Shown here: positions 1 to 64,000 of the stretch, one piece after another
Numbering within the stretch: position 1 is the first letter of the stretch
How the letters are laid out: each line of letters opens with the position of its first letter
Made by a program: the position numbers and the translations under genes
Notes under the pieces: generated by a model
The model's input: the letters and a program-made list of their open reading frames with translations, nothing else
Told to the model about the DNA's origin: nothing
Database searches by the model: none
From: a virus
DNA: 64,000 bases
Virus record (IMG/VR): IMGVR_UViG_3300035670_000130
Span: 1-64,000 of that record
Reading direction: 5' to 3' (one strand)

Positions 1-353
1 TCTGCTACTTTAGCTACAACATCCAGGTTAGCCATTGCTGTGGTCATAAAAGGTCTTCCTGGTAGTATAGCCTTGCCATTGGAGCCACCTTCGTGGACAA
101 GCTTAGAGTGATCTTCCTTGTTAAAAAAGATGATGCGATTACCCTCTATGCGATAGTCTTGTCCCCTCAGTAAATGACCAAGGTCAACAATATCCCTGGG
201 GCTAGTGACAACCTGCCTGTTTTTACGACGAGTTTCACGGGGCCACTCCCATTCAGGAGACTGTATTAGACGTAGAATCTCCTGATGCACCTCTTCCGCC
301 ACTTGCTCCAGTGCGGAAGTGACCATGGGATCGATGTCTATGTCAAGTGGCAT
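1..353 (-). CDS. Partial CDS (first 117 aa; continues past window start), possible HK97-gp10-like head-tail/tail-completion protein
   Basis: Not in the ORF track because it runs off the edge. ATG at 353-351, just downstream of the stop of the 358-1317 gene. My translation MPLDIDIDPMVTSALEQVAEEVHQEILRL...GGSNGKAILPGRPFMTTAMANLDVVAKVA stays open to nt 1. The LPGRPF-type motif recalls the HK97 gp10 family (from memory). Confidence 0.5.
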   Translation of the reverse strand, partial: MPLDIDIDPMVTSALEQVAEEVHQEILRLIQSPEWEWPRETRRKNRQVVTSPRDIVDLGHLLRGQDYRIEGNRIIFFNKEDHSKLVHEGGSNGKAILPGRPFMTTAMANLDVVAKVA

Positions 354-357
354 GGCG

Positions 358-1317
358 TTAACCCATGGAAGAATAACAGCGCATCAACAACGTCTTTGAT
401 GCGAACGTCCCTACTGGTAAATACCAGGGACTTCCAGCATCTGGTGTCACACCAATAAGTCTAACTGGTTTCAAATAAGTATATGTGCCGATACCTAAAA
501 GCATATTAGGCACTCTGCCGATTACAGGGTAGCCTAGCGTAGCATTGTCGTCATAAACCCACATATCTGTAGCCCATTGTGCGCCGGGGGTTTGTCCATC
601 GGAGCAGGCTATTGTGTAAGCGGCTCTACCTGTTTCTAATGACTGCTTGAAACTATTGCCAATATAATGTCCACCCCGGAGGTCAACAGAAGAATAGCCA
701 TTGTGTGCCATAAGAAAACTCTTAGTGGACTCTGAAGCACCGTAATAGTTAAAGTTCTGGTTAACATTTTGCAACCTACAGGCAAACCGGAACATGGTTT
801 TAATAGCCCCAGTAGAGAGGTTTGTTTGATGCCAGAGCATTGCTAATCCCTGATCGGAGGCAGTGATTACAAAATTAAGGAGAGTATATCCAACTCCAGA
901 ATCCCATACGTCATGTCCCACATAACCCAAATAACCGAGCAAATTAGACGTAGCAACATTTAAGTCGGTAGTACCGGGGAAGCCATTATTATTCCAGAGT
1001 GTTATACCTTCATAGGTAAAAGCCAAGTTGTCAATACCAAATACAAATCTGTCGTCTATATCACCAGCGGAACCAAAGGCAAAGTAAAGTGGGAATCCCG
1101 AAACCGAATTAACGACCCATCCATTGATGACAGATTGAGAGACAACGTTTCTGTATAGCAAACCAGAAGCAGATAAAAGAGAGGACGCATCAGCGGAAAA
1201 ACTGGTATAGTCTACGGACTTGAGAAAGTTTCTAGTCGGATAATTAATATCATGATTACCCCAGCGGCAGTCGCCTAGGTATTTATTGCCAGCACCGTCA
1301 GTATAAATTGTACTCAT
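358..1317 (-). CDS. Receptor-binding / tail-fibre-like protein, paralog A
   Basis: 319-aa ORF with an AGGAGG Shine-Dalgarno before the ATG at 1317. N-terminus MSTIYTD..GNK.LG.C.WGNHDINYP and C-terminus QWATDMWV.D.NATLGYP.IGRVPNMLLG.GT.TYLKPV are shared with the adjacent 328-aa ORF. It sits at the distal end of the tail module. Function is inferred from context. Confidence 0.7.
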   Translation of the reverse strand: MSTIYTDGAGNKYLGDCRWGNHDINYPTRNFLKSVDYTSFSADASSLLSASGLLYRNVVSQSVINGWVVNSVSGFPLYFAFGSAGDIDDRFVFGIDNLAFTYEGITLWNNNGFPGTTDLNVATSNLLGYLGYVGHDVWDSGVGYTLLNFVITASDQGLAMLWHQTNLSTGAIKTMFRFACRLQNVNQNFNYYGASESTKSFLMAHNGYSSVDLRGGHYIGNSFKQSLETGRAAYTIACSDGQTPGAQWATDMWVYDDNATLGYPVIGRVPNMLLGIGTYTYLKPVRLIGVTPDAGSPWYLPVGTFASKTLLMRCYSSMG

Positions 1318-1327
1318 AGCAAACCTC

Positions 1328-2314
1328 CTATTGGGAATAACAGCGCATTAGCAGAGTCCTGGTACCATAAGTACCTACAGGCAACCATAGGTTGCTACCT
1401 GCATCAGGAGCAGTAATTAACTGCACGGGCTTAAGGTAAGTAAAAGTTCCGACCCCTAATAACATATTAGGTACTCTACCTATACAGGGGTAACCGAGGG
1501 TAGCGTTATTGTCGAACACCCACATATCCGTCGCCCACTGCCCGGTGGGTGTAGCACCGTTAGAGCAGGCTATAGGGTACATTGCGTCGCCTGTTTGTAG
1601 CAGAGTCTTTACAGCATCTACAATATAATGTGATTTATAGTTATACTTTGCAGACAGAGAAGAAGTAACAGTATTAAAAGTAGTTCCACTGTCATACGAT
1701 ATTCTGAGATGAATTTGGTAAGTGAAAGGACTCTGGGTATAATAGCCAAAGTTTGGGTTTACGTCTTCAAGAAGTCCCCAGTACAAGAAGATAGGGTTTA
1801 CATTAAAGCTCGTGTGGGCAGTTACGTCGTTAAAGGTCATAAGACCAAAGGATTGTGTTCCGGCACAAGCAACGTATCGAACCCAGTTCCATACATATTG
1901 TGTATAACTAGGTTCTGCACCATAAGCTAAATAGGCAAAAGTATCGCCCCATTGCGCACTCCCCGCTTCTGAATAAACCACTGTATTTAACCACCTGCTT
2001 CGGTACGGCCAATTTATGTTGCCATAGTTTTCGGATGAGTCTAGTCCCCAGTTAGCTTGAGTGGTAGAAGTTATAACAGTAGGACTAAATAGAAACAGAT
2101 TTTGTCTAATAGTTGTATTGGTAGTGGGTCTAACATAAACATTGTTGTAAGAGGCAGCAGAAAAGAGAGAGGATAAATCTGACGACATCGTTACCCAGTT
2201 TGACTTATCAGTAGGGTAAAGCCAATTAGTAGACGGATAATTAATATCATGATTACCCCACTTGCAGTTCCCCAAGAACTTATTCCCTAGTGCATCCGTA
2301 TAGATAGTAGACAT
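1328..2314 (-). CDS. Receptor-binding / tail-fibre-like protein, paralog B
   Basis: 328-aa ORF, ATG at 2314. Conserved N- and C-termini with the 358-1317 product; the central part is divergent. Confidence 0.7.
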   Translation of the reverse strand: MSTIYTDALGNKFLGNCKWGNHDINYPSTNWLYPTDKSNWVTMSSDLSSLFSAASYNNVYVRPTTNTTIRQNLFLFSPTVITSTTQANWGLDSSENYGNINWPYRSRWLNTVVYSEAGSAQWGDTFAYLAYGAEPSYTQYVWNWVRYVACAGTQSFGLMTFNDVTAHTSFNVNPIFLYWGLLEDVNPNFGYYTQSPFTYQIHLRISYDSGTTFNTVTSSLSAKYNYKSHYIVDAVKTLLQTGDAMYPIACSNGATPTGQWATDMWVFDNNATLGYPCIGRVPNMLLGVGTFTYLKPVQLITAPDAGSNLWLPVGTYGTRTLLMRCYSQ

Positions 2315-2326
2315 GATTGAATCCCC

Positions 2327-3226
2327 CTAAATAAGATTATCTGTCCAAACTCGCATACCTATCTTATCCGTGCCCCAGGTTCCGACGCACATCCAATAGG
2401 CTTTTTGGTCTGTCTCTACTTGTCCTGTGTCTGGGTCTATGCCCGTGTTGCGGTAGATTTTGCCGACAACGGCTGTAGAAGGGAGTATCATCATGTTCCA
2501 CAGCTTGCCTATGTAATTATTGGGGGCGGTAGAATCTCTAATAATTACGTCTGTAGAATTTGCGCTAGGGGTGGCGACAGAACAAGAAAGGGTGGGGTTT
2601 TGCCTACTCACATTAGTTGCTGTCGTTAAATTCTCTTGAGCAACACGTTGAGAAGCCGTCAAGTCCCAGAAGACATAGTTCCTAGGATACTGTAAACCAG
2701 AGTATACACCCTCTTTTAACCAGCCCTGATACCCCATGGTATAAGGCTCACTTGTATCTACTTGGTTGTTCGCAAATGCTTTTATGCAGATTGAATAGTT
2801 GTTTACTACTCCAAATATCATTTGATAAGAGCTTGGGGCGTTTGCGTAATTCCCCCAGCTTGACGTAGACGTAGTTATATATGAAGCATTAATACCATTG
2901 CCAGTACCTATCCTTGCTGTGGTGGTAACGTAGTAGGGGGCTAACACACTCCTTGCGTTACCAACTCCATCTACACCGGCGAACCCAGCCCTGGATGGTG
3001 CGGCTATGGTTCCTGTCTTGGTTTCCCAAGGAACAGGCCATCGTATAGCCCAAGCGTAATCACCTCCATCTTGCGTCCATTTAGTTCTGTCATCACCAAA
3101 GTGTGCAGTTAGTAACTGCGTTATTCCGGCTCGACCAGGGACTTCCCCCTTTACGACTGGATCAATATAATTCAGAAACGTAGTAGTCTCGCCGTTAATA
3201 GAGATTTGATTGATTAAGTTTGTCAT
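2327..3226 (-). CDS. Tail-associated structural protein (unknown family)
   Basis: 299-aa ORF. Its ATG (3226-3224) overlaps the upstream stop as ATGA, which suggests translational coupling inside the tail operon. Confidence 0.65.
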   Translation of the reverse strand: MTNLINQISINGETTTFLNYIDPVVKGEVPGRAGITQLLTAHFGDDRTKWTQDGGDYAWAIRWPVPWETKTGTIAAPSRAGFAGVDGVGNARSVLAPYYVTTTARIGTGNGINASYITTSTSSWGNYANAPSSYQMIFGVVNNYSICIKAFANNQVDTSEPYTMGYQGWLKEGVYSGLQYPRNYVFWDLTASQRVAQENLTTATNVSRQNPTLSCSVATPSANSTDVIIRDSTAPNNYIGKLWNMMILPSTAVVGKIYRNTGIDPDTGQVETDQKAYWMCVGTWGTDKIGMRVWTDNLI

Positions 3227-4425
3227 GGTGTTGGTAATCCTGATGTATCTTGTTGACAGTAAACAATAGTGCCATCAGCAGGGATAGGGCTATAGGGATT
3301 GGGAAGACTGGACGTATCCTGTTGACAGTAGAGAACAGTTCCATCGGCAGGAATAGGACTATAGGGATTGGGGAGGCTGGACGTATCTTGGGCACAATAC
3401 GTTATTGGCTGTACATAAAAGTCACTAGCATCCTGTGGGCAATATCCAGTATCCGTCTGTGTACTGGTAACAATCGTAAAGTCAATATTAAAGAAATTAG
3501 AGGTATTCTGCGGGCAGTAATTGGTGTCAACCTGTTTCTGATCCTGATTCCCAATTGCATAATCGGGAATAGTTTGTGGACAGTAGCTGCTGTCGGTTCC
3601 ACTGTAAACAATAGTGAAATTAATTGCGTAATCAGGTACGACCTGTGGACAGTAGTACAACCAGTTGGGATCTGGGATGATAGTGTAATCAGGTAAAACC
3701 TGTTGACAGTAGTAAGGCCAATCAACCTCAACTCTCCGTGCTGGGCCATTCGGATAAATGTCTTCCCATTTGCCAGTGACAATAATTTTGTAGTCAAGAT
3801 TAGTGAATTGGTTAACTGCACGACCTCGGTTTAACCCGAAGAATGCCTGTGCCCATTGACCTCCACGACCATAGGCATCTAAAACCTGGATTTTACACAT
3901 CAACCCATTCTTAATAGCCTTTCGTACCGCCGCATAACCTGGGTCGGTATGAACCCATGCGCCACTAGCTGTTCCACTTGCCGTAATACCGGACACACGA
4001 CCTGCGATTTTCCTATTAGAAAAACCCTGATCAGAGAAAAAGTTCATCGCATTGTCGGCATTGACGACCTTTGCGGAGAACAACGGGATCGGGGTGTCCA
4101 GTGTGCATCTACTGCCAGGATAAATACCAGCGGTGGAAGGGAGAATGGGAATTGTCGTCTCCCCAGGTTCCACTACGTCAGCTAAAAATACAGAGAGTGG
4201 ATTTGCTTCAGTCCCAAAATTAAGCCTGGTGCCCTCATAAAGCCGGTAGGTAGAACCAGACTGGAGGATAATCTCTTCATCGCCAGGCTGGACAAACCAG
4301 TCCAAGACGAGCGTTTCTGAAGGGATAGGGCTACCAAACCGATATGGTTCCGACAGGAAAACCTTGGTCTGCTGACCAATGTTGTACCTGCTGGTATCAT
4401 TCAGTTCGGAGTATTGCCTAGACAT
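3223..4425 (-). CDS. Tail tube-like structural protein, long paralog with C-terminal YC(P/Q)Q repeat extension
   Basis: 400-aa ORF. The N-terminal ~230 aa are clearly homologous to the 4435-5133 product (MSRQ...RYNIGQQTK.FLSEPYR.G...LNFGTE...SGAW..DPG.A...AIK.G..CKIQVLD..GRGGQ). The C-terminal ~170 aa carry about 9 YCPQ/YCQQ/YCAQ units. The tube-like assignment is inference. Confidence 0.65.
   Translation of the reverse strand: MSRQYSELNDTSRYNIGQQTKVFLSEPYRFGSPIPSETLVLDWFVQPGDEEIILQSGSTYRLYEGTRLNFGTEANPLSVFLADVVEPGETTIPILPSTAGIYPGSRCTLDTPIPLFSAKVVNADNAMNFFSDQGFSNRKIAGRVSGITASGTASGAWVHTDPGYAAVRKAIKNGLMCKIQVLDAYGRGGQWAQAFFGLNRGRAVNQFTNLDYKIIVTGKWEDIYPNGPARRVEVDWPYYCQQVLPDYTIIPDPNWLYYCPQVVPDYAINFTIVYSGTDSSYCPQTIPDYAIGNQDQKQVDTNYCPQNTSNFFNIDFTIVTSTQTDTGYCPQDASDFYVQPITYCAQDTSSLPNPYSPIPADGTVLYCQQDTSSLPNPYSPIPADGTIVYCQQDTSGLPTP
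3251..3388 (-). repeat. 69-bp tandem repeat (2 near-identical copies plus degenerate copies upstream) inside the 3223-4425 CDS
   Basis: tgttgacagt recurs at 3251 and 3320, with tgggcacaat at 3389. Each unit encodes YCQQDTSSLPNPYSPIPADGT(V/I)(L/V). Confidence 0.9.
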
Positions 4426-4434
4426 TAATTACCC

Positions 4435-5133
4435 CTAGATGTCTTGAAGCGGATTAGGCTTGTATGTCTTCCAAGATCCGGTCACGATTATATTGTAAGC
4501 GACCTGGGTGAATTGATTTTGCGTCCGAGTCTTATTGGATCCAAAAAACACGCTGGCATATTGACCACCTCTGCCAAAGGGATCCAAAACCTGGATTTTG
4601 CATAGGTAGCCAATTTTGATTGCCCTTTGAACAATAGCGTGACCAGGGTCGTCTTTAATCCAGGCACCACTACTAGAACCCTTTGCTTCAATACCAGGAA
4701 TAGCACCAGCGGTGTAGTACATGGCACTAAAGTTTTGATCGTTGAACATCGTCGGACTGTTGTCAGTCTCGAACACCTTAGCCGAAAACAACGGATAGGG
4801 TGTGTCCAGAATAGCCGTAGCATTATCTGGAGCATCGCAAGTGGACTTGTTGATATTGATTACCGTGTCGCCGGGATCTGCTAGTCCAGCAACAATAACG
4901 GTAGCCGGGTCGTCCTCGGTTCCAAAGTTCAATCTAGTACCTTCATGCAATGTTTTGGCTGAAGGGGTACTGAGTGTAATAGTCTCATCGCCAAAGACGA
5001 TAGGCGCATCTAAAACTAAGGTTTCAAAAACAGGGCTTTTGCCGTAACGGTATGGTTCCGAGAGGAAGATTTTGGTCTGTTGACCGATGTTATAACGAGC
5101 AGTATTAGAGAGTTTAGTGAACTGTCTGGACAT
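4435..5133 (-). CDS. Tail tube-like structural protein, short paralog
   Basis: The ORF track starts at 5163. I prefer the ATG at 5133 (MSRQFTKL...), which has GGAGGC 5 nt upstream and aligns with the start of the paralog MSRQYSEL. Confidence 0.65.
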   Translation of the reverse strand: MSRQFTKLSNTARYNIGQQTKIFLSEPYRYGKSPVFETLVLDAPIVFGDETITLSTPSAKTLHEGTRLNFGTEDDPATVIVAGLADPGDTVININKSTCDAPDNATAILDTPYPLFSAKVFETDNSPTMFNDQNFSAMYYTAGAIPGIEAKGSSSGAWIKDDPGHAIVQRAIKIGYLCKIQVLDPFGRGGQYASVFFGSNKTRTQNQFTQVAYNIIVTGSWKTYKPNPLQDI

Positions 5134-5144
5134 GGTAGCCTCCG

Positions 5145-8100
5145 TTAAATAATTCCACCACAAGAAATAGACATGGCATTTTCATTATCAGTTATTTCTT
5201 GAGTCGTAAGCACACGATCCCAGATCGCTACTTTGCCAATATTTCCCCGAAAATTCCATGTTGATGATGTTACCGTTTGTGGGCCTATTGCCAACGGAAA
5301 CGTAGAGGGTTGAGTAATTCCACTGCCAGACTGAGAAGTGGTCAGCGACTGTAAAACTCCGTCGATCCTAACCTTTTGCCTATCAGTATTAATAACTTCG
5401 GCTTGATCTACAATTACTGTAATAATATTTCCTGTCGTGTCACTTAGGATCAACGTCGGAGTTGACTGCCTTAATCGATCAGTTGTTGTTCCTGTTCCGG
5501 TAGATACGTCTATTCCCCCGCTGTTGCCCCTAATGTAAATACCACCCTCGGTAGTAGAAGACGGATCGCCTTTAGATAACAAGTCGCCTATTGGATACTG
5601 TGAATTAACAGGGCCGACTGCGATCATGATTGTATATTGAGCCGATGCCCCAGAAAAGACATCGTCTAATATGTCGCCAAAACTCAGTCCGTTTCTGTTT
5701 GCATAAACAAACTTAAACGACGGAGTGTTATTTAATTCCGTCAACGTATGCAACAAGTTTTGCTGGGAATCGGTTGTGTAATTAATCGTACTTCCAGGAG
5801 CGGTAAATGGAGCAACAACGGTCGCCCCTTGGGTTCCTGAATATTGCGCCGCATCCAAAAATGCAACAAGCCCACTTCCGGTTGGGGTATAAATACCACC
5901 CAAGACAGTAAACGTGCCAGCAGCAACATCTCCAACCGGATAAGGCGGAGATGTATTGCCAACAACAGTAATCGTTCCCGTACTGGCACCAGTAGGAATA
6001 GTTGCAGTAATCTCGGTATCGCTAACAACAGTAAAGTTCGTCAAGTTTATAGTGCCAATTTTTACCCCTGTTGCATTAGTCGTAAAGTTAGTACCAGTAA
6101 TCGTAATAGAGGTGAGGGAATAACCTGTATTTGGGCTAAGTCCAGACACCGTCATAACAGAAGCATTAACCGTAAATGTTCCTGCGTTTACATTTGCCGG
6201 TGGAACAGAATATGAAGTGTTACCAAGCACTGTCAATGTCCCAGTCTCGGTATTAGATGGAACCGTGGCCGTAATTTGACTACTGGAAACAATAGTGAAA
6301 TTGGTCAGCGCAACCGCTCCAATCGTGACCCCCATCGCATAATTAAGCCCTGTACCATTAATGGTAATAGAAGTAGACTGTCCGTAGGTGTGTGATGTCG
6401 GAGTAAAGTCACTAACCGTCATAACAGGAGCATTGACACTAAACACCCCAGCTACAACATCATCCGGTGTAGACGGCAACCCTGTATCTCCCAAAACAGT
6501 AAGATTACCGGTAACTGCATTAGCTGGAACAGTGGCGGTTACATGGGTGCTGGAGACAACGGTAAAGTCAGTTAAAGCAATAGCTCCAATCGTGACCCCC
6601 ATGGCATAATTCAATCCGGTTCCGTAGATATTGACGGTAGTGGTCTGTCCAGAGGTGTGGAATGTCGGGTTGTAACTAGTTACAGTCATCTCAGGAACAC
6701 CAAAGGTAAAAGTTCCTGCGTTGATGTCACTAGCTGGATTCGGCAACTGATCGTTAGCCAGAATGATAATATCGCCTGTCCCAGCTAAATAAGACACCCT
6801 TGCCGTGACCTGAGTTGGCGAGACGATGACGTAATTGGTCAGGAAGTAATTATTTATTCTCGCCCCTTCCGACTTGTCTAGGTTAGTGCCGGTAATGACC
6901 ACGTCTTGAGATTGTCCAACTACTCCAAAATTGGGAACGATACTTGTTACCGTCATGACTGGAGCGACCACTAGGTCAGGCGACGAGTCAATGGTGCGCC
7001 CCCATCCCCTGCCAACAGTAGCGTTCATCTGATAAACCGTAACGTTAACATCCTCCTGGACAACTCCGAAATCCATGATCTGCCTTGTGGCAGTATAGTT
7101 AACAAAATTCTGATTGGAGGTAAGCGTTCCACCGCCGAGAATAGCAACCTCATATTGCTCTGAAGTCTCACTCATTGGCAATCCAGTGAACGCACTGGCG
7201 TACCCAGATCGTCGATCTCTCCGCACCCAGGAAATAGTCATGTCCCCATCTTGATTTTTCACCACTTCTACACTGGCTGGTGAGTAAGGTTTGTTGCAAT
7301 AAAAAGCAAGCTGGGGAATCGTATAGTAATCGGTAATAGAAGACTCTATTGCCCCAGTGCCAACAGCTTTAAACCGAATCTCCCTACCAAGATCATTTGG
7401 GAGCATATCTACCCGCAGAAGTGGACTAGACAGGCAAACAACGTCACTATCAATAGCATGACTACCCATAGCCCACTCCGTCCCACGAACACCCCGACGG
7501 AGGTAACTAATGGTATAAGTCCCCTCTCCGGTCAGCGTGGCATCTCTGGCCATAATAAACTCGTCTCCAACCAGGAAGAGAAGACCCCTGTTGTCATCAA
7601 ATTTTTGCTGGGTAACCGAAGATAGCTGACCATTTACCCCATAGACAACAAAACTCTGGGATGTCTGCAAGCTCGACAACCCAGACACGTCCATAGGCGG
7701 TGGAGCAGTACCAAGCTTACCAACAACAGTAGAACCGGACACACCACCTACCGAGTCGTAACTAGCACCTCCATCACGACTCATGACAATAGTGCCACCC
7801 CGCCAGCCCTCACTGCCAACTACAGCCACATATACGGAATTGTCGGGATCCGTATCGTTGATCAAATGAATGTCAAGTGGGATAAGGGTTGCCGTTCCAG
7901 GCGTTCTAACGACAGGCGGGGCATAAGATGTCGCAATTTCGGTAACAGGCACTGGGGCTGCGTTTAAATCTGGGAAAGAGGGAATGATGGACGGATCTGG
8001 TGGCGGAGGGACTAATGCCATTGTGCTTGTACAAACACCTTTAACCACAACACGGTAGTCATTTGCAATTAAGACTTCGGTCAACCTATAAACACGACAG

Positions 8101-9326
8101 GTTTCTTTCTCATAAACAGCCAGTGGATCGCCCACCTGGAGGAACCCCCAGTATGGCATCAACGACAGTTCTTCTATCGTATTTGCCTCCCACCTGGCCT
8201 GTTGAACAAGATAGGCTGCGGTATTCACCATGTCGTACTCATTCGTGACAATCCTAGTTCCTATCCTGACCGAAGAGTAATGAGATGCAGATGGATCCCT
8301 GTAATTACAATTGACCTTCGACCACTCCTTGGAACGACTAATAAAGTCTATCGAAACGTCGGACGGAACCGATATTGGGTCTGCCTTTATCTTCCTGTAC
8401 GGATCGGGAATATCATCCCCATACCTTCGGGCACATAAGTCTCCTATCGGCACGAAATGAGTCCATGTTGGGGCAGAACGCTTAACAAAATTGATCTTCC
8501 CCCCAGACTCAAAATAGTCTATTCCATGTATAGTGCATAGGTCTTCCAGGAATGTTGCGTAACTCTCTCCGGTGTTCTCAAAAATTGCTCCATACATTAC
8601 AACTCCGGCACTCGCATTCCAGACGATCTTGTCCGAGGGAATTCCCGCCTTGTTGAATATATGGGTAACAGTCGTAGCTAGGTCGAGTCTATCTGCGCCA
8701 GGATCCCAGTACAATCCCTTGACCTGAACATCCAGTTTTGGGAACCCACTGCCTCGATAAAGCTCAATTGGATAGTTATTGAAAACGATATAGCTACAGC
8801 CCCTAAGTGCTGGGGTGTCCCCGCCGATAACAGACGAGCGTGATTGGTTGTTAGTGCCGGTGTAAATCTCGGTATAGGCTCGAAACTGGTCGTACCATCC
8901 ATCACTGGAATTGGCATCAAAAATGAGTATGCCGTTTGCCCATACTTTTTCTACTGCTGCAATTTGTCCACCTATCAAAAAGGCACAGGTCATGTAGTAA
9001 CTGGCGACCTCGGTTTCCGTAATAGTGGTCGTGGTGCTTCCTCCTGCGCCACCCTTTCCTCCGCCAGCACGGGTAACACTAGTTGAACTGGTCGTTGTAA
9101 TAACTTCCTTTAGTGGTTTAGCCCAAATCAGGGAGCATCCATCTACCTTGCACTCGCCAAACAGATCACGAATAGGATAGCCGTAACTGGAATCAGGGGC
9201 GTTAACATTATCAAGACGGGTCGCTTCGTTCTTCACCCGGTTGACAGTCTTTTGTCCCCGATTTAGCATCCGGCTCAACAAGCTGACACCGGCACCGACC
9301 GCTATAGGAGTAAACGGATCACCCAT
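5145..9326 (-). CDS. Host-specificity / central tail-fibre protein (lambda J / GTA g15-like) with 4 IPT/TIG-like repeats and a C-terminal LamG-like domain
   Basis: 1393 aa. The N-terminal region (GGGKGGAGG..., VWANG..IFD, GCSYIVF) resembles the Phage-tail_3 / GTA ORFg15 family. There are four ~88-aa repeats (PVMTVTS...TGTNL...VTATVP...AGTFTV, about nt 5898-6965). The last 250 aa end in NFRGNIGKVAIWDRVLTTQEI, typical of LamG/concanavalin-like domains. Confidence 0.8.
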   Translation of the reverse strand: MGDPFTPIAVGAGVSLLSRMLNRGQKTVNRVKNEATRLDNVNAPDSSYGYPIRDLFGECKVDGCSLIWAKPLKEVITTTSSTSVTRAGGGKGGAGGSTTTTITETEVASYYMTCAFLIGGQIAAVEKVWANGILIFDANSSDGWYDQFRAYTEIYTGTNNQSRSSVIGGDTPALRGCSYIVFNNYPIELYRGSGFPKLDVQVKGLYWDPGADRLDLATTVTHIFNKAGIPSDKIVWNASAGVVMYGAIFENTGESYATFLEDLCTIHGIDYFESGGKINFVKRSAPTWTHFVPIGDLCARRYGDDIPDPYRKIKADPISVPSDVSIDFISRSKEWSKVNCNYRDPSASHYSSVRIGTRIVTNEYDMVNTAAYLVQQARWEANTIEELSLMPYWGFLQVGDPLAVYEKETCRVYRLTEVLIANDYRVVVKGVCTSTMALVPPPPDPSIIPSFPDLNAAPVPVTEIATSYAPPVVRTPGTATLIPLDIHLINDTDPDNSVYVAVVGSEGWRGGTIVMSRDGGASYDSVGGVSGSTVVGKLGTAPPPMDVSGLSSLQTSQSFVVYGVNGQLSSVTQQKFDDNRGLLFLVGDEFIMARDATLTGEGTYTISYLRRGVRGTEWAMGSHAIDSDVVCLSSPLLRVDMLPNDLGREIRFKAVGTGAIESSITDYYTIPQLAFYCNKPYSPASVEVVKNQDGDMTISWVRRDRRSGYASAFTGLPMSETSEQYEVAILGGGTLTSNQNFVNYTATRQIMDFGVVQEDVNVTVYQMNATVGRGWGRTIDSSPDLVVAPVMTVTSIVPNFGVVGQSQDVVITGTNLDKSEGARINNYFLTNYVIVSPTQVTARVSYLAGTGDIIILANDQLPNPASDINAGTFTFGVPEMTVTSYNPTFHTSGQTTTVNIYGTGLNYAMGVTIGAIALTDFTVVSSTHVTATVPANAVTGNLTVLGDTGLPSTPDDVVAGVFSVNAPVMTVSDFTPTSHTYGQSTSITINGTGLNYAMGVTIGAVALTNFTIVSSSQITATVPSNTETGTLTVLGNTSYSVPPANVNAGTFTVNASVMTVSGLSPNTGYSLTSITITGTNFTTNATGVKIGTINLTNFTVVSDTEITATIPTGASTGTITVVGNTSPPYPVGDVAAGTFTVLGGIYTPTGSGLVAFLDAAQYSGTQGATVVAPFTAPGSTINYTTDSQQNLLHTLTELNNTPSFKFVYANRNGLSFGDILDDVFSGASAQYTIMIAVGPVNSQYPIGDLLSKGDPSSTTEGGIYIRGNSGGIDVSTGTGTTTDRLRQSTPTLILSDTTGNIITVIVDQAEVINTDRQKVRIDGVLQSLTTSQSGSGITQPSTFPLAIGPQTVTSSTWNFRGNIGKVAIWDRVLTTQEITDNENAMSISCGGII

Positions 9327-9744
9327 CTAGAACCCCAGGTATATCATAGATTTTACGTAAATTAGACCGTTGAAAGTCTCCGATTGGAGAGATCACAACC
9401 CTTCCGTCCACATGAGATGCGTGGATATACTCATACTCGTCTATTGCAATACCAACATGGGTTAGCAATCCGCCGACATGAAAAAGTAAAACAGATCCAG
9501 GTTTGATTTGCTCAGCCTCGTTTAGCCACTTGTCGAGATGACGTACCAGAAAGGAACCCCTTGCCAAAGGCTCATAATTTTCGATCACATAATCCGAGGG
9601 AATAAACCCGACAGATCGTCCAATCCCGTACAGAAGCTGAACGCAATCAACCCCGAATCCCTTGCAACACTGATGATGATGCCATGGGGTATCAAGCCAA
9701 TCCAGAGCCTCTATTACTACACTAGACCGCTTAATCTCTTTCAC
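9319..9744 (-). CDS. NlpC/P60-family tail peptidase (lambda K / GTA g14-like)
   Basis: 141 aa, GTG start. Catalytic-type motifs GFGVDCVQLL (Cys) and THVGIAI / IHASH (His). Its stop overlaps the start of the J-like gene. Confidence 0.75.
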   Translation of the reverse strand: MKEIKRSSVVIEALDWLDTPWHHHQCCKGFGVDCVQLLYGIGRSVGFIPSDYVIENYEPLARGSFLVRHLDKWLNEAEQIKPGSVLLFHVGGLLTHVGIAIDEYEYIHASHVDGRVVISPIGDFQRSNLRKIYDIPGVLDG

Positions 9745-9783
9745 GACAATTAAAATTAATTAAGACACTATCATCCTAGCACC

Positions 9784-10233
9784 ATGAACCTGGATAACCT
9801 AATCTCGAAAGCCGGACAAATAATCAACGATCCGACTATAACCGCCAATGCGGTCATAGAATTCCAAAGAATATTAACACCAGCGGGGGTGGAAAGGGAC
9901 GCAGCAGGCAGATATGTGCCGACCGCAGCTACAACCGAAACCGTTACCCTGTCTTGCTACTTAAGGCAATCGAGGCGTAACAACGCCCAAGAGAAGCTAC
10001 AACTAGGCATAGATGTCAACGCTGTTCCATTCACAGGAAGACTAGTCGATCCCAAGACCTACCAGTTTCCCCTCCGTGCCAATGGGGCGATTAGCGTCAC
10101 CATCAATGGTCGGAAAGGAACGATGATTCTAGACAGTAAACACTTTGCATCTCCAACCGACGAGCAGTACGACATCAAAGGCGACCTCGGACAACGCATC
10201 TCATTCTATGTTCAGTTCAAACAAGGAGAGTAA
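9784..10233 (+). CDS. Hypothetical protein
   Basis: 149-aa ORF with ATG at 9784. It lies on the opposite strand to the surrounding structural operon. Confidence 0.55.
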   Translation: MNLDNLISKAGQIINDPTITANAVIEFQRILTPAGVERDAAGRYVPTAATTETVTLSCYLRQSRRNNAQEKLQLGIDVNAVPFTGRLVDPKTYQFPLRANGAISVTINGRKGTMILDSKHFASPTDEQYDIKGDLGQRISFYVQFKQGE

Positions 10234-10287
10234 GACAAATAGAAATAAATATGCTAGGATGTTTTTAGTTGTTGGATTCAGCCTACT

Positions 10288-10665
10288 ATGATCAGAAAGA
10301 GAAAGACTGGAGTAAAAAAGCTGGAGCATTCCGAGCAGGTGTCATTTGTTAAATGGTTTCGGGCTAAGTATCCCCATGTTTTGATTTTTGCGATTCCCAA
10401 CGGAGCTAAATTCGCCAATGGCCCAACCCAGTGGGCGATCCTGAAAGCGGAAGGTGCCGTAGCCGGAATACCAGACTTAATGGTGCCAGAATGGAAGCTT
10501 GTCATTGAGATGAAAAGACCAGTCGGCGGAGTAGTTAGCGAGGAGCAATTGCACATCCTGCAACACTTTAACTCCATCGGTTGGTGTGGAGTGGTTTGCG
10601 ACGGATTCGACAAAGCACGTTCATTTATCGAAGAGTTTGTTAAGAGGATGCCACCATCCGCTTAG
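10288..10665 (+). CDS. VRR-NUC domain nuclease
   Basis: EHSEQVSFVKWF...IPNG...GIPDLMV...VIEMKRP.G.VSEEQ...GW.GVVCDGFD.A matches the VRR-NUC PD-(D/E)XK pattern (E..Q...PNGG...G.PD...E.K...Q). Confidence 0.85.
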   Translation: MIRKRKTGVKKLEHSEQVSFVKWFRAKYPHVLIFAIPNGAKFANGPTQWAILKAEGAVAGIPDLMVPEWKLVIEMKRPVGGVVSEEQLHILQHFNSIGWCGVVCDGFDKARSFIEEFVKRMPPSA

Positions 10666-11360
10666 TGGATGCCCCTGCGACGGAGTGCCTTAAAGGGCAA
10701 TAACATATCCTCTGGAATGCGACCAACCAACTGAGGGTTGGTATTATATTTGATCCTAAACTCATCAAAGGGGACATCGAGTTCCTGAACCCCCTTGAAA
10801 GCCCCTGATTGGGTCAGATAGGTCAAAATAGTACCGGCCGCACCTTTTAATTTATTAACCTCGACATCATCGAGAGAAAAGTCATAGCCAGCCCAATAGG
10901 TAGCCTGATATGTTGAAAAGCCTGGACGAGCAGATCGATAAGATGTGTCAAGACCGACGGAGCCGTAGTAATTCCAACCGGAATTTAGAAACCCGATACT
11001 GGCGTAGTCCAAGAAGACACGATTGTCTACGTCAAGGACATAGTCTCCACCTTCAAGAAGAACCCACTGCCCTACGGGGAGTGGTCTTCTAAAAACGTCT
11101 TGAATGTTGCCACCGGAACGGACTTTTATTTCGATAGGGTGGTCAACATCGATCACTATCGGAAAGTGACACAAAAAAAATGACTGGGGGCCAAGTTGAA
11201 TATCCCCAGTCTCGACCCGTTGTGATAACTCAATAGGACGACCAGCCCCTGCGTCACCTTCGAGAATTGACTGTAGGTAGTACAATGCGCCGGTTAGCGC
11301 ATCCCCGGTGATATTGACACCGGGGGCGTAGAAGGGCAAATCAGCTTCTTCGAGAATCAT
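10662..11360 (-). CDS. Hypothetical virion protein (head-tail region)
   Basis: 232-aa ORF. ATG at 11360 overlaps the upstream stop (ATGA). It lies downstream of the capsid gene. Confidence 0.6.
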   Translation of the reverse strand: MILEEADLPFYAPGVNITGDALTGALYYLQSILEGDAGAGRPIELSQRVETGDIQLGPQSFFLCHFPIVIDVDHPIEIKVRSGGNIQDVFRRPLPVGQWVLLEGGDYVLDVDNRVFLDYASIGFLNSGWNYYGSVGLDTSYRSARPGFSTYQATYWAGYDFSLDDVEVNKLKGAAGTILTYLTQSGAFKGVQELDVPFDEFRIKYNTNPQLVGRIPEDMLLPFKALRRRGIH

Positions 11361-11584
11361 GATGTTGCGATTTTGACGAAAGCACAGTCTTTCTTATTGG
11401 CAGGACAAAAAATTTCAGCCTTGCCGTCAGCACCCTGTCGGGTACACAGTTTCTCCCCGCACTCCCCGCAGACCTTGACCCCAGATGCTTTAAGCCAAGG
11501 AGAGGAAGTAGAAGAGAGGTCGATAGACTCAACCTTTGCCCTGCTGGTGCTTTTACGAGTACCAGTAGTAGTTTCTTCAGTCAT
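11357..11584 (-). CDS. Small Cys-rich (zinc-ribbon-like) protein
   Basis: 75 aa with a GAGG SD. Contains VCGECGEKLC....FCPANKKDC. Confidence 0.55.
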   Translation of the reverse strand: MTEETTTGTRKSTSRAKVESIDLSSTSSPWLKASGVKVCGECGEKLCTRQGADGKAEIFCPANKKDCAFVKIATS

Positions 11585-11593
11585 GGCTTACCT

Positions 11594-13477
11594 CTATACA
11601 GGTTTGTCGAGAGTGCGAACTTCGATTACCCGTAACTGCTGAGGAACAGCACTGGCATCGGAATACCCAACCGGATCAACGTCGAGAGCCGCATAGCTTT
11701 CATGGGAGATCCAAATCCATTTTTGGGCACGGTTCCAAAGGATTTCACCGGATTGAGACCGAAGCTCCATGGGCATACCAATACCACGACCAATGGTATT
11801 AGCACCAAAAGCGTAGGCAGAGCGGGCGACTTGGTTAGCCGTAGTAGCACCGGTTACAACGGTTTGAACACCAGGAGTACCGGAAGCCCCCATCCCAAAG
11901 GTATTTTGCTCAAAGATATGGAAGTTGCCCCATTTGCCTCGGTAGCCAGTGATCCGGTCAACGTCAGTAATAGCAGGAAGCATATTAACCAAGGTAGCCA
12001 AATCACCGGCATTGCTGGGCTGAGTGAATCCGTCACGCTCCACCGGAGTCATGGATTTCCGTAGTTGCTGTAGCTGATAGCTGTTGATAGCTAAGCCGTA
12101 GCAACCATCCATGTAAGTGGGAATGTAAGCCGCAGCCATGTAAGTATACAAGGAATGTAGAAACTCGGCGGTCAGGGTTCCATCACTGGTATCAACCACG
12201 TTACCCACCGTGGTCTCAACCTCGTTGGCATTGTTATAAACAACCCGACTGGTAGGAGTCCACAGCGCACGAATATAACGATCCTCAAACTGCATATAGT
12301 TCCGCATGATATTCACTTGGAAGCTTTCTAAGACCGAAAGCATGGAATACATTTGGACGAAGTTTGGAACCATATAAGGACGGTTGGCGTTAACACCGAC
12401 CTTACCCATCCCGTACTCTTTGATAACGGCATCAACAACGCCAGTTTGAGTGCCTTGAGAATCCGTGGTCAGATCCGCAAATGCACCACCACCGCTGAGT
12501 TCCCAGTCGGAATTGTTAGCAGGTTCTTCGTTTAATGCGTATCTGGCAATCTTGATCGTGTCGCCTCTATTACGACCATGGTCAATTACCACATTGGGGA
12601 ATTGCCAAAAAATATAGGCACCACGGTGGGTATAACGGAGCATCGAAGACAGGGTAGGCAAAAAGCCACCAACCATATCAGCAGATGTCACTGGAGCCTG
12701 GGTAATGGGAACACCACCACGATCCCCACGGAACAGACCCTGGTTTTTAGCCCAGGACTCAAGCTCTTTATAAAGAGGAAGATGCTGTAACTCGGTTACG
12801 GTATTAAAAGAACGACCATATTTCGCTTTAGCTTCATTGATGTGATGCTGCAAATGCTGGTCAATGACACGACTGTCCGGCATGGAGAAGAACTGATCTT
12901 CGTAATTTTTTTCATGCTGGGGGGCAGACTCGATTGTCTCGAAAAGTTCTTTAACTAGAGGGGGTTGATAATCCGTGCGACTGGTCAACTGAGATAGGAC
13001 ATTAGGGTTGTAACCAGCCTCAGTGCTAACCCGTCCAGAGATCCCCGTAACAGATTCAATGTTGTTCATTTGTTGCTCGATTGATTCAGCTTTAGCTTTT
13101 AGGGTTTCGTTTTCCGAGCGAAGCTGTTCTAGTTCAGAATGCAACTTTGCTTCTTCTTCTGCCTTAACTCGTTCAGCTTCCTTTTGCTCAAGAAGTTTCT
13201 GGAGCTTGGATTCAAGCATCGCCTCGATTTCCTCCGCCGAAATGACATGAGCAGGCTCGGGGGGAGCTACGGGAGGGCTAGACTCTAAAGACTTTTTCTC
13301 CGACTCGGTACTAACAGTTGGCAAAGATTCAACTTTCTGTTTGGCGATGGTATCTAATGCTTCGGAAGCATCTTGAATAGAAACCCCTTCATCCTCAACA
13401 CCATCAAACGGGGGGATGACGATTTCTTTTACCTGGGTCGTCGGGACGGCCCGTTTGCTGGATTTAGGAATAGCCAT
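11594..13477 (-). CDS. Major capsid protein (HK97-fold, tentative) with a long N-terminal coiled-coil scaffold-like domain
   Basis: 627 aa. Residues ~80-140 form an E/K/L-rich coiled coil (EEIEAMLESKLQKLLEQKEAERVKAEEEAKLHSELEQLRSENETLKAKAESIEQQ). The large C-terminal globular part lies downstream of protease-like and Mu-F-like genes. Confidence 0.6.
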   Translation of the reverse strand: MAIPKSSKRAVPTTQVKEIVIPPFDGVEDEGVSIQDASEALDTIAKQKVESLPTVSTESEKKSLESSPPVAPPEPAHVISAEEIEAMLESKLQKLLEQKEAERVKAEEEAKLHSELEQLRSENETLKAKAESIEQQMNNIESVTGISGRVSTEAGYNPNVLSQLTSRTDYQPPLVKELFETIESAPQHEKNYEDQFFSMPDSRVIDQHLQHHINEAKAKYGRSFNTVTELQHLPLYKELESWAKNQGLFRGDRGGVPITQAPVTSADMVGGFLPTLSSMLRYTHRGAYIFWQFPNVVIDHGRNRGDTIKIARYALNEEPANNSDWELSGGGAFADLTTDSQGTQTGVVDAVIKEYGMGKVGVNANRPYMVPNFVQMYSMLSVLESFQVNIMRNYMQFEDRYIRALWTPTSRVVYNNANEVETTVGNVVDTSDGTLTAEFLHSLYTYMAAAYIPTYMDGCYGLAINSYQLQQLRKSMTPVERDGFTQPSNAGDLATLVNMLPAITDVDRITGYRGKWGNFHIFEQNTFGMGASGTPGVQTVVTGATTANQVARSAYAFGANTIGRGIGMPMELRSQSGEILWNRAQKWIWISHESYAALDVDPVGYSDASAVPQQLRVIEVRTLDKPV

Positions 13478-13520
13478 AATAGTTCTTCGATAAAAAACCG
13501 CACTCTTGATTAATTATATG

Positions 13521-14249
13521 TTACAGCCAGATAAGCTTAATTAACTCTTCAGTAAAAATAGTTGCCTGTGGGACATTGCCAACTGTAACGAAACTGAGTT
13601 CATGGGATTGATGCCATCCGTCTACCCAAGCAAAAGGGGCTACGTCTTCACTGGAAATTTTTCCAGACTGAACAAGAGATTGAGAGTAGTACCCGGGAGG
13701 ATAATGTGGATCGTCCTCGCCAAAGTCACCACCGCACAATGGACAAATATATTTTCTGCCAAGAAACATTCCACCAGTTGAGACATCAGCCAACTGCCTA
13801 TAGCGAATAGCACCAGCGGCGGAAGATTCAGATGGAATAGCCGCATAAGCGACAACACCGAGAAAACCCTGTTTATCGAAGATGCTGGAGTCAACATCTG
13901 AATTAACGGATATATCCAAGAGGGCTTCCTTCGTCGCATCCGAACCGGGGATCTTAATTATTTCAGAATCATAAACAAACCCAAGTGACGAACCAACATT
14001 TTCCCAATCGTGATCGGTAATCAGCGACTGACCTGGAAATGTAGCCGACATAGACTGTAAAGCCCTTTGAGTCCAAGCAGTCAAGTCCCAACGCATCATA
14101 TTAGTAGAGGCTAAGATTGGGACAGACAACACCTCTCGTTGATCGTAATCACCCTGTCCGTAGGGCTTGAATTTATTGATTGCCGCCATTTGATCATCAG
14201 TGGGATGGTCAAATCGCAGTCTTCTGTCCAAGTCGCTCCTGATGTCCAT
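13521..14249 (-). CDS. Putative prohead protease (HK97/U35-like); start uncertain
   Basis: ORF open from 14402, but 14209-14402 overlaps the Mu-F-like gene. Candidate starts are ATG 14249 (MDIRSDL) or 14189 (MAAINKF). LITDHDWENVGSSLGFVYD and ADVSTGGMF resemble prohead-protease His and Ser blocks (memory-based). Confidence 0.4.
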   Translation of the reverse strand: MDIRSDLDRRLRFDHPTDDQMAAINKFKPYGQGDYDQREVLSVPILASTNMMRWDLTAWTQRALQSMSATFPGQSLITDHDWENVGSSLGFVYDSEIIKIPGSDATKEALLDISVNSDVDSSIFDKQGFLGVVAYAAIPSESSAAGAIRYRQLADVSTGGMFLGRKYICPLCGGDFGEDDPHYPPGYYSQSLVQSGKISSEDVAPFAWVDGWHQSHELSFVTVGNVPQATIFTEELIKLIWL

Positions 14250-14898
14250 CGATCCAACCAAATTTTTGATGTAGTAATAGCTGAGACTGCGGTCGAGATT
14301 GGGCAAAGCTGTAAATAAGCGTACATTTGCAGTTAGATTGGCATTCGCAGTTTTCGCCAATATTGGGCAAAAACCCTGCGGGAACCCAGCCTGCATAAGC
14401 ATAACCAGGGCAGTCCTTACAGGGAACTTTACTATTCAATAATCTCTTCTCCCATCTTATACCAGCCCTAGTAAAGCCCTCTCTTTTTCCTCTTTGATAG
14501 CTTCCCCATGCGGCATTAGCATACTGAGCTAATCGTGCCCTTATTTGATTTTCGGAAAGACGACCAAATGCTATATCGGCACTAAAATTACGAAGAAAAC
14601 GATATTCGGATCTAAGCTTATTACCAACAATTCCGTAATCACGCTGGGTCATATTTCCGACACCAAGTTTGTGCTGTTGAATGTGTAACGTCTTGAGTAA
14701 ACCAGCAACGGTTTTTTCCCAAGTCCCCAGAGAGATGTCATCTTTAAACAATCCTGCGGTGACATCCATCAGTCTTTGCTTGAACCTATCAATCTGTGTT
14801 AAGGCAAGATTATCGACAGTAGCACCAGAAACAAGTCGTCCTGTCTCCAGATTGCGATAGCGTCGGGTAGCTGGGTCAAAACTAAAGCGGTCTGGCAT
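14209..14898 (-). CDS. Head morphogenesis protein (SPP1 gp7 / Mu F-like)
   Basis: 229 aa. C-terminal KVPCKDCPGYA..GW.....LPNIGENCECQSNCKC matches the Cys/His-rich end of the Phage_Mu_F family. It lies in the head module. Confidence 0.6.
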   Translation of the reverse strand: MPDRFSFDPATRRYRNLETGRLVSGATVDNLALTQIDRFKQRLMDVTAGLFKDDISLGTWEKTVAGLLKTLHIQQHKLGVGNMTQRDYGIVGNKLRSEYRFLRNFSADIAFGRLSENQIRARLAQYANAAWGSYQRGKREGFTRAGIRWEKRLLNSKVPCKDCPGYAYAGWVPAGFLPNIGENCECQSNCKCTLIYSFAQSRPQSQLLLHQKFGWIDGHQERLGQKTAI

Positions 14899-14936
14899 AC
14901 AATTAAGTCAATCTGTTTATCTTAATTTTAGATAAA

Positions 14937-15353
14937 ATGTCATCAACATTTACGACCCCGCCACCAACGTTAAAAGGACTAGTGCTGGACTTTACGGGAG
15001 AAGGCCCGTTAACCTACAAGTACCTCGCCATTGTCGGCGACGATTTTAGCAGACAATATACGCTTCGACAGTCAGAGTACGATTACACCGGAACCACGAT
15101 TGAGTATTGGCTTTCGGACAGCAAACCGCCAAAACCGGGACAAATCTTGTATAGCAACACCAAACCAGTAACAGATATTGTCTTGCCCTCGGGAACAACC
15201 CCAGGTTCATGCAAATTCATCATAGATATTCCAGATACAATCACCGACACATTTGATCCAGGCACCATATATGGGGCTTGTCGTGCCACATACGGAGACG
15301 GAAGCAAGGACACACTATTCAAAATAGAAATGAAAGTAGAGGTTGTATTTTAA
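14937..15353 (+). CDS. Hypothetical (possibly structural) protein
   Basis: 138-aa ORF, first of three co-oriented plus-strand genes. Its stop overlaps the next start (TAATG). Confidence 0.55.
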   Translation: MSSTFTTPPPTLKGLVLDFTGEGPLTYKYLAIVGDDFSRQYTLRQSEYDYTGTTIEYWLSDSKPPKPGQILYSNTKPVTDIVLPSGTTPGSCKFIIDIPDTITDTFDPGTIYGACRATYGDGSKDTLFKIEMKVEVVF

Positions 15354-15970
15354 TGTCGAGCATTATCATTCAAGCACCATCCAGCGAAGTAGTATTAGAC
15401 AAAAACCAAGGGAAAATAGAAGTCCCTTTACTGAAATCAAGTATAGAGTCGGAGATCCAATACTCTGGGGCACTGGGAGGATTTGCGCCAAGCCCAACCA
15501 TAGAAATGCAAGTGAGTACCTATGGAATAGAGGTCAAAAAAAACGATGTAACCATAATTGGTGGACATCCAGATATAACTATGAACGTTTCGGCAGCAAT
15601 CCTGTCGGGCGGAGGTGACCCAAACCCATACGCATTTATACCAGCGGGGGAGGACATTCCCCCCTACAGGGTTTGTCATGTCGTAAACGGAAAGGCGTAC
15701 CTCTCTTCAGCGTCGATGGATCCATCTTTGGCGTTATCGATCAAAGGAGTGTCCGTCAGCAGTGCAGTACAAGACTCGGTCGTACAGATCCAAATGGGAC
15801 TAGCCATCCAAAATCCAGCATGGAACTTTTCGATAGGAGGAGTGGTTTATCTAGGGGAAAACGGAGAGGCAACCCAGTCGATTCCATCGGATGGACTATT
15901 GGTCGAAATTGGCACAGCCATGTCTAGTTCCAGGTTATTCTTAGATGTAGAAGAACCTATTTCCTTGTAA
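15353..15970 (+). CDS. Hypothetical (possibly structural) protein
   Basis: The track ORF starts at 15278. I prefer ATG 15353 (MSSIIIQAPSS...), coupled to the upstream stop. Confidence 0.55.
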   Translation: MSSIIIQAPSSEVVLDKNQGKIEVPLLKSSIESEIQYSGALGGFAPSPTIEMQVSTYGIEVKKNDVTIIGGHPDITMNVSAAILSGGGDPNPYAFIPAGEDIPPYRVCHVVNGKAYLSSASMDPSLALSIKGVSVSSAVQDSVVQIQMGLAIQNPAWNFSIGGVVYLGENGEATQSIPSDGLLVEIGTAMSSSRLFLDVEEPISL

Positions 15971-15976
15971 CCACCC

Positions 15977-16495
15977 ATGTCTGCTTTAAGCTTTCTGACC
16001 AAAGTAACCGGCTTGACCACCCTGGTTGAAGCCTTGACCACCTCCGCTGGTGTTGCCGACGCAAACAAAATTGTTGCAACCAACTCCGCCGGAACTATTG
16101 ATGCAACCCTACTACCTTCCGGGGTAGAGTTATCCGTAATTTCTGTCGCCACTAGCGAGGATCTAGCCGCCGGGGATTTTGTGAACATCTACAACAACAC
16201 CGGAACCCCTACGGCTCGTCTTGCGGATGGTGGAAGCGACAAGCCAGCCCACGGTTTCGTTTTAGCTGGTACGACCTCGCCTGCCAACGCTTCTGTCTAC
16301 ATTGGCAAAGGTAAAAACAATCAGTTGACTGGACTAACCCCCGGCAGTCGTTATTTTCTGAGTACCACCACTCCCGGTGCGGTTGTTGCCACTGCGCCGA
16401 TCTACGCCAGCGGCGACATTTGCCAGATCGTAGGTTTCGCCAACAGTGCAACCGAGTTAATTTTCGAGTATGACGATCCCGTGTATATTGCCTAG
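15977..16495 (+). CDS. Fibre-like protein
   Basis: 172 aa. The N-terminal motif AGVADANKIVATNSAGTIDATLLP is a recurrent phage fibre/appendage N-terminal signature (memory-based). Confidence 0.5.
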   Translation: MSALSFLTKVTGLTTLVEALTTSAGVADANKIVATNSAGTIDATLLPSGVELSVISVATSEDLAAGDFVNIYNNTGTPTARLADGGSDKPAHGFVLAGTTSPANASVYIGKGKNNQLTGLTPGSRYFLSTTTPGAVVATAPIYASGDICQIVGFANSATELIFEYDDPVYIA

Positions 16496-17025
16496 GTGAA
16501 AACACTCTCACAGTCCTCTGGAGTAATAGGCGCACTCAGTCCTGCTGATTTCCACCTTTCAACCCCACCAAGCTCTATTCCCAAAAGGGATAGAGTTTTT
16601 TGTTCAAGTATTTCATCGCATCCAAGGCAGACGAGAAAATAGAAGGCGGTAGACTGGGTCTTGCGAGAAAACATCTCAGTAATCAGACTTTGCATACTGT
16701 GTTCAATCAGTCCATAGCCAAGTAAATCGGTCAGTAACCTGGACGAAAACAACTTTACTTCATCGACAGAAAACCCCATAACTGGCACCCCACCCCCATT
16801 ATGCAAATTAAGGTTGAACTGAGAATACCAGTCTTGGAAATTGACATAGGAAAAAAACTTTGCCCTATCGAGAAGAGAAAGATAACCTATTATTTCTGAC
16901 AGCTTGGGATCTGGAACCTCATTGAACCAATCCACAATCAGATCCCAGCTTTCGCTAGACCAAAGAATAGTTAGCGCAGGGTGCCCAACAAAAGAGGACA
17001 GAATTGCAGCATCTTGCTCCGTCAT
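16492..17025 (-). CDS. Hypothetical protein
   Basis: 177-aa ORF. ATG 17025 overlaps the upstream stop (TAATG). Confidence 0.55.
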   Translation of the reverse strand: MTEQDAAILSSFVGHPALTILWSSESWDLIVDWFNEVPDPKLSEIIGYLSLLDRAKFFSYVNFQDWYSQFNLNLHNGGGVPVMGFSVDEVKLFSSRLLTDLLGYGLIEHSMQSLITEMFSRKTQSTAFYFLVCLGCDEILEQKTLSLLGIELGGVERWKSAGLSAPITPEDCESVFT

Positions 17026-18293
17026 TACAGTTGCTCCCAGAATTTCGCTATAGCCGATCTGATGTTAACGTTTCCCGTATCACACTGAACAACTAGTGCC
17101 CAAATCTCCGGCTGGTAATTGTAATCACTACCTAAAAAATCCAGGTTACTTGAAATAGATCCGCCGAGATTAAACTGATTCCCCCTGGCTGAACTGGTAG
17201 TCAACGTTTCACCGGAGAGTGCATTGGTTACAGTCACAGTATTGGGAATAGCATTGTCGTATTGAATAGATGAATCTTCCCTGTCAGTCCAGGCTGGCGT
17301 ATAGGCAGTGCCGAAAACTGGATTCCGAACCAAATAAATATGGAAGTTACTGGTCGTGATAACCAAAACTTCCACCTCGGATACTTTTACCCTTGCATTT
17401 ATTTTACTTGGATTTAACCTGAATAACAAAAGCGGATAATACAACCCACTAGTGTTTGCATTAAAGGTACTTGTTATCCCCCTAGAAACAGAATATGTTG
17501 CACCTAGGCTATTCTCCTGACCTTCTGTTAATAGAGAAGCGCAGATCGCCTCAAGGCTTGCGCCGCTAGACCCAGTGACAGTGCGTTCTATCTCGTAACA
17601 GGGAAAAAGGTTTGCTGTTCGCATATAGACAGCGTCTCGCAGATTTGGATGCTGAAAAACATGAGCGAGAACAGGCACACGATTATAAACAAATCCAACT
17701 GCCACATCACCTACACCGAGCCATTCCAACGCAACAAATCCGATGTGACACTGAGTCTCATCGAAGTCATAACCAGTGCCGCTACCGTCAAAATTGTCGG
17801 CATTCCACCCTGATTGCAAAACACGTTCCGTCTCAACAACAGAGCCAGAAGAGGAAGACCGAATAACCCAACTCAGACCAGACTCAGATTGTTCTAGAAA
17901 TACCCCATCACTTGCGTCAAAATAACCAACCCTTTTTACAACACCAGTCTGACTAGTCCCCAGATTAAAAGTGAAAAAATACAGGAGAGACTTCCCCGGT
18001 TGATACAACCCAGGAATGTAAGACTTGAGTCGGCGAAGTCCAACCCCTGTTCCCACTGAAAGAAGGGTAGAAGCCCGCTCCTGGGAATAGCTACTAGATG
18101 TCCCAGACCCACTCGATTCACCCTCAGACACCAGTCTGTTCCTCAACCCAGACGACTGATTGATGACTATCTGAGTAGTCGGCTCCGATGTTCTCAACCG
18201 AGAAAACATGTCAATCAAATTAGGAGGAAGGTTTACATTAACGTCCTCTAAAGCAACCACAACACCTCCCGAAAGACTCAATAATCTACCCAT
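17025..18293 (-). CDS. Hypothetical structural-like protein (beta-rich)
   Basis: 422-aa ORF with ATG at 18293. Ser/Gly/Thr-rich and contains a WNADNFDGSGTGYDFDETQ..ALEWLGVGDV block. No family recognised. Confidence 0.55.
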   Translation of the reverse strand: MGRLLSLSGGVVVALEDVNVNLPPNLIDMFSRLRTSEPTTQIVINQSSGLRNRLVSEGESSGSGTSSSYSQERASTLLSVGTGVGLRRLKSYIPGLYQPGKSLLYFFTFNLGTSQTGVVKRVGYFDASDGVFLEQSESGLSWVIRSSSSGSVVETERVLQSGWNADNFDGSGTGYDFDETQCHIGFVALEWLGVGDVAVGFVYNRVPVLAHVFQHPNLRDAVYMRTANLFPCYEIERTVTGSSGASLEAICASLLTEGQENSLGATYSVSRGITSTFNANTSGLYYPLLLFRLNPSKINARVKVSEVEVLVITTSNFHIYLVRNPVFGTAYTPAWTDREDSSIQYDNAIPNTVTVTNALSGETLTTSSARGNQFNLGGSISSNLDFLGSDYNYQPEIWALVVQCDTGNVNIRSAIAKFWEQL

Positions 18294-18352
18294 TGTTTTT
18301 ATTTGTTAATAATGTTATTGTTATCTTAGTTTAACCCAGTCCATTAAACACT

Positions 18353-19246
18353 ATGCACATCTATAAAAATAGTAGCGGAGATTTACTCCCATCAGTCACT
18401 GAAATCATACAGAAAACAAAACCGGAAGAGGATGTGAGAAAGCTCGAAGATGCGATAGAGAAAAAGAAATCCAGGGAAGGCATGAGCGAGGGTGATTGGT
18501 CTGCTCACATGAAAAAAGCCCAGGATCGAGGAACGAAAACCCATCTCTTTATGGAGTCGTACCTGCCGCTTGTGGAGATTGGGAACAAAGAGATATTGGA
18601 GGACGGGAAATGTTCAAAGGCAACCCACGATTTAATTGTGGAATGCAGAAATCAGTTTGAGTCGGATCCGTTGTGCGGAGATTATTGCAAGTCAATCACT
18701 GAATTCGTTCGTGACTTGAACAAAAGAACACGCAAATGGACAGTAATAACAACGGAAGCGGAAGTTATCAATGAAACATGTGGATATGGTGGCAGAACTG
18801 ATAGCGTAATCCACCTCGACGGAAATGACCACTTGCTTGATCTGAAGACAAACGGAGGATACTGGAGCAATTGGCAGCAAAAGCAAATCTATAAATGGGA
18901 AGAATGGGTCAGGGGCTTTAAGGGCACCTACATCGAAACGGAGACAGTATCTCACTGGGACTACGTAGACGACAAGCTTAAAGACAAATTCATCCAACTG
19001 GCGTTGTACATAATGGCAATGCGGGATATGCGTTCAAGAGAGGAGTTCAACCATCAAATATCGGCAGCATCCATTCTGGTCGCATTTCCTTCCAAATATC
19101 AACATATAGAGATGGAAAATAAAGTGTGGGCTGGATGCTTTGAAGAAGCGGAAAGAAGAGTAAAGGAATACATGGAAAAGCACCTGGAGGACTGGAAGAA
19201 AAGAGCAAAGGTGTTCTTGTCTGAAAACCCTGACATACAAGTTTAA
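18353..19246 (+). CDS. PD-(D/E)XK family nuclease (RecB/YqaJ-like exonuclease fold)
   Basis: 297 aa. GTKTHLFMESY, GGRTDSVIHLDGNDHLLDLKTNGG (D...D.K core) and QLALYIMA match the PDDEXK_1 pattern. Confidence 0.6.
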   Translation: MHIYKNSSGDLLPSVTEIIQKTKPEEDVRKLEDAIEKKKSREGMSEGDWSAHMKKAQDRGTKTHLFMESYLPLVEIGNKEILEDGKCSKATHDLIVECRNQFESDPLCGDYCKSITEFVRDLNKRTRKWTVITTEAEVINETCGYGGRTDSVIHLDGNDHLLDLKTNGGYWSNWQQKQIYKWEEWVRGFKGTYIETETVSHWDYVDDKLKDKFIQLALYIMAMRDMRSREEFNHQISAASILVAFPSKYQHIEMENKVWAGCFEEAERRVKEYMEKHLEDWKKRAKVFLSENPDIQV

Positions 19247-19336
19247 CTGGAAGACAAACAGGGTTAAATTAAGCATGAACACCAGCGAGGAAGACAATGT
19301 CTCAGTCCATCGAAGTCCTGATCTGCCTGTTGACCT

Positions 19337-19600
19337 TTATTTATCCAGTTGCGCTAATCCTCCGGTTGGCTGAGCCAGTTTCGACAGATCCCGATCAATA
19401 GCCTTAGCCCGTTTCGCCCAGGTATCTCCCCCTTCCATCCCACGACAAGGATTGATACAGGGTCGATCACCGGCAATGTTGTTACAGACCAAACCAGCGA
19501 GATCCCGCTGGTTTCCTTTTTTGCCGGTTCCAGACCAGTAGTGAACGTTGTTAATGAACTTGGTGCCACAGGTAGGGCAAGACTTGATTGAATCAGACAT
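19337..19600 (-). CDS. Small zinc-ribbon protein
   Basis: I prefer ATG 19600 (MSDSIKSCPTCGTKF...CNNIAGDRPCINPC). The track ORF starts upstream at 19636. Confidence 0.5.
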   Translation of the reverse strand: MSDSIKSCPTCGTKFINNVHYWSGTGKKGNQRDLAGLVCNNIAGDRPCINPCRGMEGGDTWAKRAKAIDRDLSKLAQPTGGLAQLDK

Positions 19601-19641
19601 GGTTGTGACCAAATAAGTTTGCCCAAGTATAACCAAAAAAA

Positions 19642-19890
19642 TCAGTTTTGATCGTAGTCAATTAAACTGTTTGACAAATCTGATCGAAGCAACTCGTTTT
19701 CTTTCTCTAGTTGTTCAACCTTACTTGCCAGTTTGTTGCGAGACATGTAACCAGCCACTGCGGCCAGTCCAGACTGGACAACATCAGCGGCAATAGAAGG
19801 GGAATTGCCACCGGCAAACACAGACGTAATCCATATAATTATGCAGGCTGCGATCAGGGATAACGGAACAAAATCCTCGTCAATGTTCAT
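19642..19890 (-). CDS. Holin-like membrane protein
   Basis: 82 aa with GGAGG SD. Hydrophobic segments LSLIAACIIIWITSVFAG and AADVVQSGLAAVAGYM are followed by a coiled coil. It lies immediately downstream of the endolysin. Confidence 0.45.
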   Translation of the reverse strand: MNIDEDFVPLSLIAACIIIWITSVFAGGNSPSIAADVVQSGLAAVAGYMSRNKLASKVEQLEKENELLRSDLSNSLIDYDQN

Positions 19891-21210
19891 TTAAACCTCC
19901 TTGAGCCAGTCTCGCCATAACAGGATGAAATCATAATCTTTTTTGCGTTTTTGTCCATCAATCAACTCCATTGCACGCTTGAATTTAGAGGGATTGAGGG
20001 TAACACAGCAACCAGCAGACCACTGACCAATAGAACTAAAATGAGACAACGTGCCATTAGTGGTGTGCCAGTTAACCCCCCGCCAATTTTCAGCGGTAAC
20101 TTTGTCATCTCGCATAAAATTGCGATTCCGATCTCTGACCAATCGTGCAGTTCCAACCTGAACCATAGCGGATTGGCTTTTGTGCAAACCCCTCGCCCAG
20201 AGTCCTTTGTGATAGCCAACATCTAGTCGTGCGGCCCCGCCAGGAACCATTGGTCTATCCGTATAATATCGGCCCGGCTCCGTCGTTGATTGAGCAATCC
20301 AGGAGATTATGGGCTGCCCACCGCTGAACTTCAGTAGCACCATGCAATCATTCCATTGATCCGGGGTATCATTATTAGCAGTTCCATCGGGATTGACCCC
20401 CTCAAGACCGATGATGTTATAAGTGCCATCGGTCAACAATGGATAACCCCTCTTTTGACATACTGCTACAATACGTTCCGCCAACGTGGCTGGTAATTGA
20501 TCTGCATCCTTCTTTACCAGAACCTTTTTGCCTTTTGATAGAAGACGGAGTGAACCCTCTCCTACTAAATTGGGAAATTCTAGATAATTACTGCGTTTGA
20601 ACTCAATCCACGCAGATGACGTAAGCGCACCAGGAATACCGTCTACGGTCAGACTCGTCCCCATCACGTTATTTAACTCACGTTGAATAACCTGTACATG
20701 AGTTACGTTTTTAATATCAAGAATAGAAACAGGGCACTTATAGCAAAAAGCAAAATCATCAATGCTAGAAACGGGATTAATTGACTCATAAAAACGATGC
20801 CTTCCGACGGAGCCAATGATATGAAAAGAGCGATTAAACCGATCAACAACAGAAGGAGATGCTGTCGTTGGATTTAGATAGTGATCGGCACCCGCCATCG
20901 GGGTATTGATGCGAAAAGATAGGTACTCTTCTAGGATAGAAAGATAGTGAGAAAGATGCTCACGGGGATTTTCCATCCATTGCTGAATGAGATCGTAGTT
21001 GGGATCATCTTTATTCAAGCAGCTAAATTGCTGGGCCTGTTGGACAACCATAGCTGGATTTGCCGACCAACCATAACGGGGAGATCGTAAAGCACGTGTA
21101 ACAATGACACCCAAGACCGCAATGCGACCCTCTTCCGATTCTCCCCGAGACTCAGCCTTTACGACTGCGGCGATTAAAATTTTTTCTGATTCAGTTAAGT
21201 CAAACTGCAT
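19891..21210 (-). CDS. Multidomain endolysin (SleB-like cell-wall hydrolase + peptidoglycan-binding domain + C-terminal domain)
   Basis: 439 aa. N-terminal AESRGESEEGRIAVLGVIVTRA...QQFSC resembles Hydrolase_2/SleB. A central LTVDGIPGALTSSAW resembles PG_binding_1. The C-terminal part carries a SAGCCV motif. Confidence 0.75.
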   Translation of the reverse strand: MQFDLTESEKILIAAVVKAESRGESEEGRIAVLGVIVTRALRSPRYGWSANPAMVVQQAQQFSCLNKDDPNYDLIQQWMENPREHLSHYLSILEEYLSFRINTPMAGADHYLNPTTASPSVVDRFNRSFHIIGSVGRHRFYESINPVSSIDDFAFCYKCPVSILDIKNVTHVQVIQRELNNVMGTSLTVDGIPGALTSSAWIEFKRSNYLEFPNLVGEGSLRLLSKGKKVLVKKDADQLPATLAERIVAVCQKRGYPLLTDGTYNIIGLEGVNPDGTANNDTPDQWNDCMVLLKFSGGQPIISWIAQSTTEPGRYYTDRPMVPGGAARLDVGYHKGLWARGLHKSQSAMVQVGTARLVRDRNRNFMRDDKVTAENWRGVNWHTTNGTLSHFSSIGQWSAGCCVTLNPSKFKRAMELIDGQKRKKDYDFILLWRDWLKEV

Positions 21211-21235
21211 AAGTTACAACCATAATTGGCTGTCC

Positions 21236-21535
21236 TTATTCTAATTTGATTAACTGACCAACGGAAATGCCTTTGGTGTGACTTTGAACAACTACCCCAG
21301 CACCAAGGCGGGGATCGTTGCAGGCAACCCACTTGGCAGGATGCAACTCATGAGCGAGAGCGCAAAAAAGCCAGATGGGGCCACGACCACTAAGCACAAG
21401 ACCCTGGTCAAAGGAGAGTCCCAGTTCAGCCAACTGGGAAACAGCACCAGCGAGGGAAGAAGGTTCGATGACTCCACCGGGAATAGAAAAGTCAATCACC
21501 GCAAAACCATCAAACTGCTCAAGACTGAAGTCCAT
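21236..21535 (-). CDS. csx3: Csx3/Crn3-family protein (CRISPR ring nuclease homolog)
   Basis: 99 aa. GLVLSGRGPIWLFCALAHELHPAKWVACNDPRLGAGVVVQSH aligns almost residue for residue with my recollection of A. fulgidus Csx3: GVVISGRGPIWLHCFLAHKYAHTPFVAVYDPRLGAVVVQSH. Confidence 0.8.
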   Translation of the reverse strand: MDFSLEQFDGFAVIDFSIPGGVIEPSSLAGAVSQLAELGLSFDQGLVLSGRGPIWLFCALAHELHPAKWVACNDPRLGAGVVVQSHTKGISVGQLIKLE

Positions 21536-21563
21536 AAAGTTCCTTTCAAATCAACACCCCTAT

Positions 21564-21845
21564 TTAACAACAGGGGTGGAAAAGGGGTTTTCCGAATTCC
21601 GAAAGAATAGTATCAACTTGTTTTGGGTCAAGCTGAAACCATTCTCCGACCGAGCAACGATAATGAAAACCCTTGTGAACAGAGGACTCCAGCAGACGGG
21701 CTTTCTGTGGTGAAAATGGGCCGGCAAAAGCCACTAAAGACAGGGAGGTAGGAGAACCAGTCTGAAGCTGTTTAATCCGTCGTCCCACATCCTTTGCTAT
21801 CCCGACCTTATAATGTGTTCCGTTGCTCAGGAGGTAAACATACAT
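21564..21845 (-). CDS. T5orf172 / MUG113 (GIY-YIG-like) domain protein
   Basis: MYVYLLSNGTHYKVGIAKDVGRRIKQLQTGSP..L......E..VH..F...R..GEWF matches the T5orf172 pattern. ATG 21845 overlaps the KilA-N stop as TGATG. Confidence 0.75.
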   Translation of the reverse strand: MYVYLLSNGTHYKVGIAKDVGRRIKQLQTGSPTSLSLVAFAGPFSPQKARLLESSVHKGFHYRCSVGEWFQLDPKQVDTILSEFGKPLFHPCC

Positions 21846-22594
21846 CAATTGATCCAATTCATTTCACGGTGGTAAAACGACTTAGAAACGCAATAATCCC
21901 TGACAGCATTTTCAACACCTGGGTGCCTTGCAGGGTACATATTTGCACCAATTTGTTTTGAGCTTGACGTAGAATAGCGTTTGTCTTGCCCGATCATCAA
22001 ATCCCCATACAGAGCTTTAACGTGACGGCCTAGGGCAGACTCATAATTAGATGGAACATTAAATCCAAGACGAATTGCGACATCAACAACCCCCTCGTAT
22101 TCTGGAATACCAGTAGGTTTTAATAGTTTTTGCTGACTGGCTAAATAACGATTCCCCAAATGGACTTTAGCCAATTGAGCCAATTGCAGATCGCCATTTT
22201 CAACAAAAAACTTGATGGCTTCCATTTCAGTTTGAATGACCAGCGGCTCAATAAAATTAGATACTGGTTCGTTTAATGTTGTGACCCCAGACTGCATCAA
22301 GTTAAAAATATGGGCATCGCACCACACGGCAAACGAAGGACTAATCCATCGTGCAAGATTGATTGCTAAGCTTGGATGCCCCCAGGTTCCACCGTTTCCC
22401 CCTTCCTCTGAGTTAACTACCTCAGATGTGAGGGAGTTAGATAAAGCCTCCAGGTATTCTTGAGTTTGCTTGAGTCGCATCCAGTTATCAATTCGCTTCC
22501 CATTGGCTTGGCACATCTGGGTCAGGTTCACAAACCCATCAGTCCGACGTTGGATAACTGTGCCGTTGTAGTTAAAATTCTGTAAACTGTCCAT
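21845..22594 (-). CDS. KilA-N domain DNA-binding protein
   Basis: 249 aa with AGGAGG SD. NGTVIQRRTDGFVNLTQMCQANGKRIDNWMRL...GGTWGHPSLAINLARWISPSFAVW is the canonical KilA-N pattern. Confidence 0.8.
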   Translation of the reverse strand: MDSLQNFNYNGTVIQRRTDGFVNLTQMCQANGKRIDNWMRLKQTQEYLEALSNSLTSEVVNSEEGGNGGTWGHPSLAINLARWISPSFAVWCDAHIFNLMQSGVTTLNEPVSNFIEPLVIQTEMEAIKFFVENGDLQLAQLAKVHLGNRYLASQQKLLKPTGIPEYEGVVDVAIRLGFNVPSNYESALGRHVKALYGDLMIGQDKRYSTSSSKQIGANMYPARHPGVENAVRDYCVSKSFYHREMNWIN

Positions 22595-22855
22595 AGACTC
22601 TTTGCCTCCTTTTCAGGCTTGGGGTTAAAATCCTCCGGCTAGCACCGGGGGTATCCAATTTTAACACAGGCAAGCTTGTCTACAGGCAGACGCTGATGCG
22701 CCTAGATCCCCAGGTGGGACTAAGACACAACCTTATTTAATAGTTTGTTCTTCCTGGGGATAATCAGATCCTATCAGACTTCCTCTATCTCGGCATCCAA
22801 TAAGAGAGCAAATGCGGAATCCGGGGGGTCTGATCGCCATTGGCTTATTGCATCT

Positions 22856-24247
22856 TCAATATCTTGATCCGTGATTATTGCCATTTGCAATAAAGCTTCC
22901 ACTGGAGACAAGTCGTCGATAGTCTTGGGAGTCACTGCTTCCAGATGAGGTGGGTTTACGGGGGGTGGTAGTTGATGATCCATTTTCCGATCCTGATTTT
23001 TTATTGTTAGCACCGGCAGCAGACATGTCATCTTGCTGTGCGCCATTACCATCTTGACCCAATTCCCATTTAGGCCAGACAATCCGATAGAAACGTCCCT
23101 TCTCCCGCCAAAAATCTTCACCTTTTTTTAACTTGATCTCAGTGTCGATCACTTGATGGATTATCTGCGCTAACATACCGCACCATTCGTTTCGCAACCG
23201 TGCATGCTGGAAGGCCGGTTGCGCCGATAGTTCTCTAGCGGAACCGTTCATTACACCAGCGAAGAAGTAAAGAGGCAAACCGGGAAGCATCATGCGATAA
23301 CGCCATTCAACCATAATGTCAATCAGTGTCTGTAGATTGGGATTTTGACTACTCAGCTTACTGATTTTCATCCCCGGCAAAGGGTACAAATCGGTTGGAG
23401 CCATCCCAGACTGTTTTGCCGCTTCAGAACTTTTGATATAGCTGTCCCGATTGTCCCGGTTGGTGTTTTCCGGGAATTCGTGGATATTGGGATTAAAACC
23501 AAGGTCACGACAAGCATTAGCCAAATTATTGGTCGATTCCTTTAGCTTTGCCCAAATTCCGGTAGCAATCGAAGACTTCCAGGCAGACTGACCATAAAGG
23601 GCGGATTGATTATAACGAAGATGACAGATTTTCCATGGAGGAAAAAAGATCGCATCTGGGTCATCCAGTTGCGATCTCTGCTCAAATCCCTTTAGGTTGC
23701 CATGGTCATCTTCTAGTCTAAACATTTCAAAAGGCGGCAGGAACATCGTTCGAGAAACAACCCAATCATTACGACCAATCCCTTCTCGTTCCAGCCCCAA
23801 TTCCAAGAAGCTATCCCCCAGTCCGAGGGATTGCTTTAACGACTTTTCTAGCTTCCGTCCCCCGATAACGTATTCTCCCACCCAAGACTGTCTCCGAATC
23901 ACTTCTAGGGCAATAGAATAGACATCTGGATCAATATTTACAAGATCAGGTGACTGATCGGTTCCAAAGTTATAATCAGGCGCAACTGTAAAACCCTGGT
24001 CATCGCCATCAGTTGAACAGAAAACGGCATTTACAGCCAGGTTAAGAGTATGAACTACCTCATAGCAATATTCGTATGCCTCGCAAATTTCATGCACCAT
24101 TCCACGGCTATCATTCCGAACAATATTCTCCTGGATCTCCAGGTCATATCGCCGAGCAACATCCATGGGCGCATACCCCACGACAGATAGAGGTCGCTGA
24201 CTGCCGCCAATAGACTTTCCGTTGCTAGTCCTGCGTGATTTAGGCAT
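22856..24247 (-). CDS. Portal protein (putative)
   Basis: 463 aa from ATG 24247; the track starts at a TTG at 24271. A large ORF in the packaging region with no antisense alternative. The assignment rests on size and position. Confidence 0.55.
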   Translation of the reverse strand: MPKSRRTSNGKSIGGSQRPLSVVGYAPMDVARRYDLEIQENIVRNDSRGMVHEICEAYEYCYEVVHTLNLAVNAVFCSTDGDDQGFTVAPDYNFGTDQSPDLVNIDPDVYSIALEVIRRQSWVGEYVIGGRKLEKSLKQSLGLGDSFLELGLEREGIGRNDWVVSRTMFLPPFEMFRLEDDHGNLKGFEQRSQLDDPDAIFFPPWKICHLRYNQSALYGQSAWKSSIATGIWAKLKESTNNLANACRDLGFNPNIHEFPENTNRDNRDSYIKSSEAAKQSGMAPTDLYPLPGMKISKLSSQNPNLQTLIDIMVEWRYRMMLPGLPLYFFAGVMNGSARELSAQPAFQHARLRNEWCGMLAQIIHQVIDTEIKLKKGEDFWREKGRFYRIVWPKWELGQDGNGAQQDDMSAAGANNKKSGSENGSSTTTPRKPTSSGSSDSQDYRRLVSSGSFIANGNNHGSRY

Positions 24248-24305
24248 ACAATTAAATATATTTACGGGCAATTAACTAATCCTAACACCTGCAAATCCCT
24301 GTTAT

Positions 24306-24977
24306 ATGGAAGTCAAATTAATTTCAATCACAAAGCCAGTAAAAACAGATATTACGGCAGAGGCATTGATAGCTTACTGCGCTAGGGTATCCAGTCCACA
24401 CCAGACCAACCCACAATACGCCAAGCTTCTTCGATACTGCATCGACAAAGGACATTGGAGCATTTTCGAGATGGCACACATGTGTGTTGAAATCACCACA
24501 ACACGGATGATAGCCGCTCAACTGTTACGACATAAATCGTTCTCGTTCCAGGAGTACAGCCAAAGGTACGCCAATGCACTTGGATATGAACCATGCGAAG
24601 CACGACGACAGGATGAGAAAAACCGGCAAAATAGTATTGACGACCTACCGAAGTCGATAAAGGAACAGTTTCTCTTAGACCAACAGAAAATCTGGGAGAT
24701 GTGCGAGGCTTACTATCAAAATGCTATAGAACAAGGGATAGCAAAAGAGTGTGCCCGTTCCGTGCTACCACTGAACACGAAGACCCAGCTTTACATGAAT
24801 GGCTCGGTGCGTAGTTGGATACACTACTTGGGCGTTCGGACAGATGAATCAACACAGCTTGAACATCGGGTAATAGCAGAGAGGATCAAGGATATTTTCA
24901 CCGAACAATTTCCTGTCATTGCCGAAGCAGCATTTAGTCAAGATTCGGAATCCTCCGGTTCATCGCCTTTGTCATAG
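24306..24977 (+). CDS. thyX: FAD-dependent thymidylate synthase ThyX
   Basis: 223 aa. [17 protein letters not shown] matches the ThyX signature RHRxxSxxxxSxR. Confidence 0.9.
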
Positions 24978-25528
24978 AACAGATTCTTTATTAAGCTTGG
25001 ATGTCCGGTATCCGCTGAGAGAATTACGCTGATTTTTTCTTCGGCTCTGGACAGCCAAGATTTTTGCATTTTTTCCACTAGCTCAACTTTTCGCAATGCG
25101 GTTTGACTGGTAGATTCAGTCCGTTCTACCCTAGCACGAAGATCGTCAAGTGTATCGTCGATCTGGGAAAAGCGAGGTTGTATTTGATTGTAAAGACCAA
25201 TTAGTCCCTCCTGGACTGCCTGTTTCGTGGATTCGTGATTTTCCTGCTTAAATCGCAACCTGCCTAACTCGACCGACTCTTCCTTTCGCCTTTCCGATTC
25301 CATCCTGGCTCGATTAACGAAAAATCCAACAACACCAGCGAGGATGAGGGCTAAGACCTCTCCACTGAACAATCCGTCGATCAATCTCTCTAAAATATTC
25401 TGACTGTTTGGAGTAGCCGTAACCGAAACAGCATAAGCCATGACAAAGATAAAGGCGAGAAGCACCCTTGTCGCAAAACTAGAGATAAACAGAATGATTT
25501 GTTTTAACTGTTCCACTGGAATATCCAA
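24938..25528 (-). CDS. Membrane / coiled-coil protein; start uncertain
   Basis: 196 aa. Two hydrophobic helices ([24 protein letters not shown] and [14 protein letters not shown]) are followed by a coiled coil. The start is TTG or GTG. It overlaps the terL 3' end and, convergently, the thyX 3' end. Confidence 0.5.
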
Positions 25529-28271
25529 CTAAAGGTGCATCACCATCAACAATAATTGTATTTCGTGGATTAGTCACTTGCTCAAAAGCCCCAGTGGCTG
25601 CGTCAACAATATCGTTTACCCTTGGCCGGCGCATACCATCGAAGGACTCTACTGCCGACAGGAATTCACCATTCCAGTCGCCTCTAATCAGAAAAACATA
25701 GCCGAGTCTCGCCTGAGTTGCGAGCGGCAAAGCCCTTTGCAACTTAGACTTATCTGGTTTAATTGCCTTGACATCGTAGCGAACATCAAGCTTTTCAATC
25801 TCCTTGGCAAAGGACTCTTCAACGATCTTGCCAGATGCTCCACCTTCCAATTCAAACCTGATCTTTGTCCTGACTCCATCAGCGATTGCACATCCCCTGA
25901 TCGGGCCGATCACTTCACCTCCTTTTACCTGCATAACTTGCAAGTCGAAGATGTAAATATTGGTGCCAATCATGCCCATCAGGCAACCTGCCGTAGAGCA
26001 ACTATCACTGCCTGCGTCCTCTCTTGCGGTGGCCGCCAAATCCCAAAATCTAATTTTAATGAGGGGTTCTCTCGGCAACTCTTCATAGTCAATAATCTGA
26101 AACCAGTTTCGATCAAAGACGATCCCAGCATCATGTCGGATTTTCCAGTTACCAAACAATAACCGTTGCTTCTCAACCTCCTCCAGGGAATTGAGATTGG
26201 ACAGATACTGCGGGTTGACCCGTAGCAACGCTGGGTTATCAAAAATACTAGCGGCAATAAAACTAAAGCTTTTGACCATATCGTCAAAAGTCACAAGTCC
26301 ATTAGATGCCTCGACCACCGGGGCTAAACTGTCGTAATGCTCCTCGATCAAAGCCTCCTTGGTGTCATCCCAATGAACCTGATTATTCAATCGCACGAAA
26401 TATCTTGTGACACCGCTTCTCTCTGGAATTGGATAACCAGTCTCCGGGTTCCACCACCATTGAATAAAATTAGCAACCCAAGAGTCTGCATCTGGGTTCA
26501 TCGTCGCCCGCACCTGGGGTTTTACTCCGCAACCAGAACGATTCCGGGAAAGCATATAAAAAAAACTCTCTTCACTAAAATGACACAATTCGTCAAAACC
26601 AATCCGTGCGAACTGCGCTCCCTGATATTCGTAAACCGTGTCTTCATGTCTAATATGACGAAAGGCTATCTGACTGTTGTATTTCTCCCAACGCCAAGTA
26701 GGGGGCTTACTCACGAACCTCCCACCAATATTGCGATACAAGTTCTTTGACTCATCCACCAACCCACCAGGATTAGTCAACTCGGGATAACTCTTCCTGA
26801 AAATTACGCAATTATATCCTATGGACTTAATATACTTTTGTTTAGCACTATCCAACAATAGAAATAGGCTGTTATGCGTTGTGTTGTAGCCGTCGCAAAC
26901 ATAAAGCCTGTTTGGATTGCTGACGACAATACATCTTGCGAAGTCAACATCGGTCGGCTCAATACTGACAAGTCCTTTTCCCGGCCATGAATTACCACCA
27001 TTGAACTGACCATGCGCCAACGCCTTCTCTCTTTTTCTTGGAAGAGAGAATAGCAGTTCAAGATGGTTTCCCTGAACAAACACAGTATAGGCAAGTTTTC
27101 CTTCTCTTTTTTCGCCGCAGTGGGTATAACACGGAGTTCGACTACCAATCCTTGCCATATAGCCAAGGCTTCTCACAAGATCCGAGACCTGCTCCGCAAG
27201 TCTAGGGCTTGTTGTAGTGTAAGAAACCTCTCGTTTTCCAACATCACCAACGGTTCCATCGGTGTCAAACAACCCTTGTGCAAGGTTATAGCGAAACTCA
27301 AGCGGAGCGGATAGGTAACCTTCGCTGAATTCCTTATCCCAGCACCTAACACCACGGTATCTATTGTTATGAACCCAAGCCTTAAACCATGGAACCCTCG
27401 TCAAATGAACCTGGGTAATCGGCAGATAGCCGTCTTGAACCGGCGGAATAGTTTTTTGAGCAGCCCCCTCTCCGGCAATTTCCTTGACCTTTTCAGCTAT
27501 AAAGTCATCAGTGGTAGTCAGTATAAAACTGCCGCCCCTCTCTTCCCCAAAATGACCATCACCAATCATCGCACCATAGACATAGGCTCTTTCGTTGTCC
27601 CTAAACGATCTTGCGGTAAATTGCAACGGAGCGTTTATCGGAAAAATAAACCTTCGTCCTTTTTTTGTTTCATTGATCAACCACTTGGTATCCCGGACTC
27701 TGGCTCTGGTAATGTAATTCTTGTTCCAGCCACGGGGGTCGAGATTTGAATAAACAAAATTCTCGCCATTGCAGGTTTTCCGTCTACTATTACACCGAGC
27801 TTCCCAAAACGACCACAGGTGATCCTCTGTAGCCTCTACCGACGTACCATCTTCAAATGTAAGCAAATAAAATTGCATCATTCCCCGATCTTGTATTTGC
27901 AATACCTCTTGGTATTGCCCGTCGGGATTCATTATTTTTTCGCCAACAGTTAAGTCAGAAAAGTCGATCCATTTACCATCCCAGCGCAAAACCTTAGTAT
28001 CCAAACCGGCAACGACATCTGGCACGGAGGACAATTCGACACCATGTCTTATGGCGTAGCCAAGCTTGGCACACCTATTTGCCTTACCGCTACCCGCAGC
28101 CCCGCCCACAAAAAGAACATCCGCCTCATGATGATACATCTGCTCTTGCTTGCCGGGTTGAGGCGGAGGCAGAGTCCAGTCGGCACCGGATCGGGAATCC
28201 GCCTTTGACTTATTGGCTGCCCCGATCCGCCGCTGGTTTTTAAGATTGAGTCGGCTGGTTAATGCGTTCAT
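25479..28271 (-). CDS. terL: Terminase large subunit, interrupted by an intein
   Basis: ATG 28271 (MNALTSRL). The Walker A FVGGAAGSGK is split from SLFLLLDSAKQKY...VIFRKSYPEL by about 404 aa. The C-terminal nuclease half includes IRFWDLAAT and GDWN. Confidence 0.85.
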   Translation of the reverse strand: MNALTSRLNLKNQRRIGAANKSKADSRSGADWTLPPPQPGKQEQMYHHEADVLFVGGAAGSGKANRCAKLGYAIRHGVELSSVPDVVAGLDTKVLRWDGKWIDFSDLTVGEKIMNPDGQYQEVLQIQDRGMMQFYLLTFEDGTSVEATEDHLWSFWEARCNSRRKTCNGENFVYSNLDPRGWNKNYITRARVRDTKWLINETKKGRRFIFPINAPLQFTARSFRDNERAYVYGAMIGDGHFGEERGGSFILTTTDDFIAEKVKEIAGEGAAQKTIPPVQDGYLPITQVHLTRVPWFKAWVHNNRYRGVRCWDKEFSEGYLSAPLEFRYNLAQGLFDTDGTVGDVGKREVSYTTTSPRLAEQVSDLVRSLGYMARIGSRTPCYTHCGEKREGKLAYTVFVQGNHLELLFSLPRKREKALAHGQFNGGNSWPGKGLVSIEPTDVDFARCIVVSNPNRLYVCDGYNTTHNSLFLLLDSAKQKYIKSIGYNCVIFRKSYPELTNPGGLVDESKNLYRNIGGRFVSKPPTWRWEKYNSQIAFRHIRHEDTVYEYQGAQFARIGFDELCHFSEESFFYMLSRNRSGCGVKPQVRATMNPDADSWVANFIQWWWNPETGYPIPERSGVTRYFVRLNNQVHWDDTKEALIEEHYDSLAPVVEASNGLVTFDDMVKSFSFIAASIFDNPALLRVNPQYLSNLNSLEEVEKQRLLFGNWKIRHDAGIVFDRNWFQIIDYEELPREPLIKIRFWDLAATAREDAGSDSCSTAGCLMGMIGTNIYIFDLQVMQVKGGEVIGPIRGCAIADGVRTKIRFELEGGASGKIVEESFAKEIEKLDVRYDVKAIKPDKSKLQRALPLATQARLGYVFLIRGDWNGEFLSAVESFDGMRRPRVNDIVDAATGAFEQVTNPRNTIIVDGDAPLVGYSSGTVKTNHSVYL
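26871..28082 (-). mobile_element. Intein with LAGLIDADG homing endonuclease in the terL P-loop (candidate class 3)
   Basis: Removing A78-N481 restores GGAAGSGK|SLFLLL. Block B is ATEDHLW and the C-terminus is YVCDGYNTTHN|S. LAGLIDADG motifs are YVYGAMIGDGHF and LAQGLFDTDGTV. The Trp (B12), Cys (ARCIVV, F4) and Thr (TTHN, G5) fit the class-3 WCT triad. The exact N-junction is uncertain: a block-A-like AGLDTKVL occurs 24 aa further in. Confidence 0.75.
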
Positions 28272-28545
28272 CTGGAATAGTGGACACAAAGGCACATAGG
28301 CTCTGCGTATCAAAAGGATCTGTTACGGGGGCTTGCAGTCCCAGTAGTTCCTCAATCAGTTTATTTACGGATGCGACTACACGCTCAAAAGACTCGACCG
28401 CAGAAATAGCTGAAACATGCAAAACCGCATTGTCTAACGACTCCAACGCAGTCTTGGTGGCAGATACAGCTTTAATTAACTCGGATCGAAGCGGTTCATC
28501 AACAACTGACAGGTTTTCAATCAAACGCTGATACTCTTCTTGCAC
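28240..28545 (-). CDS. Hypothetical protein upstream of terL (small terminase candidate by position only)
   Basis: 101 aa, GTG start with a GGGGGGA SD. It overlaps the terL start. Confidence 0.5.
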   Translation of the reverse strand: MQEEYQRLIENLSVVDEPLRSELIKAVSATKTALESLDNAVLHVSAISAVESFERVVASVNKLIEELLGLQAPVTDPFDTQSLCAFVSTIPDERINQPTQS

Positions 28546-28584
28546 AAATCCCCCCTAGACAAATAGAAATTACATATAAGATAA

Positions 28585-28613
28585 ATAATAGACAGATCAA
28601 GCTTGTTTGTCAA
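28585..28613 (-). promoter_or_regulatory. Sigma70-type promoter (TTGACA-17-TATTAT)
   Basis: The reverse complement reads TTGACAaacaagcttgatctgtcTATTAT, about 40 nt upstream of the 28545 start. Confidence 0.55.
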
Positions 28614-28652
28614 TATTTTGTTGTAGGATGAAAAAAAGCTATATTGATCGTC

Positions 28653-29408
28653 ATGACCAAGAACGTCAAATCAAGTGGATGGGCACCTCCCCAGCATTTC
28701 AAGCAAATAACCGCCAACCACCACAGGCTGATCAAATCAATAATCAATTCTCCCATAACAATAGTCAACGGGCCACCAGGAAGCCTAAAGACGTACCTAG
28801 CGGTAGAGACTGGAATCCGCTTAATTAAAAATAGGCAGTATGAGAAATTCCTGTATGTCAGGCAAAATATCCAGCGACCAAACGAAAAAGGTCTAGGATT
28901 CAGGCCGGGAGAAGAAGCGGAGAAGCTATCCCCCTTGCTAAAGCCCATCGAGGATAACCTTAACGCAATTATGCCACCTTCGGAGCTTGAGTACGAGTTG
29001 CGAATAAGACGAATAGAGGGGAGCGACATGGAAATGCTGCGTGGTAGATCCCCGCTGAACACGGTGATTTTTGCCGACGAGTGCCAAAACATGGACTTAA
29101 ACGCACTCAAGTGTGTAATGACCAGGCTAAGCGAGTCAAGCAAGCTGATTTTAGCGGGGGACTTCAGGGGTCAACGGGATCTGCTAGGCAGGGAATTTGA
29201 CGCATTTGAGCTTGTTTGTCGGCATTTCAGTAATACCAGCGGGGTGAATGTGATTACTTTGGGCGAACACGACATCCTAAGAAATCCGCTAATTATAGAC
29301 ATCATTCGTGGCTTTGAATCAATAGAGAGCAAATATTACCCCAGTCACTACGGACAGGCAGACAACAATAGTTGCGAAAGCACAACAGAGGGACTAGAAT
29401 CTTTCTAA
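28653..29408 (+). CDS. phoH: PhoH-like ATPase (atypical P-loop)
   Basis: ATG 28653. NGPPGSLKTYLAV compares with canonical GPAGTGKTYLA. Walker B is VIFADECQNM. The overall PhoH layout is present. Confidence 0.8.
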   Translation: MTKNVKSSGWAPPQHFKQITANHHRLIKSIINSPITIVNGPPGSLKTYLAVETGIRLIKNRQYEKFLYVRQNIQRPNEKGLGFRPGEEAEKLSPLLKPIEDNLNAIMPPSELEYELRIRRIEGSDMEMLRGRSPLNTVIFADECQNMDLNALKCVMTRLSESSKLILAGDFRGQRDLLGREFDAFELVCRHFSNTSGVNVITLGEHDILRNPLIIDIIRGFESIESKYYPSHYGQADNNSCESTTEGLESF

Positions 29409-29448
29409 TGCTTTAAATCCAAAATACAAATACAAAATTTAAGAAAAC

Positions 29449-30468
29449 ATGAAAAAAGCGGCACTCTTTAACCCCAACGCCACCGATGACAACTTGAAAC
29501 TGTGGAACGGCGAGACAACCAATCTTATGTTGCTCGACAAGCCGCAATTTGGCTGGGCACTACAGGTCTACAACCAGATGCGAGAGTGTTTTTGGATCCC
29601 ACAACGCACGGACTTAACCGCAGACATCAACGACTACAATAACCTACTGGAGCAAGAGCAAAAGGCGTTCAACGGAATCCTTTCATATCTTATCTACCTA
29701 GACAGTATTCAGGAGACGATGTTGCCCAATATTGGGGACATTATGAGTGCGCCAGCGGTACGACATTGTATAGCCGAGCAGACTTTTTTCGAGGGCATCC
29801 ATAGCGAGTCTTATAAATATATCGTTGAGTCCCTATTACCAGTAGAAGACCGCAATATAATTTACGACTTTTGGCGCACGGACGAGACGCTTAAAAAGCG
29901 TTGCATCAACATCTTGGACTACTATCAAACCTACCTAGACAGTCGAAGCGACGAGGACTATTTCTATGCTCTATTCGCCGATTATCTGCTAGAAGGACTC
30001 TATTTTTACAACGGCTTTATCTACTTCTACACCCTATCCACCCGTCAGTTGATGAACGGCAGTGCCGATATTATCAAACTTATTAACAGGGACGAACGTA
30101 TCCACGTCTATTTGTTCCAGAAGATATTAACTGAGGGTATTAAGGAGTTTCCGCACTCGAAGGACAAATTGTTGGAGATGGTAAACAGTGCGGTGGAGCA
30201 AGAGATTGAATGGACAAACCATATTACCGACGACAGTATCCTTGGCATCACCGCTGATAGCACTGAGCAATATACCAAGTACCTGGCTGATTTGAGGTTA
30301 CGGGCTATTGGTTTGGAACCGATTTATGGACAGGCTAGGAACCCGTATAAGCATTTGGAGAAAGTGGCTGACGTAGATGGCGAAGCTGGAACGAAGGCTA
30401 ACTTTTTTGAAACCACCGTTTCCAGCTATCAGATGAGCAGTGTTATTGAGGGTTGGGACGAAATCTAG
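29449..30468 (+). CDS. nrdB: Ribonucleotide reductase class I beta (R2) subunit
   Basis: 339 aa. Di-iron/tyrosyl motifs are FFEGIHSESYKYI, LEGLYFYNGF and NRDERIHV. Confidence 0.85.
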   Translation: MKKAALFNPNATDDNLKLWNGETTNLMLLDKPQFGWALQVYNQMRECFWIPQRTDLTADINDYNNLLEQEQKAFNGILSYLIYLDSIQETMLPNIGDIMSAPAVRHCIAEQTFFEGIHSESYKYIVESLLPVEDRNIIYDFWRTDETLKKRCINILDYYQTYLDSRSDEDYFYALFADYLLEGLYFYNGFIYFYTLSTRQLMNGSADIIKLINRDERIHVYLFQKILTEGIKEFPHSKDKLLEMVNSAVEQEIEWTNHITDDSILGITADSTEQYTKYLADLRLRAIGLEPIYGQARNPYKHLEKVADVDGEAGTKANFFETTVSSYQMSSVIEGWDEI

Positions 30469-30473
30469 CCGTT

Positions 30474-30929
30474 GTTTCAGTCCCGATCACCGGGATTAAC
30501 CTTTTGATCGACTTGATCGCTTTCCCAAAAAATGGGTTTTTTTACAAGTTTCAGTCCTGATCACCGGGATTACCCTTTTGATCGGATTACTCTCTAATGT
30601 TTCAGTCCCGATCACCGGGATTAACCTTTTGATCGTTGCCTCTGGACTTCTTATCTTGTTTTCTAATCCACGGTTTCAGTCCCGATCACCGGGATTACCA
30701 TTTTGATCGGATGAATTACTGGATTAAGCCGATTTAATAGAGGCAGTTTCAGTCCAGATCACCGGGATTACCATTTTGATCGGCGACTAAAACTTCGGGG
30801 CTGATGCCCGGAAACTCAGTGTTTCAGTCCCGATCACCGGGATTACCCTTTTGATCGCCACAGTAATTGCTCGGTTCTGCCTGTGTTTAAACGTTTCAGT
30901 CCAGATCACCGGGATTACCCTTTTGATCG
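30474..30929 (-). CRISPR. CRISPR array, 7 repeats of 37 nt and 6 spacers (37, 14, 37, 36, 38, 35 nt)
   Basis: Repeats GTTTCAGTCCCGATCACCGGGATTA(A/C)C(C/A)TTTTGATCG occur at 30474, 30548, 30599, 30673, 30746, 30821 and 30893. There is an internal 5-bp hairpin TCCCG-ATCAC-CGGGA. The strand is inferred: the minus-strand reading ends ...GGGACTGAAAC and is co-directional with the nuclease gene. Confidence 0.93.
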
Positions 30930-31026
30930 TCTGGCTTCCCTATCCTTTGCTAGGCAATGATTTGGGATATGATTTTGGCAAACCCCAGCAATATGCAGTT
31001 TTCAAGGTTCAGAGTCGGCAATCAAG

Positions 31027-32706
31027 TTATCCTGTTAAATCCCACAAGCTAAGCTGTATGGATGTTTCGGGGTCTTGGCAAAGGGGGGAGGGTTTTTGCC
31101 CCCGCTTTGATTTGCCAATTTTTGCCGATTCAAAAAACTCCGGTGATCGGGACTCGCTAGTAATCTCTAGCGGTGGGGATGAATCCCCTTCCTGCTGACC
31201 CCCAATGCTATTACTAGACTTATGCGAGGCAGAGGCAGGCTTTTGACTTTCGTCGATTCCCCCAACGAAACTGGGGTATCTTTCCATATTGGAAACCTGT
31301 AAACGGTGCGGATGGAGATTGTGTTTCAGTCCCGATCTTATGGGATGAATTTTATAAGCATTACTCCAATCGGCACGGTTATGAATGTTGATCGCCGCAT
31401 TAATATCAGCATTCATTGAATGCCCGCAGGCGACACAACTAAAACTTGATTGACTTTTGCGGTTCTCCTTTGCAACGTGACCGCAATTAGAACAGGTTTG
31501 GCTGTTGTGGTGAGATCGTACAAGGTGAACTTCATTGTTGATGGTTTTGGCCTTTGCTTCCACCATCACCTTTAATCGTCCACAGGCAACGTCTTTTAGG
31601 GAACGATTTAGCCCCCGCTTCTGTGCTTGATTATTACGGGCATAGCCTTTGCCATCCTCACGGAGTTTGGCTTTAGCTTTGCGTCCCATGTTATTGAAGC
31701 TGTTATCTTCAATGGCAATGCCGCCAAAAGAGGTAACAAAGTAGGTACTTTCCTTGTGCCAGAAAGCATTCCGTTGACGAGCTACCGTTTCGTGGAGTCT
31801 GGCAACTTTTGCTTTTTGCTTCTGATAGTTTTTCCCCTTGACACCTCCGCCTTCCCTTAATCGGCGGGACATTTTTCGCTGTTCCCGGCGTAGCTTTTTA
31901 ATTTGCTTGGATAGGAATTTAGGAGCATCAACTTGCCTACCGTAATCGGTGGAAGTAGCAAACCGAACGCCAGGGTCAATAGCAACAGCAACATCAGGCA
32001 TTTTGACATTAGGAACCGGCCAATCATGGCGAATCGCTAACTGCAAATACCAACCAGTAGCCTTGCGGCAAATTCTGGCAGTGCAAATTTTTGAGTCCTT
32101 GGGGACTCTTTCTAACCCCTTTGTTCTGATATTACCCAGCAAAGGGAATCTGATTCTTGTGTTGCCAGATATTTTTGCCGTGCATTCTCCGTTGCTTAGG
32201 GATGTCAACGGAAATCGCTCGCCCTTGAACTTGGGACATTTGGCGTTAACCCGTTTTTTATCCTTGTAAGCTTTCCATGACTCTAGCAAATCATCTCCGA
32301 TCCCACCCTTGAACCGAGTACAGAAATTATCTAGCTGGGTTGCTCGATAAATTACAGACCGTGGCGCACCGTCCACATTTTGCGGATGGCGAATTGAGCA
32401 GGCTGGGTAATGTTCGTTGTGACGACGGTTGTAAGCAGTAATTGCACAACAGGCACCAAACACAGCTTTTCCGTCAACTTTATTTGGAAACCACTGCCAA
32501 GCCTCGTTGCCCTCCATCGGGTCAAATCCTGCTTTTTTCCGCCAGTCCTGTTGGTCTTTCTCCAACAAAACCGCCAAGCCATTATTCCAAACCCTACGCC
32601 CCCGGTCTAACCAGTCCGTCAGCGTTCTAGCTTGAGACTGGTTTGGATAAAGCTTGAACTCCAAGGTCTTGATTGGTCGCTTGTCGCCTGATTCCTTGCG
32701 GGGCAT
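31027..32706 (-). CDS. tnpB: TnpB/Cas12-family RNA-guided nuclease (RuvC D-E-D intact, zinc ribbon), CRISPR-adjacent
   Basis: 559 aa from ATG 32706 (MPRKESGDKRPIKTLEFKLYPNQSQARTL). RuvC-I is VAVAIDPGV and RuvC-II is GGIAIEDNSFNNM. The zinc ribbon is CSNCGH...FSCVACGH and RuvC-III is NADINAAINI. The track ORF extends to 32823, but that extension lacks family signal. The last ~120 aa are low complexity and overlap repeat-like RNA elements. Confidence 0.88.
   Translation of the reverse strand: MPRKESGDKRPIKTLEFKLYPNQSQARTLTDWLDRGRRVWNNGLAVLLEKDQQDWRKKAGFDPMEGNEAWQWFPNKVDGKAVFGACCAITAYNRRHNEHYPACSIRHPQNVDGAPRSVIYRATQLDNFCTRFKGGIGDDLLESWKAYKDKKRVNAKCPKFKGERFPLTSLSNGECTAKISGNTRIRFPLLGNIRTKGLERVPKDSKICTARICRKATGWYLQLAIRHDWPVPNVKMPDVAVAIDPGVRFATSTDYGRQVDAPKFLSKQIKKLRREQRKMSRRLREGGGVKGKNYQKQKAKVARLHETVARQRNAFWHKESTYFVTSFGGIAIEDNSFNNMGRKAKAKLREDGKGYARNNQAQKRGLNRSLKDVACGRLKVMVEAKAKTINNEVHLVRSHHNSQTCSNCGHVAKENRKSQSSFSCVACGHSMNADINAAINIHNRADWSNAYKIHPIRSGLKHNLHPHRLQVSNMERYPSFVGGIDESQKPASASHKSSNSIGGQQEGDSSPPLEITSESRSPEFFESAKIGKSKRGQKPSPLCQDPETSIQLSLWDLTG
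31126..31154 (-). ncRNA. Inverted degenerate copy of the CRISPR repeat (candidate tracrRNA/omega-RNA anti-repeat)
   Basis: The plus strand cgattcaaaaaactCCGGTGATCGGGACT compares with the reverse-complement repeat cgatcaaaaggttaatcCCGGTGATCGGGACTgaaac. There is a 15-nt perfect core (31140-31154) plus a flanking CGAT.CAAAA match. The loop sequence (GTGAT versus ATCAC) shows that the copy is truly inverted. Confidence 0.6.
31323..31359 (-). repeat. Degenerate direct copy of the CRISPR repeat inside the nuclease CDS
   Basis: The plus strand GTTTCAGTCCCGATCttatGGGATgaaTTTTaTaag shares its first 15 nt with the array repeats and is in the same orientation. It encodes ...IRSGLKHN... on the other strand. 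Confidence 0.6.
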
Positions 32707-32756
32707 GGCAGAGAGCCGGTAAAATGAACGTAAACACACAATAGCATACCGGCAAT

Positions 32757-32903
32757 ATGAACGGCAAGCCCAAACGAGAAAAAAGGGTAGAGATAAGGTT
32801 GAATGACGCTGAATACAAGGCACTCAGCGATTACGCTCAATCCAAGAACATGGCGATTGCCGAAGTGTTGCGGGATTTTGTAAAGAGGTTGATCAATGAT
32901 TGA
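32757..32903 (+). CDS. Ribbon-helix-helix (CopG/MobC-like) protein, 48 aa
   Basis: Below the track size cut-off. My translation is MNGKPKREKRVEIRLNDAEYKALSDYAQSKNMAIAEVLRDFVKRLIND, a beta-strand followed by two helices in the RHH pattern. It is divergent from the nuclease gene, 50 bp away. Its stop overlaps the next ATG. Confidence 0.65.
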   Translation: MNGKPKREKRVEIRLNDAEYKALSDYAQSKNMAIAEVLRDFVKRLIND

Positions 32904-33108
32904 ATCTGACATTCAAGAAATCAAGAAACTGGCGAAGGACATTACTACTCAGCTAGACCGCATAGAATCGTCCCTGGAAGCGACCAAGGACACAAAGACG
33001 ACAAAACCTACCTGGAGCAAATTTAAACACCTCGCAAACAGCTACATCTTCCCAGCAGTCATCGGGCTGGGACTCGGAATAATCTTTGTTACCCTACTGT
33101 TCCAATAA
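32896..33108 (+). CDS. Small tail-anchored membrane protein
   Basis: 70 aa with a coiled-coil N-terminus and a C-terminal TM segment, YIFPAVIGLGLGIIFVTLLF. It is translationally coupled to the RHH gene. Confidence 0.6.
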   Translation: MIESDIQEIKKLAKDITTQLDRIESSLEATKDTKTTKPTWSKFKHLANSYIFPAVIGLGLGIIFVTLLFQ

Positions 33109-33139
33109 GCACCAGCGGGAAAGTGGCATAATCAACCCG

Positions 33140-33165
33140 GCGTACCACCAAAGGTACGCTTTTTT
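33140..33165 (+). terminator. Rho-independent terminator
   Basis: GCGTACC-accaaa-GGTACGC followed by TTTTTT, 32 nt after the stop at 33108. Confidence 0.75.
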
Positions 33166-33220
33166 AACGACTAGACTAAGTCAATACATCAACCCACTCA
33201 GTACCCATAGTCTCCTTAAA

Positions 33221-33712
33221 GCTAATAAATATAATATATTTATTATATTATTAGTAATATAACTATTATATTTATTATTAATATATTACTTTTTATTCTA
33301 CTTCTCTCTTTTCTCTTTCCCGTACTCTTTTTTGTACGTTCGCATCTGTTATCTTTTCCTTGGGGCTTGTATCCCGCTCTCCGTCTACTTTTCAGCCATA
33401 CTATGTTGGTAGTACGTTAGCAGTTTATATCTTCTGTATCCCTTACTGTGTCTACTTTTCAGCCTTTTACTGTGTTTTTTCACCCTTGGGGTAATTTTTT
33501 TCTGAAAGGGTACTTTTTAGGGTGTACTACGAGTTCGACGATACCGATATTTACACAAGAATACTATACTGTTTAATACAGTACCCGACATGGTACAACC
33601 CCCTCCGTTCAAAAAAATATATCAGGGGGTCGTTTTTTTGACGATTTTGCCTCAAAGCTTTACGGGGAAAGGGTTCCAGGTGCTACAAATCTGCTAACGT
33701 ATTACCAACATA
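33221..33712. repeat. Non-coding element, copy A (AT-rich block + 22-bp inverted repeats), paralogous to 43351-43795
   Basis: AT-only low-complexity block at 33221-33298. TATGTTGGTAGTACGTTAGCAG at 33402-33423 has its inverse at 33691-33712 (21/22). A 30-bp imperfect direct repeat tgtatccc...gtctacttttcagcc occurs at 33368-33397 and 33435-33464. Confidence 0.8.
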
Positions 33713-33759
33713 CGCCTACAAGACATAGTAGAAATTGATACTTGAACTACTTTGGGTCT

Positions 33760-33786
33760 AAAAAACCCCGCAATCGCTTACGGGGT
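33760..33786 (-). terminator. Rho-independent terminator
   Basis: The minus strand reads CCCCG-taagcgattg-CGGGG followed by TTTTTT, about 40 nt after the stop at 33826. Confidence 0.65.
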
Positions 33787-33825
33787 GGTTACTTTGATTA
33801 TGTACCGGGCTTATTCTAGCCGAGA

Positions 33826-34563
33826 TTACTCGTCTTCGTCGTCGTAGTTTTCGTCTTCCCCCGCTGGTGCTAATAGATTTTTTGGGGTCGAACCGGGAAG
33901 TACATCGGATTCAGTAACTTCAAACCCATGGTCGGTCAAGAACTTGACGTACCTGTTTGCTTTTCCGACTACTCCGTAGTCCTCCAGGATGGACTGTCCG
34001 GCTTTTAGGAGTTCGACTGCGTCTCGGTAGTCCCGGCTTTGTCTTGGTTGCAAGATAATCACCAGCGGATTGCCATTTTCGTCCAACTGCGTAATCTGCC
34101 TTTCCGTTGACGGCATGTTCATAATCTCCTCAGCCCTGTCGATACTGGCATCGATGATGTTGGCGATTCGACTCATCTGGATCGATTGCCTTCTTTCCAT
34201 CTTTTCCAGGTCTTGTCCTCCCTTCCAGAGGTGATACGACTGGTGACGCTTCTTCCACTGGTACTTCTTCTCCCAGTGATACCAGTTGCCCAGTGTGTCA
34301 GCATCGACCCCCTTCACCAACATCAACTCCTCTTTACTTAAAGCATTAATACCTCCGTTCTTTTTTTGTTTTTTTTGCTTTTCAAGGTATTCATCGATTT
34401 CGTTGAAGTCCTGTTTGTGCAAGGCTTTGTACCTCTTGAATGCTCTTGTTGCTCCGCCAAGTCCGAACGGCAGATAGTACCTGGCAAACAGCAGGTAGTG
34501 TTCCCCAGATTCGTCCTCCTGCTTCTCCCATATCGGATCGGCTAACTCGATTTGCTCAGCCAT
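33826..34563 (-). CDS. Hypothetical protein with acidic C-terminus
   Basis: I prefer ATG 34563 (MAEQIELADPIWEKQEDESGEHY...), which has GGAG 6 nt upstream. The track ORF runs to 34734. The protein ends in ...GEDENYDDEDE. Confidence 0.6.
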   Translation of the reverse strand: MAEQIELADPIWEKQEDESGEHYLLFARYYLPFGLGGATRAFKRYKALHKQDFNEIDEYLEKQKKQKKNGGINALSKEELMLVKGVDADTLGNWYHWEKKYQWKKRHQSYHLWKGGQDLEKMERRQSIQMSRIANIIDASIDRAEEIMNMPSTERQITQLDENGNPLVIILQPRQSRDYRDAVELLKAGQSILEDYGVVGKANRYVKFLTDHGFEVTESDVLPGSTPKNLLAPAGEDENYDDEDE

Positions 34564-34898
34564 AAGTAACTCCAAACTCTTCATACTCAGTCTAGTCAAG
34601 CTCAGTGCCGATTTTTTTAAAAAAAATTTTTTTGCATCTCCCTCCCGAGATTGGGTTTGAGGATAACCCACCCCCGCTCTCTGGCTGCGCCCTGCTTTAG
34701 CCACCGCCCCATAGCACCAGCCAGCTTTAAACACCCCTAGAAGCGACGATAAACCTGATTAGGCATAATCCGTCATCTGAACACCGGACAGCCCTTACAG
34801 GTCATTCTAGTGTCAATTGAGAGCGTACTAAGCAAGGTATTTATTCATCTACTAGCAGGATACACACTCTGTACTGTTATTAAAACTTTCTGAAATCG

Positions 34899-34992
34899 TA
34901 CGATACAGAGTACACTGCCTACTATTGGATTTGATACGGTACAGGGTACACTGCCTAATATCTGTTCTGATACTATTGATGGTACAGTGCGA
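34899..34992. repeat. Iteron-like direct repeats with 36-bp phasing
   Basis: GTACACTGCCTA occurs at 34910 and 34946, with GTACAGTGCGA at 34982. Each is preceded by GATAC (34902, 34933, 34969). They sit inside a ~620-bp non-coding region. Confidence 0.7.
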
Positions 34993-35173
34993 TTTATGGT
35001 TTGTGGGAAGTCAACCCCCCCAACCCAGCCACGTCTAATACTCTAGGATTGACTAAGTTTAATTCTGGCTAGCTAGCTTTATATATAGGGGACAGTGGCA
35101 GGACGATCAAAAGTCTAGAAACTATACAGGAAAAGACTTGCAGAGCAGTTTAGAAAAAAGTTTATAGAAAGTG

Positions 35174-35203
35174 TTGACAAACTTAATTAAGCTTAGCTAT
35201 GAT
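35174..35203 (+). promoter_or_regulatory. Putative sigma70-type promoter (TTGACA-18-TATGAT)
   Basis: gtgTTGACAaacttaattaagcttagcTATGATtg, about 150 nt upstream of the 35354 gene. Confidence 0.4.
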
Positions 35204-35353
35204 TGTTTACATCAGGACGGGATAAGCCAACCGGCACCCGGTCTTGATGAGTACCTTGACAACTAAATATAGACAAGCTTGGGTTGCAGCCAAGGTTAGG
35301 AATGCTTCACGCAAACCTAATCTGTTTACCTACTATTTATTGAGGATAAAATC

Positions 35354-36139
35354 ATGGCTAAACAAGCAACCAATCAAACTAACACTGTCGTTGACACTAC
35401 CCCAAAGCCTACTGGCAAATTGGGGGGGCAAGGTGAGTTTTATCACTTCCCGTCACTCGGCGTTTATGCGCCACTAGTTAACGGGGATGCTGCTCAACCG
35501 CAGTTTGACGAGCAAACGTGGCAAGTTATCTCGGCGGCTCTGCCGTCGGTTGATATAGCTAAAGCCAGTGTGATTACTGCGCTTAAGAAAGCTGAAGTTA
35601 AGCAGGTCATCGGTCATTCTGTGACGTTCAAGCTTAATGCCATAACGGCAAGCTTGGAAGCGTCTGAAGACTTATCCGGCAGTTATACGGTCGGAGACTT
35701 CGTGGAATTGCTTGATCGTCTAGAAAATGATCAAGACGTTAATGATGCATTGTTAGCGGTAAAATCCGCTTATGTAATGGTCGAAGTTAAATCTCGCAAG
35801 CGTTCTAACAGTACCGGCACTATTGTCCGGCACGGCAATGGCAGTTCAACGTTTATTGCCGCCAGCCAGGATCAGCTTAAGACGCTAGCTGAGGGATCTA
35901 ACCCCAAGCTAGATTTATGGCTATCACTGGCATCAGTCAATGGATTCAACCCCGATGACTGGGAGGACTACAATTTAGAGCTTCCCCCCAATGCCCATTT
36001 CACAAGCCGCAAGAATGCGGCTCATATCGACATAGTCGCTAAGAAAAGAGGCATCGCTACCCAGACTCTCGGCGGAGTCCAATTTGTAGACTACTCCAAA
36101 ATGTATGACGGATTCGACATAGATCATCTTTACGTCTAA
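35354..36139 (+). CDS. Hypothetical early protein
   Basis: 261-aa ORF with GAGGA SD 7 nt before the ATG. Confidence 0.65.
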   Translation: MAKQATNQTNTVVDTTPKPTGKLGGQGEFYHFPSLGVYAPLVNGDAAQPQFDEQTWQVISAALPSVDIAKASVITALKKAEVKQVIGHSVTFKLNAITASLEASEDLSGSYTVGDFVELLDRLENDQDVNDALLAVKSAYVMVEVKSRKRSNSTGTIVRHGNGSSTFIAASQDQLKTLAEGSNPKLDLWLSLASVNGFNPDDWEDYNLELPPNAHFTSRKNAAHIDIVAKKRGIATQTLGGVQFVDYSKMYDGFDIDHLYV

Positions 36140-36238
36140 TGTCATCCCCAAGGCTCCTAGCCTTGGCTGCGACCCAAGCAAAATTGTAAGCCCCTACACA
36201 AGGCTTTATGCCAAGGGTAGGGATACCTAACTAATACA

Positions 36239-36475
36239 ATGCAAGCAAAGTTACCTGTTATGCGTAAAGGCAGTAACCTGATTTACTGCCCCAAGCCTGC
36301 AAGCTGTGTCCCCACTGCCGATATGTGGGCTAAGCACAATGCCTTAATAGCTAAACGGCGGCAGGCTGTCATAGCCTACCAAAGCCAGCACCAGCAAACC
36401 ATGCCAGAGCCTGCCAAAGGCAATGGCTGGGGGCTGGGTCTGATCGCCATTTTAGGGTTACTGCTCCATGCCTAA
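36239..36475 (+). CDS. Small protein with C-terminal TM segment
   Basis: 78 aa, ending in GWGLGLIAILGLLLHA. Confidence 0.5.
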   Translation: MQAKLPVMRKGSNLIYCPKPASCVPTADMWAKHNALIAKRRQAVIAYQSQHQQTMPEPAKGNGWGLGLIAILGLLLHA

Positions 36476-36611
36476 GACATACAAAGAGGGCTGCAATTAC
36501 TACGCTATCGCCTATGTAGGCGGGCATAGCTTCTATATTGGCCCATTCTCCAACCGTTCTACTGCCCGCCGTCGGGCAATAAAGGCGGCATCTGAATTAA
36601 ACTGCCGCTAA
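36468..36611 (+). CDS. Small hypothetical protein (47 aa)
   Basis: Own translation MPKTYKEGCNYYAIAYVGGHSFYIGPFSNRSTARRRAIKAASELNCR. The ATG overlaps the upstream stop. A CCCCTGCTGG...CCAGCGGGG hairpin follows at 36619-36650. Confidence 0.4.
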   Translation: MPKTYKEGCNYYAIAYVGGHSFYIGPFSNRSTARRRAIKAASELNCR

Positions 36612-36677
36612 TCACTTTCCCCTGCTGGTATTATCCTAATGCCAGCGGGGCTGTAAACCATACAAAACTACACTGCA

Positions 36678-36893
36678 ATGATTGATACAATTTTGTCTGA
36701 ATCCCAAAAAATTTACGACTATGCCAAGCAAAAAACCCCTGCCGGGTTTGAGCGGCTATGGCACAATGACACGCTTACATATCCGTCAGGGACTGGTTAC
36801 TACGATATTCCTACCAAATGGGTAAAGACCGCATTGAGTGCCTATGAGGAAGACGAAGAAGGGATGCTATACCGCAATTTTGAGCGGCTATAG
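36678..36893 (+). CDS. Hypothetical protein
   Basis: 71-aa ORF, co-oriented in the early operon. Confidence 0.5.
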   Translation: MIDTILSESQKIYDYAKQKTPAGFERLWHNDTLTYPSGTGYYDIPTKWVKTALSAYEEDEEGMLYRNFERL

Positions 36894-36983
36894 TAACAAC
36901 CCTGCCCCTAGCAACGCCATCTAGCTAGGGGCACTACCAAGATGGCAGTAACATAAACAATACAATACAAAAGGGAAACCAAA

Positions 36984-37214
36984 ATGACACTGCAAGAATT
37001 CAAATCTCAAATATTAGCCATTTTCCCGAAAGAAAATTGGCATTTCAATGAGCCTCATTTAGAGGCAAAGTCGGAGTGGCTGAGTGCCACGGTGATCGGT
37101 GACCAGTGGATCTACAGCAATGCCGCCGGTGTTCATGGCACTGGCAATACATTAAGGGAAGCAATCTTAGACAGTGAGTTAAAACAACGCCAGTTTTTAC
37201 TGACTGTCGGCTAA
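36984..37214 (+). CDS. Hypothetical protein
   Basis: 76-aa ORF with AAGGGA before the ATG. A terminator follows. Confidence 0.5.
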   Translation: MTLQEFKSQILAIFPKENWHFNEPHLEAKSEWLSATVIGDQWIYSNAAGVHGTGNTLREAILDSELKQRQFLLTVG

Positions 37215-37237
37215 CACAGCCCCATCTCCCACACCAA

Positions 37238-37262
37238 GCCCCCGCCTAGGGGGCTTTTTTTG
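37238..37262 (+). terminator. Rho-independent terminator
   Basis: AGCCCCC-gccta-GGGGGCT followed by TTTTTTT. Confidence 0.75.
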
Positions 37263-37284
37263 TGCCTAAATTTAGTGCTAGGCA

Positions 37285-38676
37285 CTATTCCCGGTAAATT
37301 AATTGTGCTGTCTCCCCAGTCTGCCCCTCCCATCTTTCTAGGCTGATAGAACAATAATCAGGAGACGATTCTAAGCCATACACAGTAAGCCCCAGAGCCT
37401 CCCCAGCCAGGATACTGATACCAGAGCCAAGGAAAGGGTCTAGGACGGTTCTAGGACTATCGTTAGTGCCAGCACCAGCGGGGAGGAAAAGGTTAAATCC
37501 CTCTATGGCTAGTGCCACAGGTTTTTGGGTAGGATGGCATCTTTTTTGACCATGTTCACTATCTTTAATCATGCCGTTCCAGGTGTGCTTAAACAGCCTA
37601 GCGGCATTAGGTTTATTAACCCACGCAAGCTCACAATCGGCATAGTCCCCAGTATTGTTTTTATCCCATACAAACCAGCAGGGGGAAGGGGGCAATACAT
37701 TGGCATAGTGGTTGGCTCCCCACCATAGATGCACAGCCCTTGGGAATAATTCTAGGTAGAGCTTAGATGCCTTAACTGCCGTATCGGTAGTATCGTCGCC
37801 CATCACTGGAGCATATTTATTAACTGCACAGACGTTACTGCTCCCAAGGGTATTATCACTTTTGACGATATTGATGCCATAGGGGGGGTCAGCCCAGATA
37901 AAATCAATAACGGCATTTTTGGTTAGTGCTTTGATATTTTGCTCGGATAGGCTATCGCCACACATCAAGTAGTGCCTACCAAGTTGCCATATATCACCTA
38001 CCTGTACTCTACCCGTAGCACCGCTTTCACCATCAAAGTCATCTAAGTCATCATCGGCATCCCCTTCATCATCATCGGCATCATATTCATCATCTTCATC
38101 TAAATCCATATCGCCGTCCCTTTGTGCCATCAACATATTGGCTATGGTATCCATATCAATATCAAAGGCAGTTATGGACTCTCCCTCTGATAGCAGTTCG
38201 TCTACTTGATTAAACAAGTCGCCGCTATTGAATAGGGACATCAAGGCATCATCACCCAGGGCTGCGGCGGTGGTAGCGTTATGGTCAATACTATATGCGA
38301 CAGCTTTTGCCCTAGTCTCAGAACGGGCTACAGTGGCGGGAATCAGCCAGTCAATAACCTTGCCTGCCTTGTTTTTTACAACGTCGATGTTACCAGGCGG
38401 ATTATTGGCATCTTGCTTAAACAGGGTTTTACAAACATTTAGTGTACGGTCGTGCCCCTCGACCAATGTCAATTTGATGCTGTCGTCAGCCAAGATGGCA
38501 TCAACTTCCCACCGCTGGTATTCCTCTGGCAGAAATACCAGATCGACCTGAACAGGGTCACGGAAGTTATGAGCAAGTACACTGGCAGTTGTTTTACTGG
38601 TGCTGTGTTTTTTACTGTTGCCGTCCAATCCAATTAAGCGGCTTAATTTTATTTGTGCGTATGTAAGCATGATCAT
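37285..38676 (-). CDS. DNA methyltransferase (N6/N4, DPPY type) with ParB-like N-terminal domain and poly-acidic linker
   Basis: 463 aa. Motif IV is FIWADPPYGI and motif I is VLDPFLGSGISILAGE. The linker is DEDDEYDADDDEGDADDDLDDFDGE. Confidence 0.8.
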   Translation of the reverse strand: MIMLTYAQIKLSRLIGLDGNSKKHSTSKTTASVLAHNFRDPVQVDLVFLPEEYQRWEVDAILADDSIKLTLVEGHDRTLNVCKTLFKQDANNPPGNIDVVKNKAGKVIDWLIPATVARSETRAKAVAYSIDHNATTAAALGDDALMSLFNSGDLFNQVDELLSEGESITAFDIDMDTIANMLMAQRDGDMDLDEDDEYDADDDEGDADDDLDDFDGESGATGRVQVGDIWQLGRHYLMCGDSLSEQNIKALTKNAVIDFIWADPPYGINIVKSDNTLGSSNVCAVNKYAPVMGDDTTDTAVKASKLYLELFPRAVHLWWGANHYANVLPPSPCWFVWDKNNTGDYADCELAWVNKPNAARLFKHTWNGMIKDSEHGQKRCHPTQKPVALAIEGFNLFLPAGAGTNDSPRTVLDPFLGSGISILAGEALGLTVYGLESSPDYCSISLERWEGQTGETAQLIYRE

Positions 38677-39194
38677 CCTAGAAGGTAATAGTCTATTGCT
38701 GCCAATACTCCATCAGTGATTGATGGGTGCTTACTAGCCAGCCATTTTTTATCTGAAGACGGCAAGACAACAGAAGTTTGCTTTGATTGCTTCTGGGGCA
38801 TCTTGAGGTAATCCCTGTTAGGCAGCCTAATCTCTCCAGATTCCCTGTATTTTCCGACTATATCTCTTATTGCTCTGCCCAGATTCCTTTTGTTGCCGAA
38901 GCGTCGCACAAGGTAATGATGATATTGAAAAGGAATGGCAATACTAACTAGAGTGCCATCTGGCACCTTTACTTTTTTTTGGTGATTCTTGTTTCGACAT
39001 TCACGGCATTGGGTACTACTTCCATCCAGTAGGGAAGCGGTTGTCACCTCACAGATATTGCCGCATTCACACATGCAGGAATGGAAGGAATACCGTCTTT
39101 TCCCCTCCTTGCTGGGAACGGCAACCTTACCTAGCACAGTCCAACGTCCAAACTGATCGCCTTGCTGAATTATCCTTTCAGGAGTTCTTGGCAT
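38673..39194 (-). CDS. Zinc-finger DNA-binding-like protein
   Basis: ATG 39194 (MPRTPERI...). Contains FGRWTVLGK....CMCECGNICEV....L.DGSSTQCRECR. Its stop overlaps the MTase start. Confidence 0.55.
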   Translation of the reverse strand: MPRTPERIIQQGDQFGRWTVLGKVAVPSKEGKRRYSFHSCMCECGNICEVTTASLLDGSSTQCRECRNKNHQKKVKVPDGTLVSIAIPFQYHHYLVRRFGNKRNLGRAIRDIVGKYRESGEIRLPNRDYLKMPQKQSKQTSVVLPSSDKKWLASKHPSITDGVLAAIDYYLLG

Positions 39195-39262
39195 AGACAA
39201 ATAAAAACGACTGTTGACATTTTAACATCAACAGCCGTCTTGTGCTATACAGATTTATTTGT

Positions 39263-39628
39263 TTATGTCAGGTACAGTAATCCGTCATCCCCAACGTACA
39301 ACAACTGCTCACCCATGCTGTGGGCGATGTCAGTTAGTTGGTCTCCTAGCGGTTGGGGATAGTCCCCATCCCAGAAGCCTGACCCGTGCCAATTTCTGGT
39401 TAGCCACAGGTCGTGCCCTATGGTTGCCAAGTCATATTCGTTTTCTTCTATGCCCAGGCTCAGCCCTTGTTTTTCGCACCGATCAGTAAACTCGATTACG
39501 TCGGTGCAAGCCTTACTGAACGCCTGTTCAGACAGTAAAGCATCTCCGACTATTTCTTCTTCTGTCCCGACTGCGGCCGAGATATAGCCGTCAATTATGT
39601 AACCAGTTTGCCCGTAAACGTTTGACAT
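39263..39628 (-). CDS. Conserved hypothetical (GHDLWLTRNWHGSGFWD motif)
   Basis: 121 aa with GAGGA SD. I recall the motif recurring in phage and plasmid proteins of unknown function. Confidence 0.6.
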   Translation of the reverse strand: MSNVYGQTGYIIDGYISAAVGTEEEIVGDALLSEQAFSKACTDVIEFTDRCEKQGLSLGIEENEYDLATIGHDLWLTRNWHGSGFWDGDYPQPLGDQLTDIAHSMGEQLLYVGDDGLLYLT

Positions 39629-39697
39629 CTTTTAATCCTCAAATAATTTATTTACCTGCCCAGTCAAGCTTGTGATCGGGCAGGTAAGGTTAGCTGT

Positions 39698-40450
39698 CTA
39701 TGCGGTCACAGGACAGGCTTTTTGGGTGCTGGTCTTGCGTGACTTCCACGCCAACCCATGGTCGTGGCACCAGATGTCGCCCGTCCGCCCATCACACATA
39801 CGGCAATCAATACACTTGATGCCGTCGGTTTGAGCGGGACACTGAATGCCCGAGAACCCCACCGGGTGGTGGACATCGAGGGGCAGGTTAACGTAAACGT
39901 TCCAGCCCAATTGCTTAGCCTGGGCAACTTCACCCATGCTGGAGCAGGACGCTTGCAAGAATTTGTAGTCTTGAGCTACTTTGCGTCGCCATTGATGCGT
40001 GTAGCCAGTGTGTCCCTGGCTATGTTCAATGATGCGAGTCCACACTTCAACTGGTACTGCTACGGGGTCGCCATAAGAGCCAATGCGAACGTAACGGTAG
40101 CTAAACAACTGTGCCCACTCTTCAGGCTGAATGTCACGCACCCGACCACTGCTCCAGCTATTCCAAGAGCTATCAATGCCCCCTTGGGCAGTTGTGACAT
40201 AGCACACTCCGCTCTCACGGGTTCCGCTGGTGGGGCGGAGGGGGCAGTTGCCGCAGATGGACAAGTCCATCCCATTGTTTTGAGCGGTGCTGGGGTTAAC
40301 ATCCTGACGCAGGATGTAGGTCTGCACCATGTTGCCTGTTTTTTGGTTTGTGCTGTAATTGAACCCGGTAGCCAATAGCATGATCGGCTCGTTATCTAAC
40401 TGCGATAAACCTTTCCAGAGTACACGTGCGTTATGATTGACTTTAGCCAT
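39698..40450 (-). CDS. Cys-rich conserved hypothetical protein
   Basis: 250 aa. A consensus promoter lies 70 nt upstream. Contains ICGNCPL, CYV, YGDP, TGYTHQW and CIDCRMC motifs. Confidence 0.65.
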   Translation of the reverse strand: MAKVNHNARVLWKGLSQLDNEPIMLLATGFNYSTNQKTGNMVQTYILRQDVNPSTAQNNGMDLSICGNCPLRPTSGTRESGVCYVTTAQGGIDSSWNSWSSGRVRDIQPEEWAQLFSYRYVRIGSYGDPVAVPVEVWTRIIEHSQGHTGYTHQWRRKVAQDYKFLQASCSSMGEVAQAKQLGWNVYVNLPLDVHHPVGFSGIQCPAQTDGIKCIDCRMCDGRTGDIWCHDHGLAWKSRKTSTQKACPVTA

Positions 40451-40518
40451 GATTAATTGCCTTGTATTGTATGGTTTGGGGTTGACTTGGGTAGAACCCT
40501 TACCAACCGATTGATACT

Positions 40519-40547
40519 ATTATAACAGATTTAATTTTGTTTGTCAA
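40519..40547 (-). promoter_or_regulatory. Consensus sigma70 promoter (TTGACA-17-TATAAT)
   Basis: The reverse complement reads TTGACAaacaaaattaaatctgtTATAAT. Confidence 0.75.
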
Positions 40548-40624
40548 CAAATTAAATGCTGCTGTGTCCCTTACAGCCTACGGGTTATGCTGTAGGGGTA
40601 CTTTATCGAGAACGGTAGAGTGCT

Positions 40625-40783
40625 TTAGTTAACCGACCCGACCCCGGCAGCCCCGTCGGGGATTTTTTCTTGGTCGCATTCATCGTCCCATTCGATCCAG
40701 CCGTCTTGGTCTACATAATCCCACCAGTCTCCCGGTGGGCAGTTGGTTGGCTCTTCGTACATAATTCCAGCACATTCAATCAT
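40625..40783 (-). CDS. Small acidic protein (52 aa)
   Basis: ATG 40783 with GAGGA SD (MIECAGIMYEEPTNCPPGDWWDYVDQDGWIEWDDECDQE...). The upstream extension in the track ORF overlaps the DUF932-like gene. Confidence 0.45.
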   Translation of the reverse strand: MIECAGIMYEEPTNCPPGDWWDYVDQDGWIEWDDECDQEKIPDGAAGVGSVN

Positions 40784-40812
40784 TTTTGTATCCTCGTGTT
40801 TAAGGTTATTTG

Positions 40813-40844
40813 CCCCGCTGGTTTTTAAAAAAGCACCAGCGGGG
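40813..40844. terminator. Hairpin built from the inverted ACCAGCGGGG motif (possible bidirectional terminator)
   Basis: CCCCGCTGGT-ttttaaaaaagc-ACCAGCGGGG, 10 nt after the stop at 40854. Confidence 0.4.
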
Positions 40845-40853
40845 AGGATGTAA

Positions 40854-41855
40854 CTACCGCAAGCCGACGCTAACGGGGATGTGAACAGCACCGGTGCGTT
40901 CACGCTGAGCGTACGCAAAGCCAGAGATGCTTTCTAAAAATTTGGATTGACTGCGATTAACAGCGGAGGTGCTGTCGATAAGCCGCTCAACCACGGCATT
41001 GGACTCAGCACTACGCCCATAACGGTGGTTATAGTATTCGGTCACCAGATTATATAAACCCCAGGCAGTCTCACCGGTCAGATCGGAACCGATAAAGTTA
41101 CCGGCATCCCACCGGTCGAGCATTTCGCCAACGATTTTGGGTTGGTCGTTGGCAGGACGGTTAACGTCGCCGAAGTGGTCAACGAGCAGACCCACAGCGG
41201 CTTTCTGGCTGATGCTGGTTTCGGTGAGAACTTTGATGTCCTCTTCCTGTTGCTGATGCTTTTCGAGAATCATTGCCATTGTATTCTCGATTTTTTGGTT
41301 GACATTGCTCGACGTGTGCCGAATGATACTGCCGTTACTCCGAACCTTGGTCGTTTGACCATTGGTGCAGGCCAGTCGCAATTTATTCAAGGCTACGTCG
41401 ATGCCGCTACCGTAACGGTAGGGATAACGCAGAATCAAGCTGGTTTCGATAATGTCGCCAAGCAACCATTCACTGCGGGCTTTTGTTATTTTATCGAGGC
41501 TGGCTACTGCGTAGATGTCCAAGGATAGACGGCCATCCTGCCCAGCCTTGCCGACAATTCGCTGGGTTTTGCCGACTTTGTCGATCTCTAGACCGTAGGC
41601 ATCAGCAAAGCCTTTAAATGTCTCCAGGATGCCTTTAAAGCTGTTTTGCTCTTGGTCGTGCCATCCGTCAGGAATGATGTCGATAAACATGCCGTCCTCT
41701 GGGCGATAAAGCACCTTTTGGACATCCAAGACATTTTCAAAAACTCCACCATACCGAATGGAGCTTACGGCAGGACTCCAGTCAAGCCCAAGTGCCTCCA
41801 GGGACTCATCAATGCCATCAAATTTAACAGCAGTGCCACGGAAAAAGTCAGACAT
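40854..41855 (-). CDS. DUF932-like protein
   Basis: 333 aa with GAGG SD. YRYGSGIDVALNKLRLACTNGQT resembles the DUF932 core (S......RLvC.NG). Confidence 0.6.
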   Translation of the reverse strand: MSDFFRGTAVKFDGIDESLEALGLDWSPAVSSIRYGGVFENVLDVQKVLYRPEDGMFIDIIPDGWHDQEQNSFKGILETFKGFADAYGLEIDKVGKTQRIVGKAGQDGRLSLDIYAVASLDKITKARSEWLLGDIIETSLILRYPYRYGSGIDVALNKLRLACTNGQTTKVRSNGSIIRHTSSNVNQKIENTMAMILEKHQQQEEDIKVLTETSISQKAAVGLLVDHFGDVNRPANDQPKIVGEMLDRWDAGNFIGSDLTGETAWGLYNLVTEYYNHRYGRSAESNAVVERLIDSTSAVNRSQSKFLESISGFAYAQRERTGAVHIPVSVGLR

Positions 41856-41886
41856 GATTTAAACCTCAATCGTTGATTACATAATC

Positions 41887-41915
41887 ATATTAAAACGATT
41901 AAGTTTGTTTGTCAA
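41887..41915 (-). promoter_or_regulatory. Sigma70-type promoter (TTGACA-17-TAATAT)
   Basis: The reverse complement reads TTGACAaacaaacttaatcgtttTAATAT. Confidence 0.6.
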
Positions 41916-41949
41916 GGTAAGTCTGTATTGTTTCAGTATGATTTTCTAT

Positions 41950-42669
41950 CTATATTATTGGCGATATTTTGACTGGTTTATTTTTGGCAATTGCACTTGG
42001 TCTGTCGATCCAATCGTCGGATGAACCCGGCACCTTCTCTTGGATTAGTGCCATATTTATAAACTTGTCCATGTTGTAATTGTTGGACTTGCAATGCAAG
42101 TAAACAATCTCGTAGATTGGCTCAAAAAAATAAACGGTGCCAGCTTTTGCAATATCCATGTGCCAGTCTCGTCTCACTGGAATCTTGGAGTCTACTGCCC
42201 GGTAGACAAGCCTGTTCAGTCGATGGGTGCTGTAGTTGTTGAGTGACACCGCCTTGCATTTTTGCAGTTTGTACTCGATCATCTTCGGTCGGCAAGTCTT
42301 TTTGCGTGGTGCTTTGCCCTTGATGTGGTCGATGTAAACTTGCGACTTACTGATGGATCGGTGAACATTCTGCTCTCCGCCATAGTTGAAGATGATGGCT
42401 ATAATGGCATAGCTATAGCCTGTGCAGAGGTAGTAATCAAGCAGGTAGGGGCTATTGTCTATCTGGAGCAGTTTAGCTTCCTTCGCTGTTCTAACGTGTA
42501 ACTTAAATCCGGCAGGGATAGCTTTCTCCCGTATCCACATGCAAAGCTCAAAATAATCCCAGCCAAATAACTGCGCTACCTCTAGTAAGCTGACCGGCCT
42601 CGCCCTAACCCGATGATACTCCTGCTCAATCCTGGTCATTGGCACGTTGTTAAAAGATGGAATATCCAT
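41950..42669 (-). CDS. Hypothetical protein
   Basis: I prefer ATG 42669 (MDIPSFNN...), because the ATG at 42681 lies inside the upstream terminator hairpin. Confidence 0.55.
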   Translation of the reverse strand: MDIPSFNNVPMTRIEQEYHRVRARPVSLLEVAQLFGWDYFELCMWIREKAIPAGFKLHVRTAKEAKLLQIDNSPYLLDYYLCTGYSYAIIAIIFNYGGEQNVHRSISKSQVYIDHIKGKAPRKKTCRPKMIEYKLQKCKAVSLNNYSTHRLNRLVYRAVDSKIPVRRDWHMDIAKAGTVYFFEPIYEIVYLHCKSNNYNMDKFINMALIQEKVPGSSDDWIDRPSAIAKNKPVKISPII

Positions 42670-42673
42670 AAAA

Positions 42674-42712
42674 AATAGCATCTACAGTATTAATTTAACT
42701 GTAGATGCTATT
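42674..42712 (-). terminator. Rho-independent terminator (14-bp perfect stem)
   Basis: AATAGCATCTACAG-11 nt-CTGTAGATGCTATT, flanked by a T-run on the minus strand (TTTTT) and TTTT on the plus strand. Confidence 0.75.
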
Positions 42713-42726
42713 TTGCCTGTTGGCAA

Positions 42727-43026
42727 TTAAAACTGGATTCGCCTGTACCCGACCTCGTCTGGGTACTTCTCTAGCATCTCCTTTTCGATTTTGCGCTGGC
42801 ACTCTCGAACCATCTCTTTTGCGATGCCGTCGTAGCCGGTATATTCCGGCGGAGCCTGACGTTTGTAATCTTGTCCTACACCAAAGCATGTGTAGTAGCT
42901 ATACACAGACTCATGGCGAGTGCTGTATTTTTCGTATCGAGGAACTATCTGGTTTATCGCTCCCCCAAATAACATGGCACAGCTAAATGCCATAGCCAGG
43001 TAATGCACGATCTGATCTTTTGCCAT
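42727..43026 (-). CDS. Hypothetical protein
   Basis: 99-aa ORF with ATG at 43026. Confidence 0.5.
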   Translation of the reverse strand: MAKDQIVHYLAMAFSCAMLFGGAINQIVPRYEKYSTRHESVYSYYTCFGVGQDYKRQAPPEYTGYDGIAKEMVRECQRKIEKEMLEKYPDEVGYRRIQF

Positions 43027-43267
43027 TGGAATTGTATAGGTAGGGATCTCGCCCCTTTAGCTTGGTGCCGCTCGGTAAGTACTCAAGCCTACCCAAAAAC
43101 ACATCCCCCGTCCATCGCATAGACTCCAGCCTTACCTGGATAGAAATACCAGCGGAAAGGGTAACAGGGCACCAAGGGGCAACTTTGTACAGCCCTGCAC
43201 CAAGAACCGACTTTACAACCCAGTGTCTAGGTGCCACGGATAATTTGGGTCTGCGTTTTTTAATCAC
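42983..43267 (-). CDS. Hypothetical basic protein
   Basis: 94 aa, GTG start with GAGG SD. A promoter lies about 30 nt upstream. Confidence 0.5.
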   Translation of the reverse strand: MIKKRRPKLSVAPRHWVVKSVLGAGLYKVAPWCPVTLSAGISIQVRLESMRWTGDVFLGRLEYLPSGTKLKGRDPYLYNSNGKRSDRALPGYGI

Positions 43268-43293
43268 GGTAACCTCACTAAACAGACAAAAAT

Positions 43294-43322
43294 AAACTAC
43301 CAGATTTATTTTTGTTTGTCAA
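43294..43322 (-). promoter_or_regulatory. Sigma70-type promoter (TTGACA-17-TAGTTT)
   Basis: The reverse complement reads TTGACAaacaaaaataaatctggTAGTTT. Confidence 0.55.
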
Positions 43323-43350
43323 TGTGGGTTTATATGTACTTGGTAGGGGT

Positions 43351-43795
43351 AGATTATATTATTATTAATAATATAAATAGTATTATTAATAATATATCTA
43401 AAGATATTGTTTTTACGTTATCTCTCTTTTTTCTATGTTGTCATGTGTTATCTTTCCCGACATCCCTCTATCCCTTGCACGGCAACGGTTCCGGGTGTAT
43501 TATGTTGGTAGTATGTTAGCAGTTACCAGCCCCCTGTGTCCCTTACTACGACTATCTTCTGGCGTTTTCTCTCCTTTTTCCTCCACTACCCCATATTTCC
43601 CTAAATACCTATACTTATTAATGTTCTAGATACATTGATACGGTCTATCTCTTGGGATGAAAAATATATTAGGGGAGCGTCAAAAAAAAGCGATGGTACA
43701 GTCAAAACCCTTTCCCGCTGGTATTTGTACCCGCTAACAAACTGCTAACAGTATTACCACAGACCCCTGATTTTTGCTAACATACTACCAACATA
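43351..43795. repeat. Non-coding element, copy B (AT-rich block + 22-bp inverted repeats), paralogous to 33221-33712
   Basis: AT-only block at 43351-43412. TATGTTGGTAGTATGTTAGCAG at 43501-43522 has its inverse at 43774-43795 (21/22). Shared blocks with copy A include tgttatctttcc and tgt(a/g)tcccttact. Confidence 0.8.
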
Positions 43796-43820
43796 GTACA
43801 GCCACCAAGTATCGGGTTGA

Positions 43821-43849
43821 TTGACAACTAGAAATAAATTAACTAGAAT
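43821..43849 (+). promoter_or_regulatory. Sigma70-type promoter (TTGACA-17-TAGAAT)
   Basis: TTGACAactagaaataaattaacTAGAAT. Confidence 0.6.
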
Positions 43850-43855
43850 TTAGGT

Positions 43856-43925
43856 GGTGAGTGCAACCTTGCCGTCAATGCCCTCAATTTTGATTACTAA
43901 TGGGTCGGACTGCCGGCCTTTTTTT
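43856..43925 (+). ncRNA. Candidate ~70-nt small RNA (promoter to terminator, no ORF)
   Basis: It starts about 7 nt after the TAGAAT -10 element. It ends at GGTCGG-actg-CCGGCC plus T7 (43903-43925). A second promoter follows for the next gene. Confidence 0.4.
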
Positions 43926-43950
43926 GTATGATTCTAGATAAACTGGAATG

Positions 43951-43979
43951 TTGACAAATAAAAATAAATCTGTTACTAT
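43951..43979 (+). promoter_or_regulatory. Sigma70-type promoter (TTGACA-17-TACTAT)
   Basis: TTGACAaataaaaataaatctgtTACTAT, 30 nt upstream of ATG 44009. Confidence 0.6.
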
Positions 43980-44008
43980 TGGTTTAGTCAAATTTGAGGA
44001 CAGCTTTT

Positions 44009-44662
44009 ATGGAGTTGGAAGGAGTAAACATAGTCGCATCCAGTTCGTCTGGGGTGTCTATTAAGACAATGGACGACCTCAGCAGGGTCGCCAAGATACT
44101 AACGGCATCTACCTATTTTTCTGATACGACCAGTACCGCACAAGCCGGTGTAAAAGTTCTAGCTGGGCTAGAGATGGGTTTTCCTCCCATTGCGGCCATG
44201 ACTGGCATTCACATCGTCAAAGGGAAAGTTCAGATTGGTGCAATCCTGCTTGCTGCCGCCATCCGGCAGAGTCCACGGTATAAATACACTTTCGCTAAGG
44301 ATGAAAGCGGAAAACAGCGATTCAATAACAACGAGTGCGTATTAGTCTTCTGGGAAAAAGAGGATGGTCAATGGCAGGAAATTGGCGAAAGTTCTTTCAC
44401 CATTGAAGACGCACGGGCCGCAGGGACTCAAAACCTCCAGAAATTTGCTCGGAATATGCTGTTTTCTCGGGCTATTAGCAACGGAGTTCGGTGGTATTGC
44501 CCTGACATCTTCCTCGGTGTCGCACCCTATACGGAGGGTGAGATTGAGGAAGTTGAACAACAAGGCATTCCTATGATTCCTGCTGAAGATTTGGGTCTTG
44601 TTGTTGACGTACAGGAGCAAACCAATGAAACGAGTGAATCTACCGAAGGTGCCGATTTTTAA
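44009..44662 (+). CDS. RecT-like single-strand annealing protein (tentative)
   Basis: ATG 44009 with GAGGA SD. VKVLAGLEMGFPPIAAMTGIHIVKGK and NMLFSRAISNGVRWYCPD resemble RecT-family blocks. Confidence 0.55.
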   Translation: MELEGVNIVASSSSGVSIKTMDDLSRVAKILTASTYFSDTTSTAQAGVKVLAGLEMGFPPIAAMTGIHIVKGKVQIGAILLAAAIRQSPRYKYTFAKDESGKQRFNNNECVLVFWEKEDGQWQEIGESSFTIEDARAAGTQNLQKFARNMLFSRAISNGVRWYCPDIFLGVAPYTEGEIEEVEQQGIPMIPAEDLGLVVDVQEQTNETSESTEGADF

Positions 44663-44824
44663 GCCGAAGTATCCGCCCCTGCGGTTAAAAAAATGGCAAG
44701 TTCGCACCATTGACAGGACTGCCGAAACAAAAATCTTCTTAATTCCGATTATTTCGGTAGAAGACAGATTTTGATTGCAATAACGGGCAGGCAAGCTTGT
44801 CTGCCTACTACCAAACCTAAAACG

Positions 44825-45157
44825 ATGAAAAGATTACTGTCGGCTATCACAATCCTTTTGACCCTTTCCCCCGCTGGTGCTGCTTTTGCTCAAAGCGCAA
44901 CCTACTACCACAGCAGTCTAGCCGGTCGCAAGATGGCTAATGGTCGTCCTTATAACCCCTATGCCATGACAGCGGCTTCCAACCATTACCGGCTCGGAAG
45001 CCGGGTAAGGGTAACTAATCGGCGTACCGGAAAGTCCGTGGTGGTCACCATAACTGACCGCTGTGGGAACTGCTCAATCGACCTGTCTAAAGCGGCTTTT
45101 CGTCGCATCGCTCCTCTAAAGCAGGGTCGGGTATCTGTCAAAATTACCAAACTATGA
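44825..45157 (+). CDS. RlpA-like double-psi beta-barrel (DPBB) secreted protein
   Basis: ATG 44825. The signal peptide is MKRLLSAITILLTLSPAGAAFA. ATYYHSSLAGRKMANGRPYNP...AASNHYRLGSRVRVTN..TGKSVVVTITDR matches the RlpA pattern. Confidence 0.75.
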   Translation: MKRLLSAITILLTLSPAGAAFAQSATYYHSSLAGRKMANGRPYNPYAMTAASNHYRLGSRVRVTNRRTGKSVVVTITDRCGNCSIDLSKAAFRRIAPLKQGRVSVKITKL

Positions 45158-45501
45158 TTTATCAGCACAAAGTCGAATGGGGTAATCCTTTCACCGAGCC
45201 ACCGAATAACTTACCCAAGGTACTGGTCGCATTAGATTCTGATCAGCACCGTCCTCCAGAATGGTTTCAGCGAAAGCGAGAAGCCATCATTGATCGACTT
45301 CGACTGCGTGGCATCTATTCCTATTGCATGACATTTGATTGGATTGATGACAAGCCTAAGAAGAGGTGGTCTGAGGAAGCTAAAAAACGCAATAGATTGC
45401 GCCGATTAAAGTCACGGTTGAGCAAAAAATACTCAATTCCTGAGCTACTAGAATCGGCAATCCAAGAACAAATTGACAAAAAACCAGAATATTACCAATG
45501 A
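45154..45501 (+). CDS. Hypothetical protein
   Basis: 115-aa ORF with an ATGA overlap with the upstream stop. Confidence 0.55.
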   Translation: MIYQHKVEWGNPFTEPPNNLPKVLVALDSDQHRPPEWFQRKREAIIDRLRLRGIYSYCMTFDWIDDKPKKRWSEEAKKRNRLRRLKSRLSKKYSIPELLESAIQEQIDKKPEYYQ

Positions 45502-45511
45502 GGCTTTAATT

Positions 45512-45727
45512 ATGGCATCTGGAATTTACTGGCGTACTGCCACTGGACAACAAATTGACGTAGACGACATGACCGAAAGCCATGTCCGAAACACCCTAAA
45601 GTTTCTTATCCGCAAGGGGCGTATTGCTCCTTTCAAGCAGGAAAAAAACGACAAATGGAGTCATCTTTATTCCGATCACCTGGAGGAAATAGACCAACTA
45701 AAAGATTGCTGGGATGATTACACATAA
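45512..45727 (+). CDS. Hypothetical protein
   Basis: ATG 45512 (MASGIYWRTATGQQ...). Confidence 0.5.
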   Translation: MASGIYWRTATGQQIDVDDMTESHVRNTLKFLIRKGRIAPFKQEKNDKWSHLYSDHLEEIDQLKDCWDDYT

Positions 45728-45860
45728 GCACCAATTAGAAGAATTCGACTCTTTTTATGCTTCTTATTACGAGGTAGAGGAAGTAGACGAATTCTAGCCA
45801 CCTCCCCCCGCTGGTGCCCCTTGGCATCAGCATTCCGTTAACAATACACCAACAATTACC

Positions 45861-46055
45861 ATGACTTACTTTCCTTCTGATCTAGCATTGGCCCGAGCCG
45901 ATAACAACACCATTCTCGCCGCTCAGATTGAACTAGGGGCAACGGAAGCTTGTAAAAAGGCTTCCGAGATCCGTGGGTATGACGGCAGTGTTTATGACAA
46001 AGAAATTCAAGAAATCGTCGAGTTTATTAAGGAGTACGAGAAAAATGCGGTTTGA
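45861..46055 (+). CDS. Small acidic protein (64 aa)
   Basis: ORF with ATG at 45861, first gene of a 3-gene unit that ends in an HTH gene. Confidence 0.5.
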   Translation: MTYFPSDLALARADNNTILAAQIELGATEACKKASEIRGYDGSVYDKEIQEIVEFIKEYEKNAV

Positions 46056-46206
46056 GTTTGAGGTATTTGTGACTAAGTCCGAAACCTATGTCATCGATGC
46101 CGACAATCTATTAGAGGCGGATGACAAATTGGCGGAAGAGGTGCTTGCATCCAATCACGATTTTGTTGATTGGGATTACGTTCTTGTGGAGCCAGAAAAG
46201 CAATGA
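46045..46206 (+). CDS. Small acidic protein (53 aa)
   Basis: ATG 46045 with an AAGGAG SD (MRFEFEVFVTKSETYVIDADNLLEADDKLAEEVL...). Its stop overlaps the HTH gene start (ATGA). Confidence 0.5.
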   Translation: MRFEFEVFVTKSETYVIDADNLLEADDKLAEEVLASNHDFVDWDYVLVEPEKQ

Positions 46207-46553
46207 GAAAAAAAAGAGAGCGGGGCTACGTTCTCGATAACAAAATCAAAATAGCGAAAACAGTCATCCGTTGCCGCAAGTTGGCTGGATTGGATGAAAA
46301 GGGATTGGCTGAAGCATCTGGATTAAGCATATCCTACGTCCGAAATCTGGAAGGCAAGTGCCTAGTTCAGCCAAGCCTGAACACCTTATTGGAGATAGCG
46401 GAAGCACTTAACTTGTGCTTGTGGCAGTTCTTTTGGATGATAGATAATTGTCACACAAAAGCCCAGACCGAAGAAGCTTACCAACATTTTCAGTCAATGC
46501 TCAAAAAACAAATCCAGGAGATACCAAGTGATTTTAGTCGATCATCAAATTGA
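46203..46553 (+). CDS. XRE-family helix-turn-helix regulator
   Basis: ATG 46203. CRKLAGLDEKGLAEASGLSISYVRNLEGK...PSLNTLLEIAEAL is the HTH_XRE pattern. Confidence 0.7.
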   Translation: MRKKRERGYVLDNKIKIAKTVIRCRKLAGLDEKGLAEASGLSISYVRNLEGKCLVQPSLNTLLEIAEALNLCLWQFFWMIDNCHTKAQTEEAYQHFQSMLKKQIQEIPSDFSRSSN

Positions 46554-47100
46554 TAGCCTTTGCCTTGGCATTGTGCCAGATGACCTGCGATATTTCTACT
46601 TCAATATGTTCAACATCCCTTTGCCTTGCAAGATTAGTCCATTGGTCGAACCTTATGACGCTGAACTGGTAAATCCTGCCAGCTTAGATATTCGGATTGG
46701 GGAGACCGCAAGGTGGAAAGTCAGTGACGGAATAATATGCGTTGACTTGAGGGAATACGTCGAAGCGGAACCCCGCTGGCTAAATCCGGGGGATCTGTAT
46801 TTAATTGCCAGCATGGAAACTATCAATCTACCAAGTTTTTTAACGGCTCAATTCAAGCTGAAAAGCTCAAGGGCACGGGAATATTACGGTCATCAATTTG
46901 CGGGTTTTTGTGATCCGGGTTGGCATGGTTCCAAGTTGACCATGGAATTAGTAAACGACAGTCCCGACCTACTGCCGATTTATCCAGGATTGAAAATGGG
47001 ACAGTTGATTTTTTCCTTGGCTCTTGGAAGACCCAGTCGTTCCTATGCCGTGACAGGACGGTACAACGGCGATCAAACGGTTATGGAGAGTAAAGGCTAA
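46528..47100 (+). CDS. dcd: dCTP deaminase / dUTPase-superfamily enzyme
   Basis: GTG start (MILVDHQI). Contains PASLDIRIG and FCDPGWHGSKLTMELVNDSPDLLPIYPGLKMGQLIF. Confidence 0.8.
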   Translation: MILVDHQIDSLCLGIVPDDLRYFYFNMFNIPLPCKISPLVEPYDAELVNPASLDIRIGETARWKVSDGIICVDLREYVEAEPRWLNPGDLYLIASMETINLPSFLTAQFKLKSSRAREYYGHQFAGFCDPGWHGSKLTMELVNDSPDLLPIYPGLKMGQLIFSLALGRPSRSYAVTGRYNGDQTVMESKG

Positions 47101-47570
47101 TGAGAAAAAATATTGACGATTGGTGCAGCAAACTGCGTTATCGAATCCGTCTGTTTAACTTTGGGCATTCGGTTTTCTTTAAGTCTATTGCCGCATGGAT
47201 TATCCATTTGCAATGCGACAATCTTGATGACCTCCACGACTTCTGGCTATCACTAGATCACGGGCCGGGATGCGTAAATTATCAAGTATTTGCCGTTTTC
47301 TCGAAAGTGGTCTGCTTTAATACCAAGCAAACTATTAGTACGCTTCCATCTATGCAAGATGTACCAAAAGACCAGATGGGAATTATGGATGCCTTGCTGA
47401 TGATGGTCAGCCAATACCTTGCCTGTGACATTGACGGGGAACGGGTGCTTGATCATGTCTTTATGTCTGCCGGGGAATTTACCCTCGACTTATTAGAGAA
47501 CATGGGCTACGTCAAACCATGGGAGAAAAATCCTAATTATTACGTTTTCACGGAGAAAGCCAATGACTGA
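47100..47570 (+). CDS. Hypothetical protein
   Basis: 156-aa ORF with a TAATG overlap with dcd. Confidence 0.55.
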   Translation: MRKNIDDWCSKLRYRIRLFNFGHSVFFKSIAAWIIHLQCDNLDDLHDFWLSLDHGPGCVNYQVFAVFSKVVCFNTKQTISTLPSMQDVPKDQMGIMDALLMMVSQYLACDIDGERVLDHVFMSAGEFTLDLLENMGYVKPWEKNPNYYVFTEKAND

Positions 47571-48195
47571 GCAAAGCATTAACTACAACCTTCCTGAACC
47601 TACCCCTATTTCCAATAACTCTCCGAGCATCCATGACTTGGTAGTCGCCGATTTATCTGAACGAAAGCAGTTTGGCTTGCAGAAATACGGCACTTTATTG
47701 CAAGCCAATAATGGACGCACTGGCTTGGTTGATGCCTACCAGGAAATATTAGACCTGTCAGTTTATTTACGGCAGTGTTTAGAGGAATCTAAGCCTGTTG
47801 ACACCGCCGATCCTTTTACTGAATTAGTAGAACTAAAGCGGCAAGAACGGGATCTGGCAGACAAAATCAAGCTGGCTCAGGAAAAGGCTATTGATGCCGC
47901 CATGGAGCTAGGTAAAGTAGGTCAAATTGCAGTAGTCAATGGCGCAAAAGTTGCCTTTAAGTTGGTGACAGTTAAGCCCAAGTCGCCAATGATTACAGCA
48001 CTACATGAAGACATTACGGAAATGAAGATGGACTTAGAGGTTCTTCATGCCAAACGTTTAGCAGAGCTTCGAGCAGAAATAGATTCTTTATTGACCAGTG
48101 AGGTCATTGAAGAGCTAGAAGAAAAACTGCAAGAAGAAACAGAAAAATTGGTTGGTGAGAAAAAGCCTCAGATTGCAGTTACTCTACCAAAGTAG
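47563..48195 (+). CDS. Hypothetical protein, N-terminal nucleotide-pyrophosphohydrolase-like segment + coiled coil
   Basis: 210 aa. DLSERKQFGLQKYGTLL...LVDAYQEILDLSVYL resembles phage dATP/dGTP pyrophosphohydrolase N-domains (weak, memory-based). Confidence 0.5.
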   Translation: MTEQSINYNLPEPTPISNNSPSIHDLVVADLSERKQFGLQKYGTLLQANNGRTGLVDAYQEILDLSVYLRQCLEESKPVDTADPFTELVELKRQERDLADKIKLAQEKAIDAAMELGKVGQIAVVNGAKVAFKLVTVKPKSPMITALHEDITEMKMDLEVLHAKRLAELRAEIDSLLTSEVIEELEEKLQEETEKLVGEKKPQIAVTLPK

Positions 48196-49249
48196 CCTTT
48201 ATCCTTTCCCACTCCCGCTGGTGTACCTCGTCGCCAATCCACTGGTTATAAACACTGGTATGCACAGCGTGGGAGTGCCGCATTTGCTTAGCCGCAAGCC
48301 TACTATCAAGTCCTAATGTGATAACCCTTCGTGCCCAACAGTGTCTCAGACTGTACGCATTGAAGGGTATTTTGTTGCGACCAAAGAATTTACTTACCTT
48401 TTGTCCATACTCGATATGAGATCGACCCTCTCGGATATTTGGCAGTTGAATGTTACCCAGGTCAAACAAGTCAAACCAGTGCGGATAATAAGGCCAGACT
48501 TTACCATCGACTGACTTGCCCTCTTTGACGTAACAAATACCAGCGGCGGCAAGGTAGTCATGATCAACGAAAAAGACTTCATGGTTCCTAAGTCCAAAAC
48601 TAGCCAGCATCCCATACACCCACCGCCAACCGGGGTTAGATATGGCTAGTCCAATCTCCAAGATGGTCTGGTCGTCCGGTAGCGTTCTCTCCCTCTTGTT
48701 GCCAGCATACTTACCACGAATATCAGATAGGTCTAATGTGATTCCAGCGTGTTTAGCCAACGCTCCGATCACCGTGCAATACTTTTTTCTGGTTCTACTA
48801 TTAGGCTCTGTCGTTTCCAGGATATGTGACCGTAATGCGACTGGGTCGAGTGTCAAGTCAGATGGCAGTCGTCGGATGACAGCATGGTAGTCTTTCTCCC
48901 ATGTGCCTTCTCGTTTATTGTCGTTTCCGTAAATATCCAGCCAGTATGATCGAAAACTGGCACAAATCGATAATAAGTCACTGGATGCTTGCTTAACTTC
49001 TATCCAGTCAGACCACTGGAATGTACCCAGCGTAAGGTCACTGCCTAGCTTGATTGCCAGTTTATATGCTTGATTGAATCCATCCCTTGAAGCCCGCAGT
49101 CCTAGCGACACCCTCTGCTGGTGCTTATCCTTTCGCCTAGCGTTTGGCTTTGGCGGCATAGTCGCAACAAGATACAGTCGGTCGCCTATTTGAGCAATGG
49201 ACACACCGATCCGTGCGGCTTTAAGCCGACTATTTAATTCTTCCAGCAT
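48179..49249 (-). CDS. int: Tyrosine recombinase / phage integrase
   Basis: 356 aa. Catalytic pattern is GLRNHEV (R), LRHCWARRVI (HxxR) and HTSVYNQW (Y). Confidence 0.85.
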   Translation of the reverse strand: MLEELNSRLKAARIGVSIAQIGDRLYLVATMPPKPNARRKDKHQQRVSLGLRASRDGFNQAYKLAIKLGSDLTLGTFQWSDWIEVKQASSDLLSICASFRSYWLDIYGNDNKREGTWEKDYHAVIRRLPSDLTLDPVALRSHILETTEPNSRTRKKYCTVIGALAKHAGITLDLSDIRGKYAGNKRERTLPDDQTILEIGLAISNPGWRWVYGMLASFGLRNHEVFFVDHDYLAAAGICYVKEGKSVDGKVWPYYPHWFDLFDLGNIQLPNIREGRSHIEYGQKVSKFFGRNKIPFNAYSLRHCWARRVITLGLDSRLAAKQMRHSHAVHTSVYNQWIGDEVHQREWERIKATLVE

Positions 49250-49253
49250 TTTT

Positions 49254-49443
49254 CTTGCTTAAAATTTGCTTAAATAATTTCGTCCAACTGCCCTGGGGTA
49301 AGGCAGACGGTCGAAAAATCTTCTATTTTTAAAGGCGGCACCCAGACTCGAACTGGGGGTAAAGATTTTGCAGACCTCTGCTGTTGTCCGTAAAACCACC
49401 AGCGGGAAAAGGGTTGTCGCCAATCTTGCTTAAAATTTGCTTA
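49254..49443. repeat. 19-bp perfect direct repeats flanking the tRNA-like core (attP-region arms?)
   Basis: CTTGCTTAAAATTTGCTTA occurs at 49254-49272 and at 49425-49443. Confidence 0.85.
49333..49378 (-). other. 3' fragment of a tRNA gene (anticodon arm GCA to acceptor end); candidate attP core
   Basis: The minus strand reads GAGGT-CTGCAAA-ATCTT tacc CCCAG-TTCGAGT-CTGGG TGCCGCC T. The anticodon and T arms are well formed, but there is no matching 5' acceptor strand or D-arm upstream. Confidence 0.6.
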
Positions 49444-49908
49444 GACATCAACAACGTTTAATGCCTTAAACGCCTGAGTAATCTTCTCTGCCTTCTGGAT
49501 TTGCTCGTCAATTGACTCAACCCCGGACTCTACCAGAGACAAACCTATCCGCAGCACCTCCTTAGGCGAAAAATTGTTTACGATTGCATATTCGGCTTCC
49601 TTGATCGAAGCTGCTACGTCCTCGGCAATCCGCTTGTATGATTTAGACACTTCCTGGATGTCGATGATGTCGTCGTTTTCTAAGTAGAAATCCAGTTCGT
49701 CCAAAGTGACTCCACACATCTTTGCAATCCCCTTCATGTTCTGATACTCGGGGATACTGCTTTTTCTTGGGTTTGCCAGTGATTGCACAAATCCATAAGT
49801 GACCTGATTGCCAGCAATCTTGCTGAAGTATTCAGCAAACTGCTCCTGGGTCATGCCTAACTCAGTCATCTTGTCCGATACAAGCTTGGATAATTTAGCC
49901 CTGTTCAT
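49441..49908 (-). CDS. CI-like HTH repressor
   Basis: ATG 49908 with GAGG SD (MNRAKLSKLVSDKMTELGMTQEQFAEYF...). It is divergent from the plus-strand early operon and adjacent to int. Confidence 0.65.
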   Translation of the reverse strand: MNRAKLSKLVSDKMTELGMTQEQFAEYFSKIAGNQVTYGFVQSLANPRKSSIPEYQNMKGIAKMCGVTLDELDFYLENDDIIDIQEVSKSYKRIAEDVAASIKEAEYAIVNNFSPKEVLRIGLSLVESGVESIDEQIQKAEKITQAFKALNVVDV

Positions 49909-50095
49909 TCTATCTACCTCTCGATTGTAAATACCACATATATTATTAATAACATTGACAAAGAGAAATGACAAGGCACTTCAATCCGTTGACAGTGCCT
50001 ATTGTTTCCAAAAGTAAAAAATAGGAGTAGCATCCTAACCATAGAGATACGTCTTTTTATGTCTCCATTACGCTCAAGACACCAGAATGTGGGTG

Positions 50096-50124
50096 TTGAC
50101 AATTAGAAATAATAGTGGTATCAT
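50096..50124 (+). promoter_or_regulatory. Sigma70-type promoter (TTGACA-17-TATCAT)
   Basis: TTGACAattagaaataatagtggTATCAT, 24 nt upstream of ATG 50148. A 7-bp inverted repeat AGGCACT..13..AGTGCCT at 49974-50000 is a possible operator. Confidence 0.6.
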
Positions 50125-50147
50125 GGATATGTTGAATAGGTTAAGAA

Positions 50148-50780
50148 ATGGAGAGGTTAAACAACGACCAATACTTTACCGATAGAAGGCTGGTTGACTC
50201 CCTAGGGAATCATCTCGACATTATCGGGGACTGTCCCGATTACGTCAGGGTGCTAGAGCCGTGTTGTGGGAATGGATTGATGTCAGATGCCTTGATTGAC
50301 ATGGGCTGCGAAGTCCTTTCTGCTGACATCGACGAAAACCTAGATTATCCAGACTGCTATCTGGATGCCACGGTTCCCTATAATCTACCCAGGGGTTGGG
50401 ATCGTCCAGACTGGGTGATTACCAATCCACCTTACAGTCAGCCTACATGCCAAAAGATAATCGAAAATGCCTACGACCGATGCCAGATAGGGATAGCGAT
50501 GCTTCTTCGCTTAAGTTATCTCGAACCGTGTAGGGGTAGGGCTGAATTCCTTAATTCGGCTTGGTTATCTCATTTAATTATTTTCAATCCCCGTCCCCGA
50601 TTCCGTCTTGATACCAAGGGATCCGACAATTGCACAGTTGCCTGGTTTGTTTGGCGAAAGGGAAAAGGGCACGGAACTCAAGTAATAAACTGCACTAATT
50701 GGAACAATGAACGAAATCTTAGACCATATCCAGTCGGAGCGACTGGAGTTACTCAAAGAGCAGTCAGTCATGCTGTCTGA
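50148..50780 (+). CDS. SAM-dependent DNA N6-adenine methyltransferase (NPPY)
   Basis: Motif I is VLEPCCGNG and motif IV is VITNPPYSQ. Confidence 0.75.
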   Translation: MERLNNDQYFTDRRLVDSLGNHLDIIGDCPDYVRVLEPCCGNGLMSDALIDMGCEVLSADIDENLDYPDCYLDATVPYNLPRGWDRPDWVITNPPYSQPTCQKIIENAYDRCQIGIAMLLRLSYLEPCRGRAEFLNSAWLSHLIIFNPRPRFRLDTKGSDNCTVAWFVWRKGKGHGTQVINCTNWNNERNLRPYPVGATGVTQRAVSHAV

Positions 50781-51069
50781 GCTTCGGGATATTAATGACC
50801 AGATCACGGAATACGAGGAGTCCGGCACGGTTCACCTCAGCCCCGTCAAGGATCCGTCTTGGATTATCCGGGTTCGGGACGCAAGGAATCATCACTTGCG
50901 GAAACTACGGGATATTAGCATCGAGTTGGATCGGCTAAAGTTTCGACAGAAGCAGCTAACTCGGGCTGTCGATACCAGCCTAGCGGCGGTATTTTTTAAG
51001 GTCGCCAAAGACCAGCTTCCAGAAGACTTGTTCAATCGGCTTCTTGAATGCGCTGTCCAAACCAAGTAA
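50707..51069 (+). CDS. Hypothetical coiled-coil protein
   Basis: 120-aa ORF that overlaps the MTase 3' end by 74 nt. Confidence 0.5.
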   Translation: MNEILDHIQSERLELLKEQSVMLSELRDINDQITEYEESGTVHLSPVKDPSWIIRVRDARNHHLRKLRDISIELDRLKFRQKQLTRAVDTSLAAVFFKVAKDQLPEDLFNRLLECAVQTK

Positions 51070-51100
51070 TTTTTTTATTTACCAACACAACCAAAACTGT

Positions 51101-51466
51101 ATGCAAGTCAACAACTTCTCTTTGATCGGACGACTGGGACAAGACCCCGAAATTAAGTATTTCGAGTCCGGTGTTTGCCTAGCATCCTTCTCCGTCGCTG
51201 TCACTCGTAGCAAAGATGTCTCCGACTGGTTCGACTGCGTAGCCTGGGAAAAATCCGCTGAGATTATCGGCAAGTATGTTACGAAAGGTCGGGAGGTCGG
51301 TCTTTCTGGCACGATTTATCACGATGTCTGGACTGATAAGAGCAACGGAGAGGTGCGCTCAAAGCCCATGTTCCGGGTCGATCGTGTCACCCTTATCGGC
51401 AGCAAAAAGGACGAAGGATCTTCGCAGCCGGCCGCCCAGGTCGAATACGACCTTTCCGATTTTTAG
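51101..51466 (+). CDS. ssb: Single-stranded DNA-binding protein
   Basis: ATG 51101 (MQVNNFSLIGRLGQDPEIKYFESG...). OB-fold pattern with an acidic tip ...EYDLSDF. Confidence 0.85.
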   Translation: MQVNNFSLIGRLGQDPEIKYFESGVCLASFSVAVTRSKDVSDWFDCVAWEKSAEIIGKYVTKGREVGLSGTIYHDVWTDKSNGEVRSKPMFRVDRVTLIGSKKDEGSSQPAAQVEYDLSDF

Positions 51467-51489
51467 TCAACACAACACCAACAAAAAAA

Positions 51490-51792
51490 ATGAACAACGT
51501 TACCATTTCCTGCAAATTGACCGAGCATATCAAAACAGAAACCGTTGACGGCAAACCTCTGACAAAGCGTATTGCCGACTACGAATACTACGATGGCAAG
51601 CTAAAAGGCATGGCTAAAGCCAATTTCACTATTCTTGGATGGGGGAAAATGGCTGATACTCTAGCTAAGGCTCCGGCAAAAGAAGTTGTCTGTGAAGGAC
51701 AGATGCAGATTCTGGTTAAAGATCGTCCAGGGAATCTGCCCGGTAAAGACCGTCGGCTAGAGGTATCCCTTTCCAGATTGCATCTTTCGTAG
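51490..51792 (+). CDS. Small OB-fold-like protein (possible second SSB-like factor)
   Basis: 100 aa. The N-terminus MNNVTISCKLTE... and alternating beta-pattern are weakly SSB-like. It lies directly after ssb. Confidence 0.45.
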   Translation: MNNVTISCKLTEHIKTETVDGKPLTKRIADYEYYDGKLKGMAKANFTILGWGKMADTLAKAPAKEVVCEGQMQILVKDRPGNLPGKDRRLEVSLSRLHLS

Positions 51793-51812
51793 TTGATCGC
51801 AAATTAAGCTAA

Positions 51813-51838
51813 AGACAGGGATCCCCCTGTCTTTTTTT
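51813..51838 (+). terminator. Rho-independent terminator
   Basis: AGACAGGG-atcc-CCCTGTCT followed by TTTTTT. Confidence 0.75.
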
Positions 51839-51860
51839 GTCCCCTCTCCCCTCTTCAGTC

Positions 51861-54746
51861 ATGAATACAGAATTGATTGCGGCATTATCAGTCTTGCATA
51901 AGTACCTACCGGAAGCGTGGCTGATCCCATGCGACAATAAAAAAAGACCGGCGGGAAACCACCTTGGAGCAAACGAGCGTCATATAACTCCAGATGCGCT
52001 CAGAAAAGCCCTAAAGTCCGAAAGCCTTGAACTTCCCTGCTGGTATGACTACACAACTAAGGACAAGAAAATTGTTAAGGATGTGTCTGAGCATGTGTCA
52101 GGGTATAAACTACTAACCGGGAAGGTGTTCACTTATCGGTGCCAGCAGGTGGTACTTGTGGCCGTTGATCTAGACGGTGAATCGGCAGATGATGAGTTGA
52201 AAAAAATCCTAAATGGAGAGGATTTGCCGAGAACAGTTTCTTGGTCATCCGGGAAGCCTGGTCGGAGGACTCACCTCTTCTATCTTCCCGAACAGAAGTC
52301 AAAAAATATTCAAAGCAAATTCTCCGTTGGAAAACTAGAGATAATCGCAGGATGGCCGGGGGTCGTAGTTCCGCCATCAGCCCACCCGGAAACTGGTAAG
52401 TATGTCTTTCTGGATGGTTGCAGTTTTGAGGACGTGGCAATTGGCGAGCTACCGAGCAGTATTTTCTCTAAACTTGCGACTGTTCCACGATTCAAATCCC
52501 TTGACGAAATCCCCATCCCGACAGAATCAAGTGTTCCGTTAATTGAATGCTGTAGCCGAGAGGTACGAGGTCTCGTCTCCACTGGAGTGCCCGAAGGTTC
52601 TGGGCACAATGACGCAGCCCTCCGTGTTGCACTAGAATTGGTCGGAGTTGAGCGTTATCTACAGCAGATTGGACAACCCTACGACTCAAATGCCGACGAT
52701 CTTTTCCGTGATTTTTTAGTAGCTTCCTCTGTTAACGAAAACCGACGATCCCTTGAGCGACTGGAATGGGCGCACAAGAAAAATTACATAGAACCGAGTT
52801 GCAAGCCCGAAGGGGTAAACAATTGCATCAGGGGATGGTATTGGACAAACGTCCTCAGGCAACCTGGAGCAATACTCAAGCAGGGAAACCTAAATCTAAT
52901 AACACCACAGATGAGAGAGGACATTTGGAGTGAGTTGACTAACATCCACAGCGGCAATATGCAGGCAAAGGATGTGGAGATTAAACTTACTTCTATATGC
53001 GAAAGGTATAACCTGGACATCAAACAAGTTGATCGATTATACAGAAAAGTAGAAAATGAAATAAACGCAAAGACAGAAGACGAATTAGCGAAAGAAGATT
53101 TTTTTCAATACATAAAAATCAAGTCCACCAAGCTTGATATATCTAAAATACTTCCACCATCTTTGGCTGATGACCTAAAGCTAAATGCTAAGTCAAAATA
53201 TCATCCCGTCAGGTGTTTAGCATACATTTGGCCGGCTGTTGCCACACTAACAGGAGCAAAGGTGAAAGTCTGGGCTAACAAGCCATCGGGCTGGTCAAGT
53301 GATCTCGTCTTTTACTGCGTTGATATTGGACGCAAAGGGTCAGGAAAAACACCAGCGGGGAAGGACACTCTGCATTACATATTTGAGCGGGATCGTCAGT
53401 CCCGTGCAGACTGGGAGCGAGAGGAGTCACACCTTGCTCAAATGAGAGCCAGGTGGGATGCGATGACTTCTCACGAAAAAAGCGCAGCCGCTGAAAACGC
53501 TGAACTTAATCCTGCACTCTACGAACAACAAATGACCCCGGAGAGGAAATACAAGTTTGACTCTCCTACGGTGCCAGCGGTCGTAAAATACCTCGGACTA
53601 CAGCCTAAGTGGCATAGCGGAATACTGTATAACGATGAACTGGCTAGTCTATTCGCAGGTTTTAATCAGTTCACAAAGGGAGGGAATGATCGACAGTTCT
53701 GGCTTGAATTTTTCAATGGACGTTCATGGAAGGTTCTCGAACGGGTAACGGATACGCCAGGGACTTGCCGACGACTGAATGGACAATTAATGCAAGTCGT
53801 CGGTGGGATGCAGTTAGATGCGTTCAAGAAATATCTTGCACTCTCCACCAGCCAGGATGGCTTAACAGATCGTTTTTTGATTAGTGATCCGCCGGAGATA
53901 GCTCCTCCTACCGAATTACCGAAATCAGGGACTGGCAGTTCAGCAATCCTGGAAAAAATCTATCGCCTAATTGAGCGGATCGAATTACGACTGGACGACA
54001 ATGGCGATCCTTTGCCAACAATGATTGACTGGGAACCAGATGCGGCTGGCTACTGGGAGCAATGCTACCTCGGACTCAATGACCTATCCTACCGATTACG
54101 GAAAGAGAACTGCGACTTTGCGGGATATTGCTCGAAGCTAATAACCTATTTCCCCCGCCTCGCTGGTGCCCTTTCTCTAATCTGGCAGGCTTCTGAGCTT
54201 GGAGAAGAAGATTTTTTGATTCCGTCCAATATACCACTGCATATTGCAGAAAAGACATGGGATCTAATTAAATACTACGCTTGTCAATACCTGGCTATTC
54301 AACACAGCGGAGATGAAGCCAGGGAGCCGATCCTGTCAGAAATCTGGGACATTGTGGAAGCAGAAGGGTCAATAACGCCACGCACTGTAGTCCACCGGTT
54401 TGGTCGTCGCAAAATAAACGACAAAAAGATGGACACTAAAACCGCAATTAAATTACTGCATCAACTTGAAGAATCTGGCTTTGGGGCTATAGAGATGTCC
54501 AGGACATCGATCAAGCTGATATTCAAAGCACCAGCGGAAGAGTTGTTCAAAGAAAATCTGTTTAAGCTCAAGCCAGCATCAAAGACTCCAGGCATTGCCG
54601 ATATAGTAAGACTTAATGGGGCTAGCAATATACCCGATGGCTTACTCGGAGTCATTGGAATCGTCAACGGAGATGGCACGTATGTGGTCGCTACCGAACT
54701 CGGCGATCTTGTCGTTAATTCTACTCAATTCAGCATACAGTCTTAA
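51861..54746 (+). CDS. Bifunctional primase-polymerase (AEP) fused to a P-loop helicase (DUF3987/D5-like)
   Basis: ATG 51861. AEP motifs are LVAVDLDGES, PGRRTHLFY and VVPPSAHPETGKYVF. Walker A is DIGRKGSGKT. YNDELASLF is a DUF3987-like block. Confidence 0.8.
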   Translation: MNTELIAALSVLHKYLPEAWLIPCDNKKRPAGNHLGANERHITPDALRKALKSESLELPCWYDYTTKDKKIVKDVSEHVSGYKLLTGKVFTYRCQQVVLVAVDLDGESADDELKKILNGEDLPRTVSWSSGKPGRRTHLFYLPEQKSKNIQSKFSVGKLEIIAGWPGVVVPPSAHPETGKYVFLDGCSFEDVAIGELPSSIFSKLATVPRFKSLDEIPIPTESSVPLIECCSREVRGLVSTGVPEGSGHNDAALRVALELVGVERYLQQIGQPYDSNADDLFRDFLVASSVNENRRSLERLEWAHKKNYIEPSCKPEGVNNCIRGWYWTNVLRQPGAILKQGNLNLITPQMREDIWSELTNIHSGNMQAKDVEIKLTSICERYNLDIKQVDRLYRKVENEINAKTEDELAKEDFFQYIKIKSTKLDISKILPPSLADDLKLNAKSKYHPVRCLAYIWPAVATLTGAKVKVWANKPSGWSSDLVFYCVDIGRKGSGKTPAGKDTLHYIFERDRQSRADWEREESHLAQMRARWDAMTSHEKSAAAENAELNPALYEQQMTPERKYKFDSPTVPAVVKYLGLQPKWHSGILYNDELASLFAGFNQFTKGGNDRQFWLEFFNGRSWKVLERVTDTPGTCRRLNGQLMQVVGGMQLDAFKKYLALSTSQDGLTDRFLISDPPEIAPPTELPKSGTGSSAILEKIYRLIERIELRLDDNGDPLPTMIDWEPDAAGYWEQCYLGLNDLSYRLRKENCDFAGYCSKLITYFPRLAGALSLIWQASELGEEDFLIPSNIPLHIAEKTWDLIKYYACQYLAIQHSGDEAREPILSEIWDIVEAEGSITPRTVVHRFGRRKINDKKMDTKTAIKLLHQLEESGFGAIEMSRTSIKLIFKAPAEELFKENLFKLKPASKTPGIADIVRLNGASNIPDGLLGVIGIVNGDGTYVVATELGDLVVNSTQFSIQS

Positions 54747-54770
54747 TCGTAAACAGACAGAAGTTTTCGT

Positions 54771-55004
54771 ATGACAAAACACCAGATTACTATTCCCGGT
54801 TTAGACCGGGAATTTTGTTCAATTTGCGGAAAATGGGTCTGTAGGGACTCCGAAATTCAGCGGTTGAACAAACTATTAGAGAAGGAGTCTAACAAGACTC
54901 AGAGACGATCCCAGAAGCGTGTGGACGACCTACGACTAGAGATCCAACGGGAGGTCTCCCTACAGAAAAACTGTCAACCCAATAAGATTGACAGACAGAA
55001 ATAA
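54771..55004 (+). CDS. Small zinc-finger / coiled-coil protein
   Basis: 77 aa with a CSICGKWVC motif. Confidence 0.5.
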   Translation: MTKHQITIPGLDREFCSICGKWVCRDSEIQRLNKLLEKESNKTQRRSQKRVDDLRLEIQREVSLQKNCQPNKIDRQK

Positions 55005-55016
55005 ATGTGGTAAACT
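54988..55016 (+). promoter_or_regulatory. Sigma70-type promoter (TTGACA-17-TAAACT)
   Basis: TTGACAgacagaaataaatgtggTAAACT, 32 nt upstream of ATG 55048. Confidence 0.5.
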
Positions 55017-55047
55017 TATCTTAAATCAAATCACCAAGAGGGCATAA

Positions 55048-55416
55048 ATGGAGATAGTGACGACGGAAGATTGGTGTACGAATATGTTGCAAAAACTGTC
55101 GCTCTCGGCGGTCTGCGACTCGGAAGTGTATAAATTCCCCCCGGAGGTTGGCATCTGTTTATTGAGCATTTGTTTGGATGCAATTGTTAACGACATGCCA
55201 GAGAATTTCTTTGAGTTCAATGTTCGATCTGTTCTCGATTATTTTTGCGAGAATGATCGACAAAGAAAGGACTTCTACAGCCTTTTCCTAGGAATTATCG
55301 ATTCATGTCGGTTGTTCATTCAGTACGTCAAGAATACCGACGCAGAAGACTGGCTGAGGCAGCATAGCTTCCTGAAAGCCTGGATGTCCATGAATCAAAA
55401 GATCCAACTGATCTAG
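55048..55416 (+). CDS. Hypothetical protein
   Basis: 122-aa ORF. Confidence 0.55.
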   Translation: MEIVTTEDWCTNMLQKLSLSAVCDSEVYKFPPEVGICLLSICLDAIVNDMPENFFEFNVRSVLDYFCENDRQRKDFYSLFLGIIDSCRLFIQYVKNTDAEDWLRQHSFLKAWMSMNQKIQLI

Positions 55417-55426
55417 GAGAATTGCC

Positions 55427-57364
55427 GTGACAACCGCAATAGTAACAAAACCCGGAATACCGAGTTTACTTAATAAAAAGCTGGATTCGATAGAGTTGCG
55501 ACCAGCACAAAAGCAATTCAAAAAGCAGATTTACGATCAGATCCGGGATGGACATCGGCGGATTCTTGCCGTAGCTCCCTGCGGGTTTGGCAAAACAGTC
55601 ATCAGCGCAAGTCTGGTTTATGACATGACAATTCGGCGAGACTACAAAGTTCTATTCTTGGTTCATGCCAAGTGTCTTGTAGAGCAAACATTGGAAGCAT
55701 TTGCCAGTTATGGTATCTGGGCTGGGGCGATTGCGGGCGGAATGGCTGAACATCGAACCAAGTCGGTTCAAGTTGCGATGATTCAAACCCTGCGTGGTCG
55801 TCGTGACGTAAGTTGGTTTAAGCCCGATTTTGTGATTGCAGACGAGTGCCACGAAACGCTTTGGGATAACTGGTCATTATCCCAGTTCCCTCGACTAAAG
55901 GATGGACTGGAGATTCACTCAGTTCATGCCCTCGACCAAGAGTTACGTGTTTTGGGTGTCGATGTTGACAAGCTTGCGCTAGAGGGGGGTGGTCGCTATC
56001 CGAGCTTCGAGGAAGTTCGTTCCATTCACCGGGAAGCCTCCAAACGGTATCACCCGGATCTGACCGGCGGAGACTCAACCATGCAAAAGCAAATCAATGC
56101 AGCATGGGATGTCATCAGGCAGCACAAAGACCTATTTGAGAGTGATAGGCCAGACAAGACCCCTCTCCTGATTGGACTAACTGCAACTCCCTGGAGGCTG
56201 TCTAAGCGACAGTCCATGGGCGACATATTTCCAGTTCAGGTACTGGGGCCAACACCGGCAGAACAAATTGAAGCTGGCAATCTAGTGCCATTTGTTTATT
56301 GGCGGATTACCGGTGCGAGTACAAAGCAAATTCGTATTACAGCAGGAGATTTTAATGAAGCGGATCTTGGTCAAGCGTTTGCTGTCCCTGAAGTTGTTCA
56401 ATGTGCGGTTGACAATTACCTCAGTAAGGCTAAGGGTCGTCGCTTTGCGTGTTTTCCGACAACGGTTCGACATGCTCAGTTGTTGGTTCATGCTTTTGAC
56501 CAAGCCGGAGTAAAATGCGCATTGATAACTGGCGAAACATCCAATAAACGAAGGCAGCAAATCTACCAAGAGGTACGAGACAATCACCTCGCTGGTATTG
56601 TTTCCGTCGGGTGCATTGGAATTGGTTTTAATTTACCAGAAATCAGTTGTGTTATCGACTGCTGTCCAACCCTTTCCAGAAACCGCTACGTCCAAGCCGC
56701 TGGTCGTGGACAACGACTTGCTCCGTGGATCGGCAAAGAAGACTGCATTTATCTTGATCAAGCTGGGAATGTAGAACGACATGGCATGATCGAAAGCCTC
56801 ACCTATGGAAGCCTACAGGAATCAGACGATTCTCCCGTTGGGGTAGCTCCAGTCAAGGAATGCCCGGAATGTGGACATATTCTACTTGCTACACAGATGG
56901 AATGTGTAGTGTGTGGATACGAATTTCCTCCACCTAAAAAAGAGATGTCTGTCGGAGACATGGTGCTACTGGTTCGTAGCGATGAACTAGACCTTTTTCA
57001 CGCTTTTCAGGGAAAACTAAGAGAAGCATACCAGCGGAGAAAAAAACCCCTTTGGGCGGCCGCAGAAGTTGCCAGAGTCCACAAGAGTCATCCTAGGGTA
57101 TCCAGTCGAGAAAAAAAAGGCTGGTATCCGAAAAAAGAATGGTACTATCACGCAATCTTTCCAAACCCTGTCAAGGCAGACACACAAGCTTATATGCAAT
57201 ATTTGATAGAAGCAACCGCCAACGATCTTGAACCCAAAAAGCAATGGTGGTACGACGGCTTCATGAACAAGGAATTCGGAGACGATTGGCGTAATTTGCC
57301 CGAAGGTGAACCATCAATTGCGCCTAAACAGCAAAGCCCACTACTACCAAAATACGAGTTTTAA
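55427..57364 (+). CDS. SF2 (DEAD/DEAH-like) helicase with an internal J-domain and a C-terminal zinc ribbon
   Basis: GTG start with AGGAG SD. Motif I is APCGFGKT, motif II is IADECHE and motif III is LTATPWR. ELRVLGVDV...EEVRSIHREASKRYHPDLTGGD...QINAAWDVI is inserted between motifs II and III. The zinc ribbon is CPECGH...CVVCGY. Confidence 0.85.
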   Translation: MTTAIVTKPGIPSLLNKKLDSIELRPAQKQFKKQIYDQIRDGHRRILAVAPCGFGKTVISASLVYDMTIRRDYKVLFLVHAKCLVEQTLEAFASYGIWAGAIAGGMAEHRTKSVQVAMIQTLRGRRDVSWFKPDFVIADECHETLWDNWSLSQFPRLKDGLEIHSVHALDQELRVLGVDVDKLALEGGGRYPSFEEVRSIHREASKRYHPDLTGGDSTMQKQINAAWDVIRQHKDLFESDRPDKTPLLIGLTATPWRLSKRQSMGDIFPVQVLGPTPAEQIEAGNLVPFVYWRITGASTKQIRITAGDFNEADLGQAFAVPEVVQCAVDNYLSKAKGRRFACFPTTVRHAQLLVHAFDQAGVKCALITGETSNKRRQQIYQEVRDNHLAGIVSVGCIGIGFNLPEISCVIDCCPTLSRNRYVQAAGRGQRLAPWIGKEDCIYLDQAGNVERHGMIESLTYGSLQESDDSPVGVAPVKECPECGHILLATQMECVVCGYEFPPPKKEMSVGDMVLLVRSDELDLFHAFQGKLREAYQRRKKPLWAAAEVARVHKSHPRVSSREKKGWYPKKEWYYHAIFPNPVKADTQAYMQYLIEATANDLEPKKQWWYDGFMNKEFGDDWRNLPEGEPSIAPKQQSPLLPKYEF

Positions 57365-57365
57365 G

Positions 57366-58460
57366 ATGTCATTAACTTTTACCGAATCTCTTCCAATCCA
57401 GACATCAGTTTCCTTTCCGGGCAACAGGATTTTAATCGATGCCCTGGGAAGGGAGCAGAGAGTAGTTCCCCATCAATCTCCAGTTAGAGAGTATGTGATT
57501 GAAAAACAGACCCTAACACCCGTGGAAGCCAACTCAATTCAACAAGTCTTTGAATCGACAAAAGGGGGTCGTTATTACTTCTTCTACACAGACAAGAGTG
57601 ACTATATCGCCACCCACGCAGAAAGACACGTTGGCGGCACAGCCTACACCCAGGGGTTGGTCGTCTACAGCAATGGCTTCCATATCCTAACAAAACGCTA
57701 CTCATGGGCGGGAGGACATCATTTCCGCATTATCGGAGCCGCAAGAAATATCACTATCTACGATTACACCAACAACAATGCCATAATGGGCAACTGGGGC
57801 TATCAATACCACACTGGACTTGTCACCGGACTACCCGGAGAACACTGGTATCTAGCCGACTTTGAATTCGATGTTCCAGTTCGGTTCGCAGAAGATACTG
57901 TTGATTTGATCGTTAAAACCAAGCAGGTCTACCCTCTTTACTCAAGCCAGATAAAGTTAATTGAACAGAAATTGTCGTGGCCGACCGTATTTAATGACAC
58001 GTTCCAGGATTACTACGGGCAAGAGCTTTTAGTTGATATGCTGTTTAATTCAACTATCACGAGAAAGTTTAACACTGTCGTCTTGGATCTATCGAGTGGT
58101 TTTACGAAAACAGATAGCTATCAGCCAACCGCTATCAGTGAAGTTACTTTAGGCGAAAGGCAGGCGTTATCATCCGACAATTTAGAGTACCTTTTGTGCC
58201 TTTGGTTGAATGTCAAGGGAAGCGGGGCATTCTGGCTATTTCGAGATGTATCGACCATCAACAATCCAAATGGAAGCCCGGAGTGGGCAGCATTCCGGGA
58301 TAATGCACTTTCTTACACTTTGAAGTCGCCAGTCCCTAAACAGTATGCTGTATCTAGTTTAACGGCCAGGGTATTCTACGAAGGAATACACATTTCAGAC
58401 AAGTACGGGTGGAATGGGTCTGTTTTGACCTTGGCTGACTGTGTCTTTTTTCAGGTATAA
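57366..58460 (+). CDS. Distal tail protein, DUF2460 / GTA g12-like N-terminal half
   Basis: ATG 57366, 1 nt after the helicase stop. MSLTFTESLPIQTSVSFPG...GGRYYFFYTDKSDY...FEFDVPVRFAEDTVDL matches the TIGR02217/DUF2460 pattern (memory-based). Confidence 0.6.
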   Translation: MSLTFTESLPIQTSVSFPGNRILIDALGREQRVVPHQSPVREYVIEKQTLTPVEANSIQQVFESTKGGRYYFFYTDKSDYIATHAERHVGGTAYTQGLVVYSNGFHILTKRYSWAGGHHFRIIGAARNITIYDYTNNNAIMGNWGYQYHTGLVTGLPGEHWYLADFEFDVPVRFAEDTVDLIVKTKQVYPLYSSQIKLIEQKLSWPTVFNDTFQDYYGQELLVDMLFNSTITRKFNTVVLDLSSGFTKTDSYQPTAISEVTLGERQALSSDNLEYLLCLWLNVKGSGAFWLFRDVSTINNPNGSPEWAAFRDNALSYTLKSPVPKQYAVSSLTARVFYEGIHISDKYGWNGSVLTLADCVFFQV

Positions 58461-58465
58461 ACAAC

Positions 58466-59239
58466 ATGTTTGCAACAACGTCCCATGATAGACCAATTGT
58501 AATCAACGGCTACTTTTGCAATCCCGGCGAGGCCGTTGAACTAAAAGCTATAGAAAGAAACTCCTCCCTTGATCCGAACAATGTCGAACTGTCTGGCTCA
58601 CAAAGCCTAATTAATCAAAACACCATATTAACGCACCGACTTGCTTACAAGGACATCTATACGCTAAAAGGCATAAACTGGAGGAATCCTCCGTCGAATA
58701 TGGACGATCACCCTATCCAGTGGAGGCAATATGGAACATCTGGAGAGACCTCCATTCGTGGCACAATTGGGTGGACGATTCAAGAGCAGTCAATGTCGGA
58801 AAGACGTTTGGCGCAAACCCCGAATAAGCTGACATCTCCAGTTTGTCGTCACTCCTTCTGTGACTCAGGTTGCCAACTAAACCTGGCTGACCATACCTTC
58901 GATCCGTTGATTATCACTGAAGTATTCAGTCAAGTATCCTTCCGGGTCAATTACGCACCGCCTGATTATAGTTATGGTTATGTGGTATTTATTGGCGAAC
59001 CAAATGCAAATGCTAGTTTTCCTATTACGTCTGGAACTGGCGGCATAATCGTTCTAGGAGACATGCCGGAGTGGAAGCTGGAGGTCGGACATACCCTAAG
59101 AGCGTACCGTGGTTGTTCCAAAACAATTGGTTACTGTCGTTCTGTTTACAATAACAGCATCAATTTTGGCGGAATCCCGCCAGAGGGAGACTGGATTCCT
59201 GGCAACAACAAATACCAAGCACCAGCGGTGCAAAGGTAA
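58466..59239 (+). CDS. Tail protein, DUF2163 / Phage_BR0599 (GTA g13-like)
   Basis: The C-terminus YRGCSKTIGYCRSVYNNSINFGGIPPEGDWIPG matches the BR0599 signature GCDK....C...F.N..NF.GFP.iPG. Confidence 0.65.
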   Translation: MFATTSHDRPIVINGYFCNPGEAVELKAIERNSSLDPNNVELSGSQSLINQNTILTHRLAYKDIYTLKGINWRNPPSNMDDHPIQWRQYGTSGETSIRGTIGWTIQEQSMSERRLAQTPNKLTSPVCRHSFCDSGCQLNLADHTFDPLIITEVFSQVSFRVNYAPPDYSYGYVVFIGEPNANASFPITSGTGGIIVLGDMPEWKLEVGHTLRAYRGCSKTIGYCRSVYNNSINFGGIPPEGDWIPGNNKYQAPAVQR

Positions 59240-62200
59240 CTAAACTAACGCTTTCTCGGCACTGATTTTGCGTTGCCGTTCGATCTGCTTAGCTGACAAT
59301 CCAATGTCATTCGGGTCTTTGACTTGGATTGTTGTTTTGTTGTTGATAAACACGTTGCTTCCCCCGCTGGTATTTGTATTTGCCCAATTGACGTTTTTGC
59401 TATTATCCACAAAGCCACCGCCAGCAAAATTCTTGATTTTAACGTCTTGGCTCTTGATGCTTTGCCATGACTTGTACTGAAGATATTGAGTTGCTTCATT
59501 GGCAGGAATAACGTATTCGTCTTTGTTAAGGACAGCGAGAATAGGTTCTCGACCAGATTGCATCCGCTCTTTTTGCATGGCCTCCTGGACAGAGCCACCT
59601 TTTGCGAATCCAAATAATCCTAATGCGGCCCGTCCAATATCGCCAATCCAGTTGTTGGGGATGAAGCTTTTAGCTATCCCACCAGCTATGCCCATTAATC
59701 CAGCACCAATTCCACTCAAGGGGTTACTGTCAGCGGCTTTCGAGGCTACACCTCCTACGTGCGACTTTTGATTCCCGGACTGTGTTCCAGTTGCCGCAAG
59801 GGTTGATTTATTTCCTCCAAACAGATCAAAGATGGAGCCTGTTTTGCTAGTAACAGAACCCGATGAAGGGACGTAGCTAACATGGGTTTTTCCTTCTGTC
59901 GTACTGCTTACTATGGTTCCTCCACCGCTAACCCCGCTCTCTCCGAAATTGGTCACAATTTCGTCCAGCATTTCAGTTGCCATGTACAAGCTGTCGGTAA
60001 AGTCGCCAATCACTTTATCGGTAGCGATCTTGCCCTCCAGCATTGGTTCCATTAGTTTTTCGCCAAACGCCTTGAAAAAGTCACTGTCGATAGTAGAAGA
60101 TGCCGCTTCCGCCTGTTCGCCTAGTTCCGACAAGGATTGACTTGCACTTTCGGAAGCCAATCTAAACACATTACTTAAGATACTCGATTCTTGATTACCA
60201 CCAAATACAGAGGACTGATCAAAAGACCAATTTTGGTTCAGCGTTTTACCGTTAAACACCGCACCACTGCCAGTCAATTGTTTTTGGAAAGACTCTTGGA
60301 TTTTCTGGATAGAAGATTGGGTGACTCTTTCAAACCTATTGTCTGAACTGTATTCGCTGGTAGCAGGGGCTACCTCAATAACCCGTTGAATATCATCCCA
60401 GGCAGGAGAATCAATCAGTACCTGCATTACGCCACTTGATTGCATCAGTTGGCTTTCTGTCGCAGGAGACTGAAGCATATTTTGAAAGACAGAAGGAGTC
60501 TGCGTAGACTGTTGAACTTGCTTAATTGCCTCCATCATCCGTGTGACAACGACCTCTTTCTTCTCGCCCAGGTCATAGGTCGGAACCACCTGCATAGCTG
60601 ACTGACTATTGTCCCACGGGGTTAACTGAACGGTAGAGGACTCAGTGGTAAGCAATTGCAGTAGTTTGCTTTCGGCAGTTCTATCTTGTACAAGTTGAGA
60701 CTGAGTGATTCGGCTTTGTTCCTTCTCTACCGTCATGCTGGTAGACTGAGTAGGCACCAGCGGGGTGGATTGTGCAGACTTTCTGGCTGTATCTTCTAAT
60801 AATCGCTGGAATATGATCTCTTTTCCAGGACGACTAGACTCGATGTCACTCTCGACTGGGGCTACTTGAATCGCCGACTGAACATCATCCCAAGAAAAGC
60901 GATTCAGTCCATCCATCATCTCTGAATATTTTTGGATCAACTGGCTTTCCGGGGTGCGATCTTGAAGCAATCCGCTTTCCTCTTGTTCTACCAAGATGGT
61001 TTCCAGTGCCTCAAGCACCTGTCTCGTTTCCGAAGACATTATGCTCTCACGTTTGGAGTCAACCACCCGTTGAGCTTCTTCCCACATCATGCGTTCAACG
61101 GATGAGCTAACCGCAGAATATTTCTCAAGTAGTCTGCTTTCCGGTGCCTGCGCTACTGGGTTGTTGAGATAGATGCTTCCTGCTGATGCTTGAATGGATT
61201 CCTGGGCAACGGGGAAGTTTAGCTTGTTGGGAGAACTGGCGACATTTGGACTACTGGCGTTCGACTGCTGAGCATTAAACAGGAAGCTAAACAGCGCATT
61301 TTCTTTATTGACAGATCCAGACTCCGACTGATCCTGTTGTCGATTTCGCCCGTTACCCTGTGACGGCGGAGGTATATCCTCGTACCATTGCTTGCCTTCC
61401 GTCGGTTGCTCTGCTGGCAACACGGGATCTGGTACCGTTGGGGTTGCTACGGGAGTAGTCTCGGACGGAGTTGCGCTTTGATCTTGCTTGATTATTAATA
61501 CGTTTGGAGGCTGAGACTGGTTAACCGCCCGAGCGTCCGGTACTTCCTCTGCTGGTGCTACCTGAACGGCACCCTGTACATCGTCCAAGGAAGGCTGTTC
61601 TAGTTTTATCTCCGAAACGTTCTTTTCGATCTGCTGGCTTTCTGGAGTGCGCTCTTGGATTACGGTTGCTGGTTGCTCATCTGGTTCGACCTCAACTACC
61701 GGTTCGATGTCATCCAGTCCAAACGCATTGTTTTTCAATGACTCCCCAAACACCATTTCACTGAATAGCTCAACTCGTTCATTGTTGGCTTCCTGATTGA
61801 AGCTGTTTGAGGTGCTACCAAATTGACTTCGTAGTTCCCTAGTAGCTTGTTCGCTCAGTCCTCCAACTTGATTCCCGATTCCACTATTGATATTGACTAC
61901 CCCAGCGGCGACCTCCATCGAACCAACCTGAGATGGTAGCATTCCCTGGCTAGTCTGGATTGGCTGATACTGAGGGCCGTCAAGCCCGAGGATAGGAGCA
62001 ATAGCTTGAGCAATGAAATTCTGAAGCGGCTTTATTGTCAGTTGCTCCAAGATTACCCCTAGCACCATATTGCCAAGCTTCTTGAACGCATCTCCAATAC
62101 TGGTGGTATTGAGGATTACGTCTCGTAACTCAGAACTGAATGCCGCTAAAAACGGAGTCGCCTCGACAAAAGCCCGTTTGATGTTGAGCTTGTTGGCTTC

Positions 62201-64000
62201 TTCCTGCATTCTCCGAAGCTCGTCTGCCTTGTCGGTAGGAACCGCACTCTCCCGAAGGGACTCTTCCAGTGCTTTTGTAGCCTCATCCGCATCCATCCTT
62301 GCCTTGATTATTGGAGCCGGGTTAATTAATACTCCAAAGCCAAGACTGTTCGTCGGACTTACGTCGTAGCGTGTTTGGTAATAGGATGCAGACTTCTCCG
62401 CAAACAGCTTTTGGGCGGCTAGTACCTTGGACTGTCTTTCTAGCTCAATAGTGCTAGCCTTGGTGCTATTTCTCTCCGCATCTTGAGCATTTGCTATTCC
62501 AGCAAGAGAGCTTCTGTATTTTTCTGTTACCCCAGTAACAGTCTTAATCAGTTCAATTCTTTCCCTGATTGCTTCTTTCTGCTCTGTCGTCAGATCCTCT
62601 TTCTGTAACTCTTCTTCCGCCAACCGAAGTCCTTCGGAAAGCTGCGCTAATTGTCTTCCGAGATCCTGGTCTTGATTAAACGCAGACATCAGCAGGTCAT
62701 CGAATGTTTTTTCCACCTGCATTCCGACCAAGTTTATCGACTCCATCGCCGTCCGGTAACCTTTGGCATCAGCGGTCATCTCGGTGTATTTCAGCGAAGC
62801 ATTGTGTACTTCTTGGTACAGCCTATTGTTCTGATCAGCCAAGTCATAGGTGACTCTGGATAGCTCGTTCAGCGTCTTCTTGTATTCAAGACTGGAGCTT
62901 GCGAATATCGACTCCCGTTTTGCTTCGAGTGCCTGCTTCTGGGTCTCGAACACCTGATGCGCTGTTCCTTCTATTCTCCTTGGGTCTTTAATCTGTATAG
63001 GGGCTGGATCCGTAACAAAGCCAGAAATACTATCTGGAGAGATTGCTTCCCTTGGCTTAATGTAATTTTCCTTGACTAACTCAGAGGTACTTGTGATGGG
63101 ATTAATCCCGTTAATCAGCAAGTCCTGGGTGATTGGTGCCCTGTATCCAGCCTGGTTAACGTAATCAGGGATATATCCCTCGGTGGCGGTTGCTTTTTGG
63201 GGTTGCGATTGCTGCGCCGGTTTGGATACAGAGGGAGGTGCCTGGGCTACGGTAGCCGACGACTGTTGGACTGGCTGGGACGACTGTTGGACTGGCTGAG
63301 ACGACTGTTGGGCTGGTTGGGGGATGACAGCACCAGGAACCTGGAATCCACGTTCGGCGGCAAATTTATTAAATTCTTGCTGAATATTATCAATGCTGCT
63401 ATTAGCATACTCGTTGTTAGCCAACCTGTTCCCTATATCGACCGTTAGCCCGGTAATACCACGACTCGTAAATGAGTCACGATCATTCTCAACAAACAAC
63501 CAGGCTAGCTCACGAATATTTTTTACCTTCGCTATCTCTTCATCTGCTGTTTTGTTATTTAGGGCATTGCCAAGTCTGGTCACGTTATCAAACAGCCATC
63601 TAGTTCCCATTTGAGCAGTATGTCCAAGCTTTATACTCTCTGGGATGCCAAAGTTCAAGCTCATCGGTACGCCATTTTGTTGCTCATAAACTCGACGGTT
63701 TATAGCTGGCATGTCTTTATTGATGCTGAATTTGTCCCGACCGAAAATATGATCCTTGATCTGGGTATGCTCACCTCTCCAAACACTGTCTTCTCTTCCG
63801 AGTTCCTTCCTGCGGAAGTTTGTTGAGTTGACAGCAATTTCATTTATGCCGAGTTGCTTCGCTAATTCGAGTTGACCTCCGTAGAGGATTTTCACTGCGT
63901 AGTCAAAGGCTTTCGCTGAATCCTCTAGGACTTTAGGACTGTATTGATTATAAAAACGTCCGTCCTTCAGCGGCGAAAACTCGTATCCGCCTTTAGCATT
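59240..64000 (-). CDS. Tape measure protein (5' end lies beyond the window)
   Basis: The track ORF has 1551 aa from GTG 63895, but the frame stays open to nt 64000 (...NAKGGYEFSPLKDGRFYNQYSPKVLEDSAKAFDYAV-KILYGG). It is coiled-coil and repeat-rich. The C-terminus has a Gly/hydrophobic segment (GIGAGLMGIAGGIAKSF) and a PILAVLNKDEYVIPA motif, both typical of TMPs. Confidence 0.7.
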   Translation of the reverse strand, partial: NAKGGYEFSPLKDGRFYNQYSPKVLEDSAKAFDYAVKILYGGQLELAKQLGINEIAVNSTNFRRKELGREDSVWRGEHTQIKDHIFGRDKFSINKDMPAINRRVYEQQNGVPMSLNFGIPESIKLGHTAQMGTRWLFDNVTRLGNALNNKTADEEIAKVKNIRELAWLFVENDRDSFTSRGITGLTVDIGNRLANNEYANSSIDNIQQEFNKFAAERGFQVPGAVIPQPAQQSSQPVQQSSQPVQQSSATVAQAPPSVSKPAQQSQPQKATATEGYIPDYVNQAGYRAPITQDLLINGINPITSTSELVKENYIKPREAISPDSISGFVTDPAPIQIKDPRRIEGTAHQVFETQKQALEAKRESIFASSSLEYKKTLNELSRVTYDLADQNNRLYQEVHNASLKYTEMTADAKGYRTAMESINLVGMQVEKTFDDLLMSAFNQDQDLGRQLAQLSEGLRLAEEELQKEDLTTEQKEAIRERIELIKTVTGVTEKYRSSLAGIANAQDAERNSTKASTIELERQSKVLAAQKLFAEKSASYYQTRYDVSPTNSLGFGVLINPAPIIKARMDADEATKALEESLRESAVPTDKADELRRMQEEANKLNIKRAFVEATPFLAAFSSELRDVILNTTSIGDAFKKLGNMVLGVILEQLTIKPLQNFIAQAIAPILGLDGPQYQPIQTSQGMLPSQVGSMEVAAGVVNINSGIGNQVGGLSEQATRELRSQFGSTSNSFNQEANNERVELFSEMVFGESLKNNAFGLDDIEPVVEVEPDEQPATVIQERTPESQQIEKNVSEIKLEQPSLDDVQGAVQVAPAEEVPDARAVNQSQPPNVLIIKQDQSATPSETTPVATPTVPDPVLPAEQPTEGKQWYEDIPPPSQGNGRNRQQDQSESGSVNKENALFSFLFNAQQSNASSPNVASSPNKLNFPVAQESIQASAGSIYLNNPVAQAPESRLLEKYSAVSSSVERMMWEEAQRVVDSKRESIMSSETRQVLEALETILVEQEESGLLQDRTPESQLIQKYSEMMDGLNRFSWDDVQSAIQVAPVESDIESSRPGKEIIFQRLLEDTARKSAQSTPLVPTQSTSMTVEKEQSRITQSQLVQDRTAESKLLQLLTTESSTVQLTPWDNSQSAMQVVPTYDLGEKKEVVVTRMMEAIKQVQQSTQTPSVFQNMLQSPATESQLMQSSGVMQVLIDSPAWDDIQRVIEVAPATSEYSSDNRFERVTQSSIQKIQESFQKQLTGSGAVFNGKTLNQNWSFDQSSVFGGNQESSILSNVFRLASESASQSLSELGEQAEAASSTIDSDFFKAFGEKLMEPMLEGKIATDKVIGDFTDSLYMATEMLDEIVTNFGESGVSGGGTIVSSTTEGKTHVSYVPSSGSVTSKTGSIFDLFGGNKSTLAATGTQSGNQKSHVGGVASKAADSNPLSGIGAGLMGIAGGIAKSFIPNNWIGDIGRAALGLFGFAKGGSVQEAMQKERMQSGREPILAVLNKDEYVIPANEATQYLQYKSWQSIKSQDVKIKNFAGGGFVDNSKNVNWANTNTSGGSNVFINNKTTIQVKDPNDIGLSAKQIERQRKISAEKALV
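63260..63322 (-). repeat. 21-bp tandem repeat x3 inside the TMP gene (encodes QPVQQSS repeats)
   Basis: cgactgttggactggctggga, cgactgttggactggctgaga and cgactgttgggctggttgggg. Confidence 0.9.

Follow-up and report, generated by a model that had tools for sequence, protein, structure and literature searches.

The locus studied here is a small gene, csx3 (crn3), in a 64-kb stretch of phage DNA, hereafter referred to as the window. The open reading frame had been pointed out in a preliminary description made from the sequence. Both the frame and its product are real, the peptide quoted there, LVLSGRGPIWLFCALAHELHPAKWVACNDPRLGAGVVVQSH, is found exactly in the ORF translation, and the strand, which had been left unstated, is the minus strand. 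The features at the locus, together with those of a CRISPR module farther along the window, are collected in Table 1. Consensus scanning gave counts of promoter and terminator sites around csx3 equal to the expectation from shuffled sequences, and the role of the hairpin ahead of csx3 is putative. The downstream neighbor of csx3, the endolysin-like gene, is kept in all four phage lineages discussed below (L001, L004/L005, L006, and L097). Within the genome, csx3 is located ahead of the lysin gene in the structural/lysis part and not in an obvious early region.

Table 1. Positions of csx3, its flanking features, and the CRISPR module in the window
Feature	Position	Strand	Remarks
csx3/crn3	21236..21535	minus	99 aa, ATG start; stand-alone single-domain ring-nuclease homolog
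AGGA Shine-Dalgarno-like motif	21541..21544	minus	5 nt 5′ of the csx3 ATG; read from the sequence; putative
Terminator-like hairpin	21555..21578	minus	3′ end of the T5orf172 gene, ~20 nt ahead of the csx3 start; consensus scan
Endolysin-like gene	19891..21210	minus	Hydrolase_2 (Pfam) N-terminal part and PHROG endolysin C-terminal part
CRISPR array	30474-30929	same strand as the TnpB/Cas12-like gene	seven 37-nt repeats, consensus GTTTCAGTCCCGATCACCGGGATTACCCTTTTGATCG
TnpB/Cas12f-like gene	31027-32823	same strand as the array	559-598 aa; OrfB_IS605 and Cas12f1-like_TNB domains

Genome context and host

PHROG and Pfam scans of the ~70 ORFs across the 64 kb identify the window as phage throughout, in agreement with the earlier claim that it is a viral genome: terminase, virion, tail, lysin, and replication genes occur along its entire length. 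The large terminase carries a LAGLIDADG insertion. Structural and lysis genes encode virion, tail, and baseplate proteins, NlpC/P60, and an endolysin-like Hydrolase_2 protein. The genes for replication and nucleotide metabolism include those for an exonuclease, ThyX, PhoH, the RNR small subunit, dCTP deaminase, SSB, a primase-polymerase/DUF3987 protein, and a ResIII helicase. In addition, there are genes for a DNA methylase, KilA-N and T5orf172 proteins, and an XisA/C-like recombinase. No tRNAs and no Rfam matches were found. Past the right edge of the window, the recovered part of the 79.6-kb source contig consists mostly of a giant tape-measure-like gene.

Csx3 is the only gene in the window that is related to type III signalling: PHROG/Pfam scans of the ~70 ORFs detected no member of the cas10, RAMP, CARF, SAVED, or DUF1874 families. 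With no cas10, RAMP, CARF, or SAVED among these ORFs, the idea that csx3 is a piece of a phage-borne type III locus was rejected. The gene had previously been called unlinked to any cas operon. This statement holds for type III cas genes in the window; it has to be qualified by the CRISPR array and the TnpB/Cas12-like gene, which lie 9 kb away (see below).

The nearest isolate is Aphanizomenon phage CL131 (vB_AphaS-CL131, MG209611), with a TerL that is 38.6% identical, and cyanophages account for 122 of the 128 phage records that match the virion protein. At the nucleotide level, a megablast search with 13.5 kb around csx3 against 50,697 phage records gave no similarity to deposited phages. 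CL131 showed no nucleotide-level similarity in this search and has no Csx3 that is detectable by tblastn. The window thus looks like the genome of a cyanophage-like virus that is a relative of CL131, and its host is very probably a cyanobacterium. The host is possibly Synechocystis-like, as suggested only by the GC content of 46%, the cyanophage relatives, and a partial TnpB with 66% identity that is labelled Synechocystis.

Family, fold, and active-site residues of the phage Csx3

The preliminary description had assigned the product to the Csx3/Crn3 family, and profile searches and structure prediction bear this out. The protein matches Pfam Cas_csx3 (PF09620; E = 2.8e-24, 85.2 bits with a cutoff of 21) and the NCBIfam equivalog TIGR02579, "CRISPR-associated ring nuclease Crn3/Csx3" (E = 2e-21, 76 bits with a cutoff of 55.4). 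Both matches span residues 39-97 and lie above the curated cutoffs. When PDB sequences were searched with phmmer, the significant matches were Archaeoglobus fulgidus AF_1864/Csx3 (AfCsx3) chains only (E = 1.8e-13), and the phage protein is 41% identical to wild-type AfCsx3 over the full length. An alignment-based AlphaFold2 model of the phage Csx3 has a pLDDT of 89.8 and a pTM of 0.83. In a Foldseek search with this model, the top 13 PDB matches are AfCsx3 structures without exception (TM 0.76-0.84, rmsd ~2.2 Å, 97-102 columns; TM 0.83 for PDB 6YUD/6VJG), and the structures ranked after them are cA4-bound Cat1 filaments. The phage protein has its closest counterparts in A. fulgidus Crn3/Csx3 (AF_1864; PDB 6YUD, 6VJG, and 3WZI) and Methanosarcina mazei Csx3 (MmCsx3), with which it shares family, size, single-domain organization, and predicted fold. 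It differs from AfCsx3 by an alpha1 region that is four residues longer and in which the confidence of the model is at its lowest. In contrast to AfCsx3, moreover, the protein is phage-encoded, with ~41% identity and no type III cas genes in the 64 kb. The absence of type III neighbors is a feature of the context and not of the protein, and it sets the phage copy apart from cellular Crn3.

Residues were mapped using two alignments, one with 12 homologs and the other with wild-type AfCsx3 and all viral copies. According to these alignments, S49, G50, R51, I54, H62, H65, D74, R76, and H86 in the phage Csx3 correspond to S44, G45, R46, I49, H57, H60, D69, R71, and H80 in AfCsx3, such that the catalytic and cA4-binding residues of AfCsx3 are identical in the phage protein. 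In AfCsx3, H60 and D69 are essential and located on opposite dimer faces (Athukoralage et al., eLife 2020, PMC7371418). The R71A and H80A variants are strongly impaired, H57, H60, and H80 are absolutely conserved, and S44, G45, R46, I49, and R71 touch cA4 (PMC7371418). The catalytic/metal-site residues H62, H65, D74, R76, and H86 are invariant across seven viral copies and wild-type AfCsx3. The stretch S49-G50-R51-G52-P53-I54-W55, which corresponds to the cA4-contacting loop in AfCsx3, is likewise invariant in the alignment. The His and Asp positions that had been referred to as important for catalysis are thus present in a proper alignment (H62, H65, D74, and H86), and so is R76. One detail of the likeness to AfCsx3 needs correction. 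The string "KYAHTPF" that had been given for AfCsx3 is that of the H60A crystallisation mutant (PDB 6YUD), and the wild type reads "KYHHTPF". The likeness itself stands, as the phage protein aligns with AfCsx3, and it is not weakened by the mutant string because the phage protein has His (H65) at this position.

Collectively, the HMM matches, the fold, and the residues establish membership in Crn3, as far as sequence and predicted structure reach, and we regard it as nearly certain that the phage protein is a Crn3-family ring nuclease. It had also been stated that the fold is other than that of AcrIII-1. This is correct, given that the sole Pfam match is Cas_csx3 and that the fold matches are Csx3; the protein does not belong to the DUF1874 family. 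AcrIII-1 (viral DUF1874; the cellular counterpart is Crn2) resembles the phage Csx3 in the role that is proposed for the latter, which would also be a small stand-alone viral protein that destroys cA4 and so disables the ancillary effectors of type III CRISPR. The DUF1874 fold, however, is unrelated to the CARF-like fold of Crn3. AcrIII-1 is metal-independent and generates cyclic-phosphate products. Crn3, by contrast, depends on Mn2+ and on the assembly of dimers with one another, and its product is A2-P (PMC7371418, PMC12409355). The phage Csx3 is therefore a functional analogue of AcrIII-1 at most and not a member of that family.

By analogy with A. fulgidus Csx3, the phage Csx3 dimers would stack head-to-tail with cA4 sandwiched between them. 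The "D face" of one dimer, comprising D74/R76 and the S49-G-R51 loop, would meet the "H face" of the next, comprising H62/H65/H86 and presumably Mn2+, and the cA4 ring would be cut to give linear di-adenylates. Judging from the sequence, the residues of both dimer faces are conserved in the phage Csx3, which is compatible with a head-to-tail tetramer. AcrIII-2 (viral SAVED) and Csx15 likewise assemble head-to-tail on cA4. This mode of assembly raises the possibility that the phage Csx3 acts mainly as a cA4 sponge, in which head-to-tail filaments sequester the messenger and cleavage is slow or secondary, as for Csx15. Crn3 sandwiches cA4 between dimers and forms pseudo-filaments (PMC7371418), and Csx15, with its similar head-to-tail assembly, is a good sponge and a slow nuclease (PMC13148439). 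A pure sponge, however, would not need the five catalytic/metal-site residues that are invariant in seven viral copies at 37-73% identity. Moreover, the authors of the Csx15 study argue that sequestration is ill-suited to the large quantities of cOA that type III systems produce (PMC13148439). A sponge as the main function is thus unlikely.

The same residues bear on the activity that was first reported for AfCsx3, namely that of a Mn2+-dependent RNA deadenylase/exoribonuclease, which in the present case would act on phage or host RNA. AfCsx3 deadenylates in vitro (PMC7371418) and has been crystallised with RNA (PDB 3WZI). On re-examination, however, Csx3 was seen to bind cA4 much tighter than RNA and to be considerably more active as a ring nuclease (PMC7371418), and the residues that are kept in the viral copies are those that contact cA4. 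A role in RNA deadenylation is therefore highly improbable, and cleavage of cA4 is the preferred reading of the conserved residues.

Conservation and distribution of viral csx3

The gene order csx3-then-lysin is common to four phage lineages, with Csx3 identities of 100/73/68/62%. A 27-kb Logan contig encodes the identical Csx3, as do JGI contigs of the same phage. Other phage contigs carry orthologs at 73%, 68%, and 62% identity, and on each of them csx3 directly precedes the gene for the same Hydrolase_2 lysin. Beside csx3 in these relatives, no type III cas genes were called. For the three best-sampled lineages, the dN/dS for csx3 is 0.11-0.15 at a dS of 1.4-1.8 (Nei-Gojobori), which indicates strong purifying selection over a long divergence. 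A second metagenome scan, in which a profile of the phage clade was used, gave no further close members of the clade.

DNA homology to the 73% relative (L004) stops exactly at the csx3 start codon, 21536, and homology to L006 stops at 21592, such that the terminator-like hairpin is situated near the edge of the conserved sequence. Upstream of csx3, the KilA-N and T5orf172 genes occur only in the lineage of the window; the 73% relative has ~1 kb of mostly non-coding DNA there. Given that homology ends at the csx3 start and that the DNA upstream is variable, csx3 is the first gene of a conserved block that borders on a variable region. This location, with upstream genes that are private to one lineage, would be expected if csx3 were a passenger recently taken from a host type III locus and without a role in the phage. 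Such an origin is already disfavored, however, by the same position of the gene in four lineages whose proteins are 62-73% identical, by the near saturation of synonymous sites, and by the low dN/dS given above. Moreover, the closest cellular homolog is only ~56% identical to the phage Csx3, and the capture is thus old. The passenger explanation is accordingly scarcely credible, and the data favor a gene that is maintained for a function in the phage.

Csx3 is not confined to this group of phages. An exhaustive profile search gave 826 cluster representatives for the Csx3 family. In a motif-based profile scan of 2.9 million IMG/VR contigs, only four more copies, all distant, were identified, on phage contigs of 90-272 kb, each with a stand-alone csx3 and intact catalytic residues; a single-sequence scan of IMG/VR gave no Csx3. 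In two of these contigs (L008/L009), csx3 is flanked by genes for a UvsX-like recombinase, SbcCD, endolysin, primase, and RNR. In the other two (L007/L010), the flanks comprise jumbo-phage RNAP beta subunits, a head maturation protease, a Dda-like helicase, and 7-deazaguanine pathway genes. Neither cas families nor CRISPR arrays were found near csx3 in the four contigs. In one jumbo-phage locus (L007 or L010), a gene with a Tad2-like anti-Thoeris domain is located within 10 kb of csx3; it is not counted as evidence because it is outside the immediate neighbors of csx3. The seven viral Csx3 copies show 37-73% overall identity.

In a neighbor-joining tree, which is based on a short protein, carries no support values, and is indicative only, the clade of the window is monophyletic and positioned beside cyanobacterial Csx3 groups, and the IMG/VR copies are scattered. 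The scattering suggests several independent captures. The next-closest relatives of the phage clade, at 52-56% identity, have no cas neighbors. They are surrounded by genes for Prim-Pol, ArdC-like antirestriction, ParA-like, UvrD, and Dam methylase proteins and by many small ORFs. Among cellular Csx3 loci of 12 kb or longer, 17 of 41 have a CRISPR array within 8 kb vs none of 13 viral or mobile-element-like loci, which is to be read as a rough contrast.

The occurrence of csx3 in such different phages, on contigs with GC contents from 29% to 56%, could indicate that the target pathway is not CRISPR and that the phage Csx3 degrades cA4, or a related cyclic oligonucleotide, of a non-type III defence. 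The Tad2-like gene near one jumbo-phage csx3 would be in keeping with this proposal. However, the characterised Crn3 enzymes are cA4-specific, cA4 is described only as a type III messenger (PMC7371418, PMC12409355, PMC13148439), and the cA4-contacting residues are unchanged in the phage Csx3. A non-CRISPR target is on these grounds quite unlikely, and cA4 of type III systems is the favored substrate.

The nearby CRISPR module and the proposed role of Csx3

The CRISPR array begins ~100 nt downstream of the TnpB/Cas12-like gene and contains six spacers; these are 35-38 nt long except for one that is truncated to 14 nt. Its repeat is also written GTTTCAGTCCCGATCACCGGGATTA. This module is separated from csx3 by 9 kb of unrelated genes. 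By its sequence, it would qualify as type V-U2, with a TnpB-like RuvC effector of ~550 aa beside an array and no adaptation genes. The best phage match for the TnpB/Cas12-like protein is the CL131 "transposase" (36% identical), which is encoded beside the CL131 array. CL131 carries the same kind of array and TnpB module near the terminase, and this module was assigned to type V-U2 by Sulcius et al. (PMC6293099). Gene and array together are also present in two or three other phage contigs (L094/L095 and L096), with 13 and 9 repeats, and no csx3 was found in the stretches of L094 and L096 that were examined. Both in CL131 and in three phage lineages, every array has a TnpB/Cas12-like gene as its immediate upstream partner on the same strand. 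Given this constant pairing, the module is best read as self-contained and type V-U2-like. Type V systems do not use cOA signalling, and the argument for an anti-type III role of Csx3 is therefore not affected by the module. We treat it as a known kind of feature in CL131-like cyanophages that is independent of Csx3. That csx3 belongs to the nearby array was rejected as the primary reading, given that the array pairs with the TnpB/Cas12-like gene and occurs elsewhere without Csx3.

The 25-nt 3′ core of the repeat (minus-strand reading) is one base off 50 repeats of Synechocystis pSYSA CRISPR1 (type I-D), an array that follows a type I-D cas operon. No exact match to the repeat was found in IMG/VR or in the metagenome collection, and fuzzy matching returned only the same phage (L001) and Synechocystis pSYSA CRISPR1. 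Among 80 cellular Csx3 loci, none carries the repeat. Spacer targets were found neither in the loci examined nor, for three of the spacers, in IMG/VR.

The repeat, which is host-like and of the Cas6/type I-D class, raises the possibility that the phage provides crRNAs from its seven-repeat array to host type III complexes, that these are directed against competitors, and that Csx3 tunes the hijacked response by suppressing collateral damage caused by cA4, from which the infection by the phage itself would otherwise suffer. The presence of array and csx3 within the same 64 kb would fit such a scenario. Nonetheless, the invariable pairing with TnpB/Cas12 speaks for a self-contained module. CL131 has the module without Csx3, csx3 is missing from the examined stretches of L094 and L096, and the 9 kb of unrelated genes and the lack of spacer targets in the sequences searched also argue against a functional connection. 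Tuning of a hijacked response is therefore very unlikely.

The reading that we prefer, in line with the preliminary description, is that Csx3 acts as an anti-CRISPR. During infection, recognition of phage transcripts by type III crRNAs would lead host Cas10 to produce cA4, which the phage Csx3 would remove. Hence cA4-dependent effectors of the Csx1/Csm6/Can/Cat1 type would stay off. We consider it reasonably likely that the role of Csx3 in the phage is to degrade cA4 and thereby blunt host type III signalling. This view is based on the function of the family, the intact residues, the viral context, the purifying selection, the recurrence in mobile elements, and, by analogy, on the MmCsx3 precedent and the targeting of CL131 by its host. 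With respect to the precedent, M. mazei Csx3 provided on a plasmid gave partial relief from the type III immunity mediated by Csx1 in what is the only in vivo test of a Csx3; the relief was weaker and slower than with AcrIII-1, and the authors favor a cellular over an Acr role (PMC7371418). With respect to the host, the one that CL131 infects possesses type III-B and I-D systems, and several of its arrays contain anti-CL131 spacers (PMC6293099). Further precedents for the capture by phages of cellular folds that degrade or bind cA4, albeit in other families, are AcrIII-2 and the phage homologs of Csx16/Csx20. The late-looking structural/lysis position of csx3 counts against the proposed role, as an anti-CRISPR is expected to be early; a late csx3 would nonetheless counter type III signalling that is directed at late transcripts. 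In addition, Crn3 catalysis needs association of dimers, and a high protein concentration may therefore be required. The rival explanations considered above (a sponge, a non-CRISPR target, tuning of a hijacked response, a deadenylase, and a passenger) are each individually unlikely.

A more far-reaching proposal is that Crn3 has been captured repeatedly by viruses and mobile elements, with a subclade specialised for mobile elements that constitutes a new anti-CRISPR family. In its furthest form, Csx3 of this phage and its own array with the I-D-class repeat would uncouple crRNA targeting from cA4-triggered abortive defence, such that host CRISPR is turned on competitors and the suicide branch is silenced. 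We regard this proposal as decidedly unlikely.

Crn3 has been described in type III systems of euryarchaea and cyanobacteria (PMC7371418). Searches for Csx3 in 50,697 GenBank phage records (tblastn), in PHROGs v4, and, by fold, in BFVD gave no match. The HMM survey by Hoikkala et al. 2025 (PMC12409355), which covered Crn1-3, Csx15, Csx16, and Csx20 in 28,114 phage genomes, lists 36 genomes with AcrIII-1, 4 with Csx20, and 2 with Csx16 and does not mention Crn3. Papers of 2025 and 2026 on ring nucleases name AcrIII-1 and AcrIII-2 as viral ring nucleases (incl. PMC13148439). A full-text literature search gave no report of a viral Crn3, although reports outside the searched literature are possible. 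Within the literature searched, a phage-encoded Crn3 has thus not been described before.

The phage gene accordingly encodes a genuine Crn3 for which the viral setting is new, with a predicted AcrIII-1-like task carried out on a different fold. Ring nucleases decide whether the outcome of a type III response is recovery, dormancy, or death. Viruses already exploit the removal of cA4 through AcrIII-1 (DUF1874) and a viral SAVED protein, and Crn3 has so far been treated as a cellular off-switch. The present data show that metagenomic phages hold ring nucleases that are overlooked by surveys based on isolates. The gene is small and should be simple to express, and existing systems are suited to assays of its product. 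If active, the phage Csx3 would extend the viral means of countering cOA by a further independent fold, the third or fourth, and it would be a candidate anti-type III factor for cyanophages, which infect hosts with an abundance of type III and I-D systems. It would also provide a natural test of whether the cooperative, concentration-dependent mechanism of Crn3 is fast enough for an anti-CRISPR.

The surroundings of csx3 and the CRISPR locus

The two genes directly upstream of csx3 (Table) are missing from L004, a phage contig whose csx3 is 73% identical, where ~1 kb of mostly non-coding DNA lies at their position. From sequence comparison, the KilA-N and T5orf172 stretch adjoining csx3 appears to be an inserted segment, mobile or variable in nature.

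The window also carries a CRISPR array ~100 nt downstream of a TnpB/Cas12f-like gene, and by its gene content this pair is a putative phage-borne type V-U2-like CRISPR locus. A precedent is the Aphanizomenon cyanophage CL131 (PMC6293099). Matching modules, with 13 and nine repeats, are present in other phage contigs (L094, L095 and L096). The window repeat belongs to the cyanobacterial Cas6/I-D hairpin class, and its 25-nt core differs from Synechocystis pSYSA CRISPR1 by one mismatch. No targets of the array spacers were found among the compared phage and Csx3 loci or, for three spacers, in IMG/VR.

Features discussed in the text (window coordinates unless a contig is named)
Feature	Position	Strand	Remarks
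T5orf172/MUG113 gene	21564-21857	-	directly upstream of csx3
KilA-N gene	21845-22594	-	directly upstream of csx3, with T5orf172/MUG113
Large terminase ORF	25479-28313	-	944 aa
CRISPR array	30474-30929		7 repeats; 37-nt repeat, 35-38-nt spacers
Truncated spacer in array	30585-30598		14 nt
TnpB/Cas12f-like gene	31027-32823	-	559-598 aa
TnpB-like gene + array, other phage contigs	L094 6001-8661; L095 1348-4008; L096 6001-8336		
AT-rich tandem repeats, intergenic	33200-33300; 43356-43408		two patches; periods 21-23 nt
XisAC_N/XisAC_2nd ORF	48179-49249	-	356 aa; precomputed annotation tables
Right-edge ORF, TMP_3 (tape measure) domain	59240-64000 and beyond; L092 10775-20774	-	
L101 stand-alone csx3 locus	L101 4414-5409 and 7948-8238		52%-identical csx3

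Terminase, tape measure and other window features

The large terminase ORF is approximately twice the usual TerL size. The canonical TerL PHROG match is confined to residues 492-915. In the N-terminal half the matches are to other TerL profiles and to profiles of helicases and primases; the ORF also contains a LAGLIDADG_3 domain (E=2e-10). Together, the size, the split profile matches and this domain suggest an insertion (an intein or homing endonuclease) or a fusion. The CL131 match to this ORF extends over the annotated small and large terminase genes of that phage. The right-edge ORF is part of a gene called at 5,797 aa, an exceptional length; ORFs of 3,319-3,850+ aa are also found in the related contigs L094 and L095.

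XisA/XisC-type recombinases are a family known from heterocystous cyanobacteria. The XisAC annotation of one ORF is a hint that the phage may be temperate and its host a cyanobacterium; a Pfam search of this ORF gave no match, unlike the precomputed annotation. The first AT-rich patch lies inside a gene-poor stretch of ~1 kb (33100-33826), and both patches could be origins or regulatory regions.

The Csx3-like fold in an effector, and csx3 on phages and possibly other mobile elements

When the predicted structure of the csx3 product (21236-21535) was compared with the PDB, the sole significant matches after A. fulgidus Csx3 were 9MUD/9MUE (TM ~0.7, E ~5e-4), structures of the filaments that the type III effector Cat1 forms with bound cA4. 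This match, made with a model, indicates that a Csx3-like fold is reused as the cA4 sensor of an effector. Among the best-scoring representatives in the family profile search are proteins of 420-550 aa (P0017, P0018, P0024, P0025 and others) with two separate Csx3-domain matches each, predicted to be tandem Csx3 domains or fusions.

In one of two IMG/VR jumbo-phage-like contigs with 29% GC (L007 or L010), a protein with a Tad2-like (Thoeris anti-defence 2) domain is encoded at most 10 kb from the viral csx3, outside its immediate neighbours. In L101, csx3 lies amid small ORFs, an ArdC-N/MPTase-PolyVal antirestriction-type gene and a UvrD helicase gene. This setting is reminiscent of a conjugative element's leading region, or of a phage, and Csx3 carried by mobile elements may thus extend beyond phages.

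Follow-up and report, generated by a model that had tools for sequence, protein, structure and literature searches.

A putative phage-borne miniature type V CRISPR-Cas module with a V-U2 (C2c8)-like effector and a type I-D-like array

When a nuclease gene of the TnpB/Cas12 kind lies directly upstream of a short CRISPR array in a phage genome, does the nuclease use the array, or are the two merely neighbors? The question is raised by a window of 64,000 nucleotides (positions 1 to 64,000 of the IMG/VR virus record IMGVR_UViG_3300035670_000130), analyzed here as a whole. On its minus strand, an effector gene (31027–32706) is followed by a 97-nt gap and an array (30474–30929). We consider it likely that a cyanophage resembling CL131 here carries a miniature type V CRISPR-Cas system of a V-U2 (C2c8)/Cas12p-like kind, with this locus as its interference module.

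A TnpB-derived nuclease in a CL131-like phage

The locus is real and probably functional. The same sequence was assembled independently in Logan SRR10854513 (L183), without a difference from 1 kb upstream of the gene, through the gene and the leader, to halfway along the fifth repeat, and the repeat variants of the window array recur there. The initial annotation had described the neighbors as phage genes, and terminase (with a LAGLIDADG intein), tail proteins, PhoH, NrdB and a primase-polymerase were found in the window, with only 5 nt to spare between the end of the array and the stop codon of nrdB. The closest isolated phage by terminase is Aphanizomenon phage CL131 (38.6% identity). A Csx3 ring nuclease is also encoded by the window phage, which implies that it is engaged in CRISPR conflict with its host. 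The reported lack of cas1, cas2, cas4, cas6 and tnpA held within the scope covered. Among 67 selected ORFs of at least 85 aa, none matched Cas1, Cas2, Cas4 or Cas6 in the best 25 of 71 matched PADLOC families (E-values down to 2e-10), outside of which weak matches could lie. tnpA is taken to be absent because the 25 PHROG families listed include no transposase families besides the effector’s own TnpB-type ones. There is no second copy of the effector within the 64-kb window.

Read from its ATG, the effector is 559 aa in length, and profile searches, an AF2 model and Foldseek identify it as a probable TnpB-derived, Cas12-like nuclease of a V-U2/C2c8-like family; an alternative GTG start extends the ORF to 32823. 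Every motif initially quoted for its TnpB/Cas12 core was located, including the N-terminus KTLEFKLYPNQ, the RuvC segments VAIDPGV (aa 241–247), IAIEDNS (330–336) and NADINAA (432–438), and the CxxC...CxxC zinc ribbon formed by CSNCGH (405–410) and CVACGH (424–429). The RuvC D-E-D triad is intact, as had been proposed, with D244, E333 and D434 invariant, together with the four zinc-ribbon cysteines, in 26 aligned homologues. A C-terminal tail (aa 459–559) is disordered. The AF2 model has a pLDDT of 72, falling below 35 in the tail, and is of low confidence at residues 67–106.

The profile and structure comparisons suggested in the initial annotation were run and converged on Cas12u2/C2c8 profiles and on a Cas12p structure. 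Pfam matches comprised HTH_OrfB_IS605, OrfB_IS605 and Cas12f1-like_TNB, and both PHROGs and Pfam label the protein a transposase. NCBIfam guided_TnpB gave 184 bits, above its cut-off of 100, and V_cas_c2c8, at 284.9 bits (E 1.4e-84), fell short of its cut-off of 350. Cas12u2, a PADLOC model without a curated cut-off, was the best of the PADLOC Cas12 models (340 bits, E 7.9e-102), aligning residues 13–448 of the protein with positions 2–429 of the 445 in the profile. The best PDB match was Cas12p (9jfs; phmmer E 1.7e-29, profile E 1.7e-63), which also ranked first in Foldseek (E 5e-22, TM 0.54–0.57), with TnpB and Cas12f next.

Shmakov et al. are said to have reported type V-U2 (C2c8) in 2017, and the group is reportedly mostly cyanobacterial. 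The window locus shares with it a TnpB-sized RuvC protein beside an array, without adaptation genes. Proteins under the NCBI name C2c8 are 34–35% identical to the effector, and P0026, which is among them, matches it in the long tail, the C-terminal motif and the ribbon-helix-helix (RHH) partner as well. The window locus differs in the N-terminal REC region and in its NCBIfam score (285 against the cut-off of 350). A phage precedent is provided by cyanophage vB_AphaS-CL131, whose V-U2 locus combines an effector with an array and includes no further cas gene (Sulcius et al. 2018, PMC6293099). That locus likewise lies near the large terminase gene, encodes an effector 35.9% identical to the window’s and has QLTLW codons just before its array. 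However, its repeat, GTTAGGATGCCCGCAGGATGTCATATAGTTGGCAAG, is unrelated and not host-like according to its authors, and its annotated effector has 466 aa and no tail. The same authors found no tracrRNA and left the direction of the array open (PMC6293099).

The closest solved structure by both profile and fold, Cas12p, belongs to the “Cas12 hacker” systems (type V-P), in which a phage-encoded miniature Cas12 is activated by host thioredoxin (bioRxiv 10.1101/2025.01.20.633832; PDB 9jfs, 9jg3). That work places it early on the path from TnpB to Cas12 and notes that its C-terminal domain is disordered (bioRxiv 10.1101/2025.01.20.633832). The enzyme cleaves dsDNA, and its family as published is a close-knit set of 12 proteins. 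The window effector is also phage-encoded and can be inferred to use the same tracrRNA design, but identity in the structural alignment is 19%, and the REC insertion is shorter by ~100 aa, the stretch between the first strand and the WED segment measuring ~79 aa as opposed to ~178 aa in Cas12p. When the N-terminal 170 aa were compared with 9jfs, only the first strand and WED segment aligned and nothing corresponded to the thioredoxin-binding (TB) domain. Likeness to TnpB and its omega-RNA (IS200/IS605, e.g., ISDra2; PDB 8h1j, 8exa) extends to the core fold (target-normalized TM 0.71–0.75), the guided_TnpB cut-off, which is passed, and a predicted scaffold encoded over the 3' end of the gene. 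Unlike TnpB, the window effector is single-copy and without transposon ends or tnpA, it carries an extra N-terminal insertion and the C-terminal tail, and its guide would come from a CRISPR array with a leader, whereas that of TnpB comes from flanking DNA.

Conserved partners and a predicted scaffold RNA

The arrangement of gene, ~100 nt and same-strand array recurs in many different phage contigs, over 30–81% protein identity. The array lies directly downstream in 15 of the 19 best IMG/VR matches (L008–L026), and arrays also follow the gene in L001, L004, L005, L172, L173, L174, L180 and L181; the short contigs L178 and L179 end within reach of the first repeat only. The C2c8 locus L176 is an exception, the 1.5 kb downstream of it being free of arrays. 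The repeats of these loci fall into four or more unrelated types. Relatives share a phage neighborhood near terminase, with arrays (portal, capsid and terminase genes lie nearby in L001, L004 and L005), and the window’s own clade (41–81% identity) is found almost only in metagenomic, phage-like contigs. The initial annotation named near-identical copies at many loci without arrays as a sign of an ordinary insertion sequence; the relatives are single-copy and nearly always have an array, and the effector protein clusters have 1–4 members, each on one or two contigs.

A second gene travels with the effector. A 48-aa RHH (CopG/NikA-like) protein is encoded divergently at 32757–32903 on the plus strand, and tblastn found an RHH gene in the same divergent arrangement, immediately upstream of the effector gene, in L172 (88%), L181 (74%), L173 (69%), L004 (64%), L001, L002 and L003 (60% each) and the C2c8 locus L176 (38%); the L003 copy has a weak NikA-like Pfam match. 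The RHH gene had been noted before as one of the flanking genes. Its presence stands, but its status as a plain neighbor does not: judged by this synteny, it is a conserved partner of the effector. The protein is probably a transcriptional regulator of the module.

The ORF tail holds further features. QLSLWD codons (31039–31056, minus strand) specify a C-terminal motif that is kept as a peptide, in the form QLxLWD, even in relatives at 31–35% identity, while its Leu and Gln codons vary synonymously between loci. Amino-acid identity is 0.69 at the motif as opposed to 0.45 in the tracr region. One may hypothesize that QLSLWD is a beta-sliding-clamp-binding motif; two related phages encode their own sliding clamp beside or near the effector gene. 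A 36-nt in-frame insertion (31307–31342, minus strand; ~aa 455–466, including IRSGLKH) falls in an alignment gap in all homologues and is specific to the window, and within it the final 15 nt of the repeat recur without change (GATCGGGACTGAAAC, 31323–31337).

Covariation, cofolding and codon conservation indicate that the 3' part of the ORF, about the last 150–250 nt, encodes a structured RNA. The scaffold RNA had initially been placed between gene and array; the scaffold now predicted, which resembles a tracrRNA or omega-RNA, overlaps the 3' end of the ORF, lying wholly inside its tail (31126–31276, minus strand), and the gap is a type I-D-like leader. In order on the minus strand, it comprises a hairpin (31260–31276) with a GUUUC loop complementary to the last 5 nt of the repeat (GAAAC), its putative pseudoknot partner, a GNRA hairpin (31245–31254), stem S1 (31175–31188), stem S2 with an AGAUUA loop (31155–31172) and, after S2, an anti-repeat (31126–31154). 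Across 10 loci, RNAalifold and pair counts gave pairing in 93.7% of cells vs. 82.8% in shuffles, a level reached by 0 of 500 shuffles, and slid partners gave 31–50%. Both sides change in 17 pairs, and stem S2 is 100% paired with five of its six pairs compensatory. Third codon positions are more conserved in the scaffold region (0.57) than in the core (0.46), amino-acid identity is lower (0.45 vs. 0.71), and codon periodicity is damped. The single-sequence fold of the predicted tracrRNA is no better than shuffles (z = -1.2).

The elements expected to contact the crRNA follow the repeat of each locus. The loop pentamer is GTTTC where repeats end in GAAAC (six loci) and CTTTC where they end in GAAAG (L001, L004 and L181), a covariation that amounts to one or two evolutionary events. 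Likewise, anti-repeats and repeats match by type (CAGTCCC/GGGACTG, CAACCG/CGGTTG and CAATCCCT/AGGGATTG). The anti-repeat comprises 6–8 nt in all clades and ~27 bp in the window’s clade; in several clades it is no longer than 5–8 nt and, judged by duplex energy alone, did not stand out from background. Duplex energies are -29 to -44 kcal/mol with own-clade repeats as opposed to -17 to -24 kcal/mol with the unrelated repeats of L174, L005 and L011-type loci, and the tracrRNA and crRNA cofold at -94.1 vs. -67.3 kcal/mol for the monomers. In the solved Cas12p structure, the tracrRNA is built from several stems, joins the crRNA in a repeat:anti-repeat duplex and forms a pseudoknot with its positions -1 to -4 (bioRxiv 10.1101/2025.01.20.633832); in silico, the GUUUC loop and the anti-repeat reproduce this duplex and pseudoknot design. 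The link between nuclease and array proposed in the initial annotation is borne out by synteny at 30–81% identity and by RNA elements that covary with the repeat of each locus, which together support a functional tie between the two.

A leader and array of the type I-D kind

The seven 37-nt repeats reported initially were found at 30474–30929 (minus strand), beginning exactly 97 nt past the stop codon. Their gene-strand consensus is CGATCAAAAGGGTAATCCCGGTGATCGGGACTGAAAC, and the six spacers are 35, 38, 36, 37, 14 and 37 nt in length; no match to such an array arose in 100 shuffles. The array shows some wear: all but one of its seven repeats deviate by 1–2 nt from the consensus, in three of them the hairpin stem is altered, and one spacer is shortened to 14 nt. 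Rfam CRISPR-DR52 matches it weakly on the minus strand.

The gap itself (30930–31026, minus strand) is a leader of the type I-D kind, with motifs TCTGAACCTTGAAAA (30999–31013) and GGTTTGCCAAAATC (30971–30984, -55 to -42 from repeat 1). The type I-D traits present are a 37-nt hairpin repeat, an 8-nt handle ending in ACUGAAAC, a leader motif ~44–54 nt upstream and ~35-nt spacers. The closest counterpart is type I-D CRISPR1 of Synechocystis sp. PCC 6803 plasmid pSYSA, whose repeat is identical at 24 of the 3' 25 nt and differs in the 5' 12 nt. The leader motifs TCTGAACCTTGAAAA, identical over its 15 nt, and GGTTTGCCAAA are shared as well, although the upstream one lies at -81 in the window and at -140 in pSYSA. 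Counted from the first repeat, the element TTTGCCAAA sits at -53 or -54 in 10 of 10 phage loci of the window’s clade (-53 in the window itself) and at -54 in pSYSA. Seven of the 10 loci have a second copy with at most one mismatch at -153 or -154, inside the ORF tail; that of pSYSA lies at -157.

Because gap and repeats closely resemble this type I-D locus, spacer acquisition by host Cas1-Cas2-Cas4 is likely. Adaptation of the window array probably depends on the host, and the system, which had been taken to be self-contained, probably is not, its leader and repeat imitating host type I-D arrays. There is some precedent for such borrowing, in that type I-D adaptation has been proposed to serve V-K, type III and V-U2 arrays, and a V-U2 array was found to share a spacer with a V-K array (Hsieh & Peters, bioRxiv 10.1101/2021.02.06.429022). 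The Cas12k (V-K) CAST arrays resemble the window locus in being cyanobacterial type V arrays without adaptation genes, with 37-nt repeats and ~35-nt spacers; their repeat ends are I-D-like, and a leader motif is conserved ~44 nt upstream of the first repeat. In contrast, Cas12k has a dead RuvC domain and acts together with a Tn7-like transposase, while the window element is a phage, and V-K repeats lack the Cas6 hairpin that the window repeat keeps. Turnover in a sister clade is polarized, as L015 and L017 have six distal spacers in common and differ in the gene-proximal ones. The spacer search proposed initially was run and yielded no protospacer for any window spacer.

Proposed mechanism, alternative readings and meaning

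In the preferred reading, a miniature type V interference module, the leader would drive transcription of the array on the same strand as the gene, and the 3' region of the gene would yield a tracrRNA descended from a TnpB omega-RNA. Two contacts known from the solved Cas12p sgRNA, an anti-repeat duplex and a pseudoknot, would pair the 3' end of the crRNA repeat with this tracrRNA, and the complex would cut spacer-matching DNA beside a 5' PAM. The predicted PAM, GTN, is that of type I-D adaptation, Cas12k and Cas12p. Host type I-D Cas1-Cas2-Cas4 would act in trans to insert new spacers at the gene-proximal end, host Cas6 or RNase III may help to process the crRNA, and the divergent RHH protein probably regulates expression. 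Its likely targets would be competing phages, or other mobile elements that share the infected cell.

A more elaborate version, possible but doubtful as one joint claim, depicts the module as a hybrid parasite of the host’s class 1 CRISPR. The omega-RNA-derived tracrRNA would have evolved to pair with host-type I-D repeats, and therefore the phage could use host Cas1-Cas2-Cas4, which would add GTN-flanked spacers to the copied I-D leader and array. The pseudoknot would cover exactly the GAAAC of the 8-nt handle left by Cas6, and crRNAs processed by host Cas6, possibly from the host’s own arrays, may be used. Phage clades would re-tune the anti-repeat on switching to the repeat family of a new host. 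Finally, the conserved QLxLWD peptide, borne on a disordered tail whose coding sequence also holds the tracrRNA and leader elements, would anchor the nuclease at the beta sliding clamp and so direct it to the replicating DNA of rivals.

It is unlikely that the array instead serves host class 1 machinery, as a mini-array that would arm host I-D/III complexes with crRNAs against rival phages or an RNA anti-CRISPR decoy soaking up Cas6/Cas proteins, with the TnpB-like gene separate and using its own omega-RNA. The repeat hairpin, the 8-nt handle and the leader are nearly those of Synechocystis type I-D CRISPR1, cas-less phage arrays exist, e.g., in cyanophage N-1 (PMC6293099), repeat-like sequences occur in Microcystis phages that have no such effector, and the window phage carries Csx3. 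Nevertheless, the gene-array synteny holds over 30–81% protein divergence and at least four unrelated repeat types, and the anti-repeat and loop pentamer change with the repeat, which would not be required of a merely neighboring array. Moreover, the mutation in three of the seven repeats breaks the Cas6-type hairpin, yet is a single mismatch in the ~27-bp tracr duplex. Use of the array by host machinery and by the nuclease are not mutually exclusive. A solitary virus-borne mini-array or RNA anti-CRISPR lacking a cognate effector was also considered and rejected, since a conserved effector with a matching anti-repeat adjoins the host-like repeats.

Less probable still is an RNA-guided protein that binds without cutting, a programmable repressor or roadblock like Cas12m, Cas12k or TldR that might, for example, silence host or rival genes. 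Early papers held V-U effectors to be too small to cleave and maybe regulatory (quoted in PMC6293099), several small Cas12 relatives are binders, and the RHH partner hints at regulation; against this stand a D-E-D triad and zinc ribbon that are invariant in 26 of 26 homologues, the dsDNA cleavage by Cas12p, the closest characterized relative, and the nuclease activity of the next closest folds, TnpB and Cas12f. An ordinary IS200/IS605-type (IS1341-like) tnpB insertion that came by chance to lie beside an unrelated, decaying array is very improbable and largely refuted, for all the transposase labels of Pfam and PHROGs, the guided_TnpB score above cut-off, the TnpB-like position of the scaffold and the worn repeats, by the lack of tnpA and of a second copy in 64 kb, clusters of 1–4 members, the syntenic phage position of relatives near terminase with arrays, a conserved leader in place of the right transposon end and flanking guide, and RNA elements that covary with the repeat.

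A phage-borne miniature type V module is a kind of system that is already known, V-U2 having been published in CL131 in 2018 (PMC6293099) and Cas12p having been characterized biochemically and structurally (bioRxiv 10.1101/2025.01.20.633832), and these loci leave the basic picture unchanged. What the window copy suggests in addition is how the guide RNA may be built and that the array imitates host type I-D CRISPR. Phage miniature Cas12 systems matter as weapons between mobile elements and as very small genome-editing enzymes, and V-U2 is the one remaining “V-U” group with no mechanism described in the literature searched (2024 review, PMC11641405). The locus offers a testable V-U2 guide design, namely a ~150-nt tracrRNA (31126–31276) with an anti-repeat, a GUUUC:GAAAC pseudoknot and a predicted GTN PAM, and in it a single stretch of DNA serves three functions, as protein tail, predicted tracrRNA and CRISPR leader. 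Type I-D adaptation modules of cyanobacteria have been proposed to feed the arrays of other CRISPR types, an idea that these loci would carry over to phages.

The effector and its phage setting

The 559-aa ORF on the minus strand (31027–32706), described in the initial annotation as a TnpB/Cas12-family nuclease, was confirmed at that length counted from its ATG, and the quoted motifs were all found: RuvC-I VAIDPGV (D244), RuvC-II IAIEDNS (E333), RuvC-III NADINAA (D434), and the zinc ribbon CSNCGH...CVACGH. The invariance of D244, E333, D434 and the four zinc cysteines in 26 of 26 aligned homologues makes an active nuclease the default expectation. Pfam recognized three TnpB domains in the protein, while the best NCBIfam model was V_cas_c2c8 (type V-U2), at 285 bits and under its cut-off of 350; the generic guided_TnpB model passes. 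The best PADLOC model was Cas12u2 (340 bits, E 8e-102, near full length), followed by a Cas12f model (318), Cas12u4 (172), Cas12u3 (91), and Cas12u1 (42). A profile built from the 26 homologues retrieved from the PDB Cas12p, a phage-encoded miniature Cas12 (9jfs, E 1.7e-63), ISDra2 TnpB (8.5e-46), Cas12n (9j09, 1.7e-45), Cas12f (5.6e-32), and LaTranC (7e-19). In the AF2 model of the effector (pLDDT 72), residues 459–559 and 67–106 are disordered or of low confidence, and Foldseek placed the Cas12p-TrxA complex on top, with TnpB and Cas12f next. Only the window protein has a 36-nt in-frame insertion (31307–31342, minus strand; approximately aa 455–466, including IRSGLKH), within which the final 15 nt of the repeat recur without a mismatch (GATCGGGACTGAAAC, 31323–31337); a short duplication (…CATCC…CATCC…) flanks the insertion. 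It could have arisen through a stray recombination or integration that involved the array, or it could represent a pseudo-crRNA encoded in cis.

That the window is phage DNA was borne out by a large terminase with a probable LAGLIDADG intein, tail and baseplate proteins, an endolysin, PhoH, and NrdB, and it also encodes a thymidylate synthase and a primase-polymerase. The reported absence of cas1, cas2, cas4, and cas6 agrees with PADLOC, where none of the corresponding proteins is among the best 25 of 71 matched families (67 selected ORFs of at least 85 aa). No second transposase family occurs among the PHROG families listed for the window, a tRNA search of the window found none, and Rfam gave no match anywhere in it at gathering thresholds and weak CRISPR-DR52 matches alone at relaxed thresholds. 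In the 944-aa terminase (25479–28313, minus strand), the LAGLIDADG homing-endonuclease domain (aa 346–392) precedes the Terminase_6N match (aa 500–740). Defense-related genes include a stand-alone Csx3 of 99 aa (21236–21535, minus strand; PADLOC Csx3, E 8.9e-26). Csx3 proteins are cyclic-oligoadenylate ring nucleases, so the phage copy likely counters host type III CRISPR signaling. The phage also has several DNA methyltransferase-like genes (37285–38676, minus strand; 50148–50780, plus strand; and others) and a match to a model for type IV methyl-directed restriction enzymes, as would fit an arsenal for anti-restriction and defense.

The protein database contains ~22 relatives of the effector at 41–81% identity, in protein clusters of 1–4 sequences on one or two contigs each, followed by proteins named C2c8 by NCBI (34–35% identity). 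Wherever the flanking DNA is long enough, the relatives are surrounded by phage genes: portal, capsid, RusA, and sliding clamp at locus L001; terminase, Bro-N, and ParB at L004; and PhoH, NrdB, terminase, portal, and Thy1 at L005. Each of these three loci has a same-strand array ~100 nt downstream of the effector gene, and the same gene-then-array layout is found in L172, L173, L174 (33 repeats), L180 (33 repeats), and L181, as well as in an IMG/VR sister clade (L011–L026) whose proteins are 30–34% identical over their full length, including the tail. Insertion of an IS element as the source of the gene was rejected on the grounds of these small clusters, the phage neighborhoods, and the same-strand arrays of the relatives; effector and array are a phage CRISPR module rather than an IS or transposon. 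Neither the locus nor the array was matched in isolated phages by megablast or blastn, and a GTDB genome scan with the effector, in which the matches listed were swamped by generic TnpB, gave nothing reliable on host genomes. A divergent RHH gene of 48 aa lies upstream of the effector on the plus strand (32757–32903) and occupies the same position in L172, L181, L173, L001–L004, and the C2c8 locus L176; we infer that its product is the regulator of the module.

A predicted scaffold RNA and a peptide motif in the ORF tail

The initial annotation had placed the scaffold RNA in the gap between gene and array; the evidence puts it within the ORF, at 31126–31276 (minus strand). For ten loci, the final 230 nt of the gene and the gap that follows were aligned, giving a consensus structure of 35 pairs, in which 93.7% of cells are paired versus 82.8% in shuffles (0 of 500 shuffles attain the observed value). 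Sliding the partners by 1–3 columns drops pairing to 31–50%, and both-sided changes occur at 17 of the 35 pairs. The stem S2 (31155–31172, CGCTAG-AGATTA-CTAGCG) exists in four different versions among the loci and is never broken, with five of six pairs compensatory and an invariant AGAUUA loop, and the amino acids encoded across it vary freely as the stem varies (PLEITSE, RSEITEQ, SPEITGR). Codon statistics agree with a structured RNA in the ORF tail: identity at codon positions 1/2/3 is 0.74/0.81/0.46 in the enzyme core (amino-acid identity 0.71) and 0.60/0.65/0.57 in the tail scaffold region (0.45).

The loop of a conserved hairpin at 31260–31276 (CCCC-AGTTTCGTT-GGGG) carries the exact complement of the last five repeat nucleotides of its own locus, GTTTC accompanying repeats that end in GAAAC (window, L172, L173, L174, L178, L005) and CTTTC those that end in GAAAG (L001, L004, L181), a pseudoknot covariation that comprises one or two evolutionary events only. 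The segment directly after S2 complements the repeat just upstream of its last five bases and varies with the repeat family, pairing CAGTCCC with GGGACTG, CAACCG with CGGTTG (L174), and CAATCCCT with AGGGATTG (L180, L013, L018). This anti-repeat is lengthened to ~27 bp in the window clade (31126–31154), where duplex energies are −29 to −44 kcal/mol, compared with −17 to −24 kcal/mol with the unrelated repeats of L174, L005, and L011-type loci. An anti-repeat search on duplex energy alone was positive for the window clade only, but position-specific comparison recovered short covarying anti-repeats in L174, L005, and the L011 clade, which had looked negative. Cofolding of the predicted tracrRNA with a repeat-spacer unit gained 27 kcal/mol over the monomers; its single-sequence fold was no better than shuffles, and a sigma-70 promoter and terminator scan was uninformative. 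A long-range GGCAAA:TTTGCC helix proposed by RNAalifold was set aside, as both of its sides are nearly invariant and TTTGCCAAA is a type I-D leader motif. From these patterns we infer that the 3′ region of the ORF encodes a guide-scaffold RNA tied to the array. In the solved tracrRNA of Cas12p, several stems accompany a repeat:anti-repeat duplex, and the 5′ region of the RNA forms a pseudoknot with crRNA positions −1 to −4 (bioRxiv 10.1101/2025.01.20.633832); the guide design predicted for the window is the same. Such a scaffold is also what a TnpB omega-RNA should look like once its 3′ portion had been separated to become a CRISPR repeat.

The tail of ~110 codons is open in nearly all relatives and ends in QL(S/T)LWD (window codons 31039–31056, minus strand). 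The Leu and Gln codons of this motif vary synonymously (TTG, CTT, CTC, TTA; CAG, CAA) and amino-acid identity climbs back to 0.69; the QLxLWD peptide itself therefore appears to be under selection. It resembles the bacterial beta-clamp-binding motif, QL[SD]LF. A sliding clamp (DNA polymerase III beta) is encoded in two related phages, immediately upstream of the effector in L173 (17–1126) and ~2 kb upstream in L001 (6686–7795); no beta-clamp gene was found in the window. Hypothetically, QLxLWD could bind the beta sliding clamp. In Aphanizomenon phage vB_AphaS-CL131 (L168, MG209611.1), tail-like elements persist past the annotated stop of the effector (~5390–5647), including a copy of the repeat 3′ end (GAGTTGGCAAG) and a hairpin (GGCAAG…CTTGCC); the codons for QLTLW* (CAGCTTACTCTCTGGTGA) stop 8 nt short of the first repeat. 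Truncation or a frameshift may have reduced a tailed protein to the annotated ORF of 466 aa.

The array: host-type repeat and leader, and the spacers

The array stands as initially described, with seven 37-nt repeats at 30474–30929 (minus strand), where chance predicts none, and a gap of 97 nt (30930–31026) between the effector stop codon and the first repeat. The spacers measure 35, 38, 36, 37, 14, and 37 nt. An independent public assembly (L183, Logan SRR10854513) shows no difference along the gene and leader or in the four and a half repeats that follow, and the repeat variants of the window are therefore real. This array is somewhat worn: six of the seven repeats are 1–2 nt off consensus, three of seven carry a change that breaks the short hairpin yet makes one mismatch in the long tracr duplex, and one spacer is cut to 14 nt (30585–30598). 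On the plus strand, the last spacer (nrdB side, 30511–30547) contains CCCAAAAAATGGG and then a run of TTTTTTT, which together resemble a weak terminator hairpin directed at the end of nrdB; the nrdB stop lies 5 nt from the array.

The sole match of a plasmid search was the CRISPR1 array of Synechocystis 6803 pSYSA, which sits directly 3′ of the type I-D operon cas3′-cas10d-cas7d-cas5d-cas6-cas4-cas1d-cas2. The pSYSA repeat (CTTTCCTTCTACTAATCCCGGCGATCGGGACTGAAAC) and the window repeat (CGATCAAAAGGGTAATCCCGGTGATCGGGACTGAAAC) are identical at 24 of the last 25 nt, including the Cas6 hairpin and the 8-nt handle, and the leaders have TCTGAACCTTGAAAA and GGTTTGCCAAA in common. All 10 phage loci of the window clade have TTTGCCAAA at −53 or −54 relative to the first repeat, and pSYSA has it at −54. 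A further copy (at most one mismatch) is at −153/−154 in seven of the 10 and at −157 in pSYSA; in the phage loci this copy lies inside the ORF and encodes conserved “CQN” residues. Judged by sequence, the 97-nt gap is a host-type leader and the window repeat a host-type repeat. The sister-clade repeat (…CTTAAGCCTTATTAGGGATTGAAAC) matches repeat-like sequences in Microcystis phages and resembles Microcystis host repeats. With both repeats host-like, each phage clade therefore seems to copy the repeat family of its own host. Together with a partial protein of 66% identity encoded in a Synechocystis MAG, the window repeat suggests a Synechocystis-like cyanobacterium as the host.

A metagenome scan with the repeat core found two short contigs only (L169, Ga0315909_10257759; L170, Ga0315899_10084352), with similar decayed mini-arrays of the window-type repeat (CGATCAAAGGACTAATCCCGGCGATCGGGACTGAAAC) whose spacers are irregular and very short. 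Among sister-clade phages, an isolated repeat-like copy lies ~515 nt past the array end (L013 8830–8866, L014 5370–5406, L021 8925–8961), and the intervening DNA is conserved. Short sequences resembling L011/L180-type repeats also occur in isolated cyanophages without the effector, namely Microcystis phages MaMV-CH01/DL01/DH01 and Ma-LMM01 and Nostoc phage N1 (for example PP681321.1 40337–40444 and 152629–152707, and NC_008562.1 35767–35948; Nostoc phage N1 16847–16943); those of Ma-LMM01 are annotated as a ‘56 bp repeat unit’. These may be solitary repeat units or mini-arrays.

Spacer targets were found neither in isolated phages, nor in IMG/VR (exact 24-mers), nor in the fetched loci. In IMG/VR, the first 24 nt of window spacers 1–4 had no match, and those of the newest spacers of L001, L004, and L015 matched nothing beyond the L015 contig itself; all spacers against all fetched loci gave self and shared-array matches only, and the arrays of L174, L011, and L180 against isolated phages gave only repeat-like matches in Microcystis and Nostoc phages, with no protospacers. 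Two near-identical IMG/VR phage contigs, L015 (1961–2718) and L017 (7341–7952), have six distal spacers in common and differ in their gene-proximal spacers, four versus two, with no adaptation genes seen in either phage genome. This pattern indicates, as a sequence signature, recent polarized acquisition at the leader end. Since the PAM lies 5′ on the non-target strand for type I and type V systems alike, type V could use spacers chosen by the I-D machinery unchanged. GTN is the PAM of both Cas12p (bioRxiv 10.1101/2025.01.20.633832) and Cas12k (bioRxiv 10.1101/2021.02.06.429022), and by analogy GTN is predicted for the window effector.

Placement among type V systems

The effector is related to the characterized phage nuclease Cas12p. 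Membership in Cas12p proper is unsupported: identity is 19%, the REC insertion is ~100 aa shorter, and the thioredoxin-binding domain of Cas12p has no alignable counterpart in the window protein. By profile, architecture, and phage lineage, the locus is placed as a divergent member of V-U2 (C2c8). The closest isolated phage is CL131 (effector 35.9% and terminase 38.6% identity), whose authors described a putative type V-U2 locus beside its terminase in 2018 (PMC6293099), so this kind of system is already known. As far as could be found in the literature, several features lack an earlier description for V-U2: the guide design, the overlap of three elements (protein tail, tracrRNA, and leader), the mimicry of an I-D leader by a phage, the RHH partner, and the C-terminal motif. 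These features refine a known kind of system and define no new one. The module is not a transposon; it would operate in the tracrRNA-dependent manner of a type V system whose adaptation is outsourced. According to a proposal by Hsieh and Peters, cyanobacterial V-K, type III, and V-U2 arrays are served by type I-D Cas1-Cas2-Cas4; their grounds were 37-nt repeats, ~35-nt spacers, the GTN PAM, and a leader motif close to position −44 (bioRxiv 10.1101/2021.02.06.429022). The window locus fits this proposal and carries it over to phage.

Follow-up and report, generated by a model that had tools for sequence, protein, structure and literature searches.

Comparative evidence for a putative tracrRNA overprinted on the C-terminal tail of a phage-borne, C2c8-like type V nuclease

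The 64,000-nt stretch of DNA analyzed here, which we refer to as the window, is a phage genome. A module on its minus strand, consisting of a nuclease gene, a leader, and a repeat array, is, judging from its sequence, a minimal type V CRISPR system with a C2c8 (V-U2)-like, Cas12p-related nuclease (Table 1). Pfam and NCBIfam searches found a single effector gene beside the array, and the same layout was present in 12 array-bearing relatives with 36 to 84% protein identity (11 metagenomic or assembly contigs and the isolate phage CL131), each of which has a downstream co-directional array (12/12). The leader sequence is conserved down to homologs with 36% protein identity and to the cellular C2c8 locus, and its motif CTTTGCCAAAA is near-invariant (9/10 loci). 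The Rfam family CRISPR-DR52 matches the array repeat on the minus strand at a sub-threshold score (30.5 bits versus 50). The degenerate repeats of two relatives, L177 and L170, are those most distant from the nuclease, and their location at the far end of the array puts the leader at the nuclease-proximal end. The array most likely has its crRNA sense on the minus strand, the same as the nuclease. One of the array spacers is 14 nt only (30585-30598).

By sequence and fold comparison, the nuclease is assigned to the TnpB-derived type V effectors, as a C2c8 (V-U2)-like and Cas12p-related protein. It contains the Pfam domains OrfB_IS605, Cas12f1-like_TNB, and HTH_OrfB, and its best NCBIfam family is V_cas_c2c8, with a score of 284.9 bits. 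As this lies under the 350-bit cutoff of the family (NF038192), we call the window protein C2c8-like and not a member; the relatives P0024 (390.9 bits), P0026 (374.9 bits), and CL131 (450.8 bits) score over the cutoff. The nuclease also passes the guided_TnpB model of NCBIfam (183.9 bits, cutoff of 100). Its top match in the PDB, both by sequence (phmmer, E = 1.7e-29) and by fold (Foldseek, E = 1.7e-20), is Cas12p (9jfs), with an alignment that covers the WED/RuvC/ZF part only (query 129-440 to chain 345-716). Among the homologs in the protein alignment (A1), invariant positions include the RuvC residues D244/E333/D434 and a CxxC...CxxC zinc finger.

The C-terminal tail, residues 457-559, was modeled by AlphaFold2 without secondary structure and with a pLDDT of about 26. 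Relative to the core, synonymous change is suppressed in the tail and amino-acid constraint is relaxed (pS 0.41 and pN 0.28 in the tail; pS 0.68 and pN 0.16 in the core). The description of the tail in the original prediction as merely low-complexity did not hold: its ORF frame contains no stop in any of the 14 loci compared (14/14; the two alternative frames have 0-11 stops), and a conserved QLxLWD peptide closes the tail. The motif QL[STNE]LW[DN] was found in nearly all tail-bearing homologs, and the Leu and Ser/Thr codons of the peptide vary synonymously in the DNA alignment (A3). In CL131, unlike in the window, the tail frame is interrupted, yet the RNA scaffold and anti-repeat described below are retained.

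The original prediction placed two extra copies of the CRISPR repeat at the 3′ end of the nuclease ORF, one direct (copy A) and one inverted (copy B). Both were confirmed inside the minus-strand ORF (31027-32706), and their presence is non-random. Over the 64-kb window, neither 15-mer is found outside the array except at a single additional position; chance expectations in dinucleotide shuffles are 0.00 and 0.09. Given a minus-strand crRNA sense, a transcript of the nuclease strand would bear copy B as an anti-repeat and copy A as a sense duplicate of the repeat's 3′ terminus.

The 15-nt core of copy B, predicted to be perfect, proved exact for part of the array: CCGGTGATCGGGACT (31140-31154) is an inverted 15/15 match to four of the seven repeats and a 14/15 match to the remaining three. 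Pairing with the repeat reaches 31126. The anticipated pairing of the tail with the repeat was borne out by RNAduplex, in which a duplex of 31 tail and 33 repeat nucleotides has an energy of -39.8 kcal/mol, beyond all shuffled repeats (-22.6 ± 1.7, best -25.4). The top repeat-complementary stretch lies directly after the 'EIT' codons in all array-bearing relatives but L179, the match in CL131 being read by eye. At this conserved position the anti-repeat changes together with the local repeat. In the window, where copy B encodes E-S-R-S-P-E-F-F-E-S, the repeat has GGUGAU and the anti-repeat AUCACC; L161, L165, and L177 have GGCGAU and AUCGCC; L170 has GUUAAU and AUUAAC, and its protein changes from SRSP to SRLT; L175 has GGGAUUG and CAAUCCC. 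In L178 and L168 the repeat is an unrelated one with CGGUUGAAAC at its end; their anti-repeat begins with CAACCG, and the protein reads PNPARG.

Covariation in homologous loci, a check proposed with the original prediction, was found for both the anti-repeat and the scaffold upstream of it. In alignment A4, where L167 is represented by its best-fitting variant repeat, the 21 pairs between repeat and anti-repeat are 94.6% paired and seven of them have both sides changed. None of 500 shuffles matched the observed values, save one (1/500) for the count of pairs with both sides changed, and slid registers collapsed. The duplex energies of distant loci were not better than their best shuffles, which we attribute to an inserted hairpin that splits the anti-repeat there. 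The anti-repeat of L162 fits its main repeat at 80% only and has a better fit to the terminal repeats. Based on these comparisons, copy B is a conserved anti-repeat of a tracrRNA-like scaffold, covarying with the local repeat, and the proposal of a tracrRNA-like anti-repeat over the nuclease 3′ end is upheld by its conserved position, by repeat covariation, and by covarying hairpins upstream.

The upstream scaffold comprises 37 pairs in eight helices that are 97.3% paired; in 15 of the pairs, both sides have changed. On four of five measures 0/500 shuffles reached the observed values, and slid controls gave 1-3 both-side-changed pairs. Compensatory changes affect 6/6 pairs in helices 5 and 6, the inner helices of S4, and 4/5 pairs in S6, where 100% of cells are paired; S5 varies as GGUGA/UCACC in L170 and as GGAGA/UCUCC in L168. 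The window hairpin loop GUUUC is complementary to the terminal 5 nt (GAAAC) of every repeat. Loop and repeat end read GUUUC/GAAAC in seven loci, CUUUC/GAAAG in three, and CUUG/CAAG in CL131, and this covariation indicates a pseudoknot, in the sense of pairing potential. The loci compared number just 9-13 and are kin by descent, so several of these covariations may represent single events; the GAAAG/CUUUC loci may be one clade.

A covariance model trained on nine loci matched the window at 31306->31156. Among loci not used for training, it matched L180 (47.6 bits), L171 (39.0 bits), L173 (37.7 bits), and CL131 (35.6 bits), and it gave zero matches in 100 generic TnpB loci (1.07 Mb). L170 additionally contains an orphan, non-coding copy of the scaffold (105.5 bits). 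The window RNA folded alone had a z-score of -1.65 only, which we counted against a structured tracrRNA. The S7 motif UUUGCCAA also occurs in the leader, so that an alternative long-range pairing is possible, and L171 has a 14/14 stem between its leader and the sequence 3′ of its anti-repeat.

Table 1. Coordinates of the nuclease-leader-array module and of RNA and peptide elements at the nuclease 3′ end (window positions).
Feature	Position	Strand	Remarks
Nuclease ORF	32706->31027	-	559 aa from ATG at 32706
C-terminal tail, residues 457-559	31030..31338	-	Predicted disordered; putatively overprinted on structured RNA
In-frame insertion, 33 nt	31310..31342	-	Copy A, then duplicate of local CACAATCTCCATCC; window only
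Unpaired block CCGUUUACA	31298..31306	-	Invariant in seven closest loci (A3, A6); likely tracrRNA 5′ region
Stem-loop S1, UUUCC-AAUAU-GGAAA	31281..31295	-	RNAalifold and pair counts; one C-G to G-C in L162
Pseudoknot hairpin (predicted), CCCCA-GUUUCG-UUGGGG	31260..31276	-	Found in 13 loci
Stem-loop S3, GAC-GAAA-GUC	31244..31255	-	G-C replaced by A-U (3 loci)
Composite stem S4, outer CCUGC/GCAGG plus inner helices	31191..31239	-	
Stem-loop S5, GGGGA-UUCA-UCCCC	31175..31188	-	Encodes part of 'QQEG' motif
Stem-loop S6	31155..31172	-	Loop AGAUUA = conserved 'EIT' codons; directly 5′ of anti-repeat
Anti-repeat (copy B), AGUCCCGAUCACCGG AGUUUUUUGAAUCG	31126..31154 (31154->31126)	-	Pairs with repeat positions about 1-33
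Stem S7, UUGGCAAA ... UUUGCCAA around G/C hairpin	31075..31118	-	3′ of anti-repeat; RNAalifold on A3
Codons for C-terminal peptide Q-L-S-L-W-D	31039..31056	-	Protein-level conservation
Leader, stop codon to first repeat	30930..31026	-	97 nt; 95-100 nt in most loci
CRISPR array	30474..30929	-	7 repeats x 37 nt, sense CGAUCAAAAGGGUAAUCCCGGUGAUCGGGACUGAAAC; 6 spacers; co-directional with nuclease

Copy A had been described as a degenerate 37-nt direct copy of the repeat. Its first 15 nt stand: the core GATCGGGACTGAAAC, read on the minus strand from 31337 to 31323 (GTTTCAGTCCCGATC on the plus strand, 31323-31337), is an exact match to the repeat end, and the match grows to 17 nt (31321-31337) if extended into the two bases that flank one of the array units. 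The other 22 nt are weakly similar at best, with about 8/22 identities in an ungapped comparison, the exception being a shifted T.ATCCC block. The insertion that brought in copy A adds 11 aa, IRSGLKHNLHP, which the protein alignment shows in the window protein only; in the DNA alignment (A3) the insertion occupies columns 63-95, and no solitary repeat tag of this kind was found in the other loci compared; the view of copy A as an ancestral omega-RNA or repeat remnant was therefore abandoned. It is probably a lineage-specific scar of illegitimate recombination with the array and appears to have been shaped by selection for an open frame.

That copy A itself works, either as a solitary mini-repeat giving a hard-wired guide or as a cis decoy masking the anti-repeat and the pseudoknot loop in the full-length mRNA, seems to us very doubtful. 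It does keep precisely the 15 nt involved in pairing, 10 bp with the anti-repeat core and 5 bp with the pseudoknot loop, and in the Cas12p structure the crRNA keeps 10 nt of the repeat only (bioRxiv 10.1101/2025.01.20.633832). Moreover, the 24 nt 3′ of copy A are matched at 24/24 positions in L177 and at 23/24 in L162 and L170; in these loci the matching stretch is preceded by GCT or GAT instead of the repeat end AAC, and the sole protospacer found (for spacer 28 of L178, in L162) is flanked by GCA. However, a single locus leaves such a function without comparative support, the PAM inference draws on that one protospacer, the duplicated flank and the microhomology (ATCC) resemble a recombination product, and the ATAA variant is simply explained by avoidance of an in-frame TGA. 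A more specific version is a longer shot still: copy A would be a working mini-repeat 5′ of the scaffold that docks its 15 nt on the anti-repeat core and loop, and the next ~24 nt, with which the conserved tracrRNA and tail region opens, would guide the nuclease against the homologous nuclease/tracrRNA genes of rival phages, with the phage's own copy spared by its repeat-derived AAC flank. If true, the phage would carry a CRISPR system with a hard-wired guide against the counterparts of that system in its competitors.

Taken as a whole, we consider it likely that copy B and the hairpins upstream of it form a tracrRNA overprinted on the disordered ORF tail, in a Cas12n-like arrangement descended from a TnpB omega-RNA, and that copy A is a separate insertion. 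This proposal draws on the conservation of the anti-repeat, the covarying hairpins, the disordered tail, and its constrained synonymous sites. The last ~100 codons of the nuclease would double as the template of a structured RNA some 180-190 nt long (about 31306->31126), arranged as the pseudoknot hairpin, four to five more hairpins, and a 3′-terminal anti-repeat able to pair with nearly all of the 37-nt repeat. Either the 3′ portion of the nuclease transcript itself, or an RNA that arises there by processing or by separate initiation, would pair with each repeat of the pre-crRNA; the duplex and the pseudoknot would constitute the scaffold bound by the nuclease, and the spacer 3′ of the repeat would guide DNA targeting, probably against competing phages. 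Such a tail would be a natural case of dual coding, in which RNA structure, not protein function, sets most of the ~100 residues while the frame and the terminal peptide are still kept.

How the RNA is produced is the only point on which this proposal differs from one in which the anti-repeat acts exclusively in cis, pairing with the first repeat or repeats inside a single nuclease-leader-array transcript to create a processing site (e.g., for RNase III) or a natural single-guide fold, never as a separate tracrRNA. Gene, leader, and array do share one direction, at a constant spacing of about 97-100 nt, and nearly the full repeat is covered by the anti-repeat, as is the case in systems processed by RNase III. 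A consensus scan predicted no internal promoter or terminator that would delimit a separate tracrRNA, which counts against the latter, and UUGGCAAA, 3′ of the anti-repeat, can pair with the near-invariant UUUGCCAA of the leader, a pairing that reaches 14/14 in L171. On the other hand, the upstream scaffold, with its pseudoknot hairpin and S1-S6, resembles the effector-bound tracrRNAs of Cas12n and Cas12p, and the stand-alone non-coding copy in L170 has a promoter-like TTGACA-18-TACAGT. We thus regard an exclusively cis-acting anti-repeat as unlikely; were it correct, crRNA maturation would be coupled to the turnover of the nuclease mRNA. It is appreciably less probable that the tail is a relic of a TnpB of the IS200/IS605 type, namely its right-end omega-RNA, and that repeated duplication of the 3′ end of this RNA gave rise to the array in situ, with copies A and B as functionless leftovers. 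Omega-RNAs overlap the 3′ end of tnpB, and the nuclease both passes the guided_TnpB model and resembles TnpB structures. In-situ origin is one of the listed routes (PMC10691335), which we counted in favor of a relic. Nevertheless, copy A is not ancestral, as the insertion is confined to the window; homologs with 60-72% identity carry an unrelated repeat together with a matching anti-repeat, which points to swapping or re-matching and not to a frozen relic; the likeness of the repeat to CRISPR-DR52 suggests a captured repeat type; and continuing covariation argues for present function. In addition, no TnpA gene or multiple copies were seen, and the module occurs in differing phage contexts. The origin of the repeat by duplication of an omega-RNA 3′ end, as first proposed, is accordingly not favored: nucleases 72% identical use the unrelated repeat with its matching anti-repeat, and the repeat resembles an Rfam family.

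Hardly credible, and largely refuted by the comparative data, is the reading in which there is no RNA role and copy B is kept for its peptide (E-S-R-S-P), or by gene conversion or chance. The tail frame is always open (14 loci) and 'SRSP' occurs in five close homologs, but the peptide shifts (SRSP, SRLT, SRSH, PNPARG, SAPKGE, PPQKGA) exactly where the repeat shifts. The anti-repeat lies in non-coding DNA at the cellular C2c8 locus, scaffold and anti-repeat persist in CL131 despite its broken tail frame, and synonymous sites in the tail are constrained. Gene conversion between the inverted copies could in principle keep their match without RNA function; covariation of the hairpins and of the pseudoknot loop is beyond the reach of gene conversion with the repeat.

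The layout of the locus is not a new kind of system, being that of Cas12n and, ultimately, of the TnpB omega-RNA. In Cas12n, the tracrRNA overlaps the disordered C-terminal tail of the ORF, and the guide consists of 3-4 stem-loops, an anti-repeat:repeat stem, a few unpaired bases, and the spacer (PMC12216341; bioRxiv 10.64898/2026.03.27.714800). Cas12n (type V-N, formerly V-U4) thus shares with the window a miniature TnpB-derived effector, a co-directional array, and the same RNA layout, but it belongs to another protein lineage (PDB 9j09, E = 2e-21 by sequence, rank 43 by fold) and is found in Actinobacteria, whereas the window module is found in cyanophage-like phages. Its tail is reported to be dispensable, whereas that of the window ends in the conserved QLxLWD and its frame is kept open. 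Cas12p ('Cas12 hacker', type V-P), the best match of the nuclease, is phage-borne like the window module and has a 37-nt repeat, a tracrRNA of about 185 nt, and a disordered C-terminal domain (bioRxiv 10.1101/2025.01.20.633832). Its pseudoknot joins the terminal four repeat nucleotides, AAAC, to a tracrRNA UUUG (bioRxiv 10.1101/2025.01.20.633832); the tracrRNA partner is nt 7-10 in Cas12p and a hairpin loop in the window. Cas12p is also larger, with a 741-residue chain and a thioredoxin-binding insertion in REC, the window protein being about 180 residues shorter.

TnpB omega-RNAs of IS200/IS605 elements are similar in that the scaffold is encoded on the strand of the nuclease gene, overlaps its 3′ end, and forms a pseudoknot with the guide-adjacent segment, and the nuclease has a fold match to 8h1j; they differ in that the RNA of the window would be split into an anti-repeat-bearing scaffold and separate repeat-spacer units. 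A single contiguous, one-guide omega-RNA was rejected for the window, where the scaffold ends in the anti-repeat and is followed by the leader and a multi-spacer array. An active IS200/IS605 TnpB transposon was likewise rejected, as judged on TnpA and copy number: no TnpA was seen and the nuclease is present in a single copy in the window. Among the families named in the gene tables of 12 loci, in which many neighbors have no family, there was no transposase besides the nuclease.

Also close to the window module are the C2c8/V-U2 systems of cyanobacteria and of the cyanophage vB_AphaS-CL131, the one isolated phage carrying V-U2. They share with the window the best NCBIfam family, the gene-leader-array layout, the leader motif, and an anti-repeat, present in both Limnothrix rosea and CL131. 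The cellular locus of L. rosea differs in that its ORF ends just past RuvC-III, with the anti-repeat intergenic. Among the original 'V-U' miniature Cas12 groups, type V-U2 (C2c8) continues to be given as uncharacterized (PMC11641405), and for CL131 tracrRNA sequences were reported as absent and the array direction as unknown (PMC6293099). In contrast to that report, the same predicted scaffold is detectable in CL131 and the direction of its array can be read. For the phage-borne C2c8-like clade including CL131, the comparative evidence sets the array direction and defines a putative scaffold about 180 nt long, together with its anti-repeat and pseudoknot loop; with these defined, the design of a single-guide RNA and reconstitution of the nuclease are now possible.

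Each of the two extra repeat copies reported in the nuclease ORF exists: the 15-mer of each occurs in the CRISPR array and at one extra site within the 64 kb, and the chance expectations for the 15-mers from shuffles were 0.00 and 0.09. Copy B is inverted, as had been claimed, with an exact match to AGTCCCGATCACCGG. Copy A is exact over the repeat's first 15 nt, and the match grows to 17 nt if it is extended by the two bases flanking one array unit; the remainder of the 37 nt is weakly repeat-like. The crRNA sense is most likely the minus strand, the same as that of the nuclease, based on four lines of evidence. Rfam CRISPR-DR52 hits the repeats in minus-strand orientation, below threshold (the search matched no omega-RNA or tracrRNA family at the locus); in relatives, the degenerate repeats are those most distant from the nuclease; a conserved leader of 95 to 100 nt runs from the stop codon to the first repeat; and the RNA geometry, anti-repeat plus scaffold, agrees with this strand. 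It follows from this orientation that copy B would be the anti-repeat on the nuclease-sense transcript and copy A a sense copy of the repeat 3′ end. A full degenerate 37-nt repeat was rejected for copy A, the convincing part being the 3′ 15 to 17 nt.

Positions of features in the window and in the loci compared with it
Locus	Feature	Position	Strand	Description
Window	Large terminase ORF	25479-28313	minus	944 aa, LAGLIDADG domain within
Window	CRISPR array	30474-30929		seven 37-nt repeats, plus strand GTTTCAGTCCCGATCACCGGGATTACCCTTTTGATCG; minus-strand (predicted crRNA) sense ...GACUGAAAC before spacer
Window	Irregular spacer	30585-30598		14 nt
Window	Leader	30930-31026		contains near-invariant UUUGCCAAAA
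Window	Nuclease ORF	32706->31027	minus	559 aa counted from ATG
Window	Codons of C-terminal motif	31039-31056	minus	QL[STNE]LW[DN]
Window	Segment right after anti-repeat	31118-31075		contains UUGGCAAA
Window	Copy B	31154->31126	minus	exact 15-mer at 31140-31154
Window	Pseudoknot hairpin	31276->31260	minus	
Window	Copy A	31337->31323	minus	exact 15 nt at 31323-31337
Window	Insertion with copy A	31342->31310	minus	33 nt, in frame
L162	Protospacer match	1920-1954		gene region
L162	DnaN-like clamp gene	2686-3795		2 kb upstream of nuclease
L165	DnaN-like clamp gene	17-1126		directly upstream of nuclease
L167	Array	2528-2860		truncated repeats, spacings 29-104 nt
L170	Second scaffold	2018->1875	minus	105.5 bits
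L171	Pairing with leader	6542-6555 / 6726-6739		14/14
L173	Tail and scaffold	6420-6551		37.7 bits
L175	Array	2907-4177		
L178	Spacer 28	3968-4003		
CL131 (MG209611.1)	Scaffold	3835-4141		coordinates of locus; scaffold 35.6 bits
PP681321.1	Match to L175 array	40337-40438		unannotated stretch

The window is a phage genome, with genes for a tail protein, large terminase, cell-wall hydrolase, primase-polymerase, and helicase; putative PhoH-like and RNR small-subunit-like ORFs, identified from their translations, adjoin the array. No GenBank phage matched the locus in a megablast search. The nuclease has OrfB_IS605, TNB, and HTH domains, and its RuvC D/E/D residues and zinc-finger cysteines are invariant across the family (protein alignment A1). 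The best NCBIfam family was C2c8 (type V-U2) at 284.9 bits, under the 350 cutoff, and the best PDB match in sequence and fold alike was Cas12p, a phage-encoded miniature Cas12, with TnpB next. We regard the enzyme as a phage-borne, C2c8-like relative of Cas12p. The LAGLIDADG homing-endonuclease domain within the terminase ORF points to an intein or to insertion of a homing endonuclease.

A protein search identified full-length homologs at 36 to 84% identity, two of which carry the NCBI name C2c8. For comparison, we took about 12 further loci (L161, L162, L165, L167, L168, L170, L171, L173, L175, and L177-L180), together with the cyanophage vB_AphaS-CL131 (L181) and a cellular C2c8 locus from Limnothrix rosea (L182). 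Most metagenomic loci reaching past the gene and array have phage-type neighbors (capsid, portal, terminase, RusA, Bro-N, pRha), and a co-directional array is present wherever the downstream sequence is long enough, L173 being the exception. Broad A1 protein-pattern scans of genome and viral contigs returned generic distant TnpBs only (L001-L160), and nothing was found in IMG/VR with either clade-specific peptide patterns or a pseudoknot-hairpin DNA pattern.

The best repeat-complementary stretch lies at the homologous site, directly after the E-I-T codons, in all loci but L179, where RNAduplex picked a different site; the CL131 match was read by eye. The anti-repeat changes along with the repeat, including in L178 and L168, whose nucleases are 72% and 60% identical and whose repeats belong to an unrelated family.

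Repeat, anti-repeat, and overlapping peptide in the window and related loci
Locus	Repeat	Anti-repeat	Protein
Window	GGUGAU	AUCACC	SRSP
L161, L165, L177	GGCGAU	AUCGCC	SRSP
L170	GUUAAU	AUUAAC	SRLT
L167	one array repeat	21/21 match	SRSH
L178, L168	unrelated family, ending CGGUUGAAAC	begins CAACCG	PNPARG
L175	GGGAUUG	CAAUCCC	PPQKGA

In a constructed alignment of anti-repeat and repeat from the seven closest loci, with L167 represented by its best-fitting repeat, there were 21 pairs, 94.6% paired, of which 7 had changed on both sides. These values beat all 500 shuffles, except 1/500 for the both-side-changed count, although few loci and shared ancestry mean that the shuffle significance overstates independence; they collapsed in slid registers. 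In distant loci, an inserted CCCC-loop-GGGG hairpin splits the anti-repeat and duplex energies were no better than the best shuffle, and the L162 anti-repeat gave only an 80% fit to its main repeat. In the cellular C2c8 locus of L. rosea, the ORF ends directly behind RuvC-III, leaving the anti-repeat in noncoding DNA. Taken on this comparative evidence, copy B appears to be the anti-repeat of a predicted tracrRNA that shares its sequence with the disordered nuclease tail.

RNAalifold of nine loci gave a scaffold of eight helices and 37 pairs, with 97.3% of cells paired and compensatory changes at 15 pairs; 0/500 shuffles reached the observed value on four of five measures, and slid controls gave 1 to 3 compensatory pairs only. 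R1, a covariance model built from nine loci, scored 131 to 173 bits on its training loci and 36 to 48 bits (E ~1e-9 to 1e-12) on four loci outside the training set (L180, L171, L173, and CL131), and no match turned up in 1.07 Mb of sequence from 100 generic TnpB loci, negative controls drawn from the distant L001-L160. The single-sequence fold of the window RNA had a z-score of only -1.65, and a consensus scan for promoters and terminators around the tail yielded nothing useful. In the modeled fold, the peptide motif 'EIT' turns out to be the RNA loop AGAUUA and 'QQEG' the stem GGGGA/UCCCC. One hairpin, present in 13/13 phage-clade loci and in a diverged form in CL131, has a loop whose sequence complements the final bases of the repeat, those not paired by the anti-repeat: GUUUC accompanies repeats ending in GAAAC (7 loci), CUUUC those ending in GAAAG (3 loci), and CUUG those ending in CAAG (CL131). 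CCGUUUACA was rejected as the pseudoknot partner, as covariation with the repeat end is seen for the hairpin loop and not for this sequence. L173 (protein P0026, annotated C2c8) retains the tail and RNA scaffold, and the 5 kb to each side of it contain no array; from its CUUUC loop, repeats that end in GAAAG would be expected.

The tail, residues 457-559, has a pLDDT of ~26 and no secondary structure in AlphaFold2. Proportions of synonymous (pS) and nonsynonymous (pN) differences, calculated after Nei and Gojobori, were 0.41 and 0.28 in the tail and 0.68 and 0.16 in the core, so the tail is constrained at synonymous sites and relaxed in its amino acids. Across the tail, 14/14 loci have no stop in the ORF frame and 0 to 11 in the other two frames; indels are multiples of three; and a conserved QL[STNE]LW[DN], whose codons differ synonymously, closes the protein. 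The tail is therefore dual-coding, and junk or low-complexity read-through was rejected on the open frame in 14 loci, the multiples-of-three indels, and the conserved C-terminal motif. The motif ends P0003-P0012, P0018-20, P0024, P0030, and P0036, and more distant homologs finish in QMSLFLI, QLSFDF, or QLAFDLYG. By sequence it resembles the bacterial beta-sliding-clamp-binding motif of the QLSLF type and may anchor the nuclease at the replisome. DnaN-like clamps are encoded upstream of the nuclease in L165 and L162; tblastn with the L165 clamp protein detected no beta-clamp gene in the window.

Copy A sits in an insertion that protein and DNA alignments place in the window only, and the solitary repeat tag was absent from all other loci examined. 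The insertion comprises 18 repeat-like nt and a duplicate of the local CACAATCTCCATCC. The repeat's own loop, GGT, would give an in-frame GAC TGA; the actual ATAA leaves the frame open. Copy A is a lineage-specific insertion. Its likeliest origin is recombination with the array through microhomology, which left a scar that selection then screened for an open frame. A functional copy A would fit the 24 nt that follow it, which are identical or near-identical to genes of rival phages, but it has no comparative support and we consider it very improbable. The original prediction is partly supported: a candidate tracrRNA is upheld for copy B, the anti-repeat being kept and covarying with the repeat in homologous loci, and not for copy A, an insertion seen in the window alone.

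The prediction was also said to fit a model of repeat origin by duplication of the 3′ end of an omega-RNA. Arrays have been proposed to originate by in situ duplication of omega-RNA segments or by capture of an existing array (PMC10691335). Because repeat families swap among close homologs and the repeats resemble DR52, array capture or re-matching would be favored over duplication in this clade. Irregular array units occur in the window (one short spacer) and in L167, which suggests that the arrays evolve through recombination rather than Cas1-Cas2 acquisition; the families assigned in the neighboring-gene tables include no cas family.

The arrangement of a tracrRNA overprinted on a protein tail is itself already known. 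Cas12n is reported to have a disordered, dispensable C-terminal tail, the coding sequence of which contains the tracrRNA, and its guide consists of three to four stem-loops, an anti-repeat:repeat stem, a few unpaired bases, and the spacer (PMC12216341; bioRxiv 10.64898/2026.03.27.714800). The window shares this design in a different protein lineage and would represent a further case. Cas12p, the closest solved relative of the window nuclease, is phage-encoded, with a 37-nt repeat, a ~185-nt tracrRNA, a pseudoknot, and a disordered CTD (bioRxiv 10.1101/2025.01.20.633832); in pairing potential, the loop and repeat end of the window match the AAAC:UUUG pseudoknot of Cas12p and those of other Cas12 tracrRNAs. 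V-U2/C2c8 is listed as uncharacterized (PMC11641405), and the finding makes V-U2-type systems directly testable. For CL131, tracrRNA sequences were reported absent and the array direction elusive (PMC6293099). This V-U2 phage of Aphanizomenon has the same scaffold by R1, with a 19/22 anti-repeat directly after S6, the last scaffold stem-loop; the R1 match, anti-repeat, and pseudoknot loop contradict the published statement. The annotated CL131 ORF stops at 3892, and the homologous tail runs on through a stop and a +1 frameshift to close with T-Q-L-T-L-W-stop just before the array; the RNA elements persist despite the interrupted frame.

The motif right after the anti-repeat can pair with UUUGCCAA within the tail or with the near-invariant leader sequence, the latter at 14/14 positions in L171; this alternative long-range helix could possibly place the anti-repeat near the first repeat. 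L170 has a second, noncoding scaffold copy, recognized by R1; it lies on the opposite strand, 3 kb away from the nuclease. A promoter-like TTGACA-18-TACAGT precedes it, its stems show compensatory changes, and there is no array nearby; after S6, GGGUCUGAAAG, which resembles the repeat 3′ end, replaces the anti-repeat. Its role may be that of a decoy or a free-standing guide-like RNA.

Spacers of the window and L178 arrays had no matches in GenBank phages. The sole cross-locus protospacer found pairs L178 spacer 28 with L162 (31/35; 5′ flank ...AAGCA), a single case that hints at phage-against-phage targeting with a possible G-C-N PAM. The L175 array has a match of ~100 nt (73%, three pieces) in four Microcystis phages, MaMV-CH01, CH02, DL01, and DL02; the matching stretch is probably repeat-like and may be a small cluster of the same repeat family.
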